Shown here: positions 1 through 64,000 of the stretch, piece after piece | Layout of the letters: each line of letters starts with the position of its first letter | Position numbering within the stretch: position 1 is the stretch's first letter | NCBI GenBank assembly: GCA_973895155.1 | Contig: OZ316897.1 | Location: 21,303,455 to 21,367,454 of the forward strand | Source: Marsupella aquatica | Lineage: Eukaryota > Plantae > Marchantiophyta | DNA: 64,000 nt | Reading direction: 5' to 3' | Program-made: the position numbers and the translations under genes | The notes under the pieces: generated by a model | What the model saw: only the letters and a program-made list of their open reading frames with translations | Database searches by the model: none | Told to the model about the DNA's origin: nothing

Positions 1-1636
1 AGAGAAATGGCTGCAAACATTGCTGTCCTTACAATTTCTTCATAAGAAACATGAGTATAATGAGAGTGCTCTCCCCTCATGACACGTGGAATCCCCATAA
101 GGGGCATGTAAGGTAAGTGTAATCGGGCCGCCGCTTACACCCGCTTTACACCAAAAACAGGCCTTGGGAGAATGGGCATAACTTTGGCTAGAGGTATCCG
201 TTGGGGCCCAAATTTTTTTGTGCTGAGTTAGGGGAAGATAAGGCACCCCCTGGTGAAGGTGGAACCCCAGAAAAGTAATCACTCAAATATATTTTTAACC
301 GAGGCCACGAGGGAGTCCCGACAACTTGCAAACCAAAGTCGGCATAGGGGAATGAATACCAGATTTAGGGGCTGACCTTTCTTGCACCCATACCACTTGA
401 GTTAGGCTCTAGAGAAGGGTACTTACCTTTGGCCAAAGGTGTAAGGCCATCAAGTTAAGAAAAGTAAATATAGGGGGTAGTTTACTTAGGGTAGTAAAGG
501 GGTTACAAGTAAAATAAGGCCAACTTTGACTAGGCACAACTTGAGACTCACTCACTCTTTTTGCGAGCTTTCAAGTGGGTTGGTAAGCTGGTGAGGAGGA
601 CCATAAGTGGGAGTAGGTTTGGAAGTCAAAGCATACCACTCATGTGTGGCATATTCCAGGGCTTGGAAGGAGGCAAAATAGCAAGTAGTAGGGTGGGCTA
701 TGAACTATAGAGTTGGACTTTGTGTGTTAGGAGGACTTGGGGGAGGTATAGTTGGACCCCAGGTCAAGCTTGGTGTGATGTGGAAGGAGATAGTATATAA
801 GGAGGAAGTTTTCATTTGTTAGGGACCGGGAGTCTCATCTCTTAAGTGAAATCTCTACCTTGCCAAGGTAGGGCTAAGCTTGAGAAAGGAGAGGTGGTCC
901 ATGCTTAGTGTGGAGAATGTGTAGTGAACTTTTGTTGTAAAGGTGATGCAATAAAAGGAGACTTACCAATCTTCATTGTGACCATTAAGTGTGAGTGCAT
1001 TTGAAGTATATGAGAGCAAGAGAAGAGTCCATGCTATGGTATAATCTTGGTCTAAGCTTGAAGGGGATGTGCTAGTACAAAACCAAGGCCAAGGAGGCAA
1101 GGTTAAGGTATAGCATTACTTTGAGACTTAGAGAGGATTATAGCTTGAGGGTGGAAAGTACTTTGCTTGGTGTGTGGTGTTAACAAGAAGTAAGAACAAG
1201 AGGAAGAGTCCTTAGATAGAGGAGCCTTCTCTAGGGCTCAAAGGGGATGTGTGGACCCAAACCAAGGCCAGGGGGGCAAGGTTGAGGGGTAACACTACTT
1301 TGAGGGTCTTGAGGAGACTTAAGCTTGAAGAGGAAAGTACTTTGGGTTCTTGGGTGTTTGTGTGAGAATCTACTCTAAGGTGACAGCTTGGAGCGGAGAT
1401 CCCCCTTGCTGATCCTTGGAGTAGAGGAGAGGGGAAGGGGTGAGTACAAAAGTAGTCAAGGGGACTACCTCTCTAGAAGTGGAGAGTTGAAACTACTTAT
1501 GTATGGAGTGATTGGACATTGTAAGCACACTTCAGAAGTTTTGTCAATCCTTTGTGACCCTGGTATGACATGGAGCAGGTATTAGGTAGTCTTTTGGGGA
1601 GAAAAGCCGCTTAAGCTCCTTGGCAAGTGTTTGACA
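1..1636 (+). repeat. 5' LTR of gypsy-1 (partial)
   Basis: Matches 9329-10964 with no difference noticed by eye; identity stops after ...GTGTTTGACA. Contains an internal imperfect ~180-bp direct repeat (~1016-1165 / ~1196-1343). Confidence 0.95.
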
Positions 1637-1656
1637 TAGAGTCCCACCCTTGTTTT

Positions 1657-1674
1657 TGGCGCCGCTGCCGGGGA
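1657..1674 (+). promoter_or_regulatory. Primer binding site, tRNA-Asp type
   Basis: TGGCGCCGCTGCCGGGGA, one mismatch from the Athila-type tRNA-Asp PBS TGGCGCCGTTGCCGGGGA. Confidence 0.85.
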
Positions 1675-1780
1675 CAACTCTTTACAGTTTTTGTTGGAGT
1701 GGAGCCACAAGACTTGGAGGTGTGTTTGCAGGTTTGCTGTTCAAGAGAAGAAGGGAGATAAGAAGGTGATTGTGAGTGGC

Positions 1781-4700
1781 ATGCCCACTACAAGGAGTCA
1801 AGCACTAAAAGAAGCCTCTCTTAGTTTCAACTTTGGTGACCAGTTGGAGCAACCAGATTGGGTGGACATTCATTTGCAAGCTGAAGCGGAACCTGGTGTA
1901 GGGTGGAGTGATACATCTTCTTCCACTACCAACACAAGTGAAGATCAAGAAGCAGCCATGGTGGTGACTCAAAGAGCAAGATTTCAGTACAAGACATTCC
2001 ATGGCAAGCCCAAGGAGGATCCTGATGCTTGGTTGGAGGACTTCATTGGGACAGCCCAAGCCAATGGAGAGTTTGATATTAAGTTGACCACTTTGGCGGG
2101 GGTCTTGAGAGGAGAAGCAAGACCTTGGTTCAATAGCCTATCAAATGCCATCAAGAATGATTGGGATGCCTTCAAGCTAGCATTCTTGCAGGAGTTTAGG
2201 AAGGTGGGAGAAGAATCGGAAGCTCTGATCAAGATGGGAGAGATCAGAATGGGATCCAAGGAGTCAGTAAGGAGGTTTCTGCAAAGGTTTCAAAGGTTAG
2301 CTACCAAGCTTGACCCCAGACCAGTAGACTCCATGTTGTTGGCTTGGTTTGTGGCAAGCCTACCCAAGAAGATGGGTGTCTCAGTAAGGCAATCTCACCC
2401 TAATACGTTGGATGAGGCCATTGAGGCGGCTCAGTCTTATAGGAGTGCTGAGATCTCTAGTTCCAAGAGTAGGAGAAAGAAGAAGCGATTTGCTTATAGT
2501 GATTCTTCTTCTAGCTCAAGTGAATCAAGTAGTTCAGTTGAGGATACTTCTGAGTCGGAATCTGAGGAGAGTAGTTCCAGTTCTGATTCAGAATCTGATT
2601 CTGAGGAGGACTCCGAGAAGAAGAAGAAGAAGAAGAAGAAGAAGGCAAAGAGAAAAAGCGACCAGAAGAGGAGAGCCAGCAAGAAGAAGCCAGGTGGTAA
2701 GCACCACAAATCTGCAACCTTCAACTTGGTGGAAGGTTCTACACCAGCAACCAAGGAGAAGAAGGTGATGGATAACAAGATGAGTGAGATCACCAACCAA
2801 CTCAAGGCCCTATCAGTTCACTTTGCTGGTGTGCAACCTGATAGGAGAAAAGTGCCGGTGAATAGAGCCCATGTATGGTGTGTCAAGTGCAAGAGTTTTG
2901 GCCATACACCTCAAGAGTGTCAAGGTTGGAGGAATCAAGTTCAGTATGTCAATGAAGAGTCCAACGATGTTTATCAAGCAAGCGAAGTGGTGGACTACTT
3001 CTATGAAGAAGCCCCGGAGATGGTGTACCAGATTTCAGGAGGCCCAAGAACTTTGCAAGGAAGACCAGCTCCACCCATGGCACCTCAACTGATGCCTGGT
3101 CTTCAACCAAGGATGGTGGATCAAATGGGACCTCAAGGACCTGGGGGAGTGGCAAGAACTACCGTGGTGATCTGCTGGAACTGTCAAAAACCAGGGCACT
3201 ATTCCAACAGTTGCCCCGAACCAAGGAGGCAGGGACAAGGAGCTCCCTATCCTCTTTGTGCTGTGTGCAAAAGGGAGGGTCATACCACAGCCAACTGTCC
3301 TATTGGATCTGCTGCCAAGATGATGATAGGAAGGATAGAAGCACCACCACCAGCGGTTGCCAAGGCTCCCGGTGAAGCCACAGTGAACTTCTTGAGTATG
3401 GAGTGGCAAGAGGAGGCCAAAGATGGAGTGACACAAGTTGCTGGTGGGGAGAACCAGCCAGATCTACCAGGAATGGAGACACCTGAGGAGGAAGCTGTGT
3501 GTTACAAGGTGTCTACCAGGTCCACAAGAAAGAAGGAAAGAGTGGAAGAGAGGAAGAAGAGGAAGGAGAGAAAGGAGCACTCAACGGAGTCACCAATCGA
3601 AGTTGAAGTTGGAGCAGAAGTTCAAGTCCCACCAGCTGAAGATAGTGACTACAAGAGAGACCATCCGAAGCTCTTCTATCCCAAGGTGAATGAGGAAGTC
3701 AAGAGGCAACTAGAGGAGATGGAGGCTAAGGAGCATCAAGAGGCCATCAACAAAGACCTGAAGGTTGCTAAAGCTTTGAAGGAAAAAGCTGAGGTGGAAG
3801 AGAAGAAAGAGACCAGCAAGGTACCCTCTTATGACATCAAGAAGGATGTGAAAGATTGTTTGGTTACTGCTACAGTGGGGCAGCTGATCAAAGACAACCC
3901 TTTGTATAGGAGGCAACTGAAGGAGATGTTGGTAGGAAGGAGAAGAAGGAAGCTTCCAAAGGTTGGTACCCCAGCTGATGTGATGATGGTTTGTGAAGAC
4001 CTTGGAGCACCTGAGATTGATGTTCAAGTAAATGGGTGTGTACTCTCGTATGTACCAGTTGATGGAGGCTCAGGTGTGAATATCATGATTGAGGCTACTG
4101 CCCAACAACTAGGTTTCAAGAAACTTCAGCCAACAGCAAGGACAATGAGGCTAGCAAATGGAGCAAGAGTGCTACCGGTGGGGACACTTACTCAAGTACC
4201 TACTCTCATTGGGGGGCAGGAGTTCTTGTTGAATTACTTGGTGATGAGACCAGCAAGGCCATCTACTTACCCAATCTTGATTGGGAGGCCTTGGCTATAT
4301 GGAGCCAAAGTAGTGTCTGATTGGGGCAAGAAGGAGTTTAGGTTTGGCAAACCAGCCACTTCAGTTTCATGGGGTCATGACAAGCATCAAGGAGAGACTA
4401 CTGATGAGTTGGATGAATATGATTCTGAACTTTCCGATGAGTTGAGTACCAAATCTGAATCTGATGAGGATGAGGTATACATGTTGAACATGGTGAGCCA
4501 ATGGACTGAAGAAGAAGTGTTTGGAGAGGAGCAAGAGCAGGAGGCTCTTACCAGCCATTCACCTCTGCCCAGTCTCAGTGAAGTGACCAGTCTCGAGGAG
4601 GTGAAGCAGGCTGAGACCTCAGCCAAGGAGAGCAACCAAGAAGACACTATCACAATGGCTCAGGAGGTTGATCAGACCAGCAAGGGTGCTGCCCAAGTTG

Positions 4701-7700
4701 AGATCAAGACAAGGAGTAATGACCAGAGGTTAAAGGCTAAGCACTTAGCCTTGTTAAAGCTCAAGATAAAGGAGCTAGAGGACCAATTGAAGGCTGCAAA
4801 CTCAGAGGAGGATGAGACTCAGGAAGACCAGCATTCAAGCAAGGAGAAGGAGGAGTTAAGTGCTGAAAATGCACCCGTCTATGGAGGCATGAGGTTGGCA
4901 CAACTTGAGGGCACTTTTGACTCCACAATGAGGAACAAGATGGAGGTGATTCGAGCTGAGCAGTACAGAACCATCTCTGTCCAGCAAGACAAGACCTTCA
5001 ACTTGGGAAATGCCCTGGGATCAGGTGAAGAGAAAACTATCCAAGATTTGCTAGGTGAATATGTGGATGTGTTTGCTTGGAGTCACTTGGATCTTACTGG
5101 TGTAAACCCTGAACTTGGTGAGCATAGAATCGACTTGATGCTAGGAGCTTCACCTGTGAGACAAAGGCAATATCGGATGAATCCCAAGTACTCCTTGATG
5201 GTGAAGGAAGAGATAGACAAATTGCTGGAAGCAGGTTTCATCTATCCTGTGTTGAATAGTGAGTGGGTTTCTCCAATTGTCATAGTACCAAAGAAACCAG
5301 GCTTGGATGGTAAGCCTAAGATCCGAGTTTGCCAAGACTTTAGGAAACTCAATGAGGCCACTAAGAAGGACCACTATCCCATTCCATTTACTGATATGGT
5401 ACTTGATTTAGTAGCTGGTTGGGAAGTGTATAGCTTCCTAGATGGGTACTCAGGTTACAACCAGATTTGGATAAGGAAGGAGGACCAGTTGAAGACAGCC
5501 TTTACTACTGAGTGGGGGATTTATGCCTTTCGGAGGATGCCTTTTGGTCTTTGTAATGCCCCTGGTATGTTCCAAAGGTTGATGATGAATATCTTTCATG
5601 ACTACTTGAGAAAGTTCTTGGAAGTATTCATAGATGACTTTGCTGTTTTTGGAAGGGGGAAGGACCATGTTGAACATTTGAGGATGACCTTCCAAAGATG
5701 TAGGGAAGTTGGTTTGAAGCTTCACCCAGGGAAGTGCTTCTTTGGTGTGGAAGAAGGGATACTACTTGGCCACAAGGTATCCAAGAAGGGCATAGAAGTG
5801 GACCAAGAGAAGGTTGCTGTTTGGATGGCTGTCAAGTTTCCAACTTCAGTGACAGAGTTGAGGGGATTCTTGGGATGTTTAAACTACTATAGAAGGTTCA
5901 TTAAGGACTTTGCTAAAGTAGCTTTACCCCTAACCAGCATGCTTAAGAAGGGGGCTGAGGTTGAACCCTCAGTTGAGAGGCTAGCAAGTTTTCAGGAGTT
6001 GAAGAACAGGTTGGTTGAAGCCCCTATCTTGATAGCACCAGATTGGAGTAGAGAATTTCATGTGTATGTGGATGTGTCTGGCTTTTGTATTGGTGTGGTG
6101 CTTAGTCAACTTGATGACCAGAATAGGGATCACCCTATCTACTTTGCAAGTAGACTATTGGCACCAGCTGAAAAGAATTACTCACCAACCGATAGAGAAG
6201 CTCTAGGAATCATCTACTCTTGTAAGAAGTTTAGGCACTACTTGTTGGGCTATAAGGTGGTCTTTCATACTGATCACAATGCTCTCAAGTATATGGTGAA
6301 TAAACCTGATGTAACTGGTAGAGTGGCAAGGTGGATCTTGTTGCTCCAAGAGTTTGATTATGAGGTGAGGGTCAGGCCTGGTAAGAAGCATGGGAATGCA
6401 GACTTCTTCTCAAGGATTGAAGGAGAAGAGGACTTGAAGGAGGTGGATGATCAGTTTCCAGATGAAGACCTCTTTCATGTGGGAAGTGGAGGAGATACAT
6501 GGTATTTGGATATCATCCAATTTCTTCTCACAACCCGGCTACCAAGAGATTTGAACCAAGAGGAGGCTGCTGTTTTCCTGAGAAAAATCAGACCTTACTT
6601 ATTGGTGAAGGGTGTCCTTCACAAGGAAGGAGTTGATGGGAGACTAAGGAGGTGTTTGGAGAAGAAGGAAATCTCCATTGTGATGAGAGCTATGCATGAG
6701 GAGGAGGCTGGTGGCCATTATGCAAGTGCAACAACAGCAAGGAAAATTCTTGATGCAGGGTATTGGTGGCCAACACTTCATAAGGATGTAAGTCTTTTTG
6801 TGAGGGGATGTGACCCTTGCCAAAGGACAGGTAAGCCAGCTCACTCAAGGCATCACCCTCTTACCACCATCTTACCTCTTGCACCTTTTGAGAAGTGGGG
6901 TATAGATTTCATAGGTCCCATCACTCCTGTGACCAGGTCTAGAAGGAATCGATACATCCTTCTTGCAACTGATTATGCTACTAAGTGGGTAGAGGCAAGA
7001 CCAACCAGCAAGGATAATGCTCTCACAGTAGCAAGGTTCATGTATCAACAGATTTTTACCAGATTTGGGCCACCTCTAGAGCTGGTTAGTGATAGGGGGA
7101 CTCACTTCTTGAATGAAGTTGTGGAGGAGCTCACTAACCATTACTTGATTAAGCATAGGAAGACCGCCCCCTATCACCCCAAGGCCAATGGATTAACGGA
7201 GAGAGCTAATGGCATCATTGGCAAGATCTTGAACAAAACCGTGGCGGCACACAAGACTGATTGGGATGACAAATTATACTCAGCTGTGTACTCCTACAAC
7301 CTTGCTTTCAAGACCACAACCGGCCATAGTCCTTTCTACCTAGTATTTGGACAACACTCCCTTGTACCTGTTGAGTTTGAAGTGCCTACTTTGAGGGTAA
7401 GTGTGGAGGAGAGAATGGAGGCTGACCAGAGTTTAATGGAGAGAGCTTACCAGCTGGAGGAGTTGGAGGAAATCCGGGAAGAGGCAAGCAAGCAAGTGAA
7501 GAAGAAGCAAGCTCAAGTGAAGCAACATCATGACAAGAAGTTGAAGAAGCCAACTTCTTTACTTGCTGGACAACTGGTATTACTCTATGACAGTAGGTAT
7601 GCTCATTTTCCAGGCAAGTTGCATACTCGGTGGTTGGGTCCTTATGTTGTTCACCAGGTTTATGCTAATGGGTCAATTCAGCTTGCTACTCTTGAAGGAG

Positions 7701-7759
7701 AGGTGTTCCCTACTAGAGTGCATCATGATAGGTTGAAAAGGTACTTTAATCAGGAATAA
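1781..7759 (+). CDS. Gag-Pol polyprotein (gag, 3 CCHC knuckles, PR, RT, RNase H, integrase)
   Basis: Uninterrupted ORF (open from 1691; first ATG at 1781, MPTTRSQ). Motifs: CX2CX4HX4C x3, PR VPVDGGSG, RT FLDGYSGYNQI and FIDDF, RNase H YVDVSG...EALGI...TDH, IN H-H-CDPC, GIDFIG, SDRG, TERANG. No chromodomain. Confidence 0.95.
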   Translation: MPTTRSQALKEASLSFNFGDQLEQPDWVDIHLQAEAEPGVGWSDTSSSTTNTSEDQEAAMVVTQRARFQYKTFHGKPKEDPDAWLEDFIGTAQANGEFDIKLTTLAGVLRGEARPWFNSLSNAIKNDWDAFKLAFLQEFRKVGEESEALIKMGEIRMGSKESVRRFLQRFQRLATKLDPRPVDSMLLAWFVASLPKKMGVSVRQSHPNTLDEAIEAAQSYRSAEISSSKSRRKKKRFAYSDSSSSSSESSSSVEDTSESESEESSSSSDSESDSEEDSEKKKKKKKKKAKRKSDQKRRASKKKPGGKHHKSATFNLVEGSTPATKEKKVMDNKMSEITNQLKALSVHFAGVQPDRRKVPVNRAHVWCVKCKSFGHTPQECQGWRNQVQYVNEESNDVYQASEVVDYFYEEAPEMVYQISGGPRTLQGRPAPPMAPQLMPGLQPRMVDQMGPQGPGGVARTTVVICWNCQKPGHYSNSCPEPRRQGQGAPYPLCAVCKREGHTTANCPIGSAAKMMIGRIEAPPPAVAKAPGEATVNFLSMEWQEEAKDGVTQVAGGENQPDLPGMETPEEEAVCYKVSTRSTRKKERVEERKKRKERKEHSTESPIEVEVGAEVQVPPAEDSDYKRDHPKLFYPKVNEEVKRQLEEMEAKEHQEAINKDLKVAKALKEKAEVEEKKETSKVPSYDIKKDVKDCLVTATVGQLIKDNPLYRRQLKEMLVGRRRRKLPKVGTPADVMMVCEDLGAPEIDVQVNGCVLSYVPVDGGSGVNIMIEATAQQLGFKKLQPTARTMRLANGARVLPVGTLTQVPTLIGGQEFLLNYLVMRPARPSTYPILIGRPWLYGAKVVSDWGKKEFRFGKPATSVSWGHDKHQGETTDELDEYDSELSDELSTKSESDEDEVYMLNMVSQWTEEEVFGEEQEQEALTSHSPLPSLSEVTSLEEVKQAETSAKESNQEDTITMAQEVDQTSKGAAQVEIKTRSNDQRLKAKHLALLKLKIKELEDQLKAANSEEDETQEDQHSSKEKEELSAENAPVYGGMRLAQLEGTFDSTMRNKMEVIRAEQYRTISVQQDKTFNLGNALGSGEEKTIQDLLGEYVDVFAWSHLDLTGVNPELGEHRIDLMLGASPVRQRQYRMNPKYSLMVKEEIDKLLEAGFIYPVLNSEWVSPIVIVPKKPGLDGKPKIRVCQDFRKLNEATKKDHYPIPFTDMVLDLVAGWEVYSFLDGYSGYNQIWIRKEDQLKTAFTTEWGIYAFRRMPFGLCNAPGMFQRLMMNIFHDYLRKFLEVFIDDFAVFGRGKDHVEHLRMTFQRCREVGLKLHPGKCFFGVEEGILLGHKVSKKGIEVDQEKVAVWMAVKFPTSVTELRGFLGCLNYYRRFIKDFAKVALPLTSMLKKGAEVEPSVERLASFQELKNRLVEAPILIAPDWSREFHVYVDVSGFCIGVVLSQLDDQNRDHPIYFASRLLAPAEKNYSPTDREALGIIYSCKKFRHYLLGYKVVFHTDHNALKYMVNKPDVTGRVARWILLLQEFDYEVRVRPGKKHGNADFFSRIEGEEDLKEVDDQFPDEDLFHVGSGGDTWYLDIIQFLLTTRLPRDLNQEEAAVFLRKIRPYLLVKGVLHKEGVDGRLRRCLEKKEISIVMRAMHEEEAGGHYASATTARKILDAGYWWPTLHKDVSLFVRGCDPCQRTGKPAHSRHHPLTTILPLAPFEKWGIDFIGPITPVTRSRRNRYILLATDYATKWVEARPTSKDNALTVARFMYQQIFTRFGPPLELVSDRGTHFLNEVVEELTNHYLIKHRKTAPYHPKANGLTERANGIIGKILNKTVAAHKTDWDDKLYSAVYSYNLAFKTTTGHSPFYLVFGQHSLVPVEFEVPTLRVSVEERMEADQSLMERAYQLEELEEIREEASKQVKKKQAQVKQHHDKKLKKPTSLLAGQLVLLYDSRYAHFPGKLHTRWLGPYVVHQVYANGSIQLATLEGEVFPTRVHHDRLKRYFNQE

Positions 7760-7799
7760 GTGTGTTTGCGGGGACGCTGCACACTTAAGTAGGGGGCTA
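7757..7799 (+). promoter_or_regulatory. Hairpin and polypurine tract of gypsy-1
   Basis: TAAGTGTG...CACACTTA inverted repeat (7757-7787), then AAGTAGGGGG-CTA directly before TGTGGGA. Confidence 0.75.
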
Positions 7800-10700
7800 T
7801 GTGGGATGGCTCAGTGTCAGCTAGTGTAGAGAAACATGACATTCTTTCGTTTAGAAGAGGAAATAGTTAGGGAAAAAGTTTTAGTGCTATCAGAGTAGCT
7901 AGGTTTAGGGCACTTAAGTAAGAAGGGAAGCTTAGTAGAGGTAAGAGGGAATTTAGTTATGCAAAGTTATCTAGGGGTAAGCAAGTTACTATAGGAGGGG
8001 CAGGAAACTAGTCCGTCCTTAGTTATAATAGGCGACTAAGTCGGGACCAAAAAATGACCCGACACCGGACATCTTATTTTTGGCTGATATTTCTCCCATG
8101 GGTGCTGGGAGGTCCCTAGGGAACCCTGAAAAAGTATGAAGTCAAGTGGGGTCTTAACCTAGGAGTTATAAGTATTTTGGCAAAAATCAAAGTTACCAAA
8201 TAGCGGGTCCCGGGAAAAATAGCTGATGGGTAAATGTAGGGGTTCCAAGTTTGGAAGTGGGTTAAGTATGGTCCCCTCTATCCCTAGAAACTTGTGGGAC
8301 AACTTTGTCACACTTGGTTACTTTTTGGGAGCATCTCAAAGTTGAGAAGAATTTTGGAAGACATAAAGACTTGACCCTCTTTGCCTAATTTTAGAAAAGT
8401 TGTTATAGGGTTTTGTTTATATCTTAGTAAACCCGGACATAGTCCTATGTCCATAGAATCAGTGGAGCTACTCAGAAGTCCTTTTGGACTTATGTGTGAG
8501 TTTTGGAGGGGGGTCCAAAATCGCCCCAAAATGCTGTTTTTTCAAAAAAAAAAATGTATTTTTTTCTAAGTGTAAACCGCGTGGGCGACGATCACGCGGC
8601 GAGCACGAGGCAAGGAGGAGCGAGCACGAGGCAAGGAGGAGCAAGCACGAGGCTGGTGAGGACGTCAAGCACCGGGAGGCTGTCCAAAGGTGCTGCATGA
8701 TTACTTGAGGAATCAATTGAGCACAAGGGCGGCTGAATTGAAGGAAGGGCGGCTGAATTGAAATGGCTGCTGCTGATTGAAGAAGCAAGGGCTGTTGCTG
8801 ATTGAAGAAGCTATGGCTGCTGAGAAGGAAAAGAGCTATGGCTGCAAATTAGGATCGCTGCTGGCTTTGAATTGGGAAGGCTGCTTGCTGCTATGACAGC
8901 TGCACACTAGATTAGAGGTGCTCCTACTAATCAGGCACGAGATGCTCATGAGAATTGGCTGGCTGCTGCCTTGATGCTGCTGAATTGAATGATGCTGCTG
9001 CTAGCTGCGAAATTGCAAAGGTGGGCAGCTACGAAATTGAGAAGAGAGACCTGCTTGACTGAGAAGGAATCAAGCTATGGTTGCTGCTGCTGTGCTTCAA
9101 ATCTGCTGTTGTTGTGCTGTAAATGCGCTGATGTGACTGTGCTGCTAGCTGCGAAATTGACTGTGTTGCTAGCGGCAAAATTGAAGAGGTGGGCTAGCTG
9201 CGAAATTGACTAGGCTGGCTGTGAGCTATGGTGGCTGTGAAATTGAGGGGCTGGCGGCTGATCAGCTGGACTGCTGCACAAGAAAGAATCCAATAGAGAA
9301 TGCTGTGGTTTTAGATTGAATTCACGAGAGAGAAATGGCTGCAAACATTGCTGTCCTTACAATTTCTTCATAAGAAACATGAGTATAATGAGAGTGCTCT
9401 CCCCTCATGACACGTGGAATCCCCATAAGGGGCATGTAAGGTAAGTGTAATCGGGCCGCCGCTTACACCCGCTTTACACCAAAAACAGGCCTTGGGAGAA
9501 TGGGCATAACTTTGGCTAGAGGTATCCGTTGGGGCCCAAATTTTTTTGTGCTGAGTTAGGGGAAGATAAGGCACCCCCTGGTGAAGGTGGAACCCCAGAA
9601 AAGTAATCACTCAAATATATTTTTAACCGAGGCCACGAGGGAGTCCCGACAACTTGCAAACCAAAGTCGGCATAGGGGAATGAATACCAGATTTAGGGGC
9701 TGACCTTTCTTGCACCCATACCACTTGAGTTAGGCTCTAGAGAAGGGTACTTACCTTTGGCCAAAGGTGTAAGGCCATCAAGTTAAGAAAAGTAAATATA
9801 GGGGGTAGTTTACTTAGGGTAGTAAAGGGGTTACAAGTAAAATAAGGCCAACTTTGACTAGGCACAACTTGAGACTCACTCACTCTTTTTGCGAGCTTTC
9901 AAGTGGGTTGGTAAGCTGGTGAGGAGGACCATAAGTGGGAGTAGGTTTGGAAGTCAAAGCATACCACTCATGTGTGGCATATTCCAGGGCTTGGAAGGAG
10001 GCAAAATAGCAAGTAGTAGGGTGGGCTATGAACTATAGAGTTGGACTTTGTGTGTTAGGAGGACTTGGGGGAGGTATAGTTGGACCCCAGGTCAAGCTTG
10101 GTGTGATGTGGAAGGAGATAGTATATAAGGAGGAAGTTTTCATTTGTTAGGGACCGGGAGTCTCATCTCTTAAGTGAAATCTCTACCTTGCCAAGGTAGG
10201 GCTAAGCTTGAGAAAGGAGAGGTGGTCCATGCTTAGTGTGGAGAATGTGTAGTGAACTTTTGTTGTAAAGGTGATGCAATAAAAGGAGACTTACCAATCT
10301 TCATTGTGACCATTAAGTGTGAGTGCATTTGAAGTATATGAGAGCAAGAGAAGAGTCCATGCTATGGTATAATCTTGGTCTAAGCTTGAAGGGGATGTGC
10401 TAGTACAAAACCAAGGCCAAGGAGGCAAGGTTAAGGTATAGCATTACTTTGAGACTTAGAGAGGATTATAGCTTGAGGGTGGAAAGTACTTTGCTTGGTG
10501 TGTGGTGTTAACAAGAAGTAAGAACAAGAGGAAGAGTCCTTAGATAGAGGAGCCTTCTCTAGGGCTCAAAGGGGATGTGTGGACCCAAACCAAGGCCAGG
10601 GGGGCAAGGTTGAGGGGTAACACTACTTTGAGGGTCTTGAGGAGACTTAAGCTTGAAGAGGAAAGTACTTTGGGTTCTTGGGTGTTTGTGTGAGAATCTA

Positions 10701-10964
10701 CTCTAAGGTGACAGCTTGGAGCGGAGATCCCCCTTGCTGATCCTTGGAGTAGAGGAGAGGGGAAGGGGTGAGTACAAAAGTAGTCAAGGGGACTACCTCT
10801 CTAGAAGTGGAGAGTTGAAACTACTTATGTATGGAGTGATTGGACATTGTAAGCACACTTCAGAAGTTTTGTCAATCCTTTGTGACCCTGGTATGACATG
10901 GAGCAGGTATTAGGTAGTCTTTTGGGGAGAAAAGCCGCTTAAGCTCCTTGGCAAGTGTTTGACA
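7800..10964 (+). repeat. 3' LTR of gypsy-1 (~3.15 kb; start 7800 or 7815)
   Basis: Follows the PPT and ends TGACA; the distal 1636 bp match window 1-1636. The exact start cannot be fixed without the left flank. Confidence 0.85.
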
Positions 10965-11699
10965 AGCAGTGGAGATAGGAGCAGATGATTGTTGTCAATG
11001 CAATGATGCTTTATCTCAAGCCACACATCATCAAGAAGTTAGATCATGATTATGCGGATTGTGCATCATTTTTCAAGGCCCTAAGAGAGAAGTACTACCG
11101 GGAAGATGCGTCAAACCGGCTGTACAAGAAGTCTCTCTTGATGAGCCTGAGGCTCAAGGAAGGGAGCAAGCTGCAGGATCACCTGGATGAGTTTGACAGT
11201 CTAGCGGTGGATCTATCAAACCTGGGTAAGGGAGTTGAAGATGGGGATAAGGCCTTGCTTCTGCTAAGCTCCTTACCGTCATCTTATCAGGGCTTGAAAT
11301 AAGTGCTCTTGTATAGAGATTTGAAATTCATTTTGTATGATGAGGTGGTGAGCTCATTACTGTCTGATGATGCTCAAGAGAAGTTGGGTCAAGCACAGAC
11401 AGCATCTTCTTTTGGCACTGCGCTCAATGTGAACCGTGGAAGACCAGCGCAACGCACGAATGGGCAGAACAAATTTAGATCTACATCACGGGGGAGATCT
11501 AAATCCAGAGGGAAATCGCAAGAGAGGAAGCCTCTTGCATGTTGGAGATGTGGCAAGTCTGGCCACATGAAAAGGGATGGTCGAGTAAAGGACCCTACTG
11601 CATCAGCTAACGCGGCATCGAGCACACATGAGATAGAATTACTCGATGATGATGACATATTGTGATCCCAAGGTTATGCTCTCAACGTAGTGTCAAATC
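10965..11699 (+). pseudogene. Ty1/copia gag remnant (host element copia-A, piece 1)
   Basis: UBN2-type gag (HLDEFDSL...KALLLLSSLPSSY) and a degenerate knuckle CWRCGKSGHMKRDG, with in-frame stops. Confidence 0.85.
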
Positions 11700-11992
11700 T
11701 GTTAGAAATTGACTCGAGTTCCTGACTTAGTTTATTTGGCCTTACTAGGGTTAGTTAACCCTAGATTATATTAGGATAAGATCCGCTTTGTTTAGGTCCA
11801 CTCATCTTGGCCCCCTTGGGGGGTATAGGCTGGAGGGAGACCACTCTCTCCCTCATTCTTCACATGTACTCTCATTTGCTATGGAGCCTTCAGGAGTTTC
11901 TCCACTTGGGGTGTCTCGTCGGTGTAGCGTCTGATTGAGTGTCTCTCATGTTTTCGCATTGCTGTCTAGTCCGGAGCTGACGGTTTCTTACA
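11700..11992 (+). repeat. 5' LTR of copia-B
   Basis: TGTTAG...CTTACA. I counted 7 differences from the 3' LTR in 293 bp, all transitions. Confidence 0.95.
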
Positions 11993-11994
11993 AG

Positions 11995-12006
11995 TGGTAT
12001 CAGAGC
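11995..12006 (+). promoter_or_regulatory. Primer binding site, initiator tRNA-Met
   Basis: TGGTATCAGAGC, 2 nt after the LTR. Confidence 0.95.
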
Positions 12007-13634
12007 TTTGTGTTCATGGTTTGGTGGCCTGGGCAGTGGTGAGAGCGTTTGTGTGCTGAATCGGGGTGAAAGATTGAATCGTCAATGACGGTTGCATGAT
12101 CATTTCACTGGTCGTTTTTTGTTGGAGGTTTCGTGTTTGAAAGCGGTGATGGTTTCTCGATTGAAGCTTCATCGTGGAGTGTCGGACGTGTCTCTATTCT
12201 TTGGAGTACTGTCAAGAGGATAGTCCAACAATTACTTGTGCGCATTGGCGAGCACTATATCTTGGCGAAATTTTCAGGATGTTTCGTCATTAGAGTGCAA
12301 AGTAATCTCAATTTGAGTTTGCTCTTTAGAGCTTAACGCTCTTGGCTATGGCTTATGTCACATTTTTGTGGGTCCTGTGGGGTATGTGGGACCGTTTAGC
12401 TTGTTGAATACTTGGATACGGGGAACCGGATTGTTGCCATTTTTCTCATCATTCTTTGTTGTATGAGTTGCCGCACCACACTAATTTGCGGCGGCGCTCA
12501 CGCTCATCGTGCGCGTATATACACTAAAGTGCAAGTACAAGAGGGGGTGACTACAAGTACGAGCTTGTGCATGAGTATTAGGGCAATACGAGGCCAGAGG
12601 GGGTATGAGAGGCCTTGATTAGGCCTGTACCCTATACGCAGGTACAAAGGTACGAGGGGACCCATCATTTCCCAAGTATGGAGGTACTGTGTGCAATAGT
12701 TGCACATAACAGGTACAGTTGTACTTGCAAGTACAACAGTCCATAAAGGGGATAGGAAGCGTAGAGTTTCTTTCCCATGGAGTTTTCATTTGACATCAGA
12801 AAAGAAGGTACTGTAGGTGTGTAGGTGGTACAAAGTACAAAGCATCATTATTTTTTTCCAAAGTGCTTGGAAGGCCCAAATGTGGGGAATTTTCATTTAA
12901 GGAAGGGCAGGTACGCTTGTACCTAAGGCCCAAGCTTGTGTGGCACTAAGGAAGGGCGGGGGAGCACACACGCTCTCTGCCCTTGGAAGCTGTATTTTTG
13001 TACCCAGGCTGTGAAGGGCTAGACAAGGAGGGTCGGAGGGGCAAGGCAGGAAGTTTTTTCTAAAAGAAATTTTTGAGGTTGGGGGGCGGGGACAAATGCT
13101 CGTCCTTAGTAAGTCTCATTGTCTTTTTTAATTTGTTCCTTTCTTTTTCTTTCCGCGATTTCTCTTCCTTCCAAGGCGGACAGGTGTCAACTCCATGTTC
13201 CTTCTGCTGTACATTTTGACTGTACTTTGATTCCCTAGAAAAGATACTTTTCCAGAGAGTTGATTTTTGCCTGAAATTTTCAATTTTGGCGGTCGTCGAG
13301 GCAGAATTTTTCTGCGACACTTTGCAAGGGGATACTCAAGGGAGTTGAGCACGGGCTAGTGAAGTCAATTTGTGCGTTGCTATTGCGGAATTTTTTCAGG
13401 ACCTAAGATACCCGACGGGGGTCAGAACGACCATTTTGACCCACCTTCGGTCCGGGTTGAATAACTTTTTGCTGAAAAAGTTTTTCGTCAAATCATTTTC
13501 AGATCTTGGCAGTGTACCTTGCAGGCTACGCGGCGGTGCATTCCATTTCCATTTTCGCCAACTTTCATTTTTTGGTGAATTTTTGGGTGGAGGTATTTTG
13601 GTTGTGTGTTTCCTGTGTGTTTGTAGCAGCATCA

Positions 13635-14908
13635 ATGACTTCAAGAAAGCTTGCGGCGCCGAAGTTTGAGGTGGAGAAGTTTGACGGGAAGGTCAGCTTC
13701 AGCCTCTGGACTCGAAAGGTGACCAATGTGTTGATCCAGCAAGGTCTTGAGAAGACCCTCACTGGAGTGAAACCCTCAAATCTAACAGATGAGGAGTGGG
13801 AGGACATGTCGGTGCAAGCGTGTAGCACAATTGAGTTGTTCTTGGCAAACAACATTCTCAAGAACGTGTTGGGGATGGATCGGAATGCCAAGAAGATTTG
13901 GGATATGCTTACTAAGATACCAGAGTACTTCGTTGACTACTCGCATTTATCACTTGGAGCGGCTGTTCAGGTTGAAGTTGAAGGATGGTGGCAACATGCG
14001 TGATCACCTCAGTCTCTTCGATGAGATTGTGCACGAGGTGACCACGGCGGGAGACAAGTTGACCGATGAGTATCTTGCGATGCATTTGTTGATGTCGCTT
14101 CCTCAAAGCTATTCGACGTTGGTGACGGTCATCACACATGACAAGTCTACGTTGAAATTGGATGAGGTAAAGGCTACCATTCTTGCAGAATGGGGCAAGC
14201 GACAACTTTCTGGCCGTGACAATGACTCTGCTGCCTTAGTGGTTAGAGGCAGATCGACGGAGCGTACTACAGATCAATCTAGATCTAAATCACACAGTAG
14301 ATCTAAATCTAAGTCCCGTAGTAAGAAAGTTCAGTGTTGGCATTGCCATGAGAAGGGCCACACCAAGTGGAATTGTCCTTCTCTGTCGAAGCGGAAGCAT
14401 CCTGCTTCCAATGGTGCGTCCTCATCGTCAGCTGGTATTGTGATTGCTGACAATGAGGATGCTGCTGAAGTGCTATGTATTGGTGCTGTGAATTCAGTGT
14501 ATGACAATAAATGGATGTTGGATTTGGGTTCCTCTTATCACGTGTGTCCAACGCAATCATATTTCTCCACTTACCAACCTTGTACCGGTACTGTGGAAAT
14601 CAGAAATGGAGTCCGATGTGCAATTGTTGGCATGGGGACTATCAAATTCCGGATGTTTGATGGTGTTGTGCGAGCACTGACGCAAGTCAGACACATACCA
14701 GACATCTCTAAGAATTTGATTTCTCTTGGTGCTTTGGAAGCTGGTGGATCTCATTTCACCGCACGTGATGGTGCGCTCTTTGTCGTCAAAGATGATGTAT
14801 CTTTGATTAAGGCGCTACGGCAGAATAATTTGTACATCTTGGAAGGAGATGTCATTGCTCCTAGAGTGGAGCATGTGGATTCTATGGTGGAACATTCGAA
14901 TGCAACGG
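13635..14908 (+). pseudogene. copia-B gag-protease (frameshifted, interrupted)
   Basis: MTSRKLAAPKFEVEKFDGK, knuckle CWHCHEKGHTKWNC, protease WMLDLGSSYHVC. Frameshift near 13915. The frame is restored across the 14909-18926 insertion. Confidence 0.9.
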
Positions 14909-17900
14909 TGTGACGCCGCCGGTACGGCGGTTAATGAGTGATTCAGTCTAACTGCGCTCGGCACGCGCATTAGGTGGGTCTTAGGCCGCTATTATTAGCA
15001 TAACGACAGTATTTAGGTAATCATTAGGGGTAGGACATCATTAGGCAATAAGTGGGACTTTCAGGTTCGGACTGGCGGCGGGTCGCTATTCGCACAACCG
15101 GGTTACGAGCATGGAAGGGCCCCTCCCTCGGGTCCGTATAACAAACTTAAGGAAGCGGCCACTGACGCACGCTGACTCAGACCGGCGGAGTGGCCGGTAC
15201 ACCACAAGCGTGAGCGGTTCAGCCTATGGGCGTCGAGGAGACGTCGGGGATCGACAAGCCCTCAAAGTATAAAAGGGGAGCCAACCCTTTGTAGTGCACC
15301 AGTCCATCAGTCCGCGCGCTAGCTTCGACCCCAGCTCTCTCGTTCTCTCTAGGTCGCCACTACTATCTCCTCTGAATGTCGCACACGATCCTCTCCAGCT
15401 CGGCCATTCGATTCTAGACGCAGTTCCTATCTACCGGAAGGCACTTGGCCGATTCATTGAAACACGCCAACCCGCGCCGATATGAAATCGAACGCGAATA
15501 CGAGAGAGCCATCCGCCTAGCAGGACGACACCACTACGTCCTTAACTTTGACTACCCGTCTCAGAGTGAGCTTTACTGACCAGCAGAGGTATCTGGGTAC
15601 TTCTTCAACGGAGACAAATATATCGGGTTCTGGGAAGCATTGCTTCGGCTTCCGGACGAGGTCTTCAATATCCCGGGTACAATCGACCTGCAGCGACATC
15701 ACTTCGACCACATCCCTGCCCGGGTTCGGGCTGTCATTAACGGCGAGTCCAGTACCAACCGTTCGACAAGGGCATCCGCACTCGCTTCGAAGAACTTCTA
15801 CCAGCACTTGCAGAGCTTCATGGGAACTCGACCATCAACCAACATGACCAACTCAGCCGTGCCCGTACCCGTACCTATGCCCATGCAACCCCAGCCTCAA
15901 CCTCAGGCTCAGCTTCAGCTTCAGCCTCAGCCACAGCCTAGCCAAACCCCACCACCTATCACCCAGCCAGCATAGGTACGCTCCGTCATCAACGCTGTGG
16001 ATCTTAGCGATGACGACGAGGCTACCCCACCCTTGACCAGGCGGCCCAGAGGAACAAGCGCTCGGGGGGCCGACACTATATCGTCCCCACCCCCTGCTCT
16101 GACCCCAGGAGCGGCCCCAGCAGACAACATGGTGACCGTGGCCACCCCGGGCCCGTTACCAACGGCAGTGGCACTCCCCAGGCCCGATCGGGAGGATGGG
16201 GAAGTATCACCTTCCCCGAGTCAGTCACGGGGAAAGAAGAGGAAGGAATCCGCCACTGCATCCGGGTTACCGTTGGCCACGATAGCCGTAGCCAAGGTGA
16301 CGATGCACCGCATGGGGGAAAACATTCACAGCAATATCCTCCATCCCAAGCATGCGGTGTACCTGAAGACTCTGGGATTTGAGCACCTTACCTCCCTCCC
16401 CTGGAACACTTGCAGGTACTACGGGGAGGACATGACAGAATTCGTCAAGAATTATGACGACGTACGTCAACAGACTCGGCTGCGGGGAAGGAATATGTCC
16501 CTCACAGAAGAACGGCTCAAGATGATCTTTGGGTTACCCGAAGGTGACCATCGAGTCGAATCATGGGCTCCCGGGGGCAAGGGGGCCAAGTACCAATCTT
16601 CAAGTTTTCCCTCAGAGGGAGCAGTAGACAACGGGTTCGTGATGAGGACCTGCCTCATGCCCGAGATAGCTGAGCGGCTGGAGTTCCAAAGGTACGCTCT
16701 CCACATGATGGAACCCCGGGGGGAGATCTCCGCCGCCCAGGTTATCCAGGTCGAGAACTATCGACCTAGGAAATGGGCGTCGTACTTCGCTAAGAAATTC
16801 CATGAAGAGATGGAGCGGCGAAGGAAGACGCTGTACATTGGCGGGAAGGCGTATTTCGCTAGCCACATCGAAATCATTCTTGAGTGGTACGCCCGGTTTG
16901 ATCGACGAACCCTTCCCCGCATCAACGTTACAAAGCTGGTCCCAGCTAGGTGGGTTTTTCCGGCATTGGAGAGACGGCCCCAACCCGAGGCCCGAAGTCC
17001 AGTGGACACACCAGCTTCACCCACCCCACCTCCACAAATAGCTGTAATCGTAACCGAGGAGGTGCCAGAGGGGTCGGTTGTCGCAACCGTTGATGCGACC
17101 CAACTAGCCGGGCTAAGTACAGAAGTTGGTACGGCAGAGGTCTTACCCGAACCCGGGTCTCCCAAGGACCCACTGGTGGCAATTCTAGAGAACCGGACAT
17201 TGCTGCAGGAGGACACTCCAGCCCCTTCCAACGTTATGTCCCTAGGGCTGGACGTCACTGCCCCGGCCCCCGCGCGTGTTGACGTCTGCCCGTGCCCAAA
17301 TCTGGACAGGCACAACTTGGACCACCCGGAACTCTTCGTACAGGGTACGTTTCTGAACGGGCTTCTGGGAGATTTCTCTCATCAAATTGCCCAGGATACC
17401 GGGGAGTTCATGGCCCGGAAGGTAGCCTGTTTCTTCAATCAGGAGTTGGTTGCCGCCGTAAAGGCAGGTCGGGCCCAGTCGGAGGCCCTTCAGAGGATAG
17501 AGCGGTACCGGGTGGAGTCCGTGTACCTAAAGAACGAAGTGGCGGCTCAAGAGGCTGAGCTTCTGCAACTACGACCCAAGGTTGCAGCCGCCGATGAGTT
17601 GTTAGCAAAGGCACACGCTCTTACCGCCCTAGCCGAACAGGCCAAAGCTGGGAACGAGGCCGAGATTACACGACTCCGGAACCAGATTGACAGTTTGAAG
17701 AAACAAGCTGTCACCTGGCAGAAAGACCTGGAGGAGGCCGAGGAGCGAGCCCAGCGGGACACGGCGGAGATAGCCACGCTGCATGCCGAGATGGCGCGAC
17801 TCCAAACCGAGGCCGAGAAGCAGGACCAGCTGGCGGCTAAACTGACGAGCGATGCCCAGCAGCTGGAGGAGGCATGTCAGGAGGCAGCAGAGGAGACGGA

Positions 17901-18926
17901 CGCGGCGAGGCGAGAGAACGAATCTCTGCTGGACCAGGTCCAGCTCCTCAAAGCGGACAATGACAGGCTTCGAAGACAGTGGGATGGTCGTTCCCATTCG
18001 GGCGGCTCTGGCAAGCGTGCCAGGCATTAGCGGCGGAGTAGGAATAGATTAGGATTAGGATTGGCTTAGTCAGGCTCTTGGGACAGGCACCTGCCTTAGG
18101 TATAGCAGCGCTGCCCTGCTGTCCAGCCTGCGTAGATTAGGATCTTCTAATAAGACACAGCCGTTTTCCGGTCTGACTGTCAGCTTAGTTAGGACCTTAG
18201 TCAGCGAATCTTCGGCGAGAGGACACCCCGTCCCTCGGCTCTTAGTATTTAGTGCACCCCTCGGTAGAGGCAGGGGGGGTTTTAGTTTCAGAGTCAGACA
18301 TCCGCGGGATATGCGGGGAGTCCCGACCTCTGGGAATGAAAGAGTACCAAGGGGAGGGGGTAGGACTAAGCTCGTCGGGCGAGTGCGGAGCCGGGCTCCG
18401 TTGTAGTGTGCACCCTCGGCCTTGAACCTGTTCATTCCAGGGCTGTCGGGTCAACTAAGTGTACGCATATGTTCCCTTTGTAGTAAAATCCTTTCCCATC
18501 ATTTTCCTTCGTGTAAATCGAGATTGTATGCATGTGTGCGCATATGTGTGTGGGTTTCTCGTATATGGGTGGCAGCACCAGGCCGAACGCACTACCCGAG
18601 ACGTGCACAGGGTGCAGCCTGCGGGTAAGTGGTTGCGAGCACGGGTTGAGGACCTGTATCATCGAATCCGGATCGAAGGTGGACAGCACGAAGGCTTAGA
18701 AGCCCTTAAGCTGGGGTCGATCCTGCTATCGACTAAGGTACGTTCCGGTGGCGGAACACAAACCATACCTAGGAGGTGTCCATATTTAGCAGTATGCGCA
18801 CTTAGCGCTAGTTTACGAGAATAAGGTGCATTACGTGCTTCCCTTCCTGCCCGAACCCTCAGATTTACGAGGGATGTGCCCATCTAAGCTGAAGTCTGAG
18901 TTAAGGCCGAAGCCTACGACGTGACA
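14909..18926 (+). mobile_element. Probable solo LTR (4018 bp) carrying a long ORF
   Basis: Termini TGTGACG...CGTGACA, flanks AACGG/AACGA (TSD with 1 mismatch). Removing it restores the copia reading frame (NAT-ATFAIES...LWHARLGH). No gag/pol inside. Confidence 0.8.
15376..18030 (+). pseudogene. LTR-encoded accessory protein (plant-transposon-type domain plus coiled coil)
   Basis: ORFs 15640-15975 and 15997-18030 share a frame that extends back to ATG 15376 through three stops (15415, 15577, 15973). TATAAAA lies at ~15268. Core LGFEHLTSLPW...EFVKNYD...LRGRNMSLT...IFGLP resembles the LTR ORF of gypsy-2. Confidence 0.7.
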
Positions 18927-18931
18927 AACGA

Positions 18932-20103
18932 CAACATTTGCTATAGAATCATCTACGGCTGCTTCAATTGAAGCACCCTCAACATCTGGTCGCACACAAG
19001 CCATAGATTTGTGGCATGCACGGTTGGGGCACTTGAGTGGTAAAGGATTGGCAGCCTTGGCAAACAGAGAATTGTTGCAAGGCGCTCAACCTGGTAAACT
19101 CTCTTTTTGTGAAGATTGCATCTTCGGCAAGCAGAGGAGAATGAGTTTCAGTTCTAGTTCATACCATTCTCATGAGATTCTTGAGTATGTACATTCGGAT
19201 GTTTGGGGTCCAGCGTCGGAGCCATCATTGGGTGGAGCCAGATATTTTGTGACGTTTGTAGATGATTACTCTCGAATGTGCTGGTTGTACTACATGAAGG
19301 AGAAGTCTCAAGTCTTTGAGATTTTCAAGGAGTGGAAAGCCATGGTAGAGCTACAAACTGGGAAGGAGTTGAAGTGTGTTTGGTCCGATAACGGTGGCGA
19401 GTATAAGTCCAATGAGTTTGATCAATTTGGTCGGGACCTTGGCCTCAAGCGTCATTACACTGTACCGGAGACCCCGCAGCAGAATGGAGTTGCAGAACGG
19501 TTGAATCGGACATTACTGGAGAAAGCACGCAGCATGCTATGTAAGTCCAAGTTGCCCAATAACTTTTGGGCTGAAGCTGTCAACCAAGCTGCATACGTCT
19601 ACAATTTGTCACCGCATAGTAGTAAGTTGATGCAGACTCCATTTGAGTTGTGGTATAAGAGACCTGCTAATTACTCTAGACTCCGAGTTTTTGGTTGTGC
19701 TGCCTATGTTCACATTGAGCAGACACACAGGTCTAAGTTGGATCCCAAGTCTAAGAAATGTATTTTTCTAGGCTTTAGTCCTGGGCAAAACGGCTATAAA
19801 TTGTGGGATCCTGTCGATTGCAAGGCAGTTGTGAGTAGAAATGTTGTTTTTGATGAAGAATGGTTGTCAAGACCCCAGGATATTCAGGAGGAACAGGTGG
19901 AGGAACCCACTACAGTGGAGCTTGGTGGTGATGAGGAAGCTGCTGGTCCCTCTGGTAGAGGAGCAATTCCTCAACCAAGGCGCTCCACCAGGGCCAATTT
20001 TGGCCAACCCCCTGATAGATTTGGTTTTGCAGATCCTCGTTTTCACGGTGTTAAACATGACGATGATCCCGGTGTTGTTTTGCTTACTGAAGATGGAGAT
20101 CCC
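18932..20103 (+). pseudogene. copia-B integrase segment
   Basis: LWHARLGH, CEDC, HSDVWGP, FVDDYSR, SDNGGEY, QQNGVAER, SKLDPKS. Confidence 0.93.
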
Positions 20104-23100
20104 TATGGTGCGTCCCATGGCTCCCTAAACCCAAGAAACCCCCCAGCTCAAGCCGATTCCCGCAGGTTTCGTGCTTGGCGAGGCCGTTTCCGCGGCTTAG
20201 CGGCATGGGACGCTGCTAACCTTCTACTACTACTATTAACATTTTACACACATATACTGGACAGATCCTTCATCGGGTCATGAGATACGTAGCCGGCCTA
20301 ATATAGGCCTTCCCTTGTCTTCCCCTGTCTTCCCCTCCGTCTTGTTAGGTATGTTTGGATTCCGCCGCCGGAATGATCCCCAATAGGCTTGGTTAAGCCG
20401 CTAAGACCTCTCTCAGCTCGACACATCCAACTATCACTCCCCTGCTTACTTTCCTTCCTTCTGTTGATGTGGGCACTCTTCACACAAATTAATGCGACAC
20501 ACAAATAGCAAAATGACTCATTCTGACTGAGTCATACCATGCACTTGCCATACAAACAGTACATCTCATACACAAGTTCTGCGAACTAAGCCGTGAGGCC
20601 AACTCTATTCAGCTCTTAGGCATGAGGAAACATGAATATACACAAGGGTCACTGTATGACTAACCGAGAGCTTCTCGTACTACTTGATCCCATCCCGGCT
20701 GGTGCAAACTAAAAACTTGCTAAAGAAGAGGCCCTGAGCTCCCCGCTGCCCAGGTACTTATCCTGGTAGTGGATCCGCCATTCTTTGCATCGTAAGCCTA
20801 ATCTACCTGACAGTAATCTACTTGCCCGAATCTACCTATGTACAGCAAGGCAGGAGCACAAGTGTTGCTCCTACCAGTGGGACCGCAATCCCACTAAGCT
20901 AAGTGTCAGGGCCGCTCCTGGTTCTGATCCTAATCCTAAACGTGGAGATCCGCGCCCGCCCTGCCCACTCACGCCTCCTCCCTCCACGTCCGCCCTCCCT
21001 AAAAGGAACGGCGCCCTTGCACCGTCACGACACCGGTGGTGGATCCTCAATGGACGCCCCCAACACTTCCTCCTCAGCCACTGTCGTTGGCCCGCCTACT
21101 GACAGATTACCTGCCCTTGACCGAGTCAACTTTCCATCGGCCTGACTGGGTCCACCTTCGGCTTCAGCCTCGACACCGGCCTCGGCAATACCCACGGCTT
21201 CGGCCTCAGCCACTCCCACGGCTTCGGCTTCAGCCACTCCCTCGGCTTCGGCCTCCCCTTCCCCTAGGGTAGTTGGATCCTTAGCCGTGACCCTGTCTGG
21301 GGTCGGTGCTGGGTCTACCTCCTTGATCACCATGGCCTGTGAAGTCGTATTACTCCTTGACCCTGGAGGTTTCCGCTTCTTCTTCGTTGGTGGCTCGGCA
21401 GCTGGTCCCTTCCCCTTCCCACTTATTTCCGGCACTGGTGCAGTTGACGCGGCTTGTCCTTCGGCAATTACCACCCCTGGTAACTGGTTTGTCCCAACGG
21501 GAGATGGACCTGCTGCAGCTAAGCATTTAAATACTGCGGCTTGTTTCTTCAGCCGCTCTGTTTGGTTGTCGGCCCGCCGCTGTAGGTTCTCCATCTTCCT
21601 TGTGATTTCCTCCAACTCCTCTTGGGTTTCATCCAGGTCCTTACGTGCCCCCTCCAACTCGTTTTTGGCCTCCTCCTGCTCCCTGTGGGCTTCCTCCAAT
21701 TCCTTCTTCAAGGTAGCCCTCTCCTCCTGGGTTGCTCTTAGCTCCTTGTCGAGCTCTTCAATGATGACAGACTCCATCTGGTTCATCTTGGCGTAAGTCT
21801 GTTCGAGCATCTCGTCCTTCTCCCTTAGGTCGGCCTTGAAGCTGGCCGTCAGGGACGCAAGCTCCTGCTGCAGCGCCATAATCCCTTGATAGGATTTCCC
21901 TAACTCGACCTCCTTCTGCTCAAGGGCTCCGCGGATTTTCTCGAGCTCCCCTTTCAACGCCCATTCTTTTCTTTGGGTCTCCGCCATGGCCCGGCTGTTG
22001 GCTGTTATGTGGGCCTCCTCTGTATTCTTCAGCTCTTGCTTCCACTTCTCCCTCTCTTTGATCGTGTCGGCCAACTCTTCCTGCGTCTGAGTCAGTTTAT
22101 CCTTGATATTCTGATTATCAGCCTGCGCGGCGTCCAACTGCCCCTGCATGATGTTCAGCTCATGTCGTTTAATCCGCAGTTCATCTTGGGCTCTCTTGGC
22201 CGCCCTTAGATCTTCAATCTCGGCTTCCATCCTCCTAAGCCGCCGAATGACCTCGTCCTTTTTGCTTCTCTCTAAAGCCACCGCTTCTTCTAATTGGTGC
22301 TTCTCCAACTGCTCCCTATGAAAAAAGGGTCCTACCTCCAACTCCTCTCCAAACATGCCGAGCGCAAGTTCCCCACACATCTCACCATACTCCATGGCTC
22401 TATTCTTAGCGTAGGTGGAGTAAGTAGAAGTGATCGGCATCGCCCATCGTGGCCTCTGCTCCCACGCCGTCCTGCGGATCTCTTCAATCGTGGCTAGAGG
22501 TTTGCTTCCTTTTTTGGCTAGCCGCCTGATGTCCTCCGGCCAATCTCCTCCTGGTAAATCCTTTTCCTTAGCCAGGGCGGCCTCTTCCTCCTGCTTGATT
22601 CGCTCCTGAAATTCCTGCACCGTCTGTTTTATGCCGTCGAAGCTCGGGGGAGCAACATCTGGTGGGGGAGACTCAGGGCTACTCTGCTGGTTGGGGTCCC
22701 CTCGCACTACCCTTGGAAGTGTGGGGACAAACCGGCCACAGGTCCTTACTCCTGGAACGTGATGGTCCGACCCATAGCCGGAATTATCATGGCTGCAGTC
22801 CTCCACTGCCTCCTCTACTTCTTGGACGTCCGGCTTCTCCCTCTCCTCTTCCTCGGTAGGAGCTTTAGGCAATTCTGCCTCAGATTCGGAGCTTGAGGTT
22901 CCCACGTACATTCGAACACCTGGCTTGGATTCCGGCCTGATTCTCTTCTTGTCTCCAGCAAAGGGGTTTTCTCTTGTGAGCCGGTGTAGGCCTACCTCTG
23001 TAGTAGTGTCCTGCATTGTTGCCGTTGCCGTTGTTGTTGCCGATGCCGATTTCTTTTCTTTCTCCAGTAGTTTCAGCAGACTCTGCATGCCTGGTTGCTG

Positions 23101-24763
23101 CATCGGCAAGTCTTCCTTCCTGGGCCTAAACACTTGCTCGATCGTAGGACTAACAGGTGGTTGAGGCTTCTCAGCCAACGGCCTCGGCGTTGGAGCTTCC
23201 TCGGGTGCCCTTACCTGCAGGGGAAGTACCGGGGCAAAAGTCTGACCTCTGGCATACCGGCACAACAGCGGCATGTGATAGCCAAGCCGCGACACGCTTC
23301 CCATGCCGATTACCTGCTGCTCCTCCTTTAAGATCTTCTTCAATTGGTTGAGGAGGTACCCGTTGTAGTCCCGGCTTGGGTCTGGCCTTTCTGCCAGATA
23401 GACCTGTGCTTTGCCGATCTCTGCCCTCGGCAAGTTACAATGCATGGTCACCCGCAAGAAGTCGATCATCTCTCCTATGTGCGGGTTGGTGCAGGTGTTC
23501 CGGAAGAAGCCATTCTTCGTTGATGGCCCGGGGAACGACCGGAACTCCTTGTCAGGCAAGGTCTTCCTGGTATCAACTTTGGTCTTATTGCCTATCGGCA
23601 AGCCAAACACTTCGGCAATTACCTTGGGAGTAAGATAGAAATCCTTCCCATATATCCTCGTGCAATTGGTCTCGGGTTCCCATGACCCCACGAATTCTAA
23701 TAGGTCTGACTCCTATACCTCCGGCTTCAGCCATGGTAATCTTACAAAGGCCTCCAAGCCGGATCCGGCCATGAAGCCTTGGTACTTCTTGGTCTGCATG
23801 GCCGTAAAGCATGCATCCTCCTCCCGTGCAAAATGTAGTTGCACCTCCACCGGTAGGGTTGCCGCCCAGCCCTTCCAGGTGTCATCCCTGGTTGGAATGG
23901 CCTTGATGGGATCGACCTCCTCCTCTTTGGCTTCTCCCTGCCCCTTGCTCTGCTGCTCGGCTGGCTTCTTTGGTGCCGCCGACCTCGTTCTTTTTGCCGG
24001 GGTGGCTTCATCGTTGACGGCCCCCTTCCTCTTCATCTCTGCTGCCGTGGAGGTTTCTCCTAGCACCGTTGCCTGGGTCCACCTTTCCATGCTACCCTTT
24101 AATTCCCAGTGTATGTCGTTGCAGTTCTTGATGGCCTCTCGGATGCCGACGACGCTGTCTTTGCAAAACAGAAGATCGTCGAGTTGATTGGAAGTAGGCG
24201 TCCACAGGAACTCGTCCTTGATGAGTTCGCCTCCTAAGAAAGCCGTCTTGTGCAGCTCCCACAATCGAGTGAGCTCCTGCCGTTCTCGAGCTGCCCTTTC
24301 TGACTCCTCGTCCTCGTAAGTCTTGATGTACTCAGTTGCCCGTTCGAACAGGCATCCCCAGAAATGTGCCGCTTGATTGACGTTGCTCATACCCTCCTTA
24401 GGTCGATCGTCGGTATCTACTCTCTCCCCGAGTGCTTGCCTAAGCAGCTGACAGTAGTTGGCCTCCCGTAGTCGTCTGCCTAGTTCGTGCTCGCAAATGA
24501 GCCACCATCTCCTGCAAGCGCTCCTTACCCCTCTCCTCTGCCGGTCCTTCTTCCCGTTGATCCTTCCTAGCCGCCGACGCTTAACGCGCCCTAACCCTAA
24601 TCGGGTTTTCACCCTCAGCCTTACCTCCGGCCTCTGCCCGGGTTCCATGGTTGCCCCTAATTGTTTATATTTTCCTTGTTTTGTCACTATACTAAGGTGT
24701 TCCTAGGGTGCCTTCCTGCTTTACCCACTTAACCGGCCGAGTGATTCCTGTCTAGGCATCACA
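20104..24763 (-). repeat. 3' LTR of gypsy-2
   Basis: Starts TGTGATGCC after PPT TTAAGTGGGGAGCTA (24764-24778, minus). The terminal CA is mutated to TA in this copy. Confidence 0.93.
21025..24687 (-). pseudogene. LTR-encoded ~1220-aa accessory protein, 3' LTR copy (one premature stop at 23713-23715)
   Basis: ORFs 23713-24687 and 21025-23691 are in frame; the stop reads CCG in the other two LTR copies. Core GLEAFVRLPW...EFVGSW...IYGKDFYLT...VFGLP, then a long coiled coil. True start uncertain. Confidence 0.85.
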
Positions 24764-27700
24764 TAGCTCCCCACTTAATTGTGAAGCGTCCTCGCGAACA
24801 ACTTCATCTTTGTCCATATAGTATTTCTTGAGGCGGTCATAATGGATGCGAACTGGATATACCTCTCCCGTAATGTTGGCCAATTGCACGGAGCCATTGG
24901 GGAACATCATGGTTACTCTAAAGGGTCCTAACCAGCGAGTGTAAAGCTTTCCTGGAAACCTATTATACCTACTGTCATAAAGTAGCACAAGATCACCGGT
25001 ATGAATACTAACTACTTTTAACCTTTTATCATACTGCTGCTTCATGATATTCTGTCTATATTCTACTCTCTCGGCTGAAATCATTCTCGCTTCCTCTAAA
25101 GCTTCTAACCTATATTCTCGCTCCTTTAGGCTCTCCTCCGCTGAGGCTCTTTCCTCAATTGTAACTTGAAATGTCGGTATCTCAAGTTGCATGGGTACCA
25201 GGGCTTCTTGTCCAAAGGTTAAGAAGAAGGGTGTATGACCGGTAGTGGATTTATAGGCAAGATTGTAAGCAAAAACAGCAGCAAACAATTTATCATCCCA
25301 ATCGAGTTTGTTCTGAGCTACTATCTTGTTCAATATCTTTCCTATGATCCCGTTTGCTCGTTCTGTCAACCCGTTTGCCTTTGGATGGTAGGGAGTAGTA
25401 GGCCTATGTTTAACTAAATACTGCTCATTTAAACGACTAATTATATCATTCAAAAAATGGGTTCCTCTATCACTAACTAATTCTAGGGGTGCTCCATACC
25501 TGGTGAAGATCTGCTCATACATGAATCTAGCCGTAGTAATTGCATCATCCTTCGTTGTTGGTCTGGCCTCTACCCATTTAGTTGCATAATCCGTAGCCAG
25601 GATTATGTACTTGTTCCGTCGAGGGTGGGTCAGTGGTTTCAGAGGTCCAATGTAATCAATACCCCACTTCTCGAATGGTGCCAGAGGTAGAATAGGGTGC
25701 AGTGGATGCCTGGTGGACGCCCTTGGTCCTCCCGCTCGTTGACAAGGATCGCATTGTTTGATAAACTGATAGACATCTTTGTGCAAGGTGGGCCACCAGT
25801 AACCGGCATTTAATATCTTCTTAGACGTGGTTACTGGGGCAAAATATCCTCCGGCCTCCTCTCCATGCATGGCCCGTAGGACTCGTTTTACCTCTCTCTT
25901 TTCCAAACACCTTTGAATCGTGCCGTTGATTCCATGCTTGTGCAGTATGCCTTTAATGCACTGATACTGTCTGACCTTCCGCACAAAGACTGCGGCTTGC
26001 TCTCGGCTTAATCCTGGCTGTAATCTGGAAGTGCTGAGAAATTGTAAAATCTCAGGGTACCATGTACCAGCTATCTCCACAACGAATAGCTCCTCGTCGG
26101 GGAATCGATCATCGATGCAATCCGTGGCAGGTTTACCTGTGATCCTTGAAAAGAAGTCGGCATTGGCATGTAACTTTCCCGGCTTGATCCTCAGCTCATA
26201 GTCAAACTCCTGTAATAGCAAAATCCATCTTGCTACTCTGCCTGTAAGGTCCGGCTTATTGACTAGGTACTTCAAACTTTCATGATCAGTATGAAAGATT
26301 ACCTTGTACCCTAGTAAATAATGCCTAAACTTTTTACAAGAATAAATGACTCCTAATGCTTCTCTTTCCGTGGTAGAGTAGTTCCGTTCGGCATCGGCAA
26401 GCTGACGGCTTGCGAAGTATATGGGATGGTCCCTTCCTTTCTCATCCAACTGACTTAGTACTGAGCCAATACAGAAGCCCGAGACATCTACAAAAACATG
26501 AAAATCTTTGTTCCAGTCCGGTGCTATCATGACTGGGGCCTCTACTAACATCTGCTTCAATTCTACCACCGCTGTGACTCGTTCGGGTGTGGGTTCGAAG
26601 TCTGCTCCTGCCTTGAGCATATTGGTTAATGGTAAAGCTAGCTTGGCAAAATCCTTGATGAACCGGCGATAGTAACCAATGCATCCCAAGAAGGATCTTA
26701 CATCCTTTATGTTCTTAGGTTGCATGATATCTAGCCATACTGCTAGCTTACCTTTGTCAATCTCAATGCCCTTCCTTGATACCTTGTGACCTAGTAGCAC
26801 CCCCTCGGTTACTGCAAAAAAACATTTATCTGGGTGTAACTTGAGACCCACCTCTCTACATCTCATGAAGGTTTTCCTGAGGTATTTAGCATGTTTCGAT
26901 GCCTTCCCGAATACTGCAAAGTCATCAATGAAGATTTCCATGAACTTTCTCAAGTAATCATGAAAAATGTTCACCATTAATCGTTGGAACATAGCTGGTG
27001 CGTTGCAGAGTCCAAACGGCATACGATTGAAGACATAGATCCCCCATTCCGTGATGAAGGCCGTCTTGATTTGGTCTTCCTGCCGAATCCTGATTTGGTT
27101 ATAACCAGAGTATCCATCCATGAATGAATATAGTTCATGACTGGCTACCATGTCTAGTACCATATCAGTAAACGGTAAAGGAAAATGGTCTTTTAATGTT
27201 GCTTCATTCAGCTTCCTGTAATCCTGACAAACCCGGATCTTGGGTTTACCATCGGGTCCAGCTTTCTTGGGAACTATCACAATTGGAGACACCCAGTCTG
27301 AATGCAGGACTGGAGTGATGAATCCAGCTTCCACTAGTTTGTCGATTTCTGTTTTGACCAGCAGGGAATACTTCGGGTTCATCCTTCGAATTGGTTGTCG
27401 AAATGATTTGGCTCCTAACATGAGATCAATTCGATGTTCCCCTAGTGTTGGATCTACTCCCTTCAGATCTTGGTGACTCCATGCAAACACATCCTGAAAT
27501 TCAATCAATAAGTCACTGATCTCTTTCTCGAGCTCCGGTGCTAGGTTTCTCCCTAAGTTCAGTTCTCTTCCCTCTCCTAAGTCGAGCTTCCGATATTGCC
27601 GTGCTTGGATCATATTAATCTGCTTCTTCAAATTCGGGTCCAGTTCGGCTTCCAGTCTCTCTAATCTCATACCTCCATAAACTGGGATCTCGGCTGGACT

Positions 27701-28018
27701 AGCCGAGTCGGTCCCTTCCTTGGTGTCCATAGATTGTCCCCTTACCGGTCTATTCGGTTTTGAATTAGTGGTCGGCTCCCCTTCCTGCCTTGGCTCTAGA
27801 TCGTGTCTGTCCATCTCATCCACCTCTTGCTCCTGAGAGTTAGGCCGCTGTGCTCTCTCGGCTTCTAATAGGGCCTCAATTTGTTCTGCCCTCGTAATCG
27901 GCTTGTATGCCGATCCCTTGGTATTTAATTCCTTGCCGATGATCGATGGCGTTGTGGACCCCGTCGGCTCTGCCACAACGCCTGCAGAAAATCCACTGTC
28001 CCTGCTACTGCTCCCCAC
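24752..28018 (-). CDS. Pol (RT, RNase H, integrase) of gypsy-2
   Basis: FMDGYSGYNQI, FIDDF, FVDVSG, GIDYIG, SDRG, TERANG. In the -1 frame relative to gag-PR. The second His of the IN zinc finger reads Tyr. Confidence 0.93.
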   Translation of the reverse strand: MGSSSRDSGFSAGVVAEPTGSTTPSIIGKELNTKGSAYKPITRAEQIEALLEAERAQRPNSQEQEVDEMDRHDLEPRQEGEPTTNSKPNRPVRGQSMDTKEGTDSASPAEIPVYGGMRLERLEAELDPNLKKQINMIQARQYRKLDLGEGRELNLGRNLAPELEKEISDLLIEFQDVFAWSHQDLKGVDPTLGEHRIDLMLGAKSFRQPIRRMNPKYSLLVKTEIDKLVEAGFITPVLHSDWVSPIVIVPKKAGPDGKPKIRVCQDYRKLNEATLKDHFPLPFTDMVLDMVASHELYSFMDGYSGYNQIRIRQEDQIKTAFITEWGIYVFNRMPFGLCNAPAMFQRLMVNIFHDYLRKFMEIFIDDFAVFGKASKHAKYLRKTFMRCREVGLKLHPDKCFFAVTEGVLLGHKVSRKGIEIDKGKLAVWLDIMQPKNIKDVRSFLGCIGYYRRFIKDFAKLALPLTNMLKAGADFEPTPERVTAVVELKQMLVEAPVMIAPDWNKDFHVFVDVSGFCIGSVLSQLDEKGRDHPIYFASRQLADAERNYSTTEREALGVIYSCKKFRHYLLGYKVIFHTDHESLKYLVNKPDLTGRVARWILLLQEFDYELRIKPGKLHANADFFSRITGKPATDCIDDRFPDEELFVVEIAGTWYPEILQFLSTSRLQPGLSREQAAVFVRKVRQYQCIKGILHKHGINGTIQRCLEKREVKRVLRAMHGEEAGGYFAPVTTSKKILNAGYWWPTLHKDVYQFIKQCDPCQRAGGPRASTRHPLHPILPLAPFEKWGIDYIGPLKPLTHPRRNKYIILATDYATKWVEARPTTKDDAITTARFMYEQIFTRYGAPLELVSDRGTHFLNDIISRLNEQYLVKHRPTTPYHPKANGLTERANGIIGKILNKIVAQNKLDWDDKLFAAVFAYNLAYKSTTGHTPFFLTFGQEALVPMQLEIPTFQVTIEERASAEESLKEREYRLEALEEARMISAERVEYRQNIMKQQYDKRLKVVSIHTGDLVLLYDSRYNRFPGKLYTRWLGPFRVTMMFPNGSVQLANITGEVYPVRIHYDRLKKYYMDKDEVVREDASQLSGELCDA

Positions 28019-30918
28019 TTAGCCGTTTCATCCAATTGGTCTACATCCTTTACTTCCTCCGGAATTGCAGCTAAAAAGGTGGATTCTATTGTAAAGCAGT
28101 CCTCGACCTCTTCGTCTTCTTCTTCCAAGTCACCTTCCATTGGTTCTTGCCATAATCCGCTGGGGGGTACCTCTGGTCCAAAGACACCTTCTTCGGTTAG
28201 GTTAGTGAGGCATTCTAACCAACGTACTTCATCGGCTGACTCCAGTCCACTATCGTACCCATCTACTTCCCTTATGCTTTTCCTACGGTCATCCTTAGTG
28301 TCCCAGGATACCGTGATAGAGGGGGTCCCGAAAGTGAACTGCTTTTTACCCCAATCTTCTATTACCTCGGCTAGGTACAGCCATGGCCTACCAATCAATA
28401 GCCAGAAGGACGTAGGATTTACCGGCTTCATTACTACATAGTTAATGCTAAAGAAGATACCTCCTATCTCTGTCTTGATGCCGGTTAACACTCCCGTCGG
28501 AATGACCTGATATCCATTGGCCATGTTCAACACTCTTCCAGTCATCTCCGGTGTTAGACCCCACCCTTTTGCTGTTGAATCAATCATAATACATACCCCT
28601 GATCCTCCATCGATGGGTACCCGTAGTAATAATTCTCCTTGAATCATTAATGGTAATGCTGGGGCTCCTTGATCTTCTTCTATCATTAGTACGTCGGATC
28701 TGGTTGCTACCTTGGGTAATCTCGGCTTGCCGAGAATAGCCTTCCTTAATTGCTTCCGGAAGTACGGGCTATTTTTCAATAGTTGACCTACTGTTGCCGA
28801 GACTCTAGATTCTAGTACATCTTTAGCCAGGTCATAGGGAACAATCGGCTTCTCTTCTGGTGGTGTTTCCGTCTTGGATTCGGCCAGTTTTGCCACGCTA
28901 GTCTCCACAGCTGTTGGGTCTTCCGAAGCAAACAATGCTTTTGCTCGTTTTACATCCTTGGCAATGGCTTCGGTATTCTCCAGGGTTTCTAATTCTCTTA
29001 GTTGTTCCTTAACACTAGCCGTAACAGAGGGGTAGAACAACTTAGGATGATCTCGATTGAAGTCGCTATCTTGTGAAGGATTGGTTTCACTGGTGGGCTC
29101 ATGGCTTACCTGTATTGCCGGAGCCCTCCCTTCTCCTTCTGTTGATGTTGACGAAGAGTCGATCCTTTCCTCCGTAACCTTCCCTTTATTTTTGGCCAGC
29201 CCATCCCACCTTTCCTTCCTTCTGGTAGATCGAGTAGAGACCCGGTAGCAATCATGATCTAAATCCTCCTCTGAGAAGGTTGATAGGGCTTCGGCCTCAT
29301 CATCAGATGGTACGAACTCTGCCTCGGCATCCTCTTGCCATCCTAGTTCGATGTGGTTGATTTGAACTCCTCCGGGGGTAGTACCTGGCGGTAAGATCTT
29401 GATCGGCAAAAGCTTATGATTTGCGGCCAGGCCTGCCAACCAAGTAGGACATTGCCCTAGCATATGACCTTCCTGTCGGCATCCCATACATAGCTGAGCT
29501 GGTTGTCCATCACCCTGTTTGCGTGCATTCGGGCATTCTCTAGCAAAATGGCCAGGTTGACCACAATTATAGCACGCCGCAAATCTTTGCACATTCGGCC
29601 TAGGAGGTACTGACGGGTTCTGAATAATCCGAGGATACATCTCTCCTGGATTGTTCCTTAACCCTGACCACAGAGATGCAGGTCTGTTGGATAGGTCTCG
29701 TGCTCCAGTCTCACTGATGCCGAAAACACTATCAGCGGCATCTCCCAAAAAGTACTCTACTTCTCCCTGACATGGTCTGATCTCGGCCACATGCCGAACA
29801 TGATTAGTATTAAGCTTAGGACACGCATCTTTATGGTGTCCGGTTTTATAACATAAGGCACACCATACAGAGCTATCCTCCTGTACTACCTTCTTCTTTG
29901 GTTTTACCTCTGCAATGATAGCCTTAAGTTGCTCGGTAAGGGCTACGATGTTATCTGGTGGCTTAGCCTCCATCTTGACTTTCGTCTTCCCTCTCCTTCT
30001 GCCCTTCCTTTTCCTAGTTTTTTCTTCTTCAGAACTAGAAGATGACTCACTCTTGCTACTCCCACTATCCGAGCTTGACTTATCACTTCTAGACTTCTTG
30101 GAATGTTTCTTCTTCTTATCTTTTTTCTTATGGGGTGATCCCTCCTCTGATGAGGAACTCTCAGACTTAAGCTGTTTCTTCCGGCTTGTGATATCTGCAT
30201 TAATGTATAATTGAATATCCTTAATTGCTTCGGCTAAAGTCTCCGGGTTCTCCTTCCTAATTGCAAAACTCATCTTCTGTGGCAAGGCATTCACTAACCA
30301 TTGAAGTTGCATACCTTCAGATGCATTGGTCTTTGTACGTCTTACCAGTTTCTGAAAGCGTTGCAAGAACTTCCTGAAGGATTTGTTCTCCTTGAACCGA
30401 AGTTGTCCCAACTTCAGCACTGCTAGTTCTGAAGTTCCAATGGGTCGAAACTCCTTAACAAAGAGTGTTTTGAAGATATCCCAGATGGCTTGATCTTCCA
30501 CATCTAATGCTCTGTACCAAGGCCTAGCCTCACCCTTGAACAGGCCGGGAAGAATCTGCATCTTGATGGCCGATTCTCCATTTGCTGCAGCGGTTCCCTT
30601 GAAATCATCCAACCATTCGTCCGGATCCTCATCTCCTCTCCCATGAAATGCTTTGTAATGTATGCGTGACCGCTGGCTCAATCTGGTCCCTGGCCTCTCG
30701 TCTGGCCGTGCCTCTGGTTCCCCCATGTCGGTTGGAGACTCACTTCTCCTTACCGACTCTTCTTCTGGTATGTCTTCTTCGACGCCACTTCCAGTTTCGG
30801 AGCTACCAGCTCTTTCTGCCCCTCTCAGTCGCTGTGTATCATGCCACCCGGCGAGCTGCTGCAGTCGAGCTCTCTCCCGTTGAATCACTCTTTCTTCCCT
30901 CGGCGTAAGGTCAGTCAT
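27925..30918 (-). CDS. Gag-protease of gypsy-2
   Basis: 997-aa ORF with gag core, three CCHC knuckles and PR VPIDGGSG...LLIGRPW; colinear with gypsy-1. Confidence 0.93.
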   Translation of the reverse strand: MTDLTPREERVIQRERARLQQLAGWHDTQRLRGAERAGSSETGSGVEEDIPEEESVRRSESPTDMGEPEARPDERPGTRLSQRSRIHYKAFHGRGDEDPDEWLDDFKGTAAANGESAIKMQILPGLFKGEARPWYRALDVEDQAIWDIFKTLFVKEFRPIGTSELAVLKLGQLRFKENKSFRKFLQRFQKLVRRTKTNASEGMQLQWLVNALPQKMSFAIRKENPETLAEAIKDIQLYINADITSRKKQLKSESSSSEEGSPHKKKDKKKKHSKKSRSDKSSSDSGSSKSESSSSSEEEKTRKRKGRRRGKTKVKMEAKPPDNIVALTEQLKAIIAEVKPKKKVVQEDSSVWCALCYKTGHHKDACPKLNTNHVRHVAEIRPCQGEVEYFLGDAADSVFGISETGARDLSNRPASLWSGLRNNPGEMYPRIIQNPSVPPRPNVQRFAACYNCGQPGHFARECPNARKQGDGQPAQLCMGCRQEGHMLGQCPTWLAGLAANHKLLPIKILPPGTTPGGVQINHIELGWQEDAEAEFVPSDDEAEALSTFSEEDLDHDCYRVSTRSTRRKERWDGLAKNKGKVTEERIDSSSTSTEGEGRAPAIQVSHEPTSETNPSQDSDFNRDHPKLFYPSVTASVKEQLRELETLENTEAIAKDVKRAKALFASEDPTAVETSVAKLAESKTETPPEEKPIVPYDLAKDVLESRVSATVGQLLKNSPYFRKQLRKAILGKPRLPKVATRSDVLMIEEDQGAPALPLMIQGELLLRVPIDGGSGVCIMIDSTAKGWGLTPEMTGRVLNMANGYQVIPTGVLTGIKTEIGGIFFSINYVVMKPVNPTSFWLLIGRPWLYLAEVIEDWGKKQFTFGTPSITVSWDTKDDRRKSIREVDGYDSGLESADEVRWLECLTNLTEEGVFGPEVPPSGLWQEPMEGDLEEEDEEVEDCFTIESTFLAAIPEEVKDVDQLDETAKWGAVAGTVDFLQALWQSRRGPQRHRSSARN
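27935..27994 (-). promoter_or_regulatory. Putative -1 programmed ribosomal frameshift signal
   Basis: G_GAT_TTT in the gag frame, 5-nt spacer, perfect 10-bp stem GGCGTTGTGG/CCACAACGCC, and loop GCCGA complementary to downstream TCGGC. Confidence 0.75.
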
Positions 30919-30965
30919 TACCTACGCTTCCGTTCTAACTTCATATCTCACGGCTTAAGAAATGC

Positions 30966-30983
30966 CCCCTCCATCTAGCGCCA
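30966..30983 (-). promoter_or_regulatory. Primer binding site, tRNA-Asn type
   Basis: TGGCGCTAGATGGAGGGG, 4 nt after the 5' LTR; close to the complement of the plant tRNA-Asn 3' end (..CCCTCCTTCTAGCGCCA). Confidence 0.75.
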
Positions 30984-30987
30984 AAAA

Positions 30988-33900
30988 TGTGGTGCGTCCC
31001 ATGGCTCCCTAAACCCAAGAAACCCCCCAGCTCAAGCCGATTCCCGCAGGTTTCGTGCTTGGCGAGGCCGTTTCCGCGGCTTAGCGGCATGGGACGCTGC
31101 TAACCTTCTACTACTACTATTAACATTTTACACACATATACTGGACAGATCCTTCATCGGGTCATGAGATACGTAGCCGGCCTAATATAGGCCTTCCCTT
31201 GTCTTCCCCTGTCTTCCCCTCCGTCTTGTTAGGTATGTTTGGATTCCGCCGCCGGAATGATCCCCAATAGGCTTGGTTAAGCCGCTAAGACCTCTCTCAG
31301 CTCGACACATCCAACTATCACTCCCCTGCTTACTTTCCTTCCTTCTGTTGATGTGGGCACTCTTCACACAAGTTAATGCGACACACAAATAGCAAAATGA
31401 CTCATTCTGACTGAGTCATACCATGCACTTGCCATACAAACAGTACATCTCATACACAAGTTCTGCGAACTAAGCCGTGAGGCCAACTCTATTCAGCTCT
31501 TAGGCATGAGGAAACATGAATATACACAAGGGTCACTGTATGACTAACCGAGAGCTTCTCGTACTACTTGATCCCAGCCCGGCTGGTGCAAACTAAAAAC
31601 TTGCTAAAGAAGAGGCCCTGAGCTCCCCGCTGCCCAGGTACTTATCCTGGTAGTGGATCCGCCATTCTTTGCATCGTAAGCCTAATCTACCTGACAGTAA
31701 TCTACTTGCCCGAATCTACCTATGTACAGCAAGGCAGGAGCACAAGTGTTGCTCCTACCACTGGAACCGCAATCCCACTAAGCTAAGTGTCAGGGCCGCT
31801 CCTGGTTCTGATCCTAATCCTAAACGTGGAGATCCGCGCCCGCCCTGCCCACTCACGCCTCCTCCCTCCACGTCCGCCCTCCCTAAAAGGAACGGCGCCC
31901 TTGCACCATCACGACACCGGTGGTGGATCCTCAATGGACGCCCCCAACACTTCCTCCTCAGCCACTGCCGTTGGCCCGCCTACTGACAGATTACCTGCCC
32001 TTGACCGAGTCAACTTTCCATCGGCCTGACTGGGTCCACCTTCGGCTTCAGCCTCGACACCGGCCTCGGCAATACCCACGGCTTCGGCCTCAGCCACTCC
32101 CACGGCTTCGGCTTCAGCCACTCCCTCGGCTTCGGCCTCCCCTTCCCCTAGGGTAGTTGGATCCTTAGCCGTGACCCTGTCTGGGGTCGGTGCTGGGTCT
32201 ACCTCCTTGATCACCATGGCCTGTGAAGTCGTATTACTCCTTGACCCTGGAGGTTTCCGCTTCTTCTTCGTTGGTGGCTCGGCAGCTGGTCCCTTCCCCT
32301 TCCCACTTATTTCCGGCACTGGTGCATTTGACGCGGCTTGTCCTTCGGCAATTACCACCCCTGGTAACTGGTTTGTCCCAACGGGAGATGGACCTGCTGC
32401 AGCTAAGCATTTAAATACTGCGGCTTGTTTCTTCAGCCGCTCTGTTTGGTTGTCGGCCCGCCGCTGTAGGTTCTCCATCTTCCTCGTGATTTCCTCCAAC
32501 TCCTCTTGGGTTTCATCCAGGTCCTTACGTGCCCCCTCCAGCTCGTTTTTGGCCTCCTCCTGCTCCCTGTGGGCTTCCTCCAATTCCTTCTTCAAGGTAG
32601 CCCTCTCCTCCTGGGTTGCTCTTAGCTCCTTGTCGAGCTCTGCAATGATGACAGACTCCATCTGGTTCATCTTGGCGTAAGTCTGTTCGAGCATCTCGTC
32701 CTTCTCCCTTAGGTCGGCCTTGAAGCTGGCCGTCAGGGACGCAAGCTCCTGCTGCAGCGCCATAATCCCTTGATAGGATTTCCCTAACTCGACCTCCTTC
32801 TGCTCAAGGGCTCCGCGGATTTTCTCGAGCTCCCCTTTCAACGCCCATTCCTTTCTTTGGGTCTCCGCCATGGCCCGGCTGTTGGCTGTTATGTGGGCCT
32901 CCTCTGTATTCTTCAGCTCTTGCTTCCACTTCTCCCTCTCTTTGATCGTGTCGGCCAACTCTTCCTGCGTCTGAGTCAGTTTATCCTTGATATTCTGATT
33001 ATCAGCCTGCGCGGCGTCCAACTGCCCCTGCATGATGTTCAGCTCATGTCGTTTAATCCGCAGTTCATCTTGGGCTCTCTTGGCCGCCCTTAGATCTTCA
33101 ATCTCGGCTTCCATCCTCCTAAGCCGCCGAATGACCTCGTCCTTCTTGCTTCTCTCTAAAGCCACCGCTTCTTCTAATTGGTGCTTCTCCAACTGCTCCC
33201 TATGAAAAAAGGGTCCTACCTCCAACTCCTCTCCAAAGATGCCGAGCGCAAGTTCCCCACACATCTCACCATACTCCATGGCTCTATTCTTAGTGTAGGT
33301 GGAGTAAGTAGAAGTGATCGGCATCGCCCATCGTGGCCTCTGCTCCCATGCCGTCCTGCGGATCTCTTCAATCGTGGCTAGAGGTTTGCTTCCTTTTTCG
33401 GCTAGCCGCCTGATGTCCTCCGGCCAATCTCCTCCTGGTAAATCCTTTTCCTTAGCCAGGGCGGCCTCTTCCTCCTGCTTGATTCGCTCCTGAAATTCCT
33501 GCACCGTCTGTTTTATGCCGTCGAAGCTCGGGGGAGCAACATCTGGTGGGGGAGACTCAGGGCTACTCTGCTGGTTGGGGTCCCCTCGCACTACCCTTGG
33601 AAGTGTGGGGACAAACCGGCCACAGGTCCTTACTCCTGGAACGTGATGGTCCGACCCATAGCCGGAATTATCATGGCTGCAGTCCTCCACTGCCTCCTCT
33701 ACTTCTTGGACGTCCGGCTTCTCCCTCTCCTCTTCCTCGGTAGGAGCTTTAGGCAATTCTGCCTCAGATTTGGAGCTTGAGGTTCCCACGTACATTCGAA
33801 CACCTGGCTTGGATTCCGGCCTGATTCTCTTCTTGTCTCCAGCAAAGGGGTTTTCTCTTGTGAGCCGGTGTAGGCCTACCTCTGTAGTAGTGTCCTGCAT

Positions 33901-35647
33901 TGTTGCCGTTGCCGTTGTTGTTGCCGATGCCGATTTCTTTTCTTTCTCCAGTAGTTTCAGCAGACTCTGCATGCCTGGTTGCTGCATCGGCAAGTCTTCC
34001 TTCCTGGGCCTAAACACCTGCTCGATCGTAGGACTAACAGGTGGTTGAGGCTTCTCAGCCAACGGCCTCGGCGTTGGAGCTTCCTCGGGTGCCCTTACCT
34101 GCAGGGGAAGTACCGGGGCAAAAGTCTGACCTCTGGCATACCGGCACAACAGCGGCATGTGATAGCCAAGCCGCGACACGCTTCCCATGCCGATTACCTG
34201 CTGCTCCTCCTTTAAGATCTTCTTCAATTGGTTGAGGAGGTACCCGTTGTAGTCCCGGCTTGGGTCTGGCCTTTCTGCCAGATAGACCTATGCTTTGCCG
34301 ATCTCTGCCCTCGGCAAGTTACAATGCATGGTCACCCGCAAGAAGTCGATCATCTCTCCTATGTGCGGGTTGGTGCAGGTGTTCCGGAAGAAGCCATTCT
34401 TCGTTGATGGCCCGGGGAACGACCGGAACTCCTTGTCAGGCAAGGTCTTCCTGGTATCAACTTTGGTCTTATTGCCTATCGGCAAGCCAAACACTTCGGC
34501 AATTACCTTGGGAGTAAGATAGAAATCCTTCCCATATATCCTCGTGCAATTGGTCTCGGGTTCCCATGACCCCACGAATTCTAATAGGTCTGACTCCGGT
34601 ACCTCCGGCTTCAGCCATGGTAATCTTACAAAGGCCTCCAAGCCGGATCCGGCCATGAAGCCTTGGTACTTCTTGGTCTGCATGGCCGTAAAGCATGCAT
34701 CCTCCTCCCGTGCAAAATGTAGTTGCACCTCCACCGGTAGGGTTGCCGCCCAGCCCTTCCAGGTGTCATCCCTGGTTGGAATGGCCTTGATGGGATCGAC
34801 CTCCTCCTCTTCGGCTTCTCCCTGCCCCTTGCTCTGCTACTCGGCTGGCTTCTTTGGTGCCGCCGACCTCGTTCTTTTTGCCGGGGTGGCTTCATCGTTG
34901 ACGGCCCCCTTCCTCTTCATCTCTGCTGCCGTGGAGGTTTCTCCTAGCACCGTTGCCTGGGTCCACCTTTCCGTGCTACCCTTTAATTCCCAGTGTATGT
35001 CATTGCAGTTCTTGATGGCCTCTCGGATGCCGACGACGCTGTCTTTGCAAAACAGAAGATCGTCGAGTTGATTGGAAGTAGGCGTCCACAGGAACTCGTC
35101 CTTGATGAGTTCGCCTCCTAAGAAAGCCGTCTTGTGCAGCTCCCACAATCGAGCGAGCTCCTGCCGTTCTCGAGCTGCCCTTTCTGACTCCTCGTCCTCG
35201 TAAGTCTTGATGTACTCAGTTGCCCGTTCGAACAGGCATCCCCAGAAATGTGCCGCTTGATTGACGTTGCTCATACCCTCCTTAGGTCGATCGTCGGTAT
35301 CTACTCTCTCCCCGAGTGCTTGCCTAAGCAGCTGACAGTAGTTGGCCTCCCGTAGTCGTCTGCCTAGTTTGTGCTCGCAAATGAGCCACCATCTCCTGCA
35401 AGCGCTCCTTACCCCTCTCCTCTGCCGGTCCTTCTTCCCGTTGATCCTTCCTAGCCGCCGACGCTTAACGCGCCCTAACCCTAATCGGGTTTTCACCCTC
35501 AGCCTTACCTCCGGCCTCTGCCCGGGTTCCATGGTTGCCCCTAATTGTTTATATTTTCCTTGTTTTGTCACTATACTAAGGTGTTCCTAGGGTGCCTTCC
35601 TGCTTTACCCACTTAACCGGCCGAGTGATTCCTGTCTAGGCATCACA
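30988..35647 (-). repeat. 5' LTR of gypsy-2
   Basis: TGTGATG...CACCACA on the minus strand; near-identical to 20104-24763. Confidence 0.95.
31909..35571 (-). pseudogene. LTR-encoded accessory protein, 5' LTR copy (two CAG>TAG stops at 34837-34839 and 34288-34290)
   Basis: Three in-frame ORF pieces matching 21025-24687. Confidence 0.85.
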
Positions 35648-35652
35648 ATCCC

Positions 35653-37220
35653 TCTAGCTATGAAGAAGCTATGGCCTCTCCAGAGAAGGATAAGTGGTTG
35701 GAGGCGATGTTGAAGGAGATGAATTCTTTGAAGAAGAATTCAACTTGGCGCTTAACTGACATGCCTTGCGGGAAAACACTAGTTCCGTGTAGATGGTTGT
35801 ACAAGAGGAAGTAGGATGGCACTTACAAGGCACGCCTTGTGGCCAAAGGGTACACCCAGAAGGAGGGCTTGGACTACAAGGAGATTTTCTCACCAGTTGT
35901 CAAACTCGCTACTATCCGTGTCTTACTTGCGATTGTGGTATTCTATGATCTTGAGTTAGATCAGATGGATGTAATTACTGCTTTCCTGCATGGATTGCTT
36001 GATGTGGAGATTTATATGACTCAGCCTCCAGGTTTTATTGATGAGAAGACCAGACACTTGGTGTGTAAGCTCTTGCACTCGTTATACGGATTGAAGCAGA
36101 GTCCCAGACAGTGGAATAAGCGTTTTGATTCCTTCATGTTATCCCAGGGGTTCACACGAAGTGAACATGATTGTTATATTTACATGAAGGAGGTGGAGAA
36201 TTACTCACGTTTTGGTTACATTGTGCTGGCATTGTACGTGGATGACATGCTGATCCTGGCTGAGAATAAGTTTGATGTTGCCCATCTGAAAGCAATGCTG
36301 AGTAAGGAGTTTTCAATGAAGGACTTGGGTCAGGCCAAGAAGATACTAGGGATGGAGATTCATCGTGACAGGGAGCAAAGGCAATTATGGTTGTCTCAGA
36401 GGCATTATTGGAGAAGGTACTTGCCAAGTATGGAATGGAGAATGCAAAACCAGTTGGTACTCCATTGGCCTCCCACTTTAAACTCTCAAAGAATGATTGC
36501 CCTTCTAGTGAGAGTGATAGACTGGCGATGAAACATGTTCCCTATGATAGTGTTGTGGGTAGTTTGATGTATGCAATGACATGCACTAGACCTGACATTG
36601 CCCACGCTGTTAGCATTTTGAGCAGATTTATGGCAAATCCTGGTAAGCTTCACTGGGAAGCAGTGAAGTGGGTTTTGCGGTATCTGAAAGGTACCTTAGA
36701 TTGTGGGATCTTATTTGACGGTAAAGCAGACTCTATATTAGAGTTGGAAGGTTTTGTAGATTCAGATTATGCTGGTAACTTGGATAACAGGAAGTCTACT
36801 ATAGGCTATGTGGTTATGCTGGGTGGAGGTTGTATCAACTGGAAGTCGACAACTCAATCTTGTGTTGCGTTGTCTACTACTGAGGCTGAGTACATTGCTG
36901 CATGTGAGGCAACCAAGGAGCTGATTTGGCTACGGAGATTGGTGAGTGATCTGGGTCTTTTACCTGAAAGACTGGTGCTACTGTGCGACAGTCAAAGTGC
37001 TTTGCATCTAGCTAAGAACCCTGTGTTCCATGCCAGGACAAAGCACATTGACATTCGTTATCACTTCATCCGTGAGGTGATTGAGACGAAACAAATGTTT
37101 CTGGAGAAGGTGGCTTCAGAGGAGAATGCAGCAGACATGCTTACCAAAGTTTTACCTACTAGTAGCTTTAGTCATTGTGTGGATATTATTAATGTTAGGG
37201 CCAAACCGGAGACTATGTAG
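35653..37220 (+). pseudogene. copia-B RT-RNase H segment
   Basis: KARLVAKGYTQ, QMDVITAFLHG, LYGLKQSPRQW, LYVDDML, FVDSDYAG, RTKHIDIRYHFIRE, with stops and a frameshift near 36405. Confidence 0.93.
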
Positions 37221-37287
37221 ATATGTTACTTAGTTACGTATTGTATATCACCTGGCTCATTGTGTGAACTGGAGTCAAGGTGGAGAT

Positions 37288-37580
37288 TGTTAGGAATTGA
37301 CTCGAGTTCCCGACTTAGTTTATTTGGCCTTACTAGGGTTAGTTAACCCTAGATTACATTAGGATAAGATTCGCTTTGTTTAGGCCCACTCATCTTGGCC
37401 CCCTTGGGGGGTATAGGCTGGAGGGAGACCACTCTCTCCCTCATTCTTCACATGTACTCTCATTTGCTATGGAGCCTTCAGGAGTTTCTCCACTCGGGGT
37501 GTCTCGTCGGTGTAGCGTCTGATTGAGTGTCTCTCATGTTTCCGCATTGCTGTCTAGTCCGGAGCTGACGGTTTCTTACA
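37288..37580 (+). repeat. 3' LTR of copia-B
   Basis: Preceded by PPT AAGGTGGAGAT and followed by TSD AAATC. Confidence 0.95.
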
Positions 37581-37957
37581 AAATCTAGGTAGTGATGACT
37601 GGATTCTAGATAAACACAGTGACAAACCAAATGAGAAGTGTGACCACCAAACAAGAAGTGAGTTTTTGATTTTGCGAAAAACGGCAAAAAATCACTAAAA
37701 TTAAGATCAAAAACGCTATTTTGAGGATGAATCCAAAATCGCATCCAACATCGGATTTCAAATCGTGATACTGTCGACACAAAAATAAAGAATTGTTACA
37801 TTCCAAAATTCCGAGACACTTCATCTAAAAAAAGGGCAAATTCCAAAATCTAGAAAAACAATGCTTTTTAGGTGATCCTTCTAAAAGCTAAATCCGAGCG
37901 TCAAACAAAACTAGGAAAACACAAGATTTCATTTTTGCAATCAAAATGGCAAACTGA

Positions 37958-40647
37958 AAATGGGATATGGCGTATCCCATTTCGGATTCAACCGTTGAAC
38001 GTGAAAGAAAACCACACCAAATCATTCTCTTGACGCTTCCATTTAACCTTGGGTTTAAAATATTTGAATTTTTAACTGCGGTAAAACTAAAAATTGCAAA
38101 AACTTGACCGCAGACTACAGTCGACCCACACAGTTAGTTAAGTTAACTGGACGATATTTTTGAAAATATTTTAGCCCATAACGCATGATGAATACAAGAC
38201 GGGATCCAAGTATCCACTCTCGTATTCAACCTCAATGATTTCCACCTGCAACTTTGCATCAGGAGATCTTTCGACATGAATACCAATTGAGATCCATGGA
38301 TCCCATTTTTTTTGCAAGTCCAAAAACTCATCGGGAAAACAGGAGGATGAACTAGTATCGCATACCTTGATATTCTAGTTTGAAGACCAATTGGGATCCA
38401 CGACGACTTCCTAACAAACCTACAATTTAAATTTCAGCATTCCTTGAAAAGACAGACTCTCACTTTAAAAAACCCTCGTACGGACCAATCAGGGAATGCC
38501 AATAAGGATCCACGTATCTCATTTTTCTAAACAAGTCCAAAAATAACCCACTCAAAACCAAGGATGAATACCAAATGGGTGTTGAACTAAGACGTCATTC
38601 GCAACGACCATACAACCATGACTTATTCCATGCACACGTAGTCGACACAATCTCTACGTGGTTCACCTCTTCTCCAAGGCTACGTCCACGCAAACACTCA
38701 AGCTTTACTTCAAGAGTAAACGAACATACATGCTCTCCCTCTTCCTCAAGTTGCTCCGTCACAATGAGTAAGCACCACACACCAGCGGCTTACACTAGCC
38801 CTGGTATATTCAAGGTCACACACGACTTATCTAACCTCAGCTAAGACCCTAACTGTGGTTAGCCTAAGTGTCGTAACCTTTGAGTCACAAGACTAAGAGC
38901 AATCCTTAACAATGGGATCCATGGAATCCCATTTGGTATTCGCCTGCCAAAATTTACCCTTGCCGCACCTTGCACCTTGATATTGAGGTTTGAATACCAA
39001 CACGGATCCACGGATCCCATTTGGTATTCACCCGCCAAAATTTGCAATTGCCACACCTCGCACCTCAATATTGAGGTTTGAATACCGACACGGATCCATA
39101 CCGACACGGCTCCATGAGTCCCATTTGTTGATTCAACTCCAAAACAATTTTGGATTTTTCCTTGCTCAGCATAATTCCAATTACATCCATTTTTTACTCT
39201 TTCAAAATATGTAGGACCAATCAACAGACCTACCTAAAGTGGGTTTGTGGATCCCACCTCAGATTCAAAGTCCCGAATTGGCCCTCGGTTACAAGTCACT
39301 CATCCATTTTCACATTTGAATACGAAATTGGATTTCATTTGGTCTTTGTAAAATTCTTATCACTCTTTGTAAAGTTCTTGATTTGTAAAATAACATGTTC
39401 TTATACCAAATGGGATAAAACAACATGTTCTTATACCAAATGTGGGATCCATGGATCCCACTCGGTATTCATACAAGGTTTTATGACTTTTTCCTTTCTA
39501 GATTTGTGAAATAACATGTTTGAATATTACATGGGATACTTGGTATCCCACTTGGTATTCCTCTTGAAGTTTTGATCATTTGTGATCTTTTTACAAATGC
39601 AATCTGATTTTTTTGCGAGATTTTGCCTGATCTCAGATTTTTGCTTTTTCTATTTTTGCGGCGCCGAGTAAAGCAGCCAAAAAATCTCAAGCTCTTCTTT
39701 CTAACGGTATCAATTATAAGGAATTTGGATAAATACCGATAAAGATATGGCTTCCAAAGCGTGAGAGGGTACAAACTTAAGTTTTTGTAATTTTATAATT
39801 TCACCCCACAACTTAACCTGATCATATCTTAGTCAATCTTGCATTTTGCACCTAAATGCTTCATATTCAGAGGTTGAATGCAAAGTGGGATACCTCGTAT
39901 CCCACTTCGCATCGGATAACCTCATTTTTTCACGTTTATGATATCCAAACTGGATTTTTGAAGATTGAATCCCAAATGGGATACGCCATATTTGGACCGC
40001 CATTAGACTCACAAGAGAAAATGTTGTTTTCCCAGGAAAACTAAAGCTTGAGTCGGTGTCTATCACTGAACGACAACAAGAGCTTCAGTGCGTGTTTAGT
40101 CAAACTGCGTCTGCAAAACAATCAGCAATCCATAAGACTTTTCCCATCATTCCAAGAAAACTCTAGGTAGATACCACATGGGATACCCCATATCCCACTT
40201 CGCATCCAACCTCCTTTTTTAGCTAAAGAGAAACAAAAATTGGACATTTGAAGGGTGAATCCCAAACGGGATACGCCGTATCCCATTTGGGATTCGTCCT
40301 CGCCATTTCCATAAAGATTCTCACCTGTTAGTCAAATCTGATTTTCAGGGAATACGAATTTGTATAGACGGTGTGTATTTGTCGAGAGGAAGAGGATACG
40401 GAGCGAGAAAAAATGAGCGGAAATTTTCAAGCGGGGATCTCCTATTTATAGTTTTCTCCCTGATCATGGTTAGTTCTTGACTACAGTTGCATCGCAATCG
40501 GTTAAATATTACTGTTGATAAGAATTGTTTGGGAATATTCTTAACGGGTAAACCAATATCGGCACTTTTACTGCGTTTGTTTTATTTTTTTTGGAATTTT
40601 GCGGTTGGATCCGAAATGGGATACGCTGTATCCCATCTTCGTATTCG
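37958..40647. repeat. Dispersed ~40-bp palindromes (consensus ~GAATACCAAATGGGATAC-nnn-GTATCCCATTTGGTATTC)
   Basis: About 15-17 variably decayed copies, e.g. near 37958, 38190, 38278, 38991, 39435, 39521, 39876, 40170, 40256 and 40607. Confidence 0.8.
38580..38911. mobile_element. Solo LTR (332 bp)
   Basis: TGTTGA...TTAACA flanked by a perfect TSD ATGGG; it splits one palindrome copy in two. Confidence 0.85.
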
Positions 40648-40755
40648 TGTCGATTTTTCCCATTTTTTAAAATCTAAAAACTAGTTTTTAGGAGGAATAC
40701 TAATTCCGTATCCAAGATATTTTTGATTCTCGTTTGGTCCGTCACTATGTTGATA

Positions 40756-42243
40756 ATGCATGTACCTTTCACATTTGCTCTAGGAGAGATTTTTCAATCC
40801 TTACACGGTTTCCAACGGTTCAATGTTGATGGGAAATGGAATCCCAGGTCAAATAGTTGGACTTGGATCTGCTAGATTTCGGATGTTTGATGGTGTTGTG
40901 AGAACGTTGAGGAATGTGAGACATATTCCCAACATGATGAAAAATCTCATTTCACTTGGAGTTTTAGAAGCAAATGGCCATCGGTGGAGTTCTGCTAATG
41001 GTGTCCTTTAGGTTTCAACAGGTACTAAAGTTGTATTGAAGGGAAAGAGACATAAAAATCTATACATTTTGGAGGGCAATGTAGTCTGTGATGAAGCCAA
41101 TGTAACCTTATCTCATGAGGAAACGGCCCGGTTGTGGCACTTTCGACTAGGTCACATGAGTGAAAAAGGTTTGGCTATTCTTCAGAAAAAAGGATTACTT
41201 TATAATTTGCAATCTTGTAAGTTGGAATTTGTGTGCTTGGGAAGCAGCACAGGAAACCCTTCGGAGTTGGAACTCACACCAGCAAGGAGGTACTTGAGTA
41301 TGTACATAGTGATGTGTGGGGTCCAGCCCCAACTCCCTCACATTTTGGATGGTTATACTATGTCACGTTCATAGACGAAATCTTACTCAAGGTATGTGTG
41401 GATATACTTTCCACATAGTAAGTTTGATCAATGTTTTTGCCACTTTTAAGGAGTGGAAAGCCCAAGTTGAGATTCAGATTGGTAAAAAGGTGAGATATCT
41501 ATGATCAGATAACGGCGGTGAATACAGTTCCTGGGATTTGGAACGTATTGTAAGGAGCAAAGGATTACCCACCATCTCACAACAAGTTATACTCCACAGC
41601 AAAATGGTGTTTCTGAGAGACTCAACCGAATGCTATTGGAACGCTCGAGGAGTATGTTGAGTCAATCATGCTTACCACATGAGTTTTGGGCTAAAACTAT
41701 CAACACTGCAACTTATTTAGTAAATTTTTCTCCATCCAGTTCTATTGGATTCAAGACGCCATTTGAAATGAGGTACGGGTGTCCAGCAGATTACTCACAT
41801 CTGAGGATTTTTGGATGTGATGCTTATGTACTTACACCTTCCTAGCTTTGATCCAAGCTGGAGTCCAAATTGAAGAAGTGCATTTTCCTTGGCTATCAGA
41901 AAGGTGTGAAGGGTTATAGGTTATGGGATCCAGTAACATGTAAAGTAATTGTCAGTAGAGATGTGTCATTTAATGAATCCAGATCATCAAAGGAGGGGGA
42001 GAGTTCTCAGGCCAAGGGGAAATCTCTCATCCCGGACCGGGTTGATGGGGAGATTAGTCATGATGTTGTTCATGATAGGAGAGATGGAGAAGCTCCGGAC
42101 TTGGAGCCAGTTCCTTTGATGGAACAAGAAGAGCAGATTGTTGCTGGGGTACCTCAAATTCAACCAGCAGCAGCAGTGAGATCAGTCTGAGTCATCTACT
42201 AGAAGAACTTCTAGTCATTCTACTATAGCTCCTACCAGGTATG
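40756..42243 (+). pseudogene. copia-A protease-integrase remnant
   Basis: VRTLRNVRHIP...NLISLG, LWHFRLGHMSEKG, HSDVWGP, DNGGEY, QQNGVSER, KCIFLGY, with many stops and frameshifts. Confidence 0.9.
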
Positions 42244-42594
42244 CACTAGTGGAAAATAGTGTCCTTAATGACTAGAATGAGGACTGAAAAACGAGTCATA
42301 TGTACCAATATATGACTAGAGCTTTTCTATCATACCTGCCTCATCTTTTAGGACAGTCAATTAAGACAAATGACTAAAACTCTCACCAGTCATTTATGAT
42401 AGTCCTAAATGACACAATATTTCTGAAATGACATGTTGTCCTAAATGACTGAATGAACGGCCGTCAGTCATTTAGGCATGTCTTTAATGACACATATTTA
42501 AACAAATCATATTACAACACGTGGCAACTACGCACGGTTGTCATTATATGTCATTTCAGACATGTCATAAATGACACAATAATAAATCATTTAA

Positions 42595-42921
42595 GGTGTC
42601 ATTTAGTGTGTCATTGAAGGTGTCGTACATGGTGTCATTAAAAATGTCATACAAGGTGTCATACAAGGTGTCATTGAGAGTGTCATATAAGGTGTCATTG
42701 AGAGTCATTGAGGGTGTCATACAAGGTGTCATTGAGGGTATCATACATAGTATCATACAGGGTGTCATATAGGATGTCATACAGGGTGTCATTGAGGGTG
42801 TCATACAAGGTGTCATTGAGGGTGTCATTGAGGGTGTCATACATGGTGTCATTGAGGGTGTCATACATGGTGTCATTGAGGTTGTCATATATGGTGTCAT
42901 TGAGGGTGTCATATAGGGTGT
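42595..42921. repeat. 12-bp tandem subterminal repeat (GTGTCATACAAG / GTGTCATTGAGG)
   Basis: About 27 units visible directly; explains the repetitive ORFs at 42565-43063. Confidence 0.9.
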
Positions 42922-43028
42922 TTTTAAGTAATGTCATTTGGAATGTATCTAAGAAGAGCTCATAGTTATATTCAAAATCACATACAATGAATTCACTTAA
43001 AACCCTAAACAAAGACATCACTTTGTGC

Positions 43029-43172
43029 ATCATCATTGTATTCAGAAATTCACACTCCAACATTCACAAGCTCTAATATAGAATAATTGAAAAAACAGAA
43101 ATCATCATTGTATTCAGAAATTCACATTCCAACATTCACAAGCTCTAATATAGAACAATTGAAAAAACAGAA
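43029..43172. repeat. 72-bp tandem duplication
   Basis: ATCATCATTGTATTCAGAAATTCACA... starts at both 43029 and 43101. Confidence 0.9.
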
Positions 43173-43280
43173 GTCTTTATGATGAAGTGATAGAAAGTAC
43201 ACATTTTTCACTCGCATGAGTGAAACAATGGTAACCAAAATATTCAAAAATTCTCTGTTCTACATGATCAGAGAAAATAT

Positions 43281-44204
43281 TCAACACTTCCGAAGAAACC
43301 TAGCATTCCACAATGTATTCATTCCTAACACATTCCGTAAACAGAGTTGTTTCTCTTCTTTGTTGGGCATTGGCAATGTTGCATCACCACAATACACTGC
43401 CTTAACTGATACTCGCACCCAAGGACTCTCAATCATGACACAATGAAATTTATCCTCTCCTGGTAACCCTGTCACTTCACCTCTAGCAACAACTGTAGAG
43501 CGATCCACAACGCTTCGTACTTCTACAGCATCTCCTTTTGAAAACTGCCACACAAAATTGTTAGGACAAAATACTGTCTTGTAGTACTGATTTGAGCATA
43601 TCATCAATTTAAGAACATAAGCCAACTGAAAACAAATTCACCTTTGCTGCTGGATTTGGGGAGAGAATTGGTCCTCGTTCACTAGGTGAGATAGTGATAG
43701 GGGTTGATTTCTTGAATCTCTTTGAAGGCCTAGGTGGTGTAGCCTCTAGTTCCTAAATTGCATTTGACACTATCTATTCATCTGTGACAGCAATCTCATC
43801 ACTCTCACCATTACCAATGCTGCTTTGTACAACGCAAGGTTCCTGCAGTGCTCCCAAATTTGCTTCTCCCATACTTGGCTTTGGCTTCTACCTTGTTAAA
43901 GTATCTGATTTCTCTCGTTGTGATACAGGATTCTCCCCTGAAGAAGCTACCACAAAACCAAACAATGAATGCTTAGAAAACTTCATTCTAAATTGAAAAA
44001 TAAACTATTGCATATGTAATATATTTAGAGTATAAGTTTGTATGTTCTTACCATCACCATCACCTGAGAAAGTAAGAGAACGTTTCCTGCTACTACCTTT
44101 AGGCTCAACCACCACCTTAGTAGCAATTGCATTTGATAATTGCATATGAAACTGATTCTGTTGATTTTGTGCAATGAAAGAGGTCATCATAGATGTCAAA
44201 TTGT
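43281..44204 (-). pseudogene. 3' exons of CACTA TnpA-like gene
   Basis: Last exon VVARGEV...FHCVMI...VRVSV...LPMP...LG...LW resembles the Tnp1/En/Spm C-terminal domain. NLTSMMTSFIAQ continues KLEFKVDNL from 57788 across the MULE. Confidence 0.7.
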
Positions 44205-44320
44205 GAGGAATTGTACGGTGCGAGGAAACAGGAGATTTTGCTAGCGAGGCAACATTGTTAGCGAAGCATTCTGGCGGATACATTTATCTCACATTCCATG
44301 AAAATAATGCCCAAACAGTA

Positions 44321-46757
44321 TGTGACGCCAATGACATGGTCCTTATTTTGTAACCTGATTAAGTAGGTTGCTGTATGCAAGGAGTAGCTATTGATATTGC
44401 ATAACAATTAGCAAGATGGCAAGAATAAGGGCAATCATGGCGTTAAGAGTAGGGAAATAAAAGCTATGTCGCGGGTGGTCGACGACCATATCTCTTTCAA
44501 TATGTCACCAAATCCGGATCTGTAAAGAGCATTGGAAAGATCTGGTCAAGGCGAGTAAAATCGATATAAAACACTCGAGAAACGGAGGTGTATTAAGAAA
44601 GATACGGCCTGATTAGTGTGACGGGTTAACTTGTGGCCGAAATTAGCGAATTCGGCTTCAGTTTCGGGTTAACCCAAGCTCGACCACGGCTTAGCTTATG
44701 TGAGCACGGCTTCAGCTTAGCTCAGGTCAGCACGGCTTCAGCTTAGCTTAGGTAAACACGGTTTCAGCTTAGCTTAGGTAAGCACGGCTCCAGCTTAGCT
44801 CAGGTCAGCACGGCTTCAGCTTAGCTCAGGTCAGCGCGGCCTCAGGTTAGCATAGGTAAGCTCGGGTTCGGGCTAAGCTTAGGCTAGGTTAGCGGACAGC
44901 GGATAGCGGATAGCGGGTAGCGGCCTAACCCGAGACCACGGGTTAGCTCTACTCGGGTTAGATAGGATAGCTAGGTTAGCCGAACTCGGGTTAGCTATGT
45001 AACTCGGGTTAGCGCAGCAGTGAGTACCCCCTCTCGGTTGCGGGGGCATAACTCTCTGTGTATTTGACCAAATCGGCTATAATTGACCTCGTTGGAAAGA
45101 GGAGCTCAAGCCGCTTCCAACGTTGCTATCCACGCAGAAAATGGTTGAATAGAGAAATCGGGAGAGGAGGCGCAAGCTCGCAAAAACCATGGAGGAGGGC
45201 CAAATCCGAAGTACATAGCCAATTCGAGATAGAAATAAAGTTGCGAGTTAGGGTTCAGTAGTTAGAGATAGTGGCGGCTCTGTTAGGGCTGGGATGGGGC
45301 TCCAGCAGCGTAGTATCCACCCATTTGGGCTCAATATGAGAGTATATAGAGCAGCCCCCCGGTAGAGGCAAGGGGGGGGACTTCAGTTGTGTGATCTCAC
45401 TTAGACTGAGCAGCAGGGAGGAGCTCTGTGCAAGCAAGGCTGGACTTGGACGCTGCGTGTTGGGGAGAGCTTGGTTGTGCTATTACTCAAGGAGTAATCA
45501 GCCAAGCTTCACAGCAACGGGTTGCTAGGTTTGCGAGCTGGATTGTGGCTCTTTCTAGTGGGCAGCACAACTGGGTTCTTTTCCCCCGATATAGAGCCTT
45601 GGTGATAGGTGATGTATTGGTGATTGTAAACTGTGGGGAGGATTTCAATTCGATTTGCGGTGGGCACATTAGGGAGGCTGAGATACTGATTAAGGGGCAG
45701 CAGGAGGAGCATTTACAGTTCAGTCTGGCAAGGCTACGTGATCCATGGGGAGTCCCGACCTTTGTCTGGTGGAGAGCACTAAGGGATCTATGGCCAGAGC
45801 TAAGCTTGCAGGGCAAGCGTGAGGCCGGGCCTCATTGCAGTCTGGGGTAGATCGCCGTTAGGCCTGGTACCAGCTTTGAAGTCAAGTCAACTATGCATGC
45901 GTAACTTGACGTTCTGAATTGGAGGTGCGAGATCTGTATGTGCCCCCAAGAATGAAATGCAGTGAAGGAGGTTGAGTTCAGGATTGAGTTTGCAAGGCAA
46001 GTACGGGATTGGTTTGAGTCCAATCTGTCGTCGCAATCTGGAGTGAGCCGGGCTCAGGTTCAGGATTGAGCTTGCATGGCAAGCATGGGGCTTGCGGGGC
46101 AAGCACGTCACAATCTAGAGTAGACAGCCTTCGGGCCTATTGTTCGGATCAAGTGTTCTCAGTGAACTATTGTGCACATCTTTGAATCTAATTGAGTTTT
46201 CCTCTCAGGCCTCATTTCTCTCATGGATGTGTGTGTGTGTGAGGCAATCTGAGTGTATGATGGGACTAGCAGCGCCATTGAGAGGTGTATAGGGTGCATT
46301 GAAGCGGGCTGGGTGAGGACTGTCATAGCTCTGATTGCTGAGAGTGGAATGGCAGAGTGGTGGGGCAATGGCTTAGAAGTCCCTAAGCCAGGAATCAGTC
46401 AGGAGTCACTGGTTTATGGGTATATTCCGGCGGCGGAATAGAAATATACCTATGACAGTAAGCATACGTATAGACCTATGTGCACCGTAGCGCTAGGCCC
46501 TGTGTGTACGGGCCCGATATGAAGACCCCTTATCACCAGAAATATCATGAGCACGGATCTGATTCCCAACCTTGGTTCTTAGGGATTGAGCTTGGGTGAT
46601 GTGTGACGGAGTCTTGTTATGATAGTCTGGTGTTAAGGGCATAAATTGGTGTTTACCGGCCTTCACAGCATCCCTTTGTGATCCTCAGGTACAAGGAGAT
46701 GGTTTTGGCACCCATAGTGACGTCTTTGGTGTTAAGACCCATGTCAATCGCGTGACA
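44321..46757. mobile_element. Probable solo LTR (2437 bp) nested in the MULE
   Basis: Same termini as 14909-18926 (TGTGACG...CGTGACA), flanks CAGTA/CAGTC, and shared motifs CGGTAGAGGCA(A)GGGGGGG and GGAGTCCCGACC. Confidence 0.7.
44703..44858. repeat. 26-bp tandem repeat x6 (AGCACGGCTTCAGCTTAGCTCAGGTC)
   Basis: Seen directly, with decayed copies on both sides. Confidence 0.9.
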
Positions 46758-47453
46758 CAGTCTCAGTTTTCCACCTCTTACAATAATGAAAAGAATATGA
46801 CAATGGAAAATCCTGCATGATTTTCATAAGTATTCCATACTTGAGCCACACACGATTTAATCATCTAAAAAGGATCACCAAAACTAGAAACTCCCATCAA
46901 ATTATGGAACCTCTTTACATTGAAAGTGTGGATCGCCAACAACTTCAAGACAGAAAAACGGTAAGAGTCAACCTCGACCAGTACATCCAGTCCTACTTCC
47001 TCTTACTTGATCAGTCATAAACTTCATCCTCTGATTCATCGGAGATGTCACTACTACTAGGATCGCTACTGGTCTCCCTCTCCGTGGACTCGGCAGACTC
47101 ATCTAAATACTGACGGACTGTCCCCGCCTCATTGTCGATAAACCTTGAACAATCCAGATATCTTCGAGCACCTCTCATGGACCGAAGTCCTTTCGATTCC
47201 CAAGTCAAGATAACAGGATCTTCATCAACCTGCCTCGCCGATGTCTCAGCATAGCACGGAAGAGTAAAAGGCTTCTCAGGAGTAACCACAATGGACTCCT
47301 GGACTTCCCTCCGAAGACGAAATCTCTCCTCAGAAAACTAATCCACCCTCCTATCACTGACGCAACCACCGACATCAGTTGACGAAGAGCAACAAAATAA
47401 AGAAAACAAAAGAAACCAAATAGGGAGTCCGACATCAGAAGAGGCCAAGTACT

Positions 47454-50400
47454 TTACTCCAGGTCGAATTCGTCTTTCTCGCTTGAAGGCCCAGCCTGTT
47501 CATCCCTTGGAATCGTGAACTCATCATCCGACCCAGCGTCTTGATTAACCTTGGCTGGCTGATCCCTAATCTGCTTTGCCTTGCTCAAATGCCTCGCCAA
47601 AACACTGTTTAAAGTTTTTTCTGCACAGCAATGGAGAATGTCCCTGTCTTCAACACCGACAACAAATCTCCCGGAGAATTCTCCGGCAGAAAACGAGCTA
47701 CCGTCACACACAGTCCAGTCAAGGACTATGTCTTTGGGTTTTGTGAGGAATTCCATCACGGCTTGCATGAACCCAATTGAAAGCCTTTTCGATCCAGCAA
47801 CAGCCGCTTCTGGACAAGGGTCAGTCTTAGGGTAACAAACACTCAACATTGACTTATGTCTTGCATCTTTCGAAGACGTCAATGGAACATACGCTGGGTC
47901 TTTAGGAATCTTTGCACTAAATTCCACCCAACAAAAAACATCCAGGATGAGAGTGCACACCTGCATAAAAACCAAAATACATCAGAAACAATGCTAACTT
48001 TGTTAGCGAGCTCGCTAGCATTAACTTAGTCGGAAAATAGAAAATTAACACCTAAACAAGATATGTTTGGTAGCTGAAAATTATAATTTTGTTAGCGACA
48101 TCGCTAGCATTAAAACTCTCAAGAAATTTAAGGGATAACTACCTCAATATCCATATCTGCCCTCCATAAAGGGGTGGACAACAAAACGGTATATTGCTGC
48201 ACATGTTTGAATTTGTTTTTTTGCTCGACTGCCGTAAATATTTGCCTCATGTGATTGAAGTCTGTGCTGTGCAAGACAACAACATATCCGTCGTCTGAAA
48301 GCATTGGTCTCATCACTCCAAAAAATTAATATGAGAGTTTCTCGCTCCAAACATTCCAAGACGGAACCTGTTTGTCTGTAACGCTTGTTCTATGCCCAGT
48401 TGGAAGAGAAATGAATCCCAAATGTGCTCCAATCCCAGCATAAGGCTTTCCATTAATTACGACATGGTTCGGGCACTCTACGCTCTTCGACATCCCAGTA
48501 ATCCATCGATCTCCATCTCCCATCCAAGATGGCCTCACTTTACTTATGCTAATTGAGTTTGCAGTATCGGTCAAATTGCTACGAGCCAGGAAATGTCGTT
48601 GCCCATCCATCTTCAAACCACACATCCAAGCAACACCTTGAGCAACTGAAACTTCCTCATCGTCCGCATCTAAAAGAATCTGGATGTTCCGCTTCCATTT
48701 CAAACGTTTTATACTTCCTAAATCCAATGCGCTCTTTGTTGTGACTTCGGCATCTGGGGACTGAGGTTCCTCACCATCATCTGCTCCACTCTTCAAACTC
48801 TCAGAAGCCGCTCCCTTCCTCCTCTCTGTGAAGCAAAAGACATTAGTGTCTGTATATTCGACACACATCCAGACTTAAAAATAAAAAGTAACATACAATT
48901 AATAGACTTACTTGGCTTTCCGGAAATCTGGGACCCATCTTTGGATTTGTCCTTCAATGCTCCTTTTCTTGGCTTCCGTGCTCGACTCCTATCCACTATG
49001 GCAGCTACACCAAGACAAGCTTTTTCCATCGCCTCGCAACCACCAACTTCAGCATCAGTGGGTGCCAATTTGGACTCGGAGATGTAAGATTCCGGAAGGA
49101 ATCCTCGATTGATCATGTGAAGAGCTGCTTTCTCTGTAGTGTCAAATGTCACAGACCATTTGTTCGAGTCCAAATACCATGGACAATGAAGAACCTCCCA
49201 CTCGCTCAATCTCCTTGGAGCTTCACTTCCCTCGCAAGGAAATATACAATATTCCCCAAACTTATCACTTGTAGGGTCCTCTTTAACCCGGGCTTTAACC
49301 CCGGCTATCCATGGGGAGAAACAGGCTGGGTAGGACCACCAATAAAATTTGTCTGCTACTTCTCTGTCTACAAAAAATCGATACGTGTATCTCTTCGCTC
49401 TCCTCCGAAATAATGTAATGTCTACCTTCTCTCCTGTCTTGGGTGGCCAAATCTGCTTGAAAAAATGAGTTTTCACACGAGTTTGGAAATCCTCAAAATC
49501 CTCCTCAATGTCAAGGATTAGCGAAGCTTTTGTCTTCTCTGAAGACGTAAGGATCCTCGACTCAGGGACAGTAGGCATTACCTCAAAAACAATTTCAGAC
49601 ATGAGGGAAGACGAAATTGACTCGACTTGCTCCCACACTGCCCAACGATGAAGCCAAAGCTTAGTCTCACCATCTGAGAATTGACCTGGATGAAAGAATT
49701 TTTTCCGAAGCTCAGGACGACACTGTGCCTCCAGGAGTGTACATCAGAGCTCTGGGGATAAAGAGGTCACACCAGTGAACAATCGAGCTTGATCAAGACC
49801 ACAAGAAACATTTCCCCTGCCTTTGTCATCTGTTCTCTGGGCCTCCTTTCTCTTGTTCTCGCAGTAGTTATGCATTTCGACACATTTCTTGAAAAAGTCT
49901 CCAAACTCAGGATTTAGTAATGGACCGATCTTTGGAACTTTCACATTCCAATCAGCAAGTTGTTCTTTCATCATGTCATGCATTGCTAAGTCCTGTGCAG
50001 CCTTGGAAAGGGGCTCGCCTTGAGCCTCCTTAAGAGCAAATTTCTTCTTAAGGTCCTCGGTCTACGATGCAATGTTAGCAGCGGATAGAATATAAGTGCA
50101 GGCATCCAACGTCATGTTCTTCGAATACCATGCGGCCTTCCGCAAATTGGCCATCTTCTACTGGAAAAGTTTGTAATTCTCAGCGTCGATGATATCTTTG
50201 TAAATGGATAAGTCATTGTTCAGAATCTTCTGGACGCGTTCAGCCTCCAAAACCCAGGAATTCTCTACATGACATTGAGTTAACCTGCCACAACATGCCT
50301 CATGTTAGCGAGATCGCTAGCTGAAAGTGACCTGGTAAAAATGAAATTTCAGAACTATCTTATCATGAGAAGTCCCACCTGTTCAATGCGTGCATAGCCG

Positions 50401-51154
50401 ACTCGATCTGAACGAAAGAGTTCTTTTCACCCTTAAAGATCTTGCAGACCACTCGAGGATGGTACTTAATATCATCCGGATGTTCCTCCGCCAGTTGGCT
50501 CCACGAATACAATCGGTGGTTTCCATCGAAAACATAGAACATTTTGTCCTTGAGGATCTGGAAAGAAACATGAGAATCACATTCGCGCTCAAACTCCTTG
50601 TTTTGCAACACCCAAATATCATCCCAAGTTTCGCGGATGGCATGTGTACAGATCTGGATTTCTCCATCCTTGTTTGTCATCTGAACGTAAAATCGAGGCG
50701 CATCCTCGATGTAACCCTGCATTTTGAACTCGGACTTCAATGTGTCTATCGCAGTGGAATCCTTCTGCAGAGACCGGACAATCTGCATGTTTCTCATCCG
50801 GCATAGAGGAATTCGGGTGGGAGCCAATGCAAATCCAAACTCATTCACTCCAAACGAGTGAAGATGACGGTTTATGACAACCGTGTAAGGTTCCAAAGCG
50901 CTAGGATCAAACACAAGAGCAACTACGTCTACCGCTGTCACCATCTTGGGCCGCCTTGGAGTCTTCAATCCCGCTGCAAGCGCTTTCTTGTTCGCTGTGG
51001 ACCTAGTTTCTCTCCTTGTCGACTCCCTAGACTGAAACGATCCTCTCAAAGAAATACTCTCTGGAGACAACGATGACTCCATGAAATAAAACCCTTCGGA
51101 GAAGAGTGCTTGAGCCCGAAGACTGCAGCGGCTGCACGCGTCAAAAACGTCCAT
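47454..51154 (-). pseudogene. Spliced gene: ParB/Srx-like N-terminal domain plus C-terminal N4C/N6A DNA methyltransferase-like domain (~1100 aa)
   Basis: Inferred exons 51154-50379, 50284-48912, 48825-48143 and 47960-47454 with GT-AG borders. ParB-like IPLCRM...VRSL...IDTLKSEFKMQGY...FYVFDGNHRLYSW. MTase-like AHLGFISLPTG...RPMLSDDGYVVV...FLTKPKDIVLDWTVCDGSSFSAGEFSGRFVVGVE. Three stops in exon 2 and a frameshift near 48325. Confidence 0.7.
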
Positions 51155-51760
51155 AGAGCACCTCCTTTCGGAGAATTAGGACAGCCGTACAAACTGCTAT
51201 GAACTCCCTCCGAAGCCTTACAGAGTTACGATAGTGAATACTGACAACGATCGACAGTACGATGTAAGGAATAACAGAAATCTCCTGGCAGGGACCACTA
51301 GTTGTACTTTTTGGAAAACATGAAGAACAACCTTCACGACCGATAATCTTATCCAGACAAAATACTCCAGGTGTCCCGTGTAATTTGTACCGTTGACATT
51401 ATGGTACCCGTTGACTATTCCCAACGGAATCCTAACGGTAAACTTCCTCAAAAATCAGTTTGACTTTTTGGCTAGTGAGATCGCTGGCATAAACTCAATG
51501 ACACAGGTATCCTTAAAAGAGTTGAAATCAACGGTTTTCTTGCCATAAAACTATCAAAACCAAGCTAGCGAGATCGCTAGCATGGGAGACGTCCCTATAC
51601 GTTGAGTAAAAGACAAAATAACGGTAAAATCAACGGGAACGAACTGACAATCTGTTCGGATTGTTGTTTCCGTTGGGAAAAACCCAGTTTTGGTCCTACA
51701 AATAGAATTCGTATGGGAGATTCAAAACATAGTGGTTGTATTTTTGTATGCTGAGAAGAG

Positions 51761-54700
51761 ATGATGTCGATGAATTCCAAGGTGGTTTTGGAGCGTAGAA
51801 TGATGGGAGACGTGGTGGTACTCCCAAGTGCCCCTAACTCGTCGGAGGTTAGGGTGACAGAGTCATTCCTTGCAACTCGTTTTGGAATTCCAAAAGATGA
51901 CCTTGTCATGAAGTTGTTTGAGTTGTATTCTCAAAATGGGCCACGGAGTCACGAGTTGAGAGAGGACAGTAGTACTTCCGGGAAGGTCTGGACGCTGAAG
52001 GTTGGATCTTGTGTCGAGGTTCTGTCCAGTAAAGATGGTTTTCCTGATGTCATTTTGGAACCCATGGAATTAGATCCCGTTCATCAAACTCCTATGATTG
52101 ATCTTGGGACGCCTCCCAAAGACAGAGCTCCCGAGGTCATTGAAATATCTCCAGAGAGTATAAGGCAAGACACATCTTGTGGTTCGATGAAGTCACGAGA
52201 TGGTTCCGAACCCGAAGGGTTAGCGACAAATTTGATTGAAAGGACTGGGGATAGCATGACCACAGTGTATCAGATGAGTGCCTATGACGCTTTTCTCAAT
52301 ATCAGTGGAGCGAGTGAACTTGCACAATTTAGAAGAGGGAATCAATGGAATGAATGTCAGGTTTCGACTCTGCCATCGACATACAATGGTAACGTTGTTT
52401 TTGAACTTCCTCCAGTCGAGTGGGGCGGGAGGGGAGGAGGTCTCCAAGATATGGATCGAGAGAAGGACAGCTATCCTTGGACGAGACTAGTGACTACATC
52501 TGCGAATTTGAAGCCAAGGTTTCATTGGGCTGTGTCGAAAGTTTGTTGCGCTGGAATTCTTGAATGCCATAATTTGGGTTGCCGGAAGTTGAAACATACT
52601 GGAGTGAAAAATGACTGCGCTTTCAGAGGGAAAGGGTTGTTGACTGACATCTTTCGTCTTGGAGAGCAAGTGAGTGAGGGAGGACTTGTCTGTGGCTTCT
52701 GTGAAGAGAGGCCTCTCTGTATTTGAGAATGCCCGGCAAAACTGTTGTATGTGTACCCTAAGCAAGGTTTGGAGAGTCACATTTCAATGCATATGTCCAG
52801 ATTGGCTGTGCATATGGGATTCCATGATCACCCTGTTTGGAAGGGAAAATCTCGTTCTACGAGAAAAACAGCGGAAGATGTGGTTTTAGGGGTCCATCGG
52901 TTGAATCCAGTCTCAACTCCCGCACGTCTGAGAAACCAGTCAATTGGGAACCTTGTCTCACTATTGCATCCAGAATCATCGGCTCAGTTGTCGAGAGAAG
53001 AACAACAAGAAATCGGAGTAGTTTCTACCGCTCCAAAGTTCCAACCTATTCTTCGGAGTGTGAAGATGGATAATCCTAAAAAAGGAGAACTTGACTCACT
53101 TCATGAAATGCAATCACGTAACAATTTCCCTTTCGTGCAAAGGTACCTGTTTCCCGGTCAAGGAAACAGAAATGATCGAGCGCATGTATTCAAAATGAGT
53201 ACAAATGGTCCTGGATCGGGTGTGGAAATTTTGAGGAGCATGGAGGCTGGAGGAGCATTGGAAGGTTCGTGGGTCAGTTTTGACGTGATGCATCGTATCA
53301 CTAGTGGATGGTTGACCTTCAGCGCACACGTGTATGACCATAATTACCGCGCTTTGTGTACAATTTTCACTTGCGAGTTGAGAGCCGAAGACATAGAGTT
53401 GCTTGAAACTGCGTGGAGGTTAATGGTAGATGTCGCATCCAAGAATGGAGTGCATAATCCCATTATTGGAGGATTCATAGCAGACAATGCGGAGGCTGGC
53501 TGGATTTCTGTGAGAAGGGTATTTTTTGGAGGTGTCAGAAATCCTCTGAAAGAGCATAGTGATGCTTTCCATCTCTCAATCCCTCAGAAGACACACTTTG
53601 GAGGGGATCAAGGAGGGGTGTCATGCGGAGCACTATAAGATGTGGGAGAAGTTAAGAATTGCTCCAACATACGTCGAAGCATATCGTATCGCCGAAGACA
53701 TTCAAAAATGGTGGAAAGAGGGGAATTGTCACCCTTCCAAGCTTAAATCACTACAAGGGTGGATTTCATGGTGGGTTGTGTGGTGGAGACAATGGGGTAA
53801 CTTTATTCGTGTGGTGAGTAACGGTGAATTCTTTCTGATGAGTTTAAGCTAACGAGATCGCTAGCAATAAAACTTCTTTTCATAAATGTATTTTGGTCAC
53901 CGACTGAAACATTAGACTGTCTCAAAATAGACATATCACTAGTGAATACAAGTGTTAACTCTGCTCATTTTTCAGACGCAAACTGCGAAGGAGTCTGCTC
54001 TGATGCCAAACTGTGCGGGAGCTAAATCTGCTCACGCATCAATGCGTTCCTACCAGCTGAAGAAGAAAATTGGTTTGATTGAAGCCTATGAAGTTGACCA
54101 GAATCGAGCAGCTGGACAGATTGCAGCGTTCACTGCATACTTGGAAGGGTGTCACCGTGGGAATGGTCCTACAATATTTGAGCTGGCCTTCAGAAATGCA
54201 GATACAATGGGGTCTATGGATGCCTATGAGAAGGCATCCAATCTACTATTTGAATCATCTGGAAAATATGAGTTCTATAGAACTGTGCCTTTACATGGAG
54301 ATCTTAGAACAACGTCAGGGAAACGGAAGGGTAGTGCTTCTGCTTCTATTCATGAAAACGATTCTCATAGACATGATAAGATATTGCGCACAGTGGCGTC
54401 GCGGTCTAGTTTGAAAAGAAGAAATCTTTACACAAAATTTGGTAACTTCAGCGGTGCTTCTGATATTGGTGGACCTTCAGACTTTCCTGGCGATGAAGAC
54501 AACCCCACTTGCCATGGACCTTCTCTTCCTCGTGAAGTTATAAATATATCAGATGATGGTGAAGAACTTAGCCGTGGAGATACAACACAGGACCCGAACT
54601 ATGTTGGAGAAATACCACAGCCTCAAAATAATCGGGATTCACCCCGAAGGATCCCTTTTGTTGAAGAGGTTGATGTGACATATGGGACCTGGCACTTGAG

Positions 54701-55538
54701 GCGGAGTGGAAAAGGGAGTGGACCTGTTTGCAATGGACGAGTGGACCGAAGTGTGTTTGGAAGAGATGAGTGCAGGAATCTCATCAAAGAAACTGGAATG
54801 AAGGCATTCCGGGCTGGAGTAGTTGGTGTTGCGATTCACGGATTGAGGTTGTCATCTCCACATTGTCAGCTTCTATACTTCTGTCCGAATAATAGGTGCC
54901 ATAAAACAGGTGGCAAAAGGACTCTTGCCCAGCTTCCGGAACCACCTGAGGCATTGCAAGTCCAACATGGGACCAGGCTGACCCCAACAGAGATTGACTT
55001 TCTTCTTCGAAATGGGATTGAAATCAGAGGATTATCATACTCTGATCCAGCACCGATTGGGTCGTTCTCCTCTCCAAATCGTGTTGACCTCCGAATTGAT
55101 GTGAACTCCTTCCCAGAAAGAGTTGACATTGGTATTCCAAACCGTAGATTCAAGACCCGGAATGGGAAAGGCGTTCGTCAACGTTTCCAGAACACCCCGG
55201 AGCTTCTCAAACGCATTCGATCTACGACTAACGAACATATGAGAGTCATTGGAAGTGAGAAGATATGCCTCGGAAACAGGTGGGGATGGCAATATCTTAT
55301 CGTCACTCACGAGACAGATTCTAAAATTGCACACAAGTAGTGGGTCCAAGTGTGTTGCTTTCCTTCTTGCTCATGTGATGACTTCTACAAGAGACACACG
55401 AGAGGAAGACCCTATATGTCTTGTAAACACCTCCTCTGGGTGTACTTAAACAAGTTCTCACTGAATCTAGACAGAGACGATCTTGTGAAGCAGCCAGTTC
55501 TGACTGTTGCTGAAGTAAGGAGTTTGATTCCGTTGTAG
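51761..55538 (+). pseudogene. Mutator-like transposase with GCM-like zinc domain and C-terminal SWIM finger
   Basis: CAGILECHNLGC...CGFC...ECPA...GFHDHPV (GCM/WRKY-like), WVSFDVMHR...GFIADNAEAG...AFH (MULE catalytic core), CSCDDF...CKHLLWVY (SWIM). Intron 53814-53975. Stop at 52724 and frameshifts near 53575 and 55340. Confidence 0.8.
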
Positions 55539-56448
55539 TGTAGTTGACTTAATCTCTATTATCCGTTGAGGTGAACGTTTCAGCGTCCCTAATTTTGTCG
55601 CCTTTTTGGTTTTCAGAACAGAGGAAAGTCCTCCACCTCACTAATTATATTGTGTATGCAATGTTAGCGAGGGTCTAGTACTATTCTATACGTATCGGCA
55701 ATAGTGTTTATTTTTCTAGCGATGTCTCTGGCATTAAACCCGTAAAGTAAGTTTTAGGTTTCCCGTAAACGGTTTCTTTTTGACCAAGTTCTACATAACG
55801 TAGAGTTCAATAACTCATGTATTTTAATTGTTTTTGGGATATACATTCGAGAAAACAAACCATTTTAGTCACGCATAGTTTTACTAGCGATGTCGCTAGC
55901 AAAACTAGTACTGTAAGTCCAAACATTGCAGTCGGCAGTCTTCTCAAGAAGTTATTTCAAAATGAACAAAGATGTTCTCCCTTACAACTGTGTTGGACAT
56001 TGAGTGTCGAAGAACTTTTTCAGATCCCAGATCTACAAAATAGACACAGTCTACAAAATGTTTATGCCCCTACAACATGGACTACCGTTACTGTTTCCTA
56101 TTCAAGGGCTCGCTGCCTTGTACGCATCGGAGTCAGAGTCGGATACTGTATCATAGTCGGAGGAAGCGAGGATGTTTTCCGTGCTCGCATGTTATCCACA
56201 ACGGAAATCACTCAAGTACCAATAGGCAATATTTACTAGCGATCTCGCTAGCAAGGTATGCACTCATGAAATTGAAAAAACTTCCGAAGCTTTATTCGAA
56301 TATTGTCCAATATTTATCAAAACATCTGTAACTGACAAAATGTCCGTGTCCTACCGATCATTTCATTTTAAGGTCACGGACTTGGCAGAGATTAATTGTA
56401 AAACTACAGGGGTTCGCAACGCGGAGTGATTGTTGTCTAGGGTACTAT

Positions 56449-56877
56449 TCATGGAGATGCTGCCTTGTAGGCATCTGAATCTGTGTCCGAATCTGTATCA
56501 TAATCGAACGAAGCGAGGATGTCGGATGTCCAGTAGTTGTGTATGTCAATGTCCCTCCAGTAAGACTCCTCCTCCTCTCTCTTCCGCTTCTCTGAAACTC
56601 CCTTAGAAATGGATACGTTTGTGCGAGAAGACATTGGTGCTCTGGAAACAACGCTTGAAGTTGTTTCCTTCGGCGGTGCAGGTCGCTGAGTTGAAGCAGA
56701 GGCAACAGGCGGGACCCGACTGGATGATGATCCAGCCTTGAGCGGAGGGGTAACACTCTTCCTTGCCGGAGGAGAGCTTGGTGGTGAGTCCACTGGGCCG
56801 TCAGTTTCGGCGTTGTAGCGGCGGACCTCCAGAACCCATTTGGGTTTTGGAGCGGAAGGGTCATCATTTTTTGCCAT
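56449..56877 (-). CDS. Hypothetical 142-aa Pro/Ser-rich protein inside the MULE
   Basis: ATG-initiated ORF, GC-richer than its flanks, with basic EKRKRE and an acidic tail. No recognisable domain. Confidence 0.35.
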   Translation of the reverse strand: MAKNDDPSAPKPKWVLEVRRYNAETDGPVDSPPSSPPARKSVTPPLKAGSSSSRVPPVASASTQRPAPPKETTSSVVSRAPMSSRTNVSISKGVSEKRKREEEESYWRDIDIHNYWTSDILASFDYDTDSDTDSDAYKAASP

Positions 56878-57787
56878 TTATGTCTGTAACAAACGCTTCT
56901 GTGTATCAGATTACTTTCTCAACATGTGTTTACCAAATAGAAACAGTCACATTCAAAACATCCAAGCTCATCAAGTCAAAACGCGCAAAACTACGAGAAG
57001 GAAAAAGAGAACTGGGAAAACCAGACTTTCTCATGAACAATAATACTATTTGTTGTGAAGAGGTCTTCCCGTATCAAACTTACATCTCTTTGTGCGACAA
57101 AAACTTTGCAAGAATGCGACACACCCGAGAACACCAGATCCCCTCCTCGCCCGCGGATATGACAACACAAGCTCAATTGAAGTTACTCTGCGATGCGAAG
57201 ACGATCACGAAAGAGTGAGGAGACGATGAAAGTCAAATAATGAGAACACTGTTAGGAATGGAGATGAGTCGAGAGGTCCGAATGACATATAGTGCATTTT
57301 CGGAGCCTCAGATCCTCTCAAACAGTTTCGCGTTTCACGCTTCACTCATGAGGAAGGGGACATTGGATTCCGTCGTGATATGATACGGCTTAGTGCTGTT
57401 GCTGCAACGGTTTACACCCATGATTACTAATGAGTGATTTTCGTGTGTCATGACCGCACGGAGTATTTCGTGCGAGAATGATGGGCAGAGTTATGGCTAG
57501 CAACTTCGCTGGCCTGATGTACTGTAGAATTATATGTTTAATTATGGTGCCGTCGACGACCGTTCGTGTCCAGGGAATACATAATATGTACCAATGCATC
57601 GTCGGGGTCGCTTTTTAAACCCAACGGGAGTTAAAATAAATAGGTGGAATAGAAGGTTCCTTTTAGGCTAGCGAGTGTCACTTTTTGCTAGCAAGGTTGT
57701 TTTCGTGCCAAATTTTGGGTATTCCAAGGAGAAAATGATCCCGTGTGAGGAAATTTTTTACTGTTTCCTCGCACGCTACAATGACCC

Positions 57788-59880
57788 TCAAATTGTCCAC
57801 TTTGAACTCAAGCTTGGTTAAATTCTCCACAGACTGTTCAAGCTTGAGTAATCGAGCTGGTTCCTCAATTGTAGTTTCCCTGGACAATGGAGTCTACATA
57901 CACAAACACACCATACAATGTCAATCATCAATGATAATTTGAACATCATGGATAACTGATAATCAAAATTGAATATATACATAGGTTTTCATTACATACC
58001 GCTGATCCATGTGCAGATCCAATTCCAACAAAACTACTGCCTCGATGTTCACCACTGCCCATAGATGGACTGATCTGCACTGGGGGGACTGGACTACTAG
58101 ACACAAGTTTTGATATAACAGGGCTCATCATTCCTTTTGCTTTCTGGAAACACATAATCACATTCAAAGCAATTAGAATATTAATGAGAACTCATCATGT
58201 CATTGTTTATTCCTATACTAGATAAACACTTCAATTCAAATGACAATCTAGACCTGTGGTGAGATGGACCATCTGAAGATTCTTACCAATTTTTTTTCTG
58301 CTCCAGCAGCCCCTCCTCTTCCAAAATGCTCTTTGTTCACCACTTCTGCCCTCCTTGCTTTCATCACAACACTCCTTGCAAGCAAAGTAGGACTATCAAA
58401 ATGATCCACCGGTCGTGCCCATTTCAATGGGTCAACATATTGAGGTCCTGGTTTGGAGCGATCATGTTTACATACATCCTTCCAATAAATATTTAGTTTG
58501 TGACGTTCTCTTTTCAATAACGTCCGACAGTGACTAATAAATTTCTTGTCAGACACTGACTGCTTATCTAGATACTCCCAATCTGCCTCCATCAATTTTT
58601 GCACATCCTCAATTATGTTTGGATCTTGTTTGTTCCAATCAGGTTCTGATACATCAAAAAGCCTCAAGACATTGGCACGTAGCTCCTCCAATCCAATATG
58701 GTTTATTAGGATGAGAATCATCAATATCATTGTCATGAATCTGAAAAAAACACCACAAATGATAGTCATCAACATTGGGAATGAAACAAACACCCAATTG
58801 TTTCTGAGTACACGAATTATAGGCCACAATGTGAAATGTGCAATGAAAATCTTACCGTTATCAATTTTCCCTTCTTATTGTCAGCCCTTCTTGCACTACC
58901 GGTTCTTTGAAATTGTTTCTTGGCTTGCCTAGATTCCCTACGTTGCTCTGTTGCAGTCTTTCTTTCCTCTACATACACAATGAGCATCCAATATTGATCA
59001 TCCACAATTGCAAAATGAGGGACAAGAAATATTACAATATAATACCTAGGAGGCTTCATTGAAATTGACTTACCTGAACCCTGACTGGATGTCATTACTG
59101 CAGAGTGTCCAGATTTTCCAATCGATGTTGATGGAACCACCACTCTACACATGCAAACCACTGAAGTTTTGAGTCCAACATTCATATAGATCAACATTGA
59201 AAAATACATTGAAAATCTTTGAAATTACTTACATTCAAATAGCTGGCCAGTCACAAGGTCTTTGTAACATTGCACCATGCCACTCATGGAAGGTCCAACC
59301 TTTGTAGGGGTTTCTTTTGCATCTGCCAAGCTCTTAGATGGAGGTTGCAGATGTTCCTGTCCAGATCAAGTTAAAACCAATGTTATTAAACAGAATCACT
59401 ACCAATGTCTATAGTTTCCTCATAATGTTGGTGAAATGTAATAGGAATCTCACGTTGGATGAACTTTCTGGTTTCTCATCTTCACTGTACTCAGCATCAG
59501 TGTCATAATCTGATTCAGAGCCCTCATCACCAGACTCTGCCATACTCACTGAGGCAATTCTTGATAGTCTGGAACTCTGTCTCCTCTGTGTGGTAACCTC
59601 ACTTCTAGGAGTTTGACGTGCACTTGTTTCCTTCTTGCCCCCTACGGTCTGTGTTGCACCCAGTCTACATCAGAGAATATCAATTTATGAATGACAAGTA
59701 CCCAAAACCAACTAATATTGCTGATGAGCAATGTTAACACATCTTTGCACATTCAAAACAACATGCAAGATTATACTCACATGAAATTGAAATTTGATCC
59801 AAATATCTCCCTAAATTTTCTATTGTTGGCTGCTACCTTCTGATTTCGTTCCTCCTCATATGGAGGTATTCGCTGCATTC
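57788..59880 (-). pseudogene. 5' exons of CACTA TnpA-like gene
   Basis: Multi-exon region. W...LKRERHKL...P..VDPLKWARPVDHF...ARRAEV...HFGRGG resembles En/Spm TnpA-type proteins. Exon limits approximate. Confidence 0.6.
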
Positions 59881-59962
59881 ACTGCTAGACCATGGCATGC
59901 CATGTTAGTATGATCCCACTTCCAACTAAATGAAACTGGACTGTACAATATCTTCAAACCAT

Positions 59963-62030
59963 TCATTTTCTTTTATACTTTCTTTTTTCTTTGTCTGTAG
60001 TACTTGGTCCAGGCTCCTGTCTAGTTGTACAGGCTTCTGCCAACTCTATGTGAAACTTAGCATTGTCATCCATAGTATCATGGAAATCAACTTCCATGTA
60101 ATCACCCAACACCCTTGTAGACCTGGATTCCTTATGGAGGATTGTTCTCCATGCAATCCCCTTATCATTTGGGTAAAAAAACACTTGTTCTATCTGTCGT
60201 GGCAATACATAGTCCATTTTCTTGGAAGCACCTAGCTCCTTCTGAAAATTTACTTGCCACAATCCAGACGCATCATATCTCATACTTGCAGTGGCTTTGG
60301 GAGTCCAAGATGGGTTTGCCCACCTTCCTTTGAAAAGGACCACTTCCTTTATCAGAGGCCCATAGTTCAACACTAAGATGTCTGTCAACACCCCCACATA
60401 TTGTACAGATTCATCTACTGTTGCCCCTGACCTAATGACCCGCTTCTCAGTGAATGTACAAGCCATCCCAGAATCAAAAGTCTTGAACCCAGATGAGTCA
60501 CAATCAATCAAGGAACCTAGTGATGGAATGGTCCTCCAATGGTGCCCATAGGCTCTGTAGGCCCTGTACCGTAGTGCCTTCAAACTAGGTGGTACACTAT
60601 ACGCTGCCAACACCATTCGTTCAAACTCATTCTCAAAATTATGCCTTCTAATTGTCACTTCAAACCATTCTCTAAAAGGAGGCAACTCATCCAAATCAGA
60701 GGGATAAGGCACAGGATTCCTCTGATTTCCTGGATTCTTCATCCATTCTTTCCGGAAATCTGCTCTGTGCTTGGTAACTGCCTCCTTTTGATCATCATTA
60801 ACCCTGCATGGCAATAATGACTCAGCTCCTAGGCCCACACAATTTCTGCTCAAAACTCAATTCTGTTTAAATCAATCTATTCATTAAAAGTGAATTATTA
60901 TTGAATTTATGAACATTTGGGCAATAGAAAGTGTACATTTGGCCTTCAAAAAATGTACAGTTAGGCAAGAAACAAAGTTGATGGCCATCACATGTAACAC
61001 CATGTTCATCCTTTGTAAACGAACTAGGATGAAACTCCTTCTAGTCAAGATCATTTTTGTCACCTCAAGTTTACAATTGATCATTTAGGTGTGGAGTATT
61101 CTACCATAGTGTACCTTTTGGGTTTAAAAAGTGTACAGTTAGAGACCAAATAGTGAACATTTAGAGGCCTAAAAGTGAACAAAATAAAATACACTTTTAA
61201 TGAATAGGGTGATTTAAAAAAAACAACAGAGAACTTAACAATATAAACCATGCTCATACCTATACCATGGTTCCACCAGCTCTTCATTCTCCAGTATGTA
61301 ATGATGCATAGCTATCATATCATTCCACTCCAAGGTGATCTGTTTTCCAGCTCCTTCCAAGACAATGCCTGCAACACCAGGATTCTCCTCCAAGTCCCAT
61401 GTTCTCATTCTGGTCCCCTTAACATCGATCATGTATTTAGAAAGGAATCCTAAAGATTCATCCAGAAGGTAGCCTTCAGCCATAGAAGCCTCTGGAAGTG
61501 CCTTGTTTCGAACATAACCCTTCAAGGTCTTTAGATATCTTTCTATTGGGCAGATCCATCTAATGTTCACTGGACCACAGATGTCTAGTTCTTGAACCAG
61601 ATGAATCAACAGATGGGTCATGACATCAAAGAAGCTTGGTGGGAAATGAATTTCCATAAGGCAAAGTGTGAATGCAACATCTCTCATCACAGAGTCGTAC
61701 TGTGAGGGATCCCAAACCTTGGCACAGATGGTACGCCACACATTGCTCACTCTGGCTATGGCCAACCGAACACCTTCATCAAGTAATCCCATTGTTGCCA
61801 ATGGAAGGATTTGTTGCATGAGGTGATGGAAATCGTGAGATTTCAGCCCTGATAACTTCTTCTTAACTGTGACACATTTAGCCAAAGAACTGCTGAAACC
61901 AGTGGGCCCTTTAAAGGTCAACAATACCTCTAAGAACTTAGTCTTCTCTGTCTTACTGAGGCAGTATGGGGCTGGCGGCATGATCTTTGAATCTTTTTTT
62001 GGATCTGGATTTGAAACCAGCCACAGGTGT
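59963..62030 (-). pseudogene. CACTA TnpD/Tnp2 transposase C-terminal part (DUF4218- and DUF4216-like), cut by LTR insertion
   Basis: GLKSHDFH, FPPSFFDVMTHLLIHL...GPV..RW..PIERYLKTLKGYVRN...EASMAEGY, and YVGVLTDILVLNY...LFKGRW...QIEQVFFY. Confidence 0.9.
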
Positions 62031-64000
62031 TGTGATGCCTAGACAGGAATCACTCGGCCGGTTAAGTGGGTAAAGCAGGAAGGCACCCTAGGAACACCTT
62101 AGTATAGTGACAAAACAAGGAAAATATAAACAATTAGGGGCAACCATGGAACCCGGGCAGAGGCCGGAGGTAAGGCTGAGGGTGAAAACCCGATTAGGGT
62201 TAGGGCGCGTTAAGCGTCGGCGGCTAGGAAGGATCAACGGGAAGAAGGACCGGCAGAGGAGAGGGGTAAGGAGCGCTTGCAGGAGATGGTGGCTCATTTG
62301 CGAGCACGAACTAGGCAGACGACTACGGGAGGCCAACTACTGTCAGCTGCTTAGGCAAGCACTCGGGGAGAGAGTAGATACCGACGATCGACCTAAGGAG
62401 GGTATGAGCAACGTCAATCAAGCGGCACATTTCTGGGGATGCCTGTTCGAACGGGCAACTGAGTACATCAAGACTTACGAGGACGAGGAGTCAGAAAGGG
62501 CAGCTCGAGAACGGCAGGAGCTCGCTCGATTGTGGGAGCTGCACAAGACGGCTTTCTTAGGAGGCGAACTCATCAAGGACGAGTTCCTGTGGACGCCTAC
62601 TTCCAATCAACTCGACGATCTTCTGTTTTGCAAAGACAGCGTCGTCGGCATCCGAGAGGCCATCAAGAACTGCAACGACATACACTGGGAATTAAAGGGT
62701 AGCACGGAAAGGTGGACCCAGGCAACAGTGCTAGGAGAAACCTCCACGGCAGCAGAGATGAAGAGGAAGGGAGCCGTCAACGATGAAGCCACCCCGGCAA
62801 AAAGAACGAGGTCGGCGGCACCAAAGAAGCCAACCGAGCAGCAGAGCAGGAGGCAGGGAGAAGCCAAAGAGGAGGAGGTCGATCCCATCAAGGCCATTCC
62901 AACCAGGGATGACACCTGGAAGGGCTGGGCGGCAACCCTACCGGTGGAGGTGCAACTACATTTTGCACGGGAGGAGGATGCATGCTTTACGGCCATGCAG
63001 ACCAAGAAGTACCAAGGCTTCATGGCCGGATCCGGCTTGGAGGCCTTTGTAAGATTACCATGGCTGAAGCCGGAGGTACCGGAGTCAGACCTATTAGAAT
63101 TCGTGGGGTCATGGGAACCCGAGACCAATTGCACGAGGATATATGGGAAGGATTTCTATCTTACTCCCAAGGTAACCAGACCCAAGCCGGGACTACAACG
63201 GGTACCTCCTCAACCAATTGAAGAAGATCTTAAAGGAGGAGCAGCAGGTAATCGGCATGGGGAGCGTGTCGCGGCTTGGCTATCACATGCCGCTGTTGTG
63301 CCGGTATGCCAGAGGACAGACTTTTGCCCCGGTACTTCCCCTGCAGGTAAGGGCACCCGAGGAAGCTCCAACGCCGAGGCCGTTGGCTGAGAAGCCTCAA
63401 CCACCTGTTAGTCCTACGATCGAGCAGGTGTTTAGGCCCAGGAAGGAAGACTTGCCGATGCAGCAACCAGGCATGCAGAGTCTGCTGAAACTACTGGAGA
63501 AAGAAAAGAAATCGGCATCGGCAACAACAACAACAACGGCAATGGCAACAATGCAGGACACTACTACAGAGGTAGGCCTACACCGGCTCACAAGAGAAAA
63601 CCCCTTTGCTGGAGACAAGGAGAGAATCAGGCCGGAATCCAAGCCAGGTGTTCGAATGTACGTGGGAACCTCAAGCTCCGAATCTGAGGCAGAATTGCCT
63701 GAAGCTCCTACCGACGAAGAGGAGAGGGAGAAGCCGGACGTCCAAGAGGTAGAGGAGGCAGTGGAGGACTGCAGCCATGATAATTCCGGCTATGGGTCGG
63801 ACCATCACGTTCCAGGAGTAAGGACCTGTGGCCGGTTTGTCCCCACACTTCCAAGGGTAGTGCGAGGGGACCCCAACCAGCAGAGTAGCCCTGAGTCTCC
63901 CCCACCAGATGTTGCTCCCCCGAGCTTTGACGGCATAAAACAGACGGTGCAGGAATTTCAGGAGCGAATCAAGCAGGAGGAAGAGGCCGCCCTGGCTAAG
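62031..64000 (+). mobile_element. Third copy of the gypsy-2 LTR (partial), inserted in CACTA TnpD
   Basis: Starts TGTGATGCCTAGACAGG and matches the reverse complement of 35647 onward. A 233-bp deletion near 63175 frameshifts the LTR ORF. Confidence 0.93.

Follow-up and report, generated by a model that had tools for sequence, protein, structure and literature searches.

The long terminal repeats (LTRs) of gypsy-2, a Ty3/gypsy retrotransposon of the liverwort Marsupella aquatica, each enclose a gene of about 1,200 codons. This gene is a retrotransposon accessory gene of a known sort that has been shifted into the LTR. We think it rather probable that it encodes a VANC21-like domain followed by a coiled coil, that it likely belongs to U3, and that its product acts in trans on the LTRs of its own family. 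The element was studied in a window, the whole stretch of DNA analysed, of 64,000 nucleotides (assembly GCA_973895155.1, contig OZ316897.1, positions 21,303,455 to 21,367,454), in which the following parts were located:

20104..35647, minus strand: gypsy-2, a complete Ty3/gypsy element of 15,544 bp, nested in a Ty1/copia element.
20099-20103 and 35648-35652: perfect 5-bp target duplication GGGAT, on both sides of gypsy-2.
30988..35647, minus strand: 5' LTR, 4,660 bp, starting TGTGATGCC and ending ..CACCACA.
20104..24763, minus strand: 3' LTR, 4,660 bp, with 28 differences from the 5' LTR.
24764..24776, minus strand: polypurine tract (PPT) AAGTGGGGAGCTA, abutting the 3' LTR on its upstream side.
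30971..30983, minus strand: TGGCGCTAGATGG, 5 nt past the 5' LTR and beginning TGGCGC..., primer-binding-site (PBS)-like by sequence.
27925..30921, minus strand: gag-protease frame (Retrotrans_gag, zf-CCHC).
24752..28018, minus strand: pol frame (RVT_1, RNase H, integrase), in another frame than gag, with a 94-nt overlap.
62030..64000, plus strand: third copy of the gypsy-2 LTR, an independent insertion cut by the window end, with a 233-bp deletion at 63175/63176.

When the window was compared with itself by BLAST, 20106-24763 matched 30990-35647 over 4,658 bp at 99.42% identity, and the termini of the repeats were of the TG..CA type (TGTG...CACA/CATA). With these ends, the target duplication, the PPT and the PBS-like site, the terminal repeats of gypsy-2 are true LTRs. 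Pfam matches in the internal part were to Retrotrans_gag, zf-CCHC, RVT_1, RT_RNaseH, Integrase_H2C2 and rve, the protease being recognised by its DGGSG motif with no Pfam match of its own, and the order gag-PR-RT-RH-INT between the PBS-like site and the PPT is that of Ty3/gypsy elements. No chromodomain match was obtained for pol with Pfam, and its stop codon (24752-24754) falls within the 3' LTR. Besides its deletion, the third LTR copy carries a 6-bp in-frame insertion.

The gene was found in both LTRs of the element:

21025..24702, minus strand: LTR gene, 3' LTR copy, 1,225 codons plus stop, with an in-frame stop at 23713-23715.
31909..35586, minus strand: LTR gene, 5' LTR copy, same frame, with in-frame stops at 34837-34839 and 34288-34290.

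These frames correspond to the sense-strand frame that a sequence-only reading of this DNA had described as filling about 3.66 kb of each 4.66-kb LTR. The gene lies wholly within the LTR, beginning 61-116 nt past its start and ending 920 nt before its end; in the 3' LTR copy, the first ATG is at 24646-24648 and the next in-frame one (M105) at 24388-24390. The same reading had claimed that the LTR copies are broken at different sites and that their consensus is open. The breaks (stops at 23713, 34288 and 34837, deletion near 63175) were all located, and at each of the three gypsy-2 stops a sense codon was present in whichever other LTR copy or copies cover the site, so that each stop is private to one copy. 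The longest open stretch comprised 895 codons; in 200 dinucleotide-preserving shuffles it averaged 176 and never exceeded 357. The 1,226-codon span contained two stops, compared to a minimum of 16 in the shuffled sequences.

The sense strand is purine-rich (A+G 0.60, T 0.17), which lowers the frequency of stops and could favour a chance frame; the repeats might also be something other than LTRs, namely two copies of another element around a gypsy core. Both ideas are extremely improbable and are refuted by the shuffles, by homologues with E-values down to 5e-49, by the PPT and PBS adjoining the repeats, by the perfect 5-bp duplication around the whole element and by a sister family whose solo LTR has a proven empty site (below). 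Judged by sequence, the LTR frame is a genuine protein gene with relatives elsewhere. As it lies wholly in a true LTR, each new insertion receives it at both ends through reverse transcription, and one copy stays behind in a solo LTR.

A homologous gene was detected in a second LTR family of the window:

14909..18926, plus strand: solo LTR of a diverged sister family, 4,018 bp, TGTGACGCC...GTGACA, target duplication AACGG/AACGA, inside the protease-integrase region of the copia element.
15421..18030, plus strand: homologous LTR gene, 869 codons, with private stops at 15577-15579 and 15973-15975, the domain at 16258-17010 and a C-terminal coiled coil.

The solo LTR is a discrete TG..CA insertion, and other copies of the copia element show the empty site, in which the joint 14903>18927 skips 4,023 nt (4,018 + 5). 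Its gene, with a longest open stretch of 684 codons, was 26% identical to the gypsy-2 gene (E 1e-18) and alike in orientation and position, which agrees with the earlier proposal that the gene persists in solo LTRs. No match at E<=0.01 was obtained by blastn between the DNA of the gypsy-2 LTR and that of the solo LTR; the same gene layout is present in a very diverged sister family. At both stops of the solo-LTR gene, at least 99% of the contig depth in X1, X2 and X4 had a different letter. By contrast, in the LTR (3.17 kb) of gypsy-1, the nearest sister in the window by pol (67% identity), neither a frame of at least 130 aa nor a profile match was found, and one related family or more can therefore do without the gene.

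The gene could be a passenger, that is, a host or foreign gene of the VANC/PMD fold captured in the U3 of an ancestral LTR, bringing no benefit and decaying freely in each copy. GC3 was 0.62 and 0.64 in the LTR genes vs 0.45 and 0.47 in gag and pol, a gap that fits capture from elsewhere and leaves room for such a role; in addition, all four gene copies within the window are broken by stops or deletion, and gypsy-1 manages without the gene. Codon-position tallies between the family majority and the window copy were also flat among the places listed, with 12/7/13 of 32 places for gypsy-2 (from 40 rows of a table with 530 further rows) and 8/6/13 of 27 places for the solo-LTR family (from 40 rows, with 302 further rows). 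Nevertheless, two LTR families sharing no detectable DNA similarity retain the gene, its orientation and its position, the open stretches being as long as 895 and 684 codons, each stop is confined to one copy, and both families were very abundant in the sequencing runs searched. Moreover, gypsy-2 and the independent third copy differed by seven non-synonymous and six synonymous changes, with a pN/pS of 0.34 (one-sided p 0.053) that may be read as a weak sign of constraint on the gene. Between the 5' and 3' LTR genes of gypsy-2 there were 14 non-synonymous or stop changes and eight synonymous ones, and such neutral-looking differences are expected after insertion. We infer that the gene is under selection inside the family and regard a mere passenger as unlikely.

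The following regions were distinguished in the encoded protein (coordinates of the 3' LTR copy):

23128..23910, minus strand: conserved globular domain, about aa 265-525, common to liverwort and other proteins, with a predicted VANC21-like fold.
21544..22326, minus strand: predicted coiled coil, about aa 793-1053, from weak Pfam coiled-coil matches and a heptad count (802-880, 978-1064).
21367..21387, minus strand: basic motif TKKKRKP, aa 1106-1112, which we take to be NLS-like.

An exhaustive HMMER search with aa 1-800 as the query returned 22 proteins at E<=1e-3, the best at 5e-49 with 41% identity. The conserved domain extends over about 230 aa, with relatives at 25-41% identity whose matches span the domain (aa 265-525) and the N-terminal part (aa 109-264). 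An organism name was present for four of the ten relatives looked up, and in all four it was a liverwort. Some relatives sit in multi-copy clusters, and several have the identical order of domain, linker and coiled coil. The variable regions of the LTR-gene protein contain tandem peptide repeats.

In Pfam, no family matched the domain protein at E<=0.01 or at E<=10, and none of 20 aligned family members had a match at E<=5; profile searches of the PDB with the protein gave nothing at E<=10. The HMMs of DUF1985 (PF09331), DUF287 and PF10536 matched neither the protein nor the 20 aligned members. The likeness to Transposase_32 or PMD profiles raised in the sequence-only reading was thus not borne out, there being no Pfam match whatever in the LTR-gene protein. 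Its language-model neighbours included one cluster of DUF1985 (0.88) and one of PMD (0.87, with PMD in 18% of the members), DUF1985 being a VANC domain according to the available text of PMC5735166.

The domain of the solo-LTR protein was modelled with a pLDDT of 83.9 and a pTM of 0.79. When this model was compared with 48,161 chains by VIA-align, VANC21 (9lnk_A) was found at Z 8.8 (rmsd 4.2, 215 residues), only four chains reached Z>=2 and the runner-up scored 2.5. With Foldseek, VANC21 (9lnj_A) was again the top match (E 0.052, prob 0.96, TM 0.50), the runner-up having an E of 1.7 and a TM of 0.13. The model of the gypsy-2 domain was weaker (pLDDT 68.5), and VANC21 also came first with it, at Z 4.1 vs 3.0. 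This likeness, at 8% sequence identity, rests on predicted models, from which a fold like that of the DNA-binding region of VANC21 is predicted for the conserved domain. A role in silencing suppression gains support at the level of the fold, since the domain model matches VANC21; a common fold does not establish a common function.

Promoter-like sequences were present near both ends of the LTRs:

24665..24673 (also 35549-35557), minus strand: TATA-like AAATATAAA, 91-99 nt inside the LTR, a candidate promoter of a separate LTR transcript.
31181..31257, minus strand: conserved block TTCCGGCGGCGGAATCCAAAC (31237-31257), a 10-nt repeat of 2.8 units and TATA-like TATATTAGG (31181-31189), 193-270 nt before the LTR end.
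20297-20373, minus strand: conserved promoter-like block of the 3' LTR, matching 31181..31257.
18743..18789, plus strand: conserved block (18743-18763) and TATA-like CCATATTTAG (18780-18789) of the solo LTR, 137-183 nt before the LTR end.

A 21-nt block, TTCCGGYGGCGGAAYMCAAAC, occurred four times in the window vs none in 100 shuffles, always near the 3' end of an LTR-like unit, and a TATA-like box came next in the three LTRs (3/3) read. The block and box at 31181..31257 are likely the canonical LTR promoter, and their position near the 3' end of the LTR suggests that the gene lies within U3. Given such a promoter at 140-270 nt from the LTR end, transcription would include the gene in the 3' portion of the genomic RNA, after pol and the PPT, or would run from the TATA-like box at the LTR start, with translation then beginning at M105.

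The TATA-like sequence that had been noted about 100 nt inside the LTR was recovered as AAATATAAA, and allows for a different arrangement. Transcription from this box would place the frame in a giant R-U5 as the first cistron of the genomic RNA, like ORF1 of Ogre but within the LTR. The box is present in both LTRs, an AT-rich TATTATTAG lies at a similar distance from the start of the solo LTR, and the first conserved residues are found near aa 109, just past M105. The box starts only 21 nt upstream of the first ATG, and a start driven by it would therefore fall at or past that ATG. This arrangement is, however, improbable, as three LTR families have, 140-270 nt from the end of the LTR and thus at the usual site of an LTR promoter, a second TATA-like box preceded by the only conserved non-coding block, and AATAA-like sequences, possibly poly(A) signals, follow within about 70 nt. 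In addition, an R-U5 of 4.5 kb would need the poly(A) site of the 5' LTR to be ignored and a strong-stop DNA of 4.5 kb.

In the favoured reading of a trans-acting protein from U3, the product would form oligomers by its coiled coil, be taken into the nucleus by its NLS-like motif and attach to short sequence motifs within the non-coding tail of the LTR, which might counter silencing or otherwise mark the copies of the family. Small motif arrays were seen in the LTR tails; the motif TAGATTAGG was not enriched over the window (17 observed vs 13 expected). It is doubtful that early land-plant Ty3/gypsy elements carry in U3 an anti-silencing factor of the VANC type, sequence-specific and targeted at motif arrays of its own LTR, so that each LTR, solo LTRs included, would form a complete counter-defence gene equipped with promoter and poly(A) site.

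The globular domain and coiled coil could also serve as a structural or targeting factor instead of in anti-silencing, for instance as a chromatin tether for integration or, in the manner of the coiled-coil 'Athila domain', as a scaffold for particle or RNA. Both homologues (gypsy-2 and solo LTR) have a predicted coiled coil, and both VANC and the Athila domain have been modelled as coiled-coil oligomers with many host contacts, according to the accessible sections of PMC13547354. Furthermore, MAIN, a related cellular protein of the PMD type, works in silencing and not against it (available text of PMC5418596), so that the direction of the effect does not follow from the fold. On the other hand, the only relative with this fold whose structure has been solved binds DNA sequence-specifically and lifts silencing (available text of PMC5735166), and we consider this other function possible, if rather unlikely.

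LTRs are treated as non-coding control regions, and a gene inside them is systematically missed because annotation pipelines and surveys of extra ORFs search between the LTRs. Such a gene is present in two copies per insertion, and when recombination reduces an element to a solo LTR, which is normally its end, the gene survives intact, so that a trans-acting protein could be supplied from thousands of scattered copies. VANC21, the only structural relative of the LTR-gene protein, is the one well-studied transposon factor that reverses host silencing sequence-specifically, and has been considered dicot-specific. Were the likeness to extend to function, a version of the VANC counter-defence, either independent or ancestral, would exist in bryophyte retrotransposons, and the origin of the plant mobile domain (PMD; MAIN/MAIL1) would become testable. 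If the gene is indeed a VANC-type factor in U3, the association of transposons with PMD/VANC would move from angiosperms back to bryophytes, and retrotransposon LTR genes would be indicated as the source of the PMD/MAIN/VANC fold.

Among retroelements, the sag gene of mouse mammary tumour virus (MMTV) is a superantigen ORF in U3 of the LTR, whereas HIV nef and the bel genes of foamy viruses overlap U3 only partially. Like sag, the gene described here is a sense-strand gene wholly in the LTR, hence doubled at the ends of the provirus and kept with the LTR, and, if it lies in U3, present in the genomic RNA within the 3' part. Its protein, about four times as long as that of sag, is unrelated to it, with no Pfam match at either E<=0.01 or E<=10, and gypsy-2 is a plant retrotransposon without env for which the U3 placement is suggested by promoter-like sequence.

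Accessory genes borne by gypsy elements also include the PMD (PF10536) extra ORFs: as far as the available texts state, PMD-A clades are exclusively Gypsy-encoded in angiosperms (PMC5418596), and PMD is present in 57% of Ogre elements (PMC6317226). The available text of PMC13547354 names MAIN, a PMD protein, as a structural homologue of VANC. The LTR gene would belong to the same broad fold class if VANC is PMD-like, and the PMD cluster was among its language-model neighbours; it differs in the lack of a PF10536 match and in lying inside the LTR, outside the PBS..PPT interval. The extra ORFs of such elements are placed in the internal region (PMC7264820 and PMC11963269, in their accessible parts), and those surveyed are sorted as 5' or 3' of the element (PMC6317226, same limitation). 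By the description of the Phygy and Selgy clades in the available text of PMC6317226, gypsy-2 resembles them in having no chromodomain match and in a polyprotein that fills the internal part.

VANC proteins of the VANDAL (Mutator-like) DNA transposons of Arabidopsis are sequence-specific anti-silencing factors, according to the available texts of PMC5735166 and PMC13547354. The LTR gene differs from VANC21 in the lack of a DUF1985 or DUF287 HMM match, in the low identity (8%) and in being carried by an LTR retrotransposon and not by a MULE/VANDAL; VANC is called dicot-specific (PMC13547354, in its accessible part), whereas the named relatives of the LTR gene are from liverwort. DNA binding and anti-silencing, known for VANC, are putative activities in the LTR-gene protein. 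Both are transposon-encoded accessory proteins with a globular domain followed by a coiled coil, with tandem peptide repeats in variable regions and short motif arrays in the non-coding DNA of the element, and the predicted fold of the LTR-gene domain matches, alone in the PDB, the crystal structure of VANC21 (9LNK/9LNJ; Z 8.8, TM 0.50).

Each of the two LTRs of gypsy-2, a Ty3/gypsy element, was found to carry one sense-strand reading frame of 1,225 codons (referred to here as the LTR gene), as the sequence-only reading had described. A homologous frame was present in a solo LTR of a diverged sister family. The positions of these features in the window are listed below.

Features of the two LTR families
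20104-35647, minus strand: whole gypsy-2 unit, with a perfect 5-bp duplication (GGGAT) on both sides
21025-24702 and 31909-35586, minus strand: LTR gene, one sense frame of 1,225 codons in each gypsy-2 LTR
14909-18926, plus strand: GC-rich solo-LTR insertion of 4,018 bp, interrupting an older Ty1/copia element in its protease-integrase region
15421-18030, plus strand: solo-LTR gene frame of 869 codons, interrupted by two stops; its longest open stretch is 684 codons

When the LTR gene was compared with 200 dinucleotide-preserving shuffles, its longest open stretch was 895 codons versus at most 357 in the shuffles, and its 1,226-codon span contained two stops versus at least 16. The frame is far beyond chance, and a chance open frame was ruled out by the difference in open length. 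The in-frame stops previously read at 23713 in one LTR and at 34288 and 34837 in the other were placed exactly right, and every one of them was missing from the other copy or copies covering the site.

The repeats of gypsy-2 were defined by self-comparison of the window as a direct repeat of 4,658 bp (20106-24763 and 30990-35647) with 99.42% identity, starting with TGTGATGCC and ending with CACCACA or CACCATA. A purine tract, AAGTGGGGAGCTA, directly adjoins the 3' repeat, and TGGCGCTAGATGG lies 5 nt beyond the 5' repeat. The interior contains a gag-protease frame (Retrotrans_gag, zf-CCHC) and a pol frame (RVT_1, RNase H, integrase), the latter with no match to a chromodomain. As the repeats, the GGGAT duplication, the purine tract, TGGCGCTAGATGG and gag/pol are all present, gypsy-2 is a complete Ty3/gypsy element with LTRs of 4.66 kb. 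The gag-protease and pol frames overlap by 94 nt in different frames (27925-28018, minus strand), in a stretch that could not be aligned to the sister element gypsy-1; this overlap is either a programmed frameshift or a mutation. The summed contig depth, which is no copy number, was greater over the gypsy-2 LTR than over pol.

An independent third copy of the gypsy-2 LTR (62030-64000) lies in the opposite orientation to gypsy-2 and is truncated by the window end. The 233-bp deletion that had been noted in it near 63175 was located as a gap at 63175/63176. Adjoining this copy, frames with matches to DUF4216 (weak) and DUF4218 were detected at 59966-62038 (minus strand); both are transposase-associated domains of plant DNA transposons.

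The homologue in the second LTR family was detected at about 16100-17200 (plus strand) by tblastn of the relatives of the protein against the window. The 4,018-bp insertion that contains it starts with TGTGACGCC, compared to TGTGATGCC in the gypsy-2 LTR, ends with GTGACA and is flanked by AACGG and AACGA. In public-run contigs an empty site was found in which 14903 is joined to 18927, so that 4,023 bases (4,018 + 5) are skipped, with four letters common to both sides. From its termini, its flanks and this joint, 14909-18926 looks like a solo LTR. The proposal that the gene persists in solo LTRs was thereby borne out, in a sister family. Among the contig loose ends tabulated at the termini of the solo-LTR family, neither a PBS nor a pol consensus was seen. 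The older Ty1/copia element that received this insertion is the host of gypsy-2 too; it spans 11700-37581 (plus strand), with LTR parts at 11700-11993 and 37288-37581 (97.6% identity). Its gag and protease occupy 13476-14913, its integrase 18925-20103 and its RT 35815-36531.

The protein of the solo-LTR gene showed 26% identity to that of gypsy-2 over a conserved globular region (about residues 265-525, referred to here as the domain; E 1e-18), with a weak match at the start of the coiled coil. Contigs of X1, X2 and X4 have a different letter at both stops of the solo-LTR gene in at least 99% of their depth; therefore, these stops are private to the window copy. No DNA similarity between the gypsy-2 LTR and the solo LTR was detected by blastn, and global alignment of the tails of the two LTR families gave no meaningful result. 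Therefore, the same gene has been kept in the same orientation and LTR position beyond the point at which the DNA can be recognised. Both families are very abundant in the public-run contigs.

A six-frame search of the window with domain HMM profiles gave matches in the solo LTR and in the three copies of the gypsy-2 LTR, and nowhere else. The family closest to gypsy-2 by pol is gypsy-1 (67% identity), whose 3' LTR (3,165 bp) contains no frame of at least 130 aa and no match to the LTR-gene profile. This second gypsy element (window 1-10964, plus strand) is apparently intact, with a single gag-pol frame of 2,039 aa at 1640-7756, LTRs 100% identical over the visible 1,636 bp and the 3' LTR at about 7800-10964, after the PPT AAGTAGGGGGCTA. 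Elsewhere in the window, three consecutive frames of 323, 303 and 464 aa (51755-55337, plus strand) neither matched Pfam nor resembled the LTR gene, and 42587-42921 consists of tandem units of about 60 nt, roughly 80% identical to one another.

An exhaustive HMMER search with residues 1-800 of the LTR-gene protein revealed 22 related proteins at E<=1e-3. The best of them matched residues 265-489 with 41% identity (E 5e-49), and the N-terminal residues 109-264 were covered by separate matches. Of the ten relatives looked up, four have an organism name, in each case as 'unnamed protein product' of a liverwort; some of the ten belong to multi-copy clusters. In several relatives the parts follow the same order: an N-terminal region precedes the domain (about 230 aa), after which come a linker rich in proline and, at the C-terminus, a coiled coil. 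In Pfam, no family was found for the LTR-gene protein or its three pieces apart from weak coiled-coil families, none in any of the 22 relatives and none at E<=5 in 20 aligned family members. Word-index searches gave no match for the protein among proteins of 673-2,144 aa, and none for the domain profile among proteins of 1,303-3,720 aa; on this last, weak evidence, no fusion of the domain to a polyprotein was seen. The 'near' search with the domain profile gave two matches. The LTR-gene frame is a real gene, common to two LTR families.

The third-position GC content of the LTR genes was 0.62 (21025-24702) and 0.64 (15421-18030), compared to 0.45-0.49 in gag/pol of the same or the sister element, which hints at a different origin of these genes or at a different mutational pressure in the LTRs.

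Selection was assessed at two time scales. Between the two LTRs of gypsy-2, the LTR gene has accumulated 14 non-synonymous or stop changes and 8 synonymous ones, and these differences look neutral, as expected. Comparison of gypsy-2 with the independent third copy gave 7 non-synonymous and 6 synonymous changes (pN/pS 0.34, one-sided p 0.053), and codon-position tallies against the contigs were flat (12/7/13 and 8/6/13 among the places listed). For constraint over the short term, the evidence is no more than suggestive. That two diverged families have retained the gene in the same place argues strongly for long-term constraint.

A single non-coding block, TTCCGGYGGCGGAAYMCAAAC, was conserved; it has four occurrences in the window versus none in 100 shuffles, and all four lie towards the 3' end of LTR-like units. 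Each of the three LTRs read has a TATA-like box 17-47 nt beyond this block, followed by AATAA-like signals within about 70 nt. Should the block and the TATA-like box form the LTR promoter, the LTR gene would belong to U3, and only its copy in the 3' LTR would be transcribed. There it would form the last part of the genomic RNA, following pol and the PPT, which would in effect make it a 3' accessory ORF downstream of the PPT. The TATA-like box previously noted near the LTR start is indeed present, 91-99 nt inside the LTR, although it leaves too little distance to the first ATG. It could instead serve M105, the second in-frame ATG, which is located just ahead of the first conserved residues; in that case the LTR, solo LTRs included, would be a self-contained gene. 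We infer the U3 position and the expression of the LTR gene from these sequence signals.

The non-coding LTR tails also contain tandem arrays of 15 nt x2.7 (20799-20837), 10 nt x2.8 (20309-20336) and GGATTA x4.8 (18035-18062). All four exact window copies of TAGATTAGG, which is not enriched window-wide, lie in LTR tails within about 230 nt downstream of LTR-gene stops. Both the arrays and these copies are possible binding sites. A GC-rich block of about 2.1 kb (~44600-46700, plus strand) carries the 21-nt block TTCCGGYGGCGGAAYMCAAAC with two mismatches near its 3' end (46425-46445); it probably represents another LTR of this lineage, the fourth, which is shorter and lacks the LTR gene.

The first model of the gypsy-2 domain, for which the stop was read as X, was of mediocre quality (pLDDT 68.5). 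Foldseek gave nothing below E 2 with this model, and an all-against-all structural search placed VANC21 at the top (Z 4.1 versus 3.0 for the next). The unbroken solo-LTR domain was modelled with confidence (pLDDT 83.9, pTM 0.79), and its sole notable Foldseek match was VANC21 bound to DNA (E 0.052, prob 0.96, TM 0.50; runner-up E 1.7, TM 0.13). In an exhaustive comparison of this model with 48,161 chains, VANC21 scored Z 8.8 (rmsd 4.2, 215 of 251 residues aligned); four chains reached Z>=2, the second-best with 2.5. On these predicted structures, we claim that the LTR-gene domain shares the VANC21 fold.

Among the language-model neighbours were a DUF1985 cluster (0.88) and another cluster (0.87) with PMD in 18% of its members; the first Atlas search had given leads of at most 0.80, including a Transposase_32 cluster at 0.75 (family in 13% of members). 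Sequence-profile searches of the PDB gave no match. As the sequence-level link is absent from the Pfam and PDB profile searches, membership of DUF1985 or PMD is not claimed. Residues ~793-1053 are rich in heptads, contain few P or G and gave the weak Pfam coiled-coil matches, and TKKKRKP (residues 1106-1112) resembles a classical nuclear localisation signal.

VANC is described as having two domains, one being DUF1985, and VANC21 as lifting silencing at the non-coding DNA of the VANDAL transposon that encodes it, where it binds arrays of a 9-nt motif (PMC5735166). VANC is also reported to be structurally homologous to MAIN, a PMD protein, and to be a coiled-coil oligomer (PMC13547354). By analogy with the modelled fold, we infer that the LTR gene may have an anti-silencing or DNA-binding role.

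According to reviews and a survey of 13,863 elements, plant LTR retrotransposons carry their extra ORFs in the internal region (PMC7264820, PMC11963269, PMC6317226), and PMD-type extra ORFs are reported from Ogre and from the PMD-A clades of angiosperm gypsy elements (PMC6317226, PMC5418596). In a limited phrase search of the literature, no plant LTR retrotransposon was reported to have a gene inside its LTR; the matches concerned retroviruses (MMTV and similar) or used 'LTR-encoded' in a generic sense. The nearest layout to that of the gypsy-2 LTR gene is MMTV sag.

Follow-up and report, generated by a model that had tools for sequence, protein, structure and literature searches.

A Decayed Mutator-Like Transposon with Two Divergent Genes

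The window analysed here is a 64-kb stretch of DNA from the liverwort Marsupella aquatica, and its positions 44205-57787 hold one DNA transposon of the Mutator superfamily, present as a decayed copy (Table 1). Two intron-bearing genes lie head to head within it and encode a transposase and an accessory (cargo) protein. The original prediction described one bounded unit with a 9-bp target-site duplication (TSD) and 27-bp imperfect terminal inverted repeats (TIRs), and these boundaries stand. The TIRs are complementary at 22 of 27 positions by manual count, and the repeat-search pair spans both. In three of the four public runs compared (X1, X5, and X6; one contig each), position 44195 is joined directly to 57788, with 13,592 bases skipped and nine letters common to both sides. 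These contigs represent the empty site in a paralog of the flanking repeat, and they give independent support for the element boundaries.

The interval is a single unit only in part, however, since 44315-46757 is a separate nested insertion that is foreign to the Mutator-like element. Copies without it are joined from 44314 to 46757 (X1, two contigs) or from 44315 to 46761 (X3, one contig), and it is far more abundant, at 10-100 times higher summed contig depth. The element proper thus measures about 11.1 kb. It belongs to a multi-copy family: at ≥80% identity, 5,028 (X1), 10,247 (X3), 471 (X5), and 1,217 (X6) contigs align to it, with similar summed depth over the cargo and transposase parts. 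Among the runs containing the stretch, none is recorded as RNA. We consider this anatomy (boundaries, genes, and parts) very likely to be correct.

Table 1. Features of the transposon and its flanks, in window positions.
Feature	Position	Strand	Details or basis
Left TSD TCAAATTGT	44196..44204		Sequence; empty-site joint sharing 9 letters
Left TIR	44205..44231	+	Inner 14 bp GTGCGAGGAAACAG identical to right end
Subterminal palindrome half-sites TTTTGCTAGCGAGG, TTGTTAGCGAAG	44236..44266		Sequence
Nested 2.44-kb high-copy TIR element with 26-bp tandem array	44315..46757		Contig joints, depth, ends, array
Cargo gene	47011..51154	-	Protein of ~1,100 aa; divergent from transposase, spliced
Last cargo exon	47337-47011	-	
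Degenerate motif I of cargo	In exon 47961-47454	-	WTVCDGSS
Cargo intron with two palindromes	47962..48142	-	48002-48019, 48091-48108; 89 bp apart
Cargo methyltransferase (MTase)-like exons	48874-48326, 48389-48143, 47961-47454	-	SLPTG at motif IV position in 48874-48326
Cargo middle region	~50283-48793	-	In-frame TGA 49744-49746
Cargo intron 1	50284..50378	-	Palindrome 50304-50321
Cargo exon 1	51154-50379	-	Predicted ParB/Srx-fold domain, DGNHR
Shared divergent promoter region	51155..51760		Palindromes 51471-51488, 51564-51581; 93 bp apart
Transposase gene	51761..55517	+	Exons 51761-53814, 53976-55517; intron 53815-53975
Transposase exon	51761-53814	+	Zn-finger region and DD part of core
Lesions in this exon	52724-52726; after 53571	+	TGA; 2-bp deletion
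Palindrome in transposase intron	53848..53865		Relative L002: three variant copies, homologous intron
Transposase exon	53976-55517	+	NCAGAKSAH (Glu to Lys); TAG 55338-55340
SWIM-type CxC..CxH of transposase	55341-55517	+	
3' arm, four palindromes	55715..57513		55715, 55883, 56235, 57496; motif search
Right TIR	57761..57787	-	Repeat search
Right TSD TCAAATTGT	57788..57796		Sequence; empty-site joint

The assignment to Mutator-like (MULE) transposases was confirmed by 11 relatives at E≤1e-3, one of which (P0009) contains TTNLAETKH and exceeds the Pfam cut-off for a SWIM finger (22.8 bits against 19.6); the window protein aligns with it as CSC..CKH. Among the named ESM-Atlas clusters, the nearest (scores 0.90-0.80) all have MULE families, SWIM or related ZSWIM families, or both. 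The N-terminal region of the transposase is conserved and rich in Cys and His. As had been suggested, this copy is pseudogenised: the transposase carries two stop codons, has lost 2 bp, and has Lys in place of Glu in one motif, and the cargo contains an in-frame TGA.

The Cargo Protein

A phmmer search of cargo exon 1 against 1.84 billion representatives retrieved 244 relatives at E≤1e-3, 84 of them at E≤1e-10. The long relatives are proteins of Riccia sorocarpa (one of 1,207 aa) and Adiantum, whose alignment extends onto the downstream exons of the window; in another copy, the ParB and MTase exons are united in a single Logan ORF (P0137). The exon map and these alignments bear out a divergent, spliced gene. 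No close relative of its ParB domain was found in 185,579 prokaryotic species genomes and IMG/VR. None of 28 metagenome transposase loci had a cargo match; two of them (L008 and L025) have enough upstream DNA, and their transposases are ~30% identical to that of the window. Members of the wider transposase clade thus do not all carry the cargo.

Structural modelling shows the N-terminal domain to have a predicted ParB/Srx fold, in agreement with the ParB-like part of the prediction. The AF2 model of exon 1 reaches pLDDT ≥95 over residues ~100-260, and its top Foldseek PDB matches are ParB, Noc, PadC, KorB, Srx, and SbnI (best E 0.063, prob 0.98). In VIA-align, 15 of 48,161 chains score Z≥2, and the eight best of these (Z 7.7-5.0) are without exception ParB/Srx folds; BFVD matches are phage ParB-like proteins, one of them a phage 'DNA methylase'. 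Its D-G-N-H motif, which precedes an R, hardly varies. Weak matches to TIGR03187 (DGQHR) occur in 5 of 25 members, and such weak sequence matches reach only the DGQHR/DndB branch, not CTP-clamp ParB. Apart from the ParB-like fold, no HTH or other DNA-binding domain was identified in the cargo. Because of these three features, a CTP clamp that spreads along DNA would be speculation. The middle ~600 aa gave no Pfam or PDB match.

For the C-terminal part, profile comparisons show a PF01555-like domain in the relatives: in the MTase-domain alignment, 16 of 30 members match PF01555 (best E 1.9e-7), over model positions ~166-218 of 221 only, and the profile of this alignment matches DpnA and CcrM (E 0.04-0.05). 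The motifs follow the beta-class order, and the glycine-rich motif I reads FAGGWGAT in 9 of 24 aligned rows, with close variants in most others (Riccia). At the motif IV position, 19 Riccia paralogs have D-[LM]-[PS]-[ST] and the window S-L-P-T; the catalytic (D/N/S)PP(Y/F/W) occurs in none of the 21 sequences with residues there. The AF2 model of this domain gives no fold support (pLDDT 39). The amino-MTase-like motifs claimed for the cargo are therefore borne out as homology in the relatives, but not as a DPPY-type active site. Methyl transfer by the cargo appears doubtful; as the signature of two prolines and an aromatic residue is missing at motif IV, non-catalytic binding of SAM or DNA seems more likely than ordinary N6A/N4C transfer.

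Palindromes in the Non-coding DNA

At least eight palindromes restricted to non-coding DNA had been predicted, and the element contains ten, of the form TTGCTAGCGA-NN-TCGCTAGCAA. Allowing ≤3 mismatches, GCTAGCGANNTCGCTAGC matches 10 times in the whole window, always within 48002-57513 (chance expectation 0.11; 10 matches reached in 0 of 100 shuffles). Seven of the ten have 0 or 1 mismatch and, with their T/A flanks, form the 20-bp palindrome of the original description. All lie outside the exon map, in introns, the shared promoter, and the 3' arm (P ~2e-5 under uniform placement, with 3,792 of the element's 11,140 bp being non-coding). The shared promoter also contains eight AACGG/CCGTT motifs.

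The palindromes are element-specific, non-coding, and common to a related element, the metagenome locus L002, whose transposase core has 64% amino-acid identity to that of the window. The homologous intron of L002 contains three ATTGCTAGCGCCGGCGCTAGCAAT, and by blastn the two introns otherwise give no alignment. Half-sites (GCTAGCGA / TTGCTAGC) also occur near both ends of the element, at 44238-44247, 57667, and 57685. The deviating T at 51476 is private to the window: C is present in 14/14 (X1), 13/13 (X3), and 1/1 (X5) contigs, which restores GCTAGCGA. Among family copies, the palindromes vary visibly no less than the adjacent sequence (6 variable places in 36 bp vs 33 in 285 bp, counted from 40 of 58 rows), and the changes within them are mostly CpG transitions. 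The 14-bp TIR core neither recurs inside the element nor resembles the palindrome.

Comparison with Known Systems

In the Mutator-like VANDAL21 of Arabidopsis, the accessory protein VANC21 apparently recognises short motifs that have built up in non-coding parts of its own element. VANC causes loss of methylation, and its motifs are not long palindromes; it is not known to have ParB-like or methylase-like domains. Compared by description, the two systems share a Mutator-like element, an accessory protein, and non-coding motifs. VANDAL21/VANC21 is also mentioned in the work on red-alga transposons (bioRxiv 10.1101/2025.02.11.637652).

Closer counterparts have been described in algae. The 21.5-kb Ectocarpus transposon Sola1-1_Ec32 encodes a ParB-like and DNA-methyltransferase accessory protein, and its authors propose that this protein binds and epigenetically modifies its own element (Genome Biol 2025, PMC12477816). 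From the published description of the proteins, both systems have one long protein (1,104 aa there, ~1,100-1,200 here and in Riccia) with ParB-like and 4mC/6mA-type methylase parts, encoded on the strand opposite the transposase. However, Sola1-1_Ec32 is a Sola1 element in a brown alga rather than a Mutator-like element in a land plant, and its available description reports neither dispersed palindromes nor a degenerate catalytic motif. In red algae, PAG2 (a PF01555 methylase) and PAG3 (ParB-like) occur on giant Plavaka (EnSpm) transposons; the cassette is also found on Zisupton, Fanzor-encoding, and Chondrus Mutator elements, and self-binding has been proposed (bioRxiv 10.1101/2025.02.11.637652, later Curr Biol 2025). 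As outlined there, PF01555 and ParB-like proteins again lie on DNA transposons, with inverted-repeat arrays beside PAG3. There, however, each sits on its own protein in company with SET and 2OG-oxygenase domains, whereas the window cargo is a fusion in which neither domain was found, and the repeats are tandem beside the gene instead of dispersed in introns, promoter, and 3' arm.

Phage and prophage proteins in which a ParB-CTPase fold is fused to an N6_N4 methylase have the same two domains in the same order; as described, they are shorter, lack the ~600-aa middle region, and by Pfam definition contain the full PF01555 (PNAS 2025, PMC12704722). The best structural match to exon 1 is the RK2 repressor KorB (Z 7.7, rmsd 2.6 Å, 95 residues), and DndB, likewise a transcriptional repressor of ParB fold, belongs to the branch of the weak sequence matches. 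The two promoter palindromes are placed like operators of such regulators, from which the cargo differs in its eukaryotic setting and in having no identified HTH. The idea of a self-targeting ParB-methyltransferase is not new, as the same architecture and hypothesis are already in print for algal transposons. In architecture, the cargo is of the same kind, here in land plants, with relatives in Riccia and Adiantum. Within this poorly understood class, the window element has unusually clear candidate binding sites.

Possible Functions of the Palindromes

Our preferred reading is tentative, possible rather than probable: the element would be a dead copy of an autonomous transposon whose cargo, with its ParB/Srx and PF01555-like parts, binds as a dimer to the palindromes in the non-coding DNA of its element, and then acts on that element in cis. 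The cargo, and not the transposase, is the presumed reader; the conserved core of the TIRs has no sequence in common with the palindrome. Its ParB-like module may bind a nucleotide triphosphate of some kind, and the target could be the shared promoter or the element's chromatin, for anti-silencing or for self-regulation as with KorB/DndB. Of the VANC-like strategy first proposed, this keeps the Mutator-like element, the ParB/Srx fold, the PF01555-like domain, and the palindromes, but not the CTP clamp or methylation.

Several observations count against such action in cis: the half-sites adjoin both TIRs, as transposase-binding subterminal repeats would; motif IV is degenerate, the MTase model failed, no HTH was identified, and palindrome variability is not visibly lowered; and the wider clade does not universally carry the cargo. 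The reader of the palindromes might instead be a host factor or the transposase, for which they would serve as subterminal or internal enhancers of transposition. The cargo would then work independently of the palindromes, for instance in general anti-silencing or in the modification of nucleic acids. Transposase-binding repeats usually lie close to TIRs, and the half-sites, 35-120 bp from both, fit this somewhat unlikely alternative, as do the Cys/His-rich transposase N-terminus, which could bind DNA, and the cargo, in which no DNA-binding domain other than the ParB-like fold was found. Against it, the TIR core is unlike the palindrome and does not recur internally, most full palindromes lie far from the ends, in introns and promoter, and ParB-family proteins are typically palindrome readers (bioRxiv 10.1101/2025.02.11.637652, and textbooks).

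The original prediction in full, with the cargo as an active N4C or N6A methyltransferase that is loaded at the palindromes by a ParB-type CTP clamp and marks the element, is improbable. The fold of exon 1, the PF01555 homology, the beta-class motif order, and the intact-looking motif I of Riccia would suit it; ParB-N6_N4 methylase fusions are described as common in phages (PMC12704722), and the algal proposal is the same (PMC12477816). However, no sequence has the catalytic motif, the ParB-like domain is nearer the DGQHR/DndB and Srx branch, and other members of the fold are described as binding ATP or GTP (PMC12704722). In addition, C>T decay at CpGs inside the palindromes accounts for between one third and one half of the summed contig depth, and these CpGs have thus not been protected over time. 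It is very improbable that the palindromes are by-products without a protein partner, that is, copies of a short unit prone to hairpins that multiplied through local tandem duplication. Paired copies are indeed spaced at 89 and 93 bp in the window and at 84 and 90 bp in L002, neighbours share arm variants and flanks (repeat families D2-D4), one L002 copy centres a 58-bp perfect palindrome, and copies show no excess conservation. Nevertheless, the same half-site is kept in the same, otherwise unalignable intron of the window and L002, and the palindromes occupy six or more distinct non-coding compartments across 9.5 kb.

A Bounded Mutator-Like Element and Its Genomic Copies

The dead transposon that occupies positions 44205–57787 was originally predicted to be a single bounded unit with a 9-bp target site duplication (TSD) and imperfect 27-bp terminal inverted repeats (TIRs), and both its flanks and empty-site contigs bear this out. 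Members of the Mutator superfamily generate TSDs of 8–11 bp, typically 9 bp, and TIRs of 27 bp, although short in comparison with those of classical Mu, lie inside the range of Mutator-like elements (MULEs). When Logan contigs from four public runs (X1, X3, X5, and X6) were mapped onto 43500–58500, one contig apiece from X1, X5, and X6 carried an empty-site joint, from 44195 to 57788, with exactly 9 common letters. These joints show that the unit was inserted as a single piece with duplication of 9 bp; because the flanks are themselves repetitive, the empty sites are paralogous.

Features of the Mutator-like element, with lesions and palindrome positions
Feature	Position	Strand	Remarks
TSD TCAAATTGT	44196–44204 and 57788–57796		9 bp; element flanks
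TIRs	44205–44231 and 57761–57787		27 bp; 22/27 complementary, inner 14 identical
Nested 2.44-kb element	44315–46757		26-bp tandem array, 7.5 copies, at 44689–44883
Cargo gene	51154–47011	-	head-to-head with transposase, 606-bp spacer
Transposase gene	51761–55517	+	Mutator-like, with SWIM-type finger
TGA	52724–52726	+	transposase lesion
2-bp deletion	after 53571	+	transposase lesion
Catalytic Glu to Lys		+	NCAGAKSAH, versus NSTGAESVH (metagenome locus L002) and TTNLAETKH (relative P0009)
TAG	55338–55340	+	transposase lesion
Palindromes			a pair in one cargo intron, a single copy in cargo intron 1, a pair in the shared promoter
Palindromes			one in transposase intron, four in 3' arm; half-sites near both element ends

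Contigs matching the unit at 80–99% identity number 5,028, 10,247, 471, and 1,217 in X1, X3, X5, and X6, respectively, which makes the unit a member of a multi-copy family, and their summed depth is similar over the cargo and transposase parts. None of the listed runs that contain the stretch is registered as RNA. A segment of 2.44 kb near the left end is skipped in other copies (joints in two contigs of X1 and one of X3), has inverted ends of its own (about 18 bp, imperfect), and reaches a summed contig depth 10–100 times that of its host. Taken together, these features identify it as a nested foreign element, which leaves about 11.1 kb for the unit proper, and its depth marks it as a very abundant non-autonomous repeat.

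The observed/expected ratio of CpG is approximately 1.0 in the non-coding parts of the element (left tip, promoter, and 3' arm), 0.66–0.73 in its coding parts, and 0.26–0.45 in the flanking repeats, a pattern that may reflect CpG-bearing motifs, a young insertion, or earlier protection from methylation. The 3' arm also contains a 142-aa Ser/Pro-rich ORF on the minus strand (56449–56877) without a Pfam match; its 3' end lies within 78 bases that have a second copy, 79% identical, at a distance of 347 bp (56098–56175 and 56445–56522). It is possibly a third small gene, or else noise.

Transposase

The transposase displays a D..D..E-like order of motifs; in relatives, the motif NxxE(S/T)xH is seen. 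A word-indexed search retrieved 11 relatives (E from 1e-97 to 8e-30), one of them from Riccia sorocarpa. In P0009, a full-length relative, this motif (TTNLAETKH) is followed by the Pfam SWIM finger PF04434 (22.8 bits; cut-off 19.6), and the window aligns to this protein, including CSCDDF..CKH at 55341–55517; the SWIM fragment of the window by itself has no Pfam match. As a lead only, the nearest named ESM-Atlas clusters are all associated with MULE and/or SWIM or related ZSWIM families. Pfam searches with the ORFs of the element (14, then 6) gave no match at E ≤ 0.01, with rows at E ≤ 10 being at chance level, and the MULE domain (PF10551) was not matched at E ≤ 1 by the window ORFs or the 11 relatives. 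The transposase alignment had no relative in IMG/VR. The motifs of the relatives, the SWIM finger, and the 9-bp TSD together place the element, on sequence grounds, in the Mutator superfamily of DNA transposons; since the MULE model is unmatched, the DDE catalytic core is a putative one. The predicted Mutator-like transposase is present.

That this copy is pseudogenised also holds. The transposase combines two stop codons with a 2-bp deletion and replacement of the catalytic Glu, and the cargo has at least one in-frame TGA (49744–49746). At the deletion, TC stands in both X1 contigs that cover the position, and TT in a single contig from X3 and another from X6.

Cargo Gene and Its ParB-Like Domain

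The accessory, or cargo, gene begins with a 270-aa ORF (exon 1) that bears the motif DGNHRL and has 244 relatives at E ≤ 1e-3 among the 1.84 billion representatives searched. The long relatives of the cargo are hypothetical proteins of Adiantum and of Riccia sorocarpa (up to 1,207 aa), a species related to Marchantia, the model liverwort. As these proteins also align to window ORFs downstream of exon 1, the cargo is one long spliced gene; this extension and the head-to-head layout support the divergent spliced gene that had been proposed. Its middle region of about 600 aa had no match to anything.

Several structural comparisons converge on the nature of the N-terminal domain. Modeled with AF2 on 150 sequences, exon 1 reaches a pLDDT of at least 95 from about residue 100. 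The best Foldseek matches of this model in the PDB were ParB, Noc, PadC, KorB, Srx, and SbnI, with a best E of only 0.063. With VIA-align, which is independent of Foldseek, 48,161 chains were compared; 15 reached Z ≥ 2, and the eight that scored highest (Z 7.7–5.0) all have the ParB/Srx fold. The matches in BFVD were phage ParB-like proteins and a phage DNA methylase. The scores are modest, yet all methods agree that the modeled domain is a ParB/sulfiredoxin fold, and the ParB-like part of the original prediction was recovered by each of them.

Canonical ParB proteins have a GERRxRA box, a helix-turn-helix (HTH) parS-binding domain, and a C-terminal dimerisation domain, and they bind CTP. In the cargo, a P-motif of the form GxxR is present (D217, G218, N219, and H220 hardly vary across 25 sequences, most of which have R next), but it reads DGNHR rather than GERR, and no match to Pfam ParB_N, the HTH, or the dimerisation domain was obtained in the cargo sequences scanned. 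The only sequence-level hints for exon 1 were to the DGQHR/DndB branch, all far under the cut-offs (Pfam DndB in 3 of 150 members, TIGR03187 in 5 of 25). A PDB sequence search with the ParB exon and profiles A1, A2, and A5 returned nothing meaningful; there was no relative of the ParB alignment in prokaryotic species genomes, nor of the cargo alignments in IMG/VR.

Methylase-Like Domain

The predicted amino-methyltransferase-like part is PF01555-like in relatives but lacks canonical motif IV. For the C-terminal domain of the Riccia proteins, the alignment comprises 30 members, of which 16 match PF01555 (N6_N4 DNA methylase) at E ≤ 0.01, with a best value of 1.9e-7, and a precomputed PF01555 call exists for 4 of 26 Riccia paralogs; three Riccia proteins taken singly scored 23.7–26.2 bits against a cut-off of 26.7, over positions of approximately 166–218 of the 221 in the model. 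The exons of the window did not themselves match PF01555, and a protein search with the methyltransferase (MTase)-like exon gave no relatives of near length, but these exons align to the MTase-like domain of Riccia. The best PDB matches of the family profile were DpnA and CcrM (E 0.04–0.05), and the order of motifs is that of the beta class (IV before I). The SAM-binding motif I (FxGxG) appears at the C-terminal side as FAGGWGAT or near variants in most Riccia paralogs and is degenerate in the window (WTVCDGSS).

At the position of the catalytic motif IV, (D/N/S)PP(Y/F/W), 21 sequences have residues, and not one of them carries the motif: 19 Riccia paralogs have D-[LM]-[PS]-[ST] and the window SLPT, one row being misaligned. 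Elsewhere in the window's cargo frames the motif is likewise absent. An AF2 model of the domain (30 rows, 27 of them from Riccia) had a pLDDT of 39 and was unusable.

In P0137, a Logan ORF from another copy, the ParB exon is joined directly to the MTase exon, which indicates that the two domains travel together there too. Among 28 metagenome loci with transposase relatives, most of them too short to tell, none had a cargo match, and the cargo is missing in L008 and L025, the two loci with enough upstream DNA, whose transposases are about 30% identical.

Palindromes of the Element

At least eight palindromes confined to non-coding DNA had been predicted; with up to three mismatches, GCTAGCGANNTCGCTAGC occurs 10 times, against 0.11 expected, always inside the element, and none of the 10 overlaps an exon. 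With its flanks, the palindrome is approximately TTGCTAGCGA-NN-TCGCTAGCAA. A variant is found in L002, the closest of the 28 metagenome loci (64% amino acid identity in the transposase core), in whose homologous intron ATTGCTAGCGCCGGCGCTAGCAAT occurs three times, at spacings of 84 and 90 bp. This variant has the half-site seen in the window but differs in the inner bases, and blastn otherwise gave no alignment between the two introns. At position 51476, where the window has T, all family contigs that cover it have C, which restores a perfect left arm. Variants among the copies are chiefly CpG transitions. Across the family copies listed, variability in the palindromes was not visibly below that of their flanks, and no clear signal of stronger conservation emerged.

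An exact 10-mer, GTCGACGACC, found once near each end, was rejected because it lies within chance for a 64-kb window. In L002 (1170–1235), the middle palindrome centers a perfect palindrome of 58 bp (28 + 2 + 28), which has cruciform or hairpin potential well past a protein site. Another perfect palindrome, GACCCTCTCGGATCCGAGAGGGTC (24 bp), lies upstream of the distant transposase relative of L025 (285–640) and recurs twice in a 321-bp repeat of that locus; it may or may not be part of that transposase's element. A 280-bp stretch of the shared promoter (51390–51670) contains eight AACGG/CCGTT motifs, whereas the window averages 0.44 per 300 bp. Some of the eight have the form TCC(C/T)AACGG, reminiscent of the plant MYB3R/MSA cell-cycle element.

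Relationship to Algal Accessory Proteins

According to the accessible text of the algal reports, transposon-borne ParB-methylase accessory proteins occur in green, red, and brown algae, with a function that is proposed only. The Ectocarpus element Sola1-1_Ec32 is described there as encoding a 1,104-aa ParB-like and DNA-methylase protein on the strand opposite the transposase (PMC12477816). In Bostrychia, PAG2 is described as PF01555 with SET and PAG3 as ParB-like with a 2OG oxygenase, with inverted-repeat arrays adjoining PAG3 (10.1101/2025.02.11.637652). A survey of ParB-CTPases reports a phage enrichment of fusions with N6_N4 methylase, as well as ATP or GTP binding by non-canonical members (PMC12704722), and according to a 2026 preprint Streptophyta are without Dam-carrying retrotransposons.

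The present element shares the arrangement of the algal class: both domains in one protein, in a DNA transposon, and divergent from the transposase. To that class it adds a new member from a land plant, carried on a Mutator-type element and likened to the algal proteins by architecture and not by sequence. Searches of the literature for land-plant cases led to the algal reports alone, whose supplements may list streptophyte members. The class is thereby extended to land plants, with many paralogs already annotated in Riccia sorocarpa and Adiantum. The self-targeting hypothesis is already published for the algal elements; distinctive here are the unusually explicit candidate binding sites and the conserved non-canonical catalytic motif. 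Beyond what the accessible algal reports describe, the family offers a sharply defined palindrome, specific to the element and mapped to introns, shared promoter, and 3' arm, with a variant in a related element; whether such a protein reads the transposon that encodes it can thus be tested directly.

Candidate Readers of the Palindromes

The anatomy of the element is seen directly; as the reader of its palindromes we infer the cargo protein, which would bind the element's own sites and act in cis. Proteins of the ParB fold are typically palindrome readers, the sites include the shared promoter, and the TIR core has no likeness to the palindrome, all of which argue for the cargo. No DNA-binding domain was identified in the cargo, and half-sites adjoin the TIRs; both count against it, and we hold this cis-acting model as a tentative possibility. 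The half-sites beside the TIRs would instead suit binding by the transposase; a reader that is the transposase or a host factor is nearly as probable as the cargo. Palindromes that serve no binder whatsoever seem very improbable.

That the cargo protein would both bind the palindromes and truly transfer methyl groups is decidedly unlikely, and the conserved loss of DPPY raises the question of whether cargo-type proteins methylate at all. The broadest form of the cargo model is that Mutator-type transposons of land plants, namely of liverworts, ferns, and the species studied here, encode their own sequence-directed epigenetic device, acting via planted palindromes. This device would be a nucleotide-switched DNA binder of ParB type fused to a divergent methylase; it would load at the palindromes in the introns and promoter of the element and, once loaded, would write a non-5mC mark or shield the element from host silencing. 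We regard this generalization as a long shot. If true, it would represent a second, independent strategy made from phage-type parts and resembling that of VANC, the anti-silencing protein of Arabidopsis VANDAL elements, with which the analogy is functional only. As an overall interpretation of the analysis, a self-targeting element is plausible.

Other Features of the Window

The window consists of repeat-rich, plant-type DNA that contains genes of Ty3 and copia retrotransposons as well as DUF4216/DUF4218 ORFs associated with CACTA elements. An uninterrupted Ty3-type gag-pol ORF of 2,039 aa (capsid, zinc knuckle, RT, RNase H, and integrase) extends over 1640–7759, and the copy of the retrotransposon appears to be intact. 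GC skew is strongly positive over the first 14 kb of the window. On the minus strand, two ORFs of 895 and 792 aa (21025–23712 and 31909–34287) without a Pfam match adjoin Ty3-type pol and gag ORFs; they may represent an accessory ORF, as yet unannotated, of a retrotransposon that is duplicated or nested.

Follow-up and report, generated by a model that had tools for sequence, protein, structure and literature searches.

The window analyzed here, a 64,000-nucleotide stretch of Marsupella aquatica DNA, probably carries a decayed accessory gene of a 13.6-kb Mutator-like transposon, in which a ParB/Srx domain is fused to a degenerate beta-class methylase-like domain; for the intact protein, recognition of its own element is predicted, likely via a palindrome, in place of a canonical N6A/N4C methyltransferase activity. 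A preceding sequence-only reading had reported the fusion, and this observation is real; it overlooked that the copy is a pseudogene and that algal transposons were previously described to carry genes of this class (PMC12477816).

Structure of the gene and of its transposon

Four minus-strand exons (47457-51154) and a probable fifth one (47014-47337) were predicted from the sequence. They lie within an insertion of 13,583 bp (44205-57787), which contains the accessory gene and a transposase-like gene in head-to-head arrangement. The features are:

44196..44204, unstranded: left target site duplication, TCAAATTGT, 9 bp
44205..44231, plus strand: left terminal inverted repeat, GAGGAATTGTACGGTGCGAGGAAACAG, 27 bp, identical to the reverse-complemented right end at 22/27 positions
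44315..46760, unstranded: nested insertion, a different, higher-copy repeat, absent from other element copies
47014..47337, minus strand: putative additional 3' exon, coding for an acidic tail (LPCYAE, FIDNEA); splice junction approximate
47457..47960, minus strand: exon 4, region of the methylase-like motifs X and I (TKPKDIVLDWTVCDGS...GRFVVGVE); stop codon TAA at 47456-47454
47961..48142, minus strand: intron 3, GT..AG, 182 nt, containing two copies of the 18-bp palindrome
48143..48825, minus strand: exon 3, coding for a linker, SLPTG (motif IV-like, 48395-48409) and the RPMLSDDGYVVV strand; interrupted by an in-frame TAA (48328-48326)
48826..48911, minus strand: intron 2, GTAAGT..CAG, 86 nt; reading frames agree across the junction
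48912..50284, minus strand: exon 2, middle region specific to the accessory-gene family; three in-frame stops
50285..50378, minus strand: intron 1, GT..AG, 94 nt, containing one copy of the 18-bp palindrome
50379..51154, minus strand: exon 1, ParB/Srx-fold domain with the motifs IPLCR, GY, W..W..F and FDGNHRLxxW (GxxRxxA)
51755..55340, plus strand: transposase-like gene, divergent; pieces 51755-52726, 52727-53638, 53550-53852 and 53946-55340
57761..57787, minus strand: right terminal inverted repeat, 27 bp, imperfect
57788..57796, unstranded: right target site duplication, TCAAATTGT, 9 bp
Ten sites within 48002..57513, unstranded: 18-bp palindrome GCTAGCGA-NN-TCGCTAGC, at most 3 mismatches

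All motifs quoted in the sequence-only reading were found in their places on the minus strand, namely YVFDGNHR at 50513-50536, HLGFISLPTG at 48395-48424, RPMLSDDGYVVV at 48275-48310, TKPKDIVLDWTVCDGS at 47697-47744 and GRFVVGVE at 47649-47672. The four-exon model stood as far as its three GT..AG introns are concerned, which fit the reading frames, and fell short at the 3' end, where a homologous coding piece (47014-47337) lies beyond it. This piece matches the homologue P0174 at E=3.3e-4 and the family C-terminal profile at E=0.08, and its tail is found as YRLPxYAE...FIDDEA in several Riccia homologues.

The exon order is reflected in the relatives. The full-length liverwort (Riccia) relatives are predicted proteins of 1191-1207 aa, collinear with the 3' exons, and with one of them (P0153, full-length, 1207 aa) four pieces of the window's minus strand align in collinear order. 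The intron 1 junction, joining ALN R to LTQCHVENSW, lines up with Riccia NLNASSHATVQYDW. All four ORF pieces of exon 2 match family members collinearly, and the metagenome locus L003 is collinear with this region as well; exon 3 follows in order on the family C-terminal profile (positions 136-174, then 185-234), which matches three 3' pieces of the window in order. Across 47014-51175 nine minus-strand ORF pieces match family members and none of the pieces in other frames does. The predicted full-length Riccia proteins and this collinearity indicate that the ParB and methylase parts belong, as proposed, to one gene. The contigs of the four sequencing runs represent multi-copy DNA, and none of their joints corresponds to an intron.

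The window copy of the accessory gene is dead, i.e. a pseudogene. Four in-frame stops interrupt it (TAG 50160-50158, TAG 50064-50062, TGA 49746-49744 and TAA 48328-48326), at three of which other genomic copies carry sense codons (Gln at 50064, Arg at 49746 and Tyr at 48326 (T>A)), and the ATG at 51154 is not retained in other copies (51154 T>C). The element is multi-copy, with 481 contigs of run X2 falling on 4.4 kb (86 at ≥99%, 202 at 95-99% and 193 at 90-95% identity).

The assignment of the gene to a plant transposon was supported and refined by the target duplication, the terminal inverted repeats and an X2 contig of the empty site, which together define the element. This contig connects 44195 to 57788, and nine letters fit both sides of the joint. 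A 45-nt inverted repeat (I3) is by itself at chance level, with an exact core of 14 nt and no extension; it was recognised as the element ends because the empty-site contig places it exactly there. Mutator-like elements have target site duplications of about 9 bp, and inverted repeats of 27 nt are short beside classic Mu ends. We therefore refer to the element as Mutator-like on the basis of its 9-bp target duplication, its 27-bp imperfect terminal inverted repeats and the empty-site contig. The nested insertion is delimited by the joints 44314->46757 and 44315->46761, seen in X2 and X4 contigs, and its summed contig depth in X2 is 7150-7953 versus 231-743 in the remaining element. It contains 26-nt tandem repeats at 44650-44869.

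The methylase-like C-terminal domain

Pfam analysis of the window exons did not match any family, N6_N4_Mtase included. For the relatives, scores slightly under the gathering cut-off of PF01555 (N6_N4_Mtase, 26.7 bits) were obtained with the Riccia proteins P0151, P0154 and P0153 (26.2, 24.8 and 23.7 bits), a precomputed PF01555 annotation is present in 4 of 26 Riccia clusters, and PF01555 was the sole Pfam match of the metagenome loci L007 and L013 (E 0.004 and 0.02). Within the 221-position profile these matches span 160-221, and they fall on the C-terminal end of the proteins. A Foldseek search with P0154, a homologue and not the window protein, for which the modelled methylase domain is of low confidence (33 sequences, mostly from Riccia; mean pLDDT 51.7), gave 84 matches at E≤1e-3 with CcrM as the best one (5.5e-8), and M1.HpyAVI, M.BceJIV, M.MboIIA, rotifer N4CMT and M.RsrI among them.

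Exon 4 itself matches the family C-terminal profile at E=8.4e-6 and N6_N4_Mtase clusters with scores of 0.90 and 0.88; its sole PDB match was DpnA/M1.HpyAVI (5hek, E=0.19), and the C-terminal profile likewise found only DpnA among PDB sequences (E=0.28). The motifs follow each other along the minus strand in permuted order, from SLPTG (48395-48409) via RPMLSDDGYVVV (48275-48310) to TKPKDIVLDW...GRFVVGVE (47649-47744). These model-based data support a methyltransferase fold at the family level and, via collinearity, for the window. The proposed beta-class C-terminus with motif IV ahead of motif I was thus upheld by the family-level PF01555 and Foldseek matches and the collinearity of the window; of the profile and structure comparisons, Foldseek with the Riccia model was positive and Pfam with the window exons negative.

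The catalytic motif IV of beta-class N6A/N4C methyltransferases is (D/N/S)PP(Y/F/W). This signature is absent from every member examined, and motif IV is degenerate family-wide: the window has SLPTG, Riccia DLPTG, DMPSG and DLPSG, Adiantum DFPIG and DVPFG, L007 DYPEN and L013 DIPEN. The first proline is substituted throughout, and the aromatic residue is gone except in one Adiantum protein. The altered catalytic motifs noticed in the window are accordingly a trait of the whole family. As for motif I (FxGxG), Riccia keeps GxG in DFAGGWGAT; the motif is further eroded in L007, L013 and the window, whose DWTVCDGSS retains one glycine. From these sequences the altered motifs would suggest inactivity, and the methylase-like domain may be a pseudo-enzyme or a SAM/DNA-binding module.

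It appears rather unlikely that the intact protein is instead an active N6-adenine/N4-cytosine methyltransferase with an unorthodox motif IV, which the ParB-like domain targets to the element, the transposon thereby writing its own mark. The beta-class fold and motif order agree with such an activity, as do features kept in Riccia, namely a motif I of the GxG type and, in motif IV, an acidic residue and a proline (D-x-P-x-G). However, the lack of (D/N/S)PP(Y/F/W) in every member examined and the further erosion of motif I in the window, L007 and L013 argue against it, and a comparable motif loss in METTL14 (EPPL) accompanies lost catalysis. Since Riccia members keep FAGGWGAT, SAM binding and even catalysis of an unusual chemistry could still occur. 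Algal relatives are predicted 4mC/6mA methylases which may modify their own element (PMC12477816), a further point for activity.

A horizontal origin of the gene from prokaryotes or phages is plausible. By tblastn with Riccia P0153, 15 of 50,697 phage records were matched, in the motif I stretch only (residues 1109-1174, E 0.03-1), and no joint match to a ParB plus methylase was obtained among these records. The one phage gene inspected, from Lrm1, is a stand-alone methylase of 253 aa. Some family members are labelled 'Trimethylguanosine synthase' or 'DNA methylase domain protein' in UniRef.

The ParB/Srx domain and the palindrome

The AlphaFold2 model of exon 1 reached a pLDDT of 93.4 and a pTM of 0.84 with 112 aligned sequences. 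In the Foldseek search the best 23 rows were all ParB, PadC, sulfiredoxin, Noc, KorB or SbnI, with a probability of 0.98 for the ParB 6sdk and weak E-values (best 0.056). Comparison with 48,161 chains by VIA-align returned only 15 at Z≥2, 11 of which bear ParB/Srx-type names: PadC (7.0), KorB (6.9), AtSrx (6.3), a serine kinase (5.9), pNOB8 ParB (5.7), human Srx (5.3) and SbnI (4.9) were followed by Spo0J, BrxU, Osa and a DndBCDE-DndI entry, and a Z of about 7 lies in the middling range of this tool, with the match list of exon 1 nearly exclusive to ParB/Srx. Two further chains at Z≥2, Atu1540 and SspE, are presumably ParB/Srx relatives as well. The model thus supports a ParB/Srx alpha-beta fold for exon 1.

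The ParB pattern seen earlier at the N-terminus is borne out by this confident model and by Foldseek and VIA-align lists dominated by ParB/Srx. The agreement is one of structure and not of sequence profiles: no ParB family (ParBc) was matched by the window exons in Pfam at E≤1, and no ParB chain was found at E≤10 among PDB sequences with the N-terminal profile of 112 sequences. The latter search gave a MarR-family match (E=0.017) directly behind the ParB/Srx domain, the sole hint of a DNA-binding domain; in ParB proper a neighbouring helix-turn-helix reads a palindromic site. Among 1.84 billion representatives, 244 proteins are homologous to exon 1 at E≤1e-3; a search of exon 1 among longer proteins yielded nothing at this threshold. 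GxxRxxA is a nucleotide-phosphate-binding motif. It is present in exon 1 as G147-N-H-R150-L-x-A153, and in the 112-sequence alignment the conservation is 100/108 for G147, 106/108 for N148, 101/108 for H149, 91/106 for R150, 70/106 for A153 and 112/112 for W117.

The ten palindrome sites (48002, 48091, 50304, 51471, 51564 (perfect), 53848, 55715, 55883, 56235 and 57496) compare with 0.11 expected in the window, and none of 100 shuffles reached ten. All of them are located in non-coding DNA of the element, i.e. in introns, the intergenic region and subterminal DNA, and half-sites are present in both subterminal regions. The core TAGCGANNTCGCTA is absent from all 78 fetched related loci. A repeated palindrome of its own between both genes was found in only one related locus (L019), and among 26 long loci a clear excess of lineage-specific palindromes was confined to L019 and to the clustered repeats of L036 and L029.

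In the proposed mechanism the intact protein would recognise its own element, likely at the 18-bp palindrome repeated in the non-coding DNA. The palindromes may be bound by the ParB-like module, perhaps together with a helix-turn-helix that directly follows it, and the conserved GxxRxxA may still bind nucleotide. The element could profit from such self-recognition through anti-silencing or epigenetic marking, or because the transposition complex is assembled with its help; the former role is proposed for the algal relatives and shown for VANC of VANDAL elements, which is unrelated. A small chance is given to a bolder scheme, a ParB/parS-like system of a eukaryotic transposon: the protein would be loaded in a nucleotide-dependent manner at palindromes (introns, promoter region, ends), and the remodelled methylase-like domain would read or shield the element DNA, providing copy-specific protection from host silencing.

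Alternatively, it could be the transposase for which the palindromes serve as sites. This belongs to another explanation with a slim chance, in which the ParB/Srx domain is a nucleotide-dependent NTPase, kinase or nuclease aiding transposition and the methylase-like part a DNA-binding scaffold. GxxRxxA and its neighbouring residues, nearly invariant over 112 sequences, would suit such an enzyme, as would the kinases and restriction-type enzymes among the structural matches (serine kinase, SbnI, BrxU, SspE), and the half-sites in both subterminal regions would suit a transposase. However, most palindromes are internal (introns, intergenic region) and not terminal, and no specific catalytic residues of a nuclease or kinase were identified in the window protein.

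Linkage to the transposase-like gene

Homologues of the transposase-like gene, which has an in-frame stop at 52724-52726, occur in Calypogeia fissa and Riccia sorocarpa. Its ESM features are nearest to MULE PF10551 clusters (0.94, 170 shared features), which we take as a lead only, the family assignment of this transposase drawing solely on the ESM features and the length of the target duplication. With Pfam no MULE or other transposase family was found in the scanned window ORFs, 17 homologues and 9 locus ORFs; the rows obtained for the gene were unrelated (E 0.016-0.25), below their cut-offs.

A metagenome scan with a 12-sequence alignment retrieved 77 loci, and one with a single protein none. 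An opposite-strand transposase-like gene lies upstream in 10 of the 20 loci holding at least 5.5 kb of upstream DNA; after merging of near-duplicates the head-to-head pair is found in 7 of about 14 independent groups, and the contexts with the pair are distantly related (29-45% identity). With the Riccia-based profiles, the methylase-like part was matched downstream in L007 and L013 only and the middle part in L003, so that few of the metagenome relatives verify the fusion, perhaps owing to their divergence and to the shortness of the contigs.

The recurrence of the pair in these distantly related contexts makes it highly improbable that the gene is a passively captured fragment of a host or foreign gene (Pack-MULE style) without a role for the element. 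Mutator-like elements do capture genes, and the window copy is a pseudogene; against this stand the strongly conserved N-terminal motifs and the full-length copies, multi-copy in Riccia. A chance resemblance of motifs in junk ORFs, for which the window exons without Pfam match might speak, is refuted by the 244 homologues, the collinearity with 1200-aa proteins, the confident fold of exon 1 and the coherent lists of structural matches.

The family offers a series of catalytic motifs from Riccia, where motif I is kept, to the window, where both motifs are eroded, and in combination with a candidate cognate DNA site this means that assays of binding and methylation could directly address the role of the protein for the element. 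For annotation, multi-copy genes of this family should be regarded as transposon genes and not as host methyltransferases such as DN4MT1.

Comparison with known systems

With ParB, Noc, KorB, PadC, Srx, SbnI and the serine kinase the window protein shares the fold and a GxxRxxA-type FDGNHRLxAW at the strand-to-helix turn; it differs from this superfamily in being without Pfam ParBc match, eukaryotic, spliced (as predicted) and transposon-borne. It resembles CcrM, M1.HpyAVI/DpnA, M.MboIIA, M.RsrI, rotifer N4CMT and Marchantia DN4MT1 in the order of motif IV before motif I, the fold-level match and the motif X/I similarity. Prokaryotic and phage beta-class enzymes carry (D/S)PPY, whereas the window family has DxPxG or SLPTG; motif IV of Marchantia DN4MT1 is TSPPY (bioRxiv 10.1101/2021.02.12.428880).

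VANC of the Arabidopsis VANDAL elements (Mutator-like) has been shown experimentally to act in anti-silencing with loss of methylation (PMC5735166). The likeness lies in a Mutator-like accessory gene combined with a short element-specific motif in non-coding DNA, the VANDAL sites including introns of the accessory gene and the region upstream of the transposase (PMC5735166). However, the motif of VANC is direct, 9 nt long and arranged as tandem repeats (PMC5735166), not an 18-bp palindrome, VANC is unrelated to the window protein, and the role is experimental for VANC and only predicted here.

Both domain types are also found on DNA transposons of red algae, Chondrus Mutator elements included (bioRxiv 10.1101/2025.02.11.637652). 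Among the Plavaka genes described there, PAG2 combines a PF01555 DNA methylase with SET and PAG3 a ParB-like domain with a 2OG oxygenase (bioRxiv 10.1101/2025.02.11.637652); the domains are thus placed in two separate proteins with SET and 2OG oxygenase, in contrast to the single fused polypeptide of the window family. Inverted-repeat arrays beside the red-algal ParB-like gene were proposed as its binding sites (bioRxiv 10.1101/2025.02.11.637652). As described, these form a tandem array, whereas those of the window are scattered over introns and the intergenic region.

A close counterpart is the accessory protein of Sola1-1_Ec32 from Ectocarpus, which combines a ParB-like with an N4/N6 methylase domain in 1104 aa, lies opposite the transposase and is described as similar to proteins from transposons of green and red algae (PMC12477816). 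The algal relatives are predicted 4mC/6mA methylases, proposed to bind their own element and to modify it (PMC12477816). The arrangement is the same in the window family, with both domains in one protein of about 1100 aa (1191-1207 aa in Riccia), opposite the transposase and inside the element. Unlike Ectocarpus Sola1, the window element is Mutator-like by its target duplication and terminal repeats and resides in a land plant, with liverwort and fern relatives; the window family has a degenerate motif IV throughout, the Ectocarpus protein being compared here by its published description. As accessory proteins with ParB-like and N4/N6-methylase domains, encoded opposite a transposase, have been described in transposons of brown, red and green algae, the window gene represents a land-plant form of a known class.

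Gene structure and homology

Stop-to-stop ORFs and inspection of the sequence resolved the gene at 47454..51154 into four minus-strand exons, and all three exon junctions are compatible with the reading frames. Every motif quoted in the sequence-only reading, which had proposed a ParB/Srx domain fused to a methyltransferase-like one, was located on the minus strand at 47649-50536.

Features of the ParB/methylase-like gene
51154-50379, minus, exon 1
50378-50285, minus, intron 1, GT..AG, 94 nt
50284-48912, minus, exon 2
48911-48826, minus, intron 2, GTAAGT..CAG, 86 nt
48825-48143, minus, exon 3
48142-47961, minus, intron 3, GT..AG, 182 nt
47960-47457, minus, exon 4, terminating at TAA 47456-47454
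50513-50536, minus, motif YVFDGNHR, found in the sequence
48395-48424, minus, motif HLGFISLPTG, found in the sequence
48275-48310, minus, motif RPMLSDDGYVVV, found in the sequence
47697-47744, minus, motif TKPKDIVLDWTVCDGS, found in the sequence
47649-47672, minus, motif GRFVVGVE, found in the sequence
50160-50158, minus, in-frame stop TAG, exon 2
50064-50062, minus, in-frame stop TAG, exon 2
49746-49744, minus, in-frame stop TGA, exon 2
48328-48326, minus, in-frame stop TAA, exon 3

Evidently, the window copy is a pseudogene. Beyond its terminal TAA, the segment 47014-47337 is homologous to an acidic tail present in some relatives (E = 3.3e-4).

Searched against Pfam, the exons matched no relevant family even at E ≤ 1. 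Exon 1, searched against 1.84 billion representatives, retrieved 244 proteins at E ≤ 1e-3 and 84 at E ≤ 1e-10, the long named homologues being predicted proteins, from the liverwort Riccia sorocarpa (1191, 1207, 906, 901 and 864 aa) and from Adiantum ferns. The 1207-aa Riccia protein P0153 aligns in collinear order with exons 1 and 4 and with two parts of exon 2; L003, a closer relative from a metagenome (52% identity), stays collinear along exon 2. In the six-frame translated window, a profile built on the C-terminal domain of the family matched the three 3' ORF pieces in the correct order (E = 8.4e-6, 1.1e-3 and 4.4e-3). Altogether, nine minus-strand ORF pieces across 47014-51175 matched family members, and none of the pieces in other frames of that interval did. 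The sequence that lies between both TAG codons also matches family members; it is therefore coding, and its interpretation as an intron was ruled out.

Several of the Riccia family members (P0151, P0153, P0154 and others) are named 'Trimethylguanosine synthase' in UniRef, and one chimeric Riccia sorocarpa model carries the name 'Profilin' or 'Plant heme peroxidase'. Such names are likely annotation artefacts in which transposon genes were merged with host genes.

N-terminal ParB/Srx domain

The residues encoded by 50381-50962 were modelled with AlphaFold2 from an alignment of 112 family members (pLDDT 93.4, pTM 0.84). A Foldseek search of the PDB with this domain returned nothing at E ≤ 1e-3; the best 23 rows listed were ParB/Srx proteins throughout, headed by ParB-CDP (6sdk, E = 0.056, prob 0.98) and with PadC, human and Arabidopsis sulfiredoxin, Noc, KorB and SbnI among the other matches, and the first unrelated fold appeared at rank 41. 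With VIA-align, which is independent of Foldseek, 15 of 48,161 chains reached Z ≥ 2, and ParB/Srx-type names stand on 11 of these 15: PadC (7.0), KorB (6.9), AtSrx (6.3), a serine kinase (5.9), pNOB8 ParB (5.7), human Srx (5.3) and SbnI (4.9), followed by Spo0J, BrxU, Osa and a DndBCDE-DndI entry, where a Z near 7 is middling by the tool's own guidance and the weight rests on the exclusivity of the list. Two further chains, Atu1540 and SspE, we take to be members of the superfamily as well, and the two rows for NF1 and SAMT are unrelated to it.

Within the family, strong constraint was found at IPLCR, GY, W113, W117, F124 and F-D-G-N-H-R-L-x-A-W (N in 106/108, H in 101/108 and R in 91/106 sequences). 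GxxRxxA is a nucleotide-binding signature in the ParB/Srx superfamily, and the F-D-G-N-H-R-L-x-A-W stretch reads as a putative instance of it. Since sequence-profile searches of the domain against Pfam and PDB sequences detected no ParB, membership in the superfamily is established only by fold and motif. Immediately behind the domain, a MarR-like match (E = 0.017) gives a hint of a DNA-reading part.

C-terminal methylase-like domain

For exon 4, one PDB sequence match was obtained, to the beta-class adenine methylase M1.HpyAVI/DpnA (5hek, E = 0.19) over the motif X/I stretch, and its ESM-feature neighbours include N6_N4_Mtase clusters (0.90 and 0.88). On PF01555, for which the cut-off is 26.7 bits, Riccia members score 23.7-26.2 bits; precomputed PF01555 assignments occur in 4 of 26 Riccia clusters, some of which UniRef labels 'DNA methylase N-4/N-6 domain-containing'. 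The AlphaFold model of the Riccia homologue P0154 is poor (mean pLDDT 51.7, from 33 mostly Riccia sequences). Its Foldseek list is coherent, with 84 matches at E ≤ 1e-3 and an order running from CcrM (5.5e-8) through M1.HpyAVI, M.BceJIV, M.MboIIA, a rotifer N4C methylase and M.RsrI to METTL3-14. Furthermore, a tblastn search of phages with P0153 gave 15 records, all of them phage DNA methylases and all confined to the motif I stretch (E 0.03-1); the one phage gene inspected is a stand-alone methylase of 253 aa.

As in beta-class enzymes, motif IV precedes motif I. A canonical motif IV was found in no member examined: it reads DLPTG, DMPSG or DLPSG in Riccia, DFPIG or DVPFG in Adiantum, DYPEN and DIPEN in the metagenome loci L007 and L013, and SLPTG in the window copy. 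In motif I, the GxG is kept in Riccia (DFAGGWGAT) and absent from the window copy (DWTVCDGSS), L007 and L013. The altered catalytic motifs that had been noticed in the window copy were thus borne out as a property of the whole family, since motif IV is non-canonical in every member, and their explanation as decay of this copy alone was rejected on the same ground.

The transposon carrying the gene

A 464-nt contig from the public run X2 fuses 43864-44195 to 57788-57919 and omits 13,592 bases, with 132 letters on the shorter side of the joint and 9 letters that fit both sides; it is an empty site.

Features of the element
44196-44204 and 57788-57796, target duplication TCAAATTGT, 9 bp
directly inside the duplications, terminal inverted repeats GAGGAATTGTACGGTGCGAGGAAACAG (left) and GGGTCATTGTAGCGTGCGAGGAAACAG (right, reverse complement), 22/27 identical
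44650-44869, 26-nt tandem repeats, within the nested insertion 44315-46760
51755-55340, plus, divergent gene in four listed ORF pieces, in-frame stop 52724-52726

Empty site, target duplication and terminal repeats together delimit the element to 44205-57787 (13,583 bp). Its target duplication is 9 bp long, and its terminal inverted repeats are short and imperfect. Two runs contain joints from 44314/44315 to 46757/46761, and in X2 and X4 the summed depth is about 10- to 35-fold higher over approximately 44315-46760, which is a nested high-copy insertion of another repeat. The element itself is hosted by a different repeat (43500-44195 and 57788-63400) with minus-strand DUF4216 and DUF4218 ORFs at 59963-62038, domains that accompany the transposases of CACTA/En-Spm-type elements. 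A 350-nt piece of this host repeat, 60870-61221, is absent from another copy.

A 9-bp target duplication is a pointer to the Mutator superfamily. Homologues of the plus-strand gene exist in Calypogeia fissa and Riccia sorocarpa, and its ESM-feature neighbours are MULE clusters (0.94, 170 shared features), a lead in the same direction. Pfam MULE was not matched by the window ORFs, 17 homologues or 9 locus ORFs; consequently, the term 'Mutator-like' rests on the ends of the element and this one lead.

In the right arm, a proline/serine-rich ORF of 142 aa lies at 56449-56877 (minus), with no Pfam match and with its 3' end duplicated 347 nt away at 79% identity (56098-56175 and 56445-56522); it may be a third gene of the element or a remnant.

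Copy number and decay

Four public runs, all consisting of contigs, contain about half of the sampled words. Hundreds of short contigs cover the 4.4-kb gene at 90-100% identity, the signature of a multi-copy repeat; in X2 there are 481 of them, 86 at ≥99%, 202 at 95-99% and 193 at 90-95%. At no fewer than three of the four in-frame stops, each contig that covers the position carries a different letter, whichever of the four runs it comes from, and the other copies have sense codons there (48326 T>A, Tyr; 49746 A>G, Arg; 50064 A>G, Gln). Over 43500-63400 in X2, the differences from the window to other copies comprise 98 A>G and 70 T>C versus 17 G>A and 10 C>T, so that the window has A/T where other copies have G/C at 168 positions and the opposite at 27. 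This bias is consistent with C-to-T decay such as methylated cytosines would be expected to undergo, through deamination, when a copy is silenced.

Linkage of the two genes in metagenome loci

A metagenome scan yielded 77 loci coding for relatives of exon 1, with best-segment identities of 27-56%. A relative of the plus-strand gene was present in 10 of the 20 loci with at least 5.5 kb upstream, invariably upstream and on the opposite strand; after near-identical contigs were collapsed, the pair remained in 7 of about 14 contexts (L015, L019, L036/38/40, L046/47, L059, L067 and L072/75). Profiles based on Riccia detected the methylase-like part downstream in two loci only, L007 and L013, as collinear pieces whose sole Pfam match is PF01555 (E = 0.004 and 0.02), and the middle part in L003. 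These profiles are probably too narrow for the remaining loci, and the fusion is therefore verified in few distant relatives.

A palindrome repeated in the element

The sequence GCTAGCGA occurs 11 times in the window (0.75 expected), 10 of these within the element. The 18-bp palindrome GCTAGCGA-NN-TCGCTAGC, with at most 3 mismatches, has ten sites versus 0.11 expected, a number reached in 0 of 100 shuffles, and all ten lie in non-coding parts of the element.

Palindrome sites
intron 3, two
intron 1, one
600-bp region separating both genes, two, one of them perfect
between two transposase ORF pieces, one
right-hand non-coding part, four

Half-sites also adjoin both terminal repeats. The motif was not found in any of 78 fetched loci. 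The distantly related metagenome contig L019 has a 17-bp near-palindrome of its own, TTTCCAACATTTTGGAA, with four sites between the genes at 7557-8250 (5 matches versus 0.04 expected), which may be part of larger direct repeats; the remaining long loci scanned gave no clear excess.

Other features of the window

An uninterrupted Ty3/gypsy polyprotein ORF of 2039 aa (gag, zinc knuckle, RT, RNase H, integrase) lies at 1640-7759 (plus), possibly a young, intact retrotransposon. The internal region of a second Ty3/gypsy element (24752-30921) has ORFs of 1088 and 998 aa. On either side of it lies a GC-rich stretch of about 3.7 kb, 21025-24702 and 31909-35586 (minus), in which Pfam gave nothing. The two stretches contain similar long ORFs (895/329 aa versus 792/182/249 aa) and antisense ORFs of identical length (216 aa and 182 aa), and resemble very long LTRs that carry open frames. 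Pieces of copia-type gag, integrase and RT lie at 13786-14913, 18925-20283 and 35815-36531 (plus) with other sequence in between, a layout suggestive of nested or broken copia elements. Immediately to the left of the host repeat, a 12-nt tandem array (about 21 registers, 42551-42952) is followed by a 72-nt tandem duplicate, 97% identical (43029-43172). Within 2.7 kb of AT-rich DNA (37956-40645), the short palindrome-containing unit AAATGGGATA-NNNN-TATCCCATTT is repeated at least seven times; another element may have contributed this array.

Discussion

The element is a two-gene Mutator-like transposon whose second gene codes for a ParB/Srx and a methylase-like domain. The fold lists, collinearity and element ends support the original proposal of a ParB/Srx fold with a methylase-like C-terminus borne by a transposon; the horizontal origin proposed alongside it stands apart from this support as a plausible hypothesis. 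As to function, the intact protein might recognise its own element, probably at the palindromes, through the ParB-like module and a DNA-reading part as yet unseen. The methylase-like domain would have lost its PP-aromatic pocket and be a binding module instead of a catalyst. The main rival explanation, that the intact protein is an active methylase with unusual chemistry, draws on the motif I kept in the Riccia branch. The element, if bound by its own protein, could gain by being shielded from silencing, by being marked epigenetically or through assistance with assembly of the transposition complex. Self-element recognition, a non-catalytic methylase-like domain and a benefit to the element make up, taken jointly, a tentative mechanism with the chances against it.

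Transposon accessory proteins of the ParB-like/methylase-like class have already been published. Sola1-1_Ec32 of Ectocarpus carries, on the strand opposite the transposase, an accessory gene whose 1104-aa product has ParB-like and N4/N6 methylase domains (PMC12477816). The Bostrychia preprint reports PAG2, in which PF01555 is combined with SET, and PAG3, in which a ParB-like domain (HHpred e=0.29) is combined with a 2OG oxygenase; their carriers are Plavaka, Mutator, Zisupton and Fanzor-type elements, and arrays of inverted repeats adjoin PAG3 (bioRxiv 10.1101/2025.02.11.637652). Iyer et al. describe, in chlorophytes and chytrids, ParB-HTH units fused to methylases of another clade, the Dam type, and few N6A methylases in land plants (PMC4738411). 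Our literature search for a ParB-methylase fusion in land-plant or Mutator-like elements, which covered few subscription journals, gave these algal papers only. An analogue with experimental support is VANC, the accessory protein of the Mutator-like VANDAL elements, whose binding motifs lie in element introns and upstream regions (PMC5735166), and the likeness lies in both the type of protein and the placement of motifs in non-coding element DNA. Within this recently described class, the gene in the window represents a variant that comes from a land plant, belongs to a Mutator-like element and is catalytically degenerate.

Follow-up and report, generated by a model that had tools for sequence, protein, structure and literature searches.

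A palindrome with the consensus CTAGCGA-NN-TCGCTAG (16–20 nt; also written as the motif CTAGCGANNTCGCTAG) is found in seven near-perfect and two degenerate copies in the 64-kb window (the whole stretch of DNA analysed), where it is confirmed to be specific to a single transposable element. There is perhaps an even chance that these palindromes are a family-specific site for a dimeric protein, probably one encoded by the element, analogous to the targets of VANC proteins in the VANDAL group of Mutator-like elements (MULEs).

The element and its genes

The ends of the element are now exact (Table 1), and supersede the span of 48001–57514 given in the initial annotation. Contigs from the empty site, one each in public runs X1, X5, and X6, pass directly from 44195 to 57788, leaving out 13,592 nt and sharing 9 nt at the joint. 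It is a real element with many copies: 4,933 contigs in X1 and 9,991 in X3 align to it at a likeness of at least 80%. A nested insertion is marked by joints from 44314 to 46757 (X1) and 44315 to 46761 (X3), and by a summed depth of ~100,000–170,000, vs. ~2,000–10,000 over the rest of the element (X1).

The original classification as a MULE holds: the element is Mutator-like, judging by its 9-bp target-site duplication (TSD) and a modeled fold, although its transposase matches no Pfam family, Pfam MULE included. The model, of a relative's transposase, most resembles the IS256-family transposase ISCth4 and a GCM/WRKY-type finger, which marks the element as Mutator-like; its N-terminal region matches a GCM DNA-binding domain (Foldseek probability 0.96; Z 5.6). 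The window copy of the gene has an in-frame stop at 52724–52726, through which the frame of the relative P0019 continues, and is frameshifted near 53571, where other copies have two extra nucleotides (public-run contigs). Predicted proteins of homologues either stop at the boundary between exon 1 and the intron or read through it.

The divergently transcribed gene was first labeled “cargo,” a misnomer: its summed contig depth is about the same as that of the transposase gene and it has homologues of its own (11 were found), so that it resembles a regular gene of the family more than an isolated capture. It is called the accessory gene here, with introns numbered as predicted from the DNA alone. 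Exon 1 covers ~50378–51040 and may reach further; a DGNHR motif is present in its product. No Pfam family was matched by the protein and no helix-turn-helix was found in it. The conserved DGNHR block has sub-threshold matches to DGQHR (TIGR03187) in 4 of 12 members and to DUF1015 in 3 of 12, none reaching a curated threshold; we take both to be ParB/Srx-type families. The AF2 model of the accessory domain is poor (pLDDT 47.5).

Table 1. Features of the element, in window coordinates.
Feature	Positions	Strand	Basis or context
Left 9-bp TSD, TCAAATTGT	44196–44204		Identical to 57788–57796; empty-site joint shares 9 letters
Whole Mutator-like element, 13,583 bp	44205–57787		Empty-site contigs joining 44195 to 57788
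Left terminal inverted repeat (TIR), 27 nt	44205–44231	+	22/27 nt are the reverse complement of 57761–57787
Two direct half-sites, TGCTAGCGA and TGTTAGCGA	44239–44247, 44257–44265	+	35 and 53 nt from left end
Nested insertion, ~2.44 kb; far higher-copy TIR element, outside the family	44315–46757		Depth, joints, TIR-like ends
Accessory (“cargo”) gene, several ORF blocks	47011–51175	-	ORFs; tblastn of homologues at 50378–51040
Palindrome TGTTAGCGAGCTCGCTAGCA	48001–48020		Predicted accessory intron, ~41 nt upstream of predicted 3' splice site 47961
Palindrome TGTTAGCGACATCGCTAGCA	48090–48109		Same predicted accessory intron, 89 nt from 48001 site
Palindrome TGTTAGCGAGATCGCTAGCT	50303–50322		Predicted accessory intron 1, ~56 nt after 5' splice site (~50378)
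Degenerate site GGCTAGTGAGATCGCTGGCA	51470–51489		Divergent promoter; 2 core mismatches, 18.9 bits
Palindrome AGCTAGCGAGATCGCTAGCA	51563–51582		Divergent promoter, ~180 nt upstream of transposase ATG
Transposase exon 1, defective copy	51761–53813	+	tblastn of relatives continuous over 51770–53834
Transposase intron, GTGAGT...TTCAG, phase 0, predicted	53814–53975	+	ORFs 53550–53852 and 53946–55340 join in phase
Palindrome AGCTAACGAGATCGCTAGCA, arm mutated in window copy	53847–53866		33 nt after transposase 5' splice site
Transposase exon 2	53976–55340	+	ORF; colinear with L001 1398–1790
Degenerate site TTCTAGCGATGTCTCTGGCA	55714–55733		3' spacer; 17.0 bits
Palindrome TACTAGCGATGTCGCTAGCA	55882–55901		3' spacer; palindromy stretches to ~32 nt
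Palindrome TACTAGCGATCTCGCTAGCA	56234–56253		3' spacer
Half-sites GGCTAGCGA and TGCTAGCAA	57666–57674, 57686–57694	+	100–120 nt from right end
Right TIR, 27 nt	57761–57787	-	Pairs with left TIR, 22/27 nt
Right 9-bp TSD, TCAAATTGT	57788–57796		Identical to 44196–44204; empty-site joint

Number and distribution of the palindromes

The motif is real and repeated, as first proposed: the 20-mer originally described, with up to two mismatches, occurs at seven places in the window (48001, 48090, 50303, 51563, 53847, 55882, and 56234; 14 strand-matches) and not at all in 100 dinucleotide shuffles. With up to three mismatches, the 16-nt core gives 12 matches vs. 1.42 expected; ten are within 48003–57512, and the two outside the element (26731 and 29540) each have three mismatches. 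The seven strong sites score 28.2–31.5 bits with a weight matrix trained on those same sites, a circular result for them; outside the element the top score is 10.1 bits, and the maxima of 30 shuffles have a mean of 11.3 and a highest value of 17.5. The last site of the initial annotation, at 57495–57514, scores 9.6 bits and is therefore indistinguishable from chance. None of the three scans found the full palindrome in the 50,417 bp of the window outside the element, a specificity judged against ~50 kb of neighboring DNA composed of other transposons. The description of conserved arms around a variable center also holds, the central dinucleotides of the strong sites being GC, CA, GA, GA, GA, TG, and TC.

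Twenty-one of 24 7-nt half-sites are inside the element, two of them in reading frames, at 49518 (accessory ORF) and 52220 (transposase ORF); the other three are at 16004, 16787, and 16856. The statement that the motif is missing from coding exons and from the rest of the window is thus correct for full sites, but not for single half-sites. Half-sites were correctly noted near both TIRs (44239–44265 and 57666–57694); neither 27-nt TIR contains a copy of the palindrome.

None of the nine sites is inside a coding block supported by homology or ORFs; they are spread over predicted introns, the divergent promoter, and the 3' spacer. By a rough ORF-based estimate, with ~35% of the element non-coding, the chance of seven sites all being non-coding is ~7e-4. 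Their reported confinement to introns and spacers needs one qualification: two stop-to-stop plus-strand ORFs (55814–56239 and 56044–56331), neither with a family match, overlap the sites at 55882 and 56234. The full and degenerate sites are all internal to the element, at least 3.7 kb from its left end and at least 1.5 kb from its right.

The two promoter sites are accompanied, within 286 bp, by eight YAACGG (MYB-core-like) motifs, which makes the region look like an ordinary host-type promoter. The palindrome might accordingly be a site for a host factor (a transcription factor, insulator, or silencing reader), widespread in the host genome and acquired or kept by the element in its promoter and introns; that the element's proteins have no Pfam-recognized sequence-specific domain would also fit. 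However, there are zero full sites in the 50 kb of neighboring DNA, other transposons' promoters included, and the corresponding site in L001, a metagenome-derived relative of the element, differs in its central sequence, for which co-evolution with a lineage-specific binder is a better fit than a conserved host factor. A host-factor site seems unlikely.

Conservation among copies and in a relative

Conservation among genomic copies was measured at two of the nine sites (48001 and 48090), in short Logan contigs whose local alignment clips diverged flanks. Both palindromes are invariant and the spacer between them varies: of the 69 spacer positions in 47966–48135, 19 are variable (at least 10% of depth), whereas none of the 40 palindrome positions is (Fisher p = 1e-4), and 6 of 6 indel rows fall in the spacer, although recent amplification or gene conversion might produce the same invariance without selection. 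Summed depth over the two palindromes is 2–4x that of their flanks, and loose contig ends begin at 47996 and 48114, which suggests that more diverged copies keep these 30-nt blocks with unlike flanks. At the mutated arm of the transposase-intron site, position 53852 reads G in other copies (918/1056 of depth in X1, 1357/1357 in X3, and 4.5/4.5 in X6), restoring a perfect arm.

The cross-species comparison consists of one locus, L001, which is too short to show the presence of an accessory gene; its transposase is 61% identical. The intron homologous to the transposase intron has three copies of a variant palindrome, CTAGCGC-YG-GCGCTAG, at spacings of 84 and 90 nt. For the first, the distance to the 5' splice site is 32 nt, vs. 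33 nt in the window element; elsewhere the two introns cannot be aligned. The change in the arms is symmetrical, one having C for A and the other G for T, which is what co-evolution of site and binder would predict.

These data bear on a possible neutral origin, in which the palindromes would serve no function themselves and would be remnants of very small fold-back insertions, or of local duplication (tandem or inverted), carried along as the family spread. Two pairs are ~90 nt apart (48001/48090 and 51470/51563), much like those in L001, and have partly similar flanks (repeat families D2–D4), suggesting tandem duplication; L001, moreover, has three copies where the window element has one. 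Against this, a direct repeat flanks just one of the nine sites, i.e., they lack TSDs, so that the refutation envisaged at the outset, independent mini-insertions with their own TSDs, does not apply; the sites occur singly and not as arrays; the 48001 and 48090 palindromes are invariant around a varying spacer; the decayed arm at 53852 is private to the window copy; and the intron position is kept across lineages. A neutral origin is improbable.

Possible functions

The palindromes could also act as structures: as RNA hairpins in the transcripts of both genes, controlling splicing, export, or the production of small RNAs, or as DNA cruciforms with a part in transposition or recombination. Both strands of a palindrome give one and the same hairpin, a property that would suit two divergently transcribed genes, and the sites are in predicted introns and probable UTRs, with the distance to the transposase 5' splice site nearly constant between lineages. 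The second L001 site is a 60-nt perfect hairpin (-35.3 kcal/mol), and the extended palindromy at 55882 points the same way. The hairpins of the window sites are weak, however, at -3.7 to -9.7 kcal/mol as single strands (z-scores -0.8 to -4.7), and five of seven are equaled by at least 4 of 200 shuffles, favoring sequence recognition over structure. In addition, the arms keep one sequence with no covariation among the seven sites, a T variant in the three accessory-intron sites would put a C-A mismatch in the sense RNA, and Rfam gave no match at E ≤1. A structural role is distinctly unlikely.

The invariance at two sites, the restored arm at 53852, and the L001 variant at the same intron position fit a selected protein site, and it is likely that a paired DNA-binding protein docks on the palindromes. 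Candidate binders are the transposase, by the GCM-like N-terminal region of the relative's model, and the accessory protein, by the sub-threshold matches of its DGNHR block to DNA-associated ParB/Srx-type families. Several observations count against a protein site of this kind, among them that the TIRs, the expected target of a MULE transposase, are without the motif and that neither candidate protein has a Pfam-recognized domain. More speculatively, binding at the palindromes might be methylation-sensitive.

Comparison with known systems

Subterminal transposase-binding repeats include the 12-bp TnpA motifs of En/Spm (inverted dimers included), the AAACGG hexamers of Ac, and the MURA site in Mu TIRs; they cluster in the terminal 100–300 bp. 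The window element likewise has an element-specific short motif in many copies, with half-sites 35–120 nt from both ends, but all nine of its sites are internal (introns, promoter, 3' spacer) and its TIRs lack the motif. In the bacterial ParB-parS system, a 16-bp palindrome is bound by a dimeric ParB/Srx-fold protein. The window palindrome is of similar length, and the accessory DGNHR block has its DGQHR and DUF1015 matches; here, however, the context is a eukaryotic transposon, and the accessory protein is below curated thresholds, with no helix-turn-helix found and an unreliable AF2 model.

VANC21, from the Arabidopsis MULE VANDAL21 (Hi), is described as an anti-silencing protein with YAGTATTAY target motifs (PMC5735166; PMC10398659). 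It is reported to bind a short motif concentrated within its own family's introns, intergenic DNA, and non-coding termini, and its targets to differ between relatives (PMC5735166). VANDAL21, as described there, and the window element are alike in being multi-gene Mutator-like elements with a motif enriched in their own non-coding regions and rare elsewhere, in the variation of motif number and sequence between related lineages, and in local duplication of motif-bearing units. The VANC motif, however, is 9 bp, non-palindromic, and in dense same-orientation tandem arrays, whereas the window palindrome is 16–20 bp and sparse, dispersed over nine places in 11 kb; and VANC carries DUF1985 and DUF287, whereas the accessory protein has no Pfam match. 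The hosts differ as well: Arabidopsis is a crucifer, whereas the named relatives of the window element point to a host that is probably a bryophyte. Binding and hypomethylation are reported as demonstrated for VANC21 (PMC5735166; PMC10398659), whereas binding to the window palindromes is predicted.

If the palindromes are a family-specific protein site, we infer that a dimeric DNA-binding protein would dock on them and that the element itself would encode it, more likely as the accessory protein than as the transposase. Docking would mark the whole family for regulation, for example anti-silencing; by analogy with VANC, it may strip silencing marks in its vicinity or switch on the divergent promoter.

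Distribution of the palindromic sites

Seven places in the window match the 20-mer TGYTAGCGANNTCGCTAGCA, the form in which the palindrome (CTAGCGA-NN-TCGCTAG) was first described by the initial annotation, at two or fewer mismatches; none was found in 100 dinucleotide-preserving shuffles, which bears out the original observation. The arms are constant while the central dinucleotide varies (GC, CA, GA, GA, GA, TG, TC), again as first reported. At three or fewer mismatches, the 16-nt core CTAGCGANNTCGCTAG occurs 12 times in the window vs. 1.42 expected: ten copies are within 48003–57512, and the other two, with three mismatches each, are at 26731 and 29540. The maxima of 30 shuffles scored with a weight matrix have a mean of 11.3 and a top value of 17.5 bits, and by comparison with these there are seven strong and two degenerate sites. 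One further candidate, the last on the original list (57495–57514), falls under the shuffle maxima and is indistinguishable from chance.

The three weak sequences (51470, 55714, and 57495) all have a right arm reading CTGGC rather than CTAGC, and in each case a strong site or half-site follows 93–172 nt downstream; two of the three have CpG-to-TpG or CpG-to-CpA changes. CTGGC-type sequences may represent a second, asymmetric site class, or parallel decay. Single 7-nt half-sites number 24 in the window, 21 of them inside the element, including four near its ends and two (49518 and 52220) within reading frames. The statement that none is found in exons is therefore correct for full sites, but not for half-sites. 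A full-text literature search for a 14-nt core string gave no match, and one for Mutator-like palindromic intron motifs in bryophytes found nothing relevant.

Features of the element and its surroundings, in window coordinates. Sites are named by start position; scores are from a weight matrix derived from the seven strong sites, and are thus circular for those seven (28.2–31.5 bits).
Feature	Position	Strand	Remarks
Ty3/gypsy polyprotein	1640–7759	+	within nested LTR retrotransposons, 1640–37220
Ty3/gypsy polyprotein	24752–30921	-	same
Copia pieces	13786–14913, 18925–20283, 35815–36531		interrupted by other insertions
Target-site duplication TCAAATTGT	44196–44204, 57788–57796		perfect 9 bp
Element	44205–57787		13,583 bp
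Terminal inverted repeats of element			27 nt, 22/27 matching
Nested TIR insertion	44315–46757		~2.44 kb
Accessory gene	about 47011–51175	-
Accessory exon 1	about 50378–51040 or further	-	11 homologues
Sites 48001 and 48090	48001, 48090		strong; stretch without ORF of at least 70 aa, directly upstream of textbook 3' splice site tttttatgcag/G at 47961 (-)
Site 50303	50303		strong; ~56 nt into predicted intron following accessory exon 1
Site 51470	51470		18.9 bits; 580-bp divergent promoter
Site 51563	51563		strong; same promoter
Transposase exon 1	ends 53813	+	homologue alignment
Transposase intron (predicted)	53814–53975	+	GTGAGT...TTCAG, phase 0
Site 53847	53847		strong; 33 nt into predicted transposase intron
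Transposase exon 2	runs to 55340	+
Site 55714	55714		17.0 bits; spacer after transposase stop
Sites 55882 and 56234	55882, 56234		strong; same spacer
Candidate 57495	57495		9.6 bits
Best score outside element, within window			10.1 bits
CACTA-type gene with DUF4216 and DUF4218	59963–62038	-	adjoins the MULE

The introns are predicted from splice consensus, reading frames, and homologues only. About 35% of the element, without its nested insert, is outside ORF- or homology-supported coding blocks, and the chance of all seven strong sites falling there is roughly estimated at ~7e-4. The predicted proteins of homologues all stop at the end of accessory exon 1, and no in-frame translation of the palindrome (AS..AS) was found in intron read-through of 206 proteins. 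A pair of stop-to-stop ORFs on the + strand (55814–56239 and 56044–56331), which match no family, run across two of the sites.

The divergent promoter also has eight YAACGG (MYB-core-like) motifs in 286 bp (51390–51675), on both strands and flanking both palindromes; the window as a whole has 58 vs. 32.8 expected. Two of the promoter copies belong to CCGTTGAC, also readable as W-box-like TTGAC. The company of these motifs in the promoter would suit a palindrome recognized by a host factor, a reading we consider fairly unlikely.

Conservation in other copies

Contigs from four public sequencing runs, all short, were aligned to 47966–48135, a stretch covering sites 48001 and 48090. Because diverged outer flanks are clipped in local alignment, the fair comparison is solely with the 69-nt spacer that separates the palindromes. 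Zero of 40 palindrome positions vary, vs. 19 of 69 spacer positions (Fisher p = 1e-4): all 21 records of a different base fall on these 19 positions, and all six indel records are likewise in the spacer. Summed depth over the palindromes is two to four times that of their flanks, rising in run X3 from 1,529 to 3,938–4,229 and then dropping to about 950. Loose ends of the alignments start at 47996 and 48114, which indicates that identical 30-nt blocks persist in copies with flanks too diverged for the 80% likeness limit. In the wider alignment over 43801–58200, the best-supported 40 of 2,650 records of difference include a single one that falls within a palindrome, 53852 A>G; G is found in nearly all other copies, and restores a perfect arm to site 53847.

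These conservation data speak against the palindromes being neutral relics of duplication or mini-insertion. The element has just two pairs of sites ~90 nt apart, and these do suggest that sites multiply by tandem duplication. Independent mini-insertions with their own target-site duplications had been named from the start as an outcome that would refute the initial interpretation; however, a direct repeat of at least 3 nt flanks only one of the nine sites (48001, TAACT), and a neutral origin seems distinctly unlikely.

A related locus

A search for related loci yielded one from metagenome contigs, L001 (2,078 bp), and none from viral or genome contigs. The L001 transposase is 61% identical across residues 22–292, and its homologous intron contains CTAGCGC-YG-GCGCTAG three times (at 1110, 1194, and 1284), a sequence with no occurrences in 200 shuffles. 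The first copy is 32 nt from the 5' splice site, vs. 33 nt in the window, with the rest of the two introns unalignable. Outer GCTAGCG and flanking GCTAGCAATA are common to L001 and window sites, while an inner position differs in L001, changed together in both arms. The only L001-type sites in the window are its own palindromes, which fit at two mismatches.

The middle L001 palindrome is the core of a perfect fold-back with a 28-bp stem (1172–1231, ~60 nt, -35.3 kcal/mol, z -15), a length that none in the window approaches. This hairpin, and the maintained position near the 5' splice site, could indicate that the palindromes act as RNA or DNA structure. Single-strand hairpins in the window are weak, however (-3.7 to -9.7 kcal/mol, with five of seven matched by shuffles), the sequence itself is fixed, and in sense RNA three of the sites would have a C-A mismatch. 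An Rfam search of 44000–58000 at E ≤ 1 gave no match. A structural role is unlikely in our estimation.

The element and its genes

Public-run contigs were aligned to 43801–58200 at 80% likeness. An empty site is seen in one contig each from runs X1, X5, and X6, which join 44195 to 57788, omitting 13,592 nt; nine letters at the joint are common to both sides. The terminal inverted repeats are short by comparison with those of MuDR, which are roughly 200 bp. The 9-bp target-site duplication is within the Mutator/MULE range of about 8–11 bp, Muta1 being described as making 8 or 9 bp (PMC5225508). The family is multi-copy, with 4,933 contigs aligned in X1 and 9,991 in X3, and its accessory-gene and transposase halves have similar summed depth.

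The nested insertion has TIR-like ends and is skipped by joints in X1 and X3. Its summed depth is ~100,000 or more, vs. a few thousand in the rest of the element, and this 20- to 50-fold difference marks it as a far more abundant element; it includes six 26-bp tandem repeats (44650–44869). The insertion locus of the MULE is itself repeated DNA, its flanks (43801–44195 and 57788–58200) having depths of 3,600–39,000 in X1 and X3 and 31–35 in X5.

Transposase homologues align without a break over 51770–53834. The window copy has an in-frame stop (52724–52726) and, relative to the other copies, a 2-nt deletion at 53571, and is therefore defective. At 54024–54026, in the block N..GAES.H, it encodes K in place of the E of L001, an E that we take to be the third of the catalytic residues in MULE transposases. 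The family is a genuine one, with 200 cluster representatives at E ≤ 0.001; its named relatives are liverwort proteins only (Calypogeia fissa and Riccia sorocarpa, 38–61% identity), which makes a bryophyte or some other early land plant the probable host. Pfam MULE (PF10551) and related models gave no family match for window ORFs. No Pfam family was found in 11 of 12 relatives, the twelfth (P0099) having only unrelated SpaA/TED-type domains, nor in 19 alignment members (E ≤ 1) or the full-length relatives P0181 and P0189, and a PDB sequence search with the transposase profile returned nothing meaningful.

An AF2 model of one relative, P0012 (pLDDT 76.6), has a single Foldseek match at E ≤ 0.001, the IS256-family transposase ISCth4 (probability 0.99, TM just 0.16–0.29); by VIA, ISCth4 (Z 7.6) is tied with the hAT transposase Hermes (Z 6.9). 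The GCM domain 1odh_A also resembles the model (Foldseek probability 0.96, E 0.018; VIA Z 5.6, model residues 4–259). IS256 is described as the prokaryotic relative of MULEs (PMC5225508), and the DNA-binding domains of MULE transposases as WRKY-GCM1 zinc fingers (PMC1702500). In the nearest ESM-atlas clusters (score 0.94), 61–87% of members have MULE. The modeled fold is that of a DDE transposase, with the choice between Mutator and hAT decided mainly by the 9-bp target-site duplication. From the ISCth4 and GCM structure matches, the MULE-adjacent atlas clusters, and the target-site duplication, the element is Mutator-like, of a lineage missed by standard models.

The accessory homologues share a conserved block, RIPLCR...FDGNHR. 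DGQHR (TIGR03187) is a sub-threshold match in four of 12 members (best E 0.008, 14 bits vs. a cut-off of 58.85), as is DUF1015 in three of 12 (best E 0.032); atlas-neighbor clusters have DUF3723 in 31% of members and ParB_N in 11%. The accessory protein does not reach the family threshold for a ParB/Srx N-terminal domain, and no accessory ORF has a Pfam match to DUF1985/DUF287, even at E ≤ 10. An AF2 model of the accessory domain (pLDDT 47.5) is too poor for structure search, and a PDB sequence search with the accessory profile gave nothing meaningful. Longer forms of the protein were looked for and none found (weak evidence), and a literature search on DUF1015 and ParB gave nothing relevant.

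An additional ORF (56449–56877, - strand) encodes 142 amino acids beginning with M, with a body rich in serine and proline and an acidic tail (DYDTDSD), and has no Pfam match; its 3' end is partly duplicated 347 nt downstream (56098–56175 and 56445–56522, 79% identical). This ORF is possibly the element's third gene. PADLOC gave one stray match only.

Possible functions

With fixed arms and a free center, weak hairpins, non-coding positions across the whole element, purifying conservation, and a symmetric change between lineages, the palindrome looks like the target of a protein that binds as a symmetric dimer. This was the initial interpretation, which is plausible and has been strengthened by the new evidence. 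A binder encoded by the element itself is the reading that we favor, at roughly even odds. Of the two candidates, the accessory protein is likelier than the transposase, since the terminal inverted repeats, where the transposase must bind, do not have the motif. If a putative accessory dimer does occupy the palindromes, the consequence would, by analogy with VANC of the VANDAL elements, most likely be anti-silencing of the element.

The nearest documented system, going by two reports, is the Arabidopsis MULE VANDAL21, whose VANC21 protein is described as binding YAGTATTAY in introns and in intergenic and terminal non-coding DNA of its own family (PMC5735166), and as stripping silencing marks, with targets that turn over fast between relatives (PMC5735166; PMC10398659). 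Within the 64-kb window, the palindromes are concentrated in the non-coding DNA of their element and rare elsewhere, as a VANC-type motif would be. VANC motifs form dense same-orientation tandem arrays, however, whereas these sites are palindromic and dispersed, with nine in about 11 kb. Given this sparse, palindromic arrangement, and an accessory protein without DUF1985/DUF287, this system does not belong to the VANC family.

A bolder proposal, which we hold to be improbable, is that the accessory gene encodes a eukaryotic ParB/Srx-type (DGNHR) protein, borne by a transposon, that would dimerize on parS-like palindromes and spread from them. Site and protein would then be co-evolving (GA..TC here, GC..GC in L001), giving a divergent early-land-plant Mutator lineage a sequence-addressed chromatin switch of its own.

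The exact boundaries, empty site, and defective copy are useful as annotation. To our knowledge, the one experimentally established case of sequence-addressed self-recognition by transposons is that of VANC in the VANDALs of Arabidopsis, where a single protein encoded by the element locates its own family via a motif kept in non-coding DNA. The window offers what may be a second, unrelated design: the site is palindromic, the accessory protein is a different one, and the Mutator lineage is divergent, with its nearest named relatives coming from liverworts. The palindrome and its binder could become a compact tool with which to target chromatin states. If the reading is true, the 20-bp site and two candidate proteins would make a clean, testable pair for studying how a transposon can evade silencing and yet leave its host undisturbed; and if the system works like VANC, the strategy would be both old and recurrent in MULEs.
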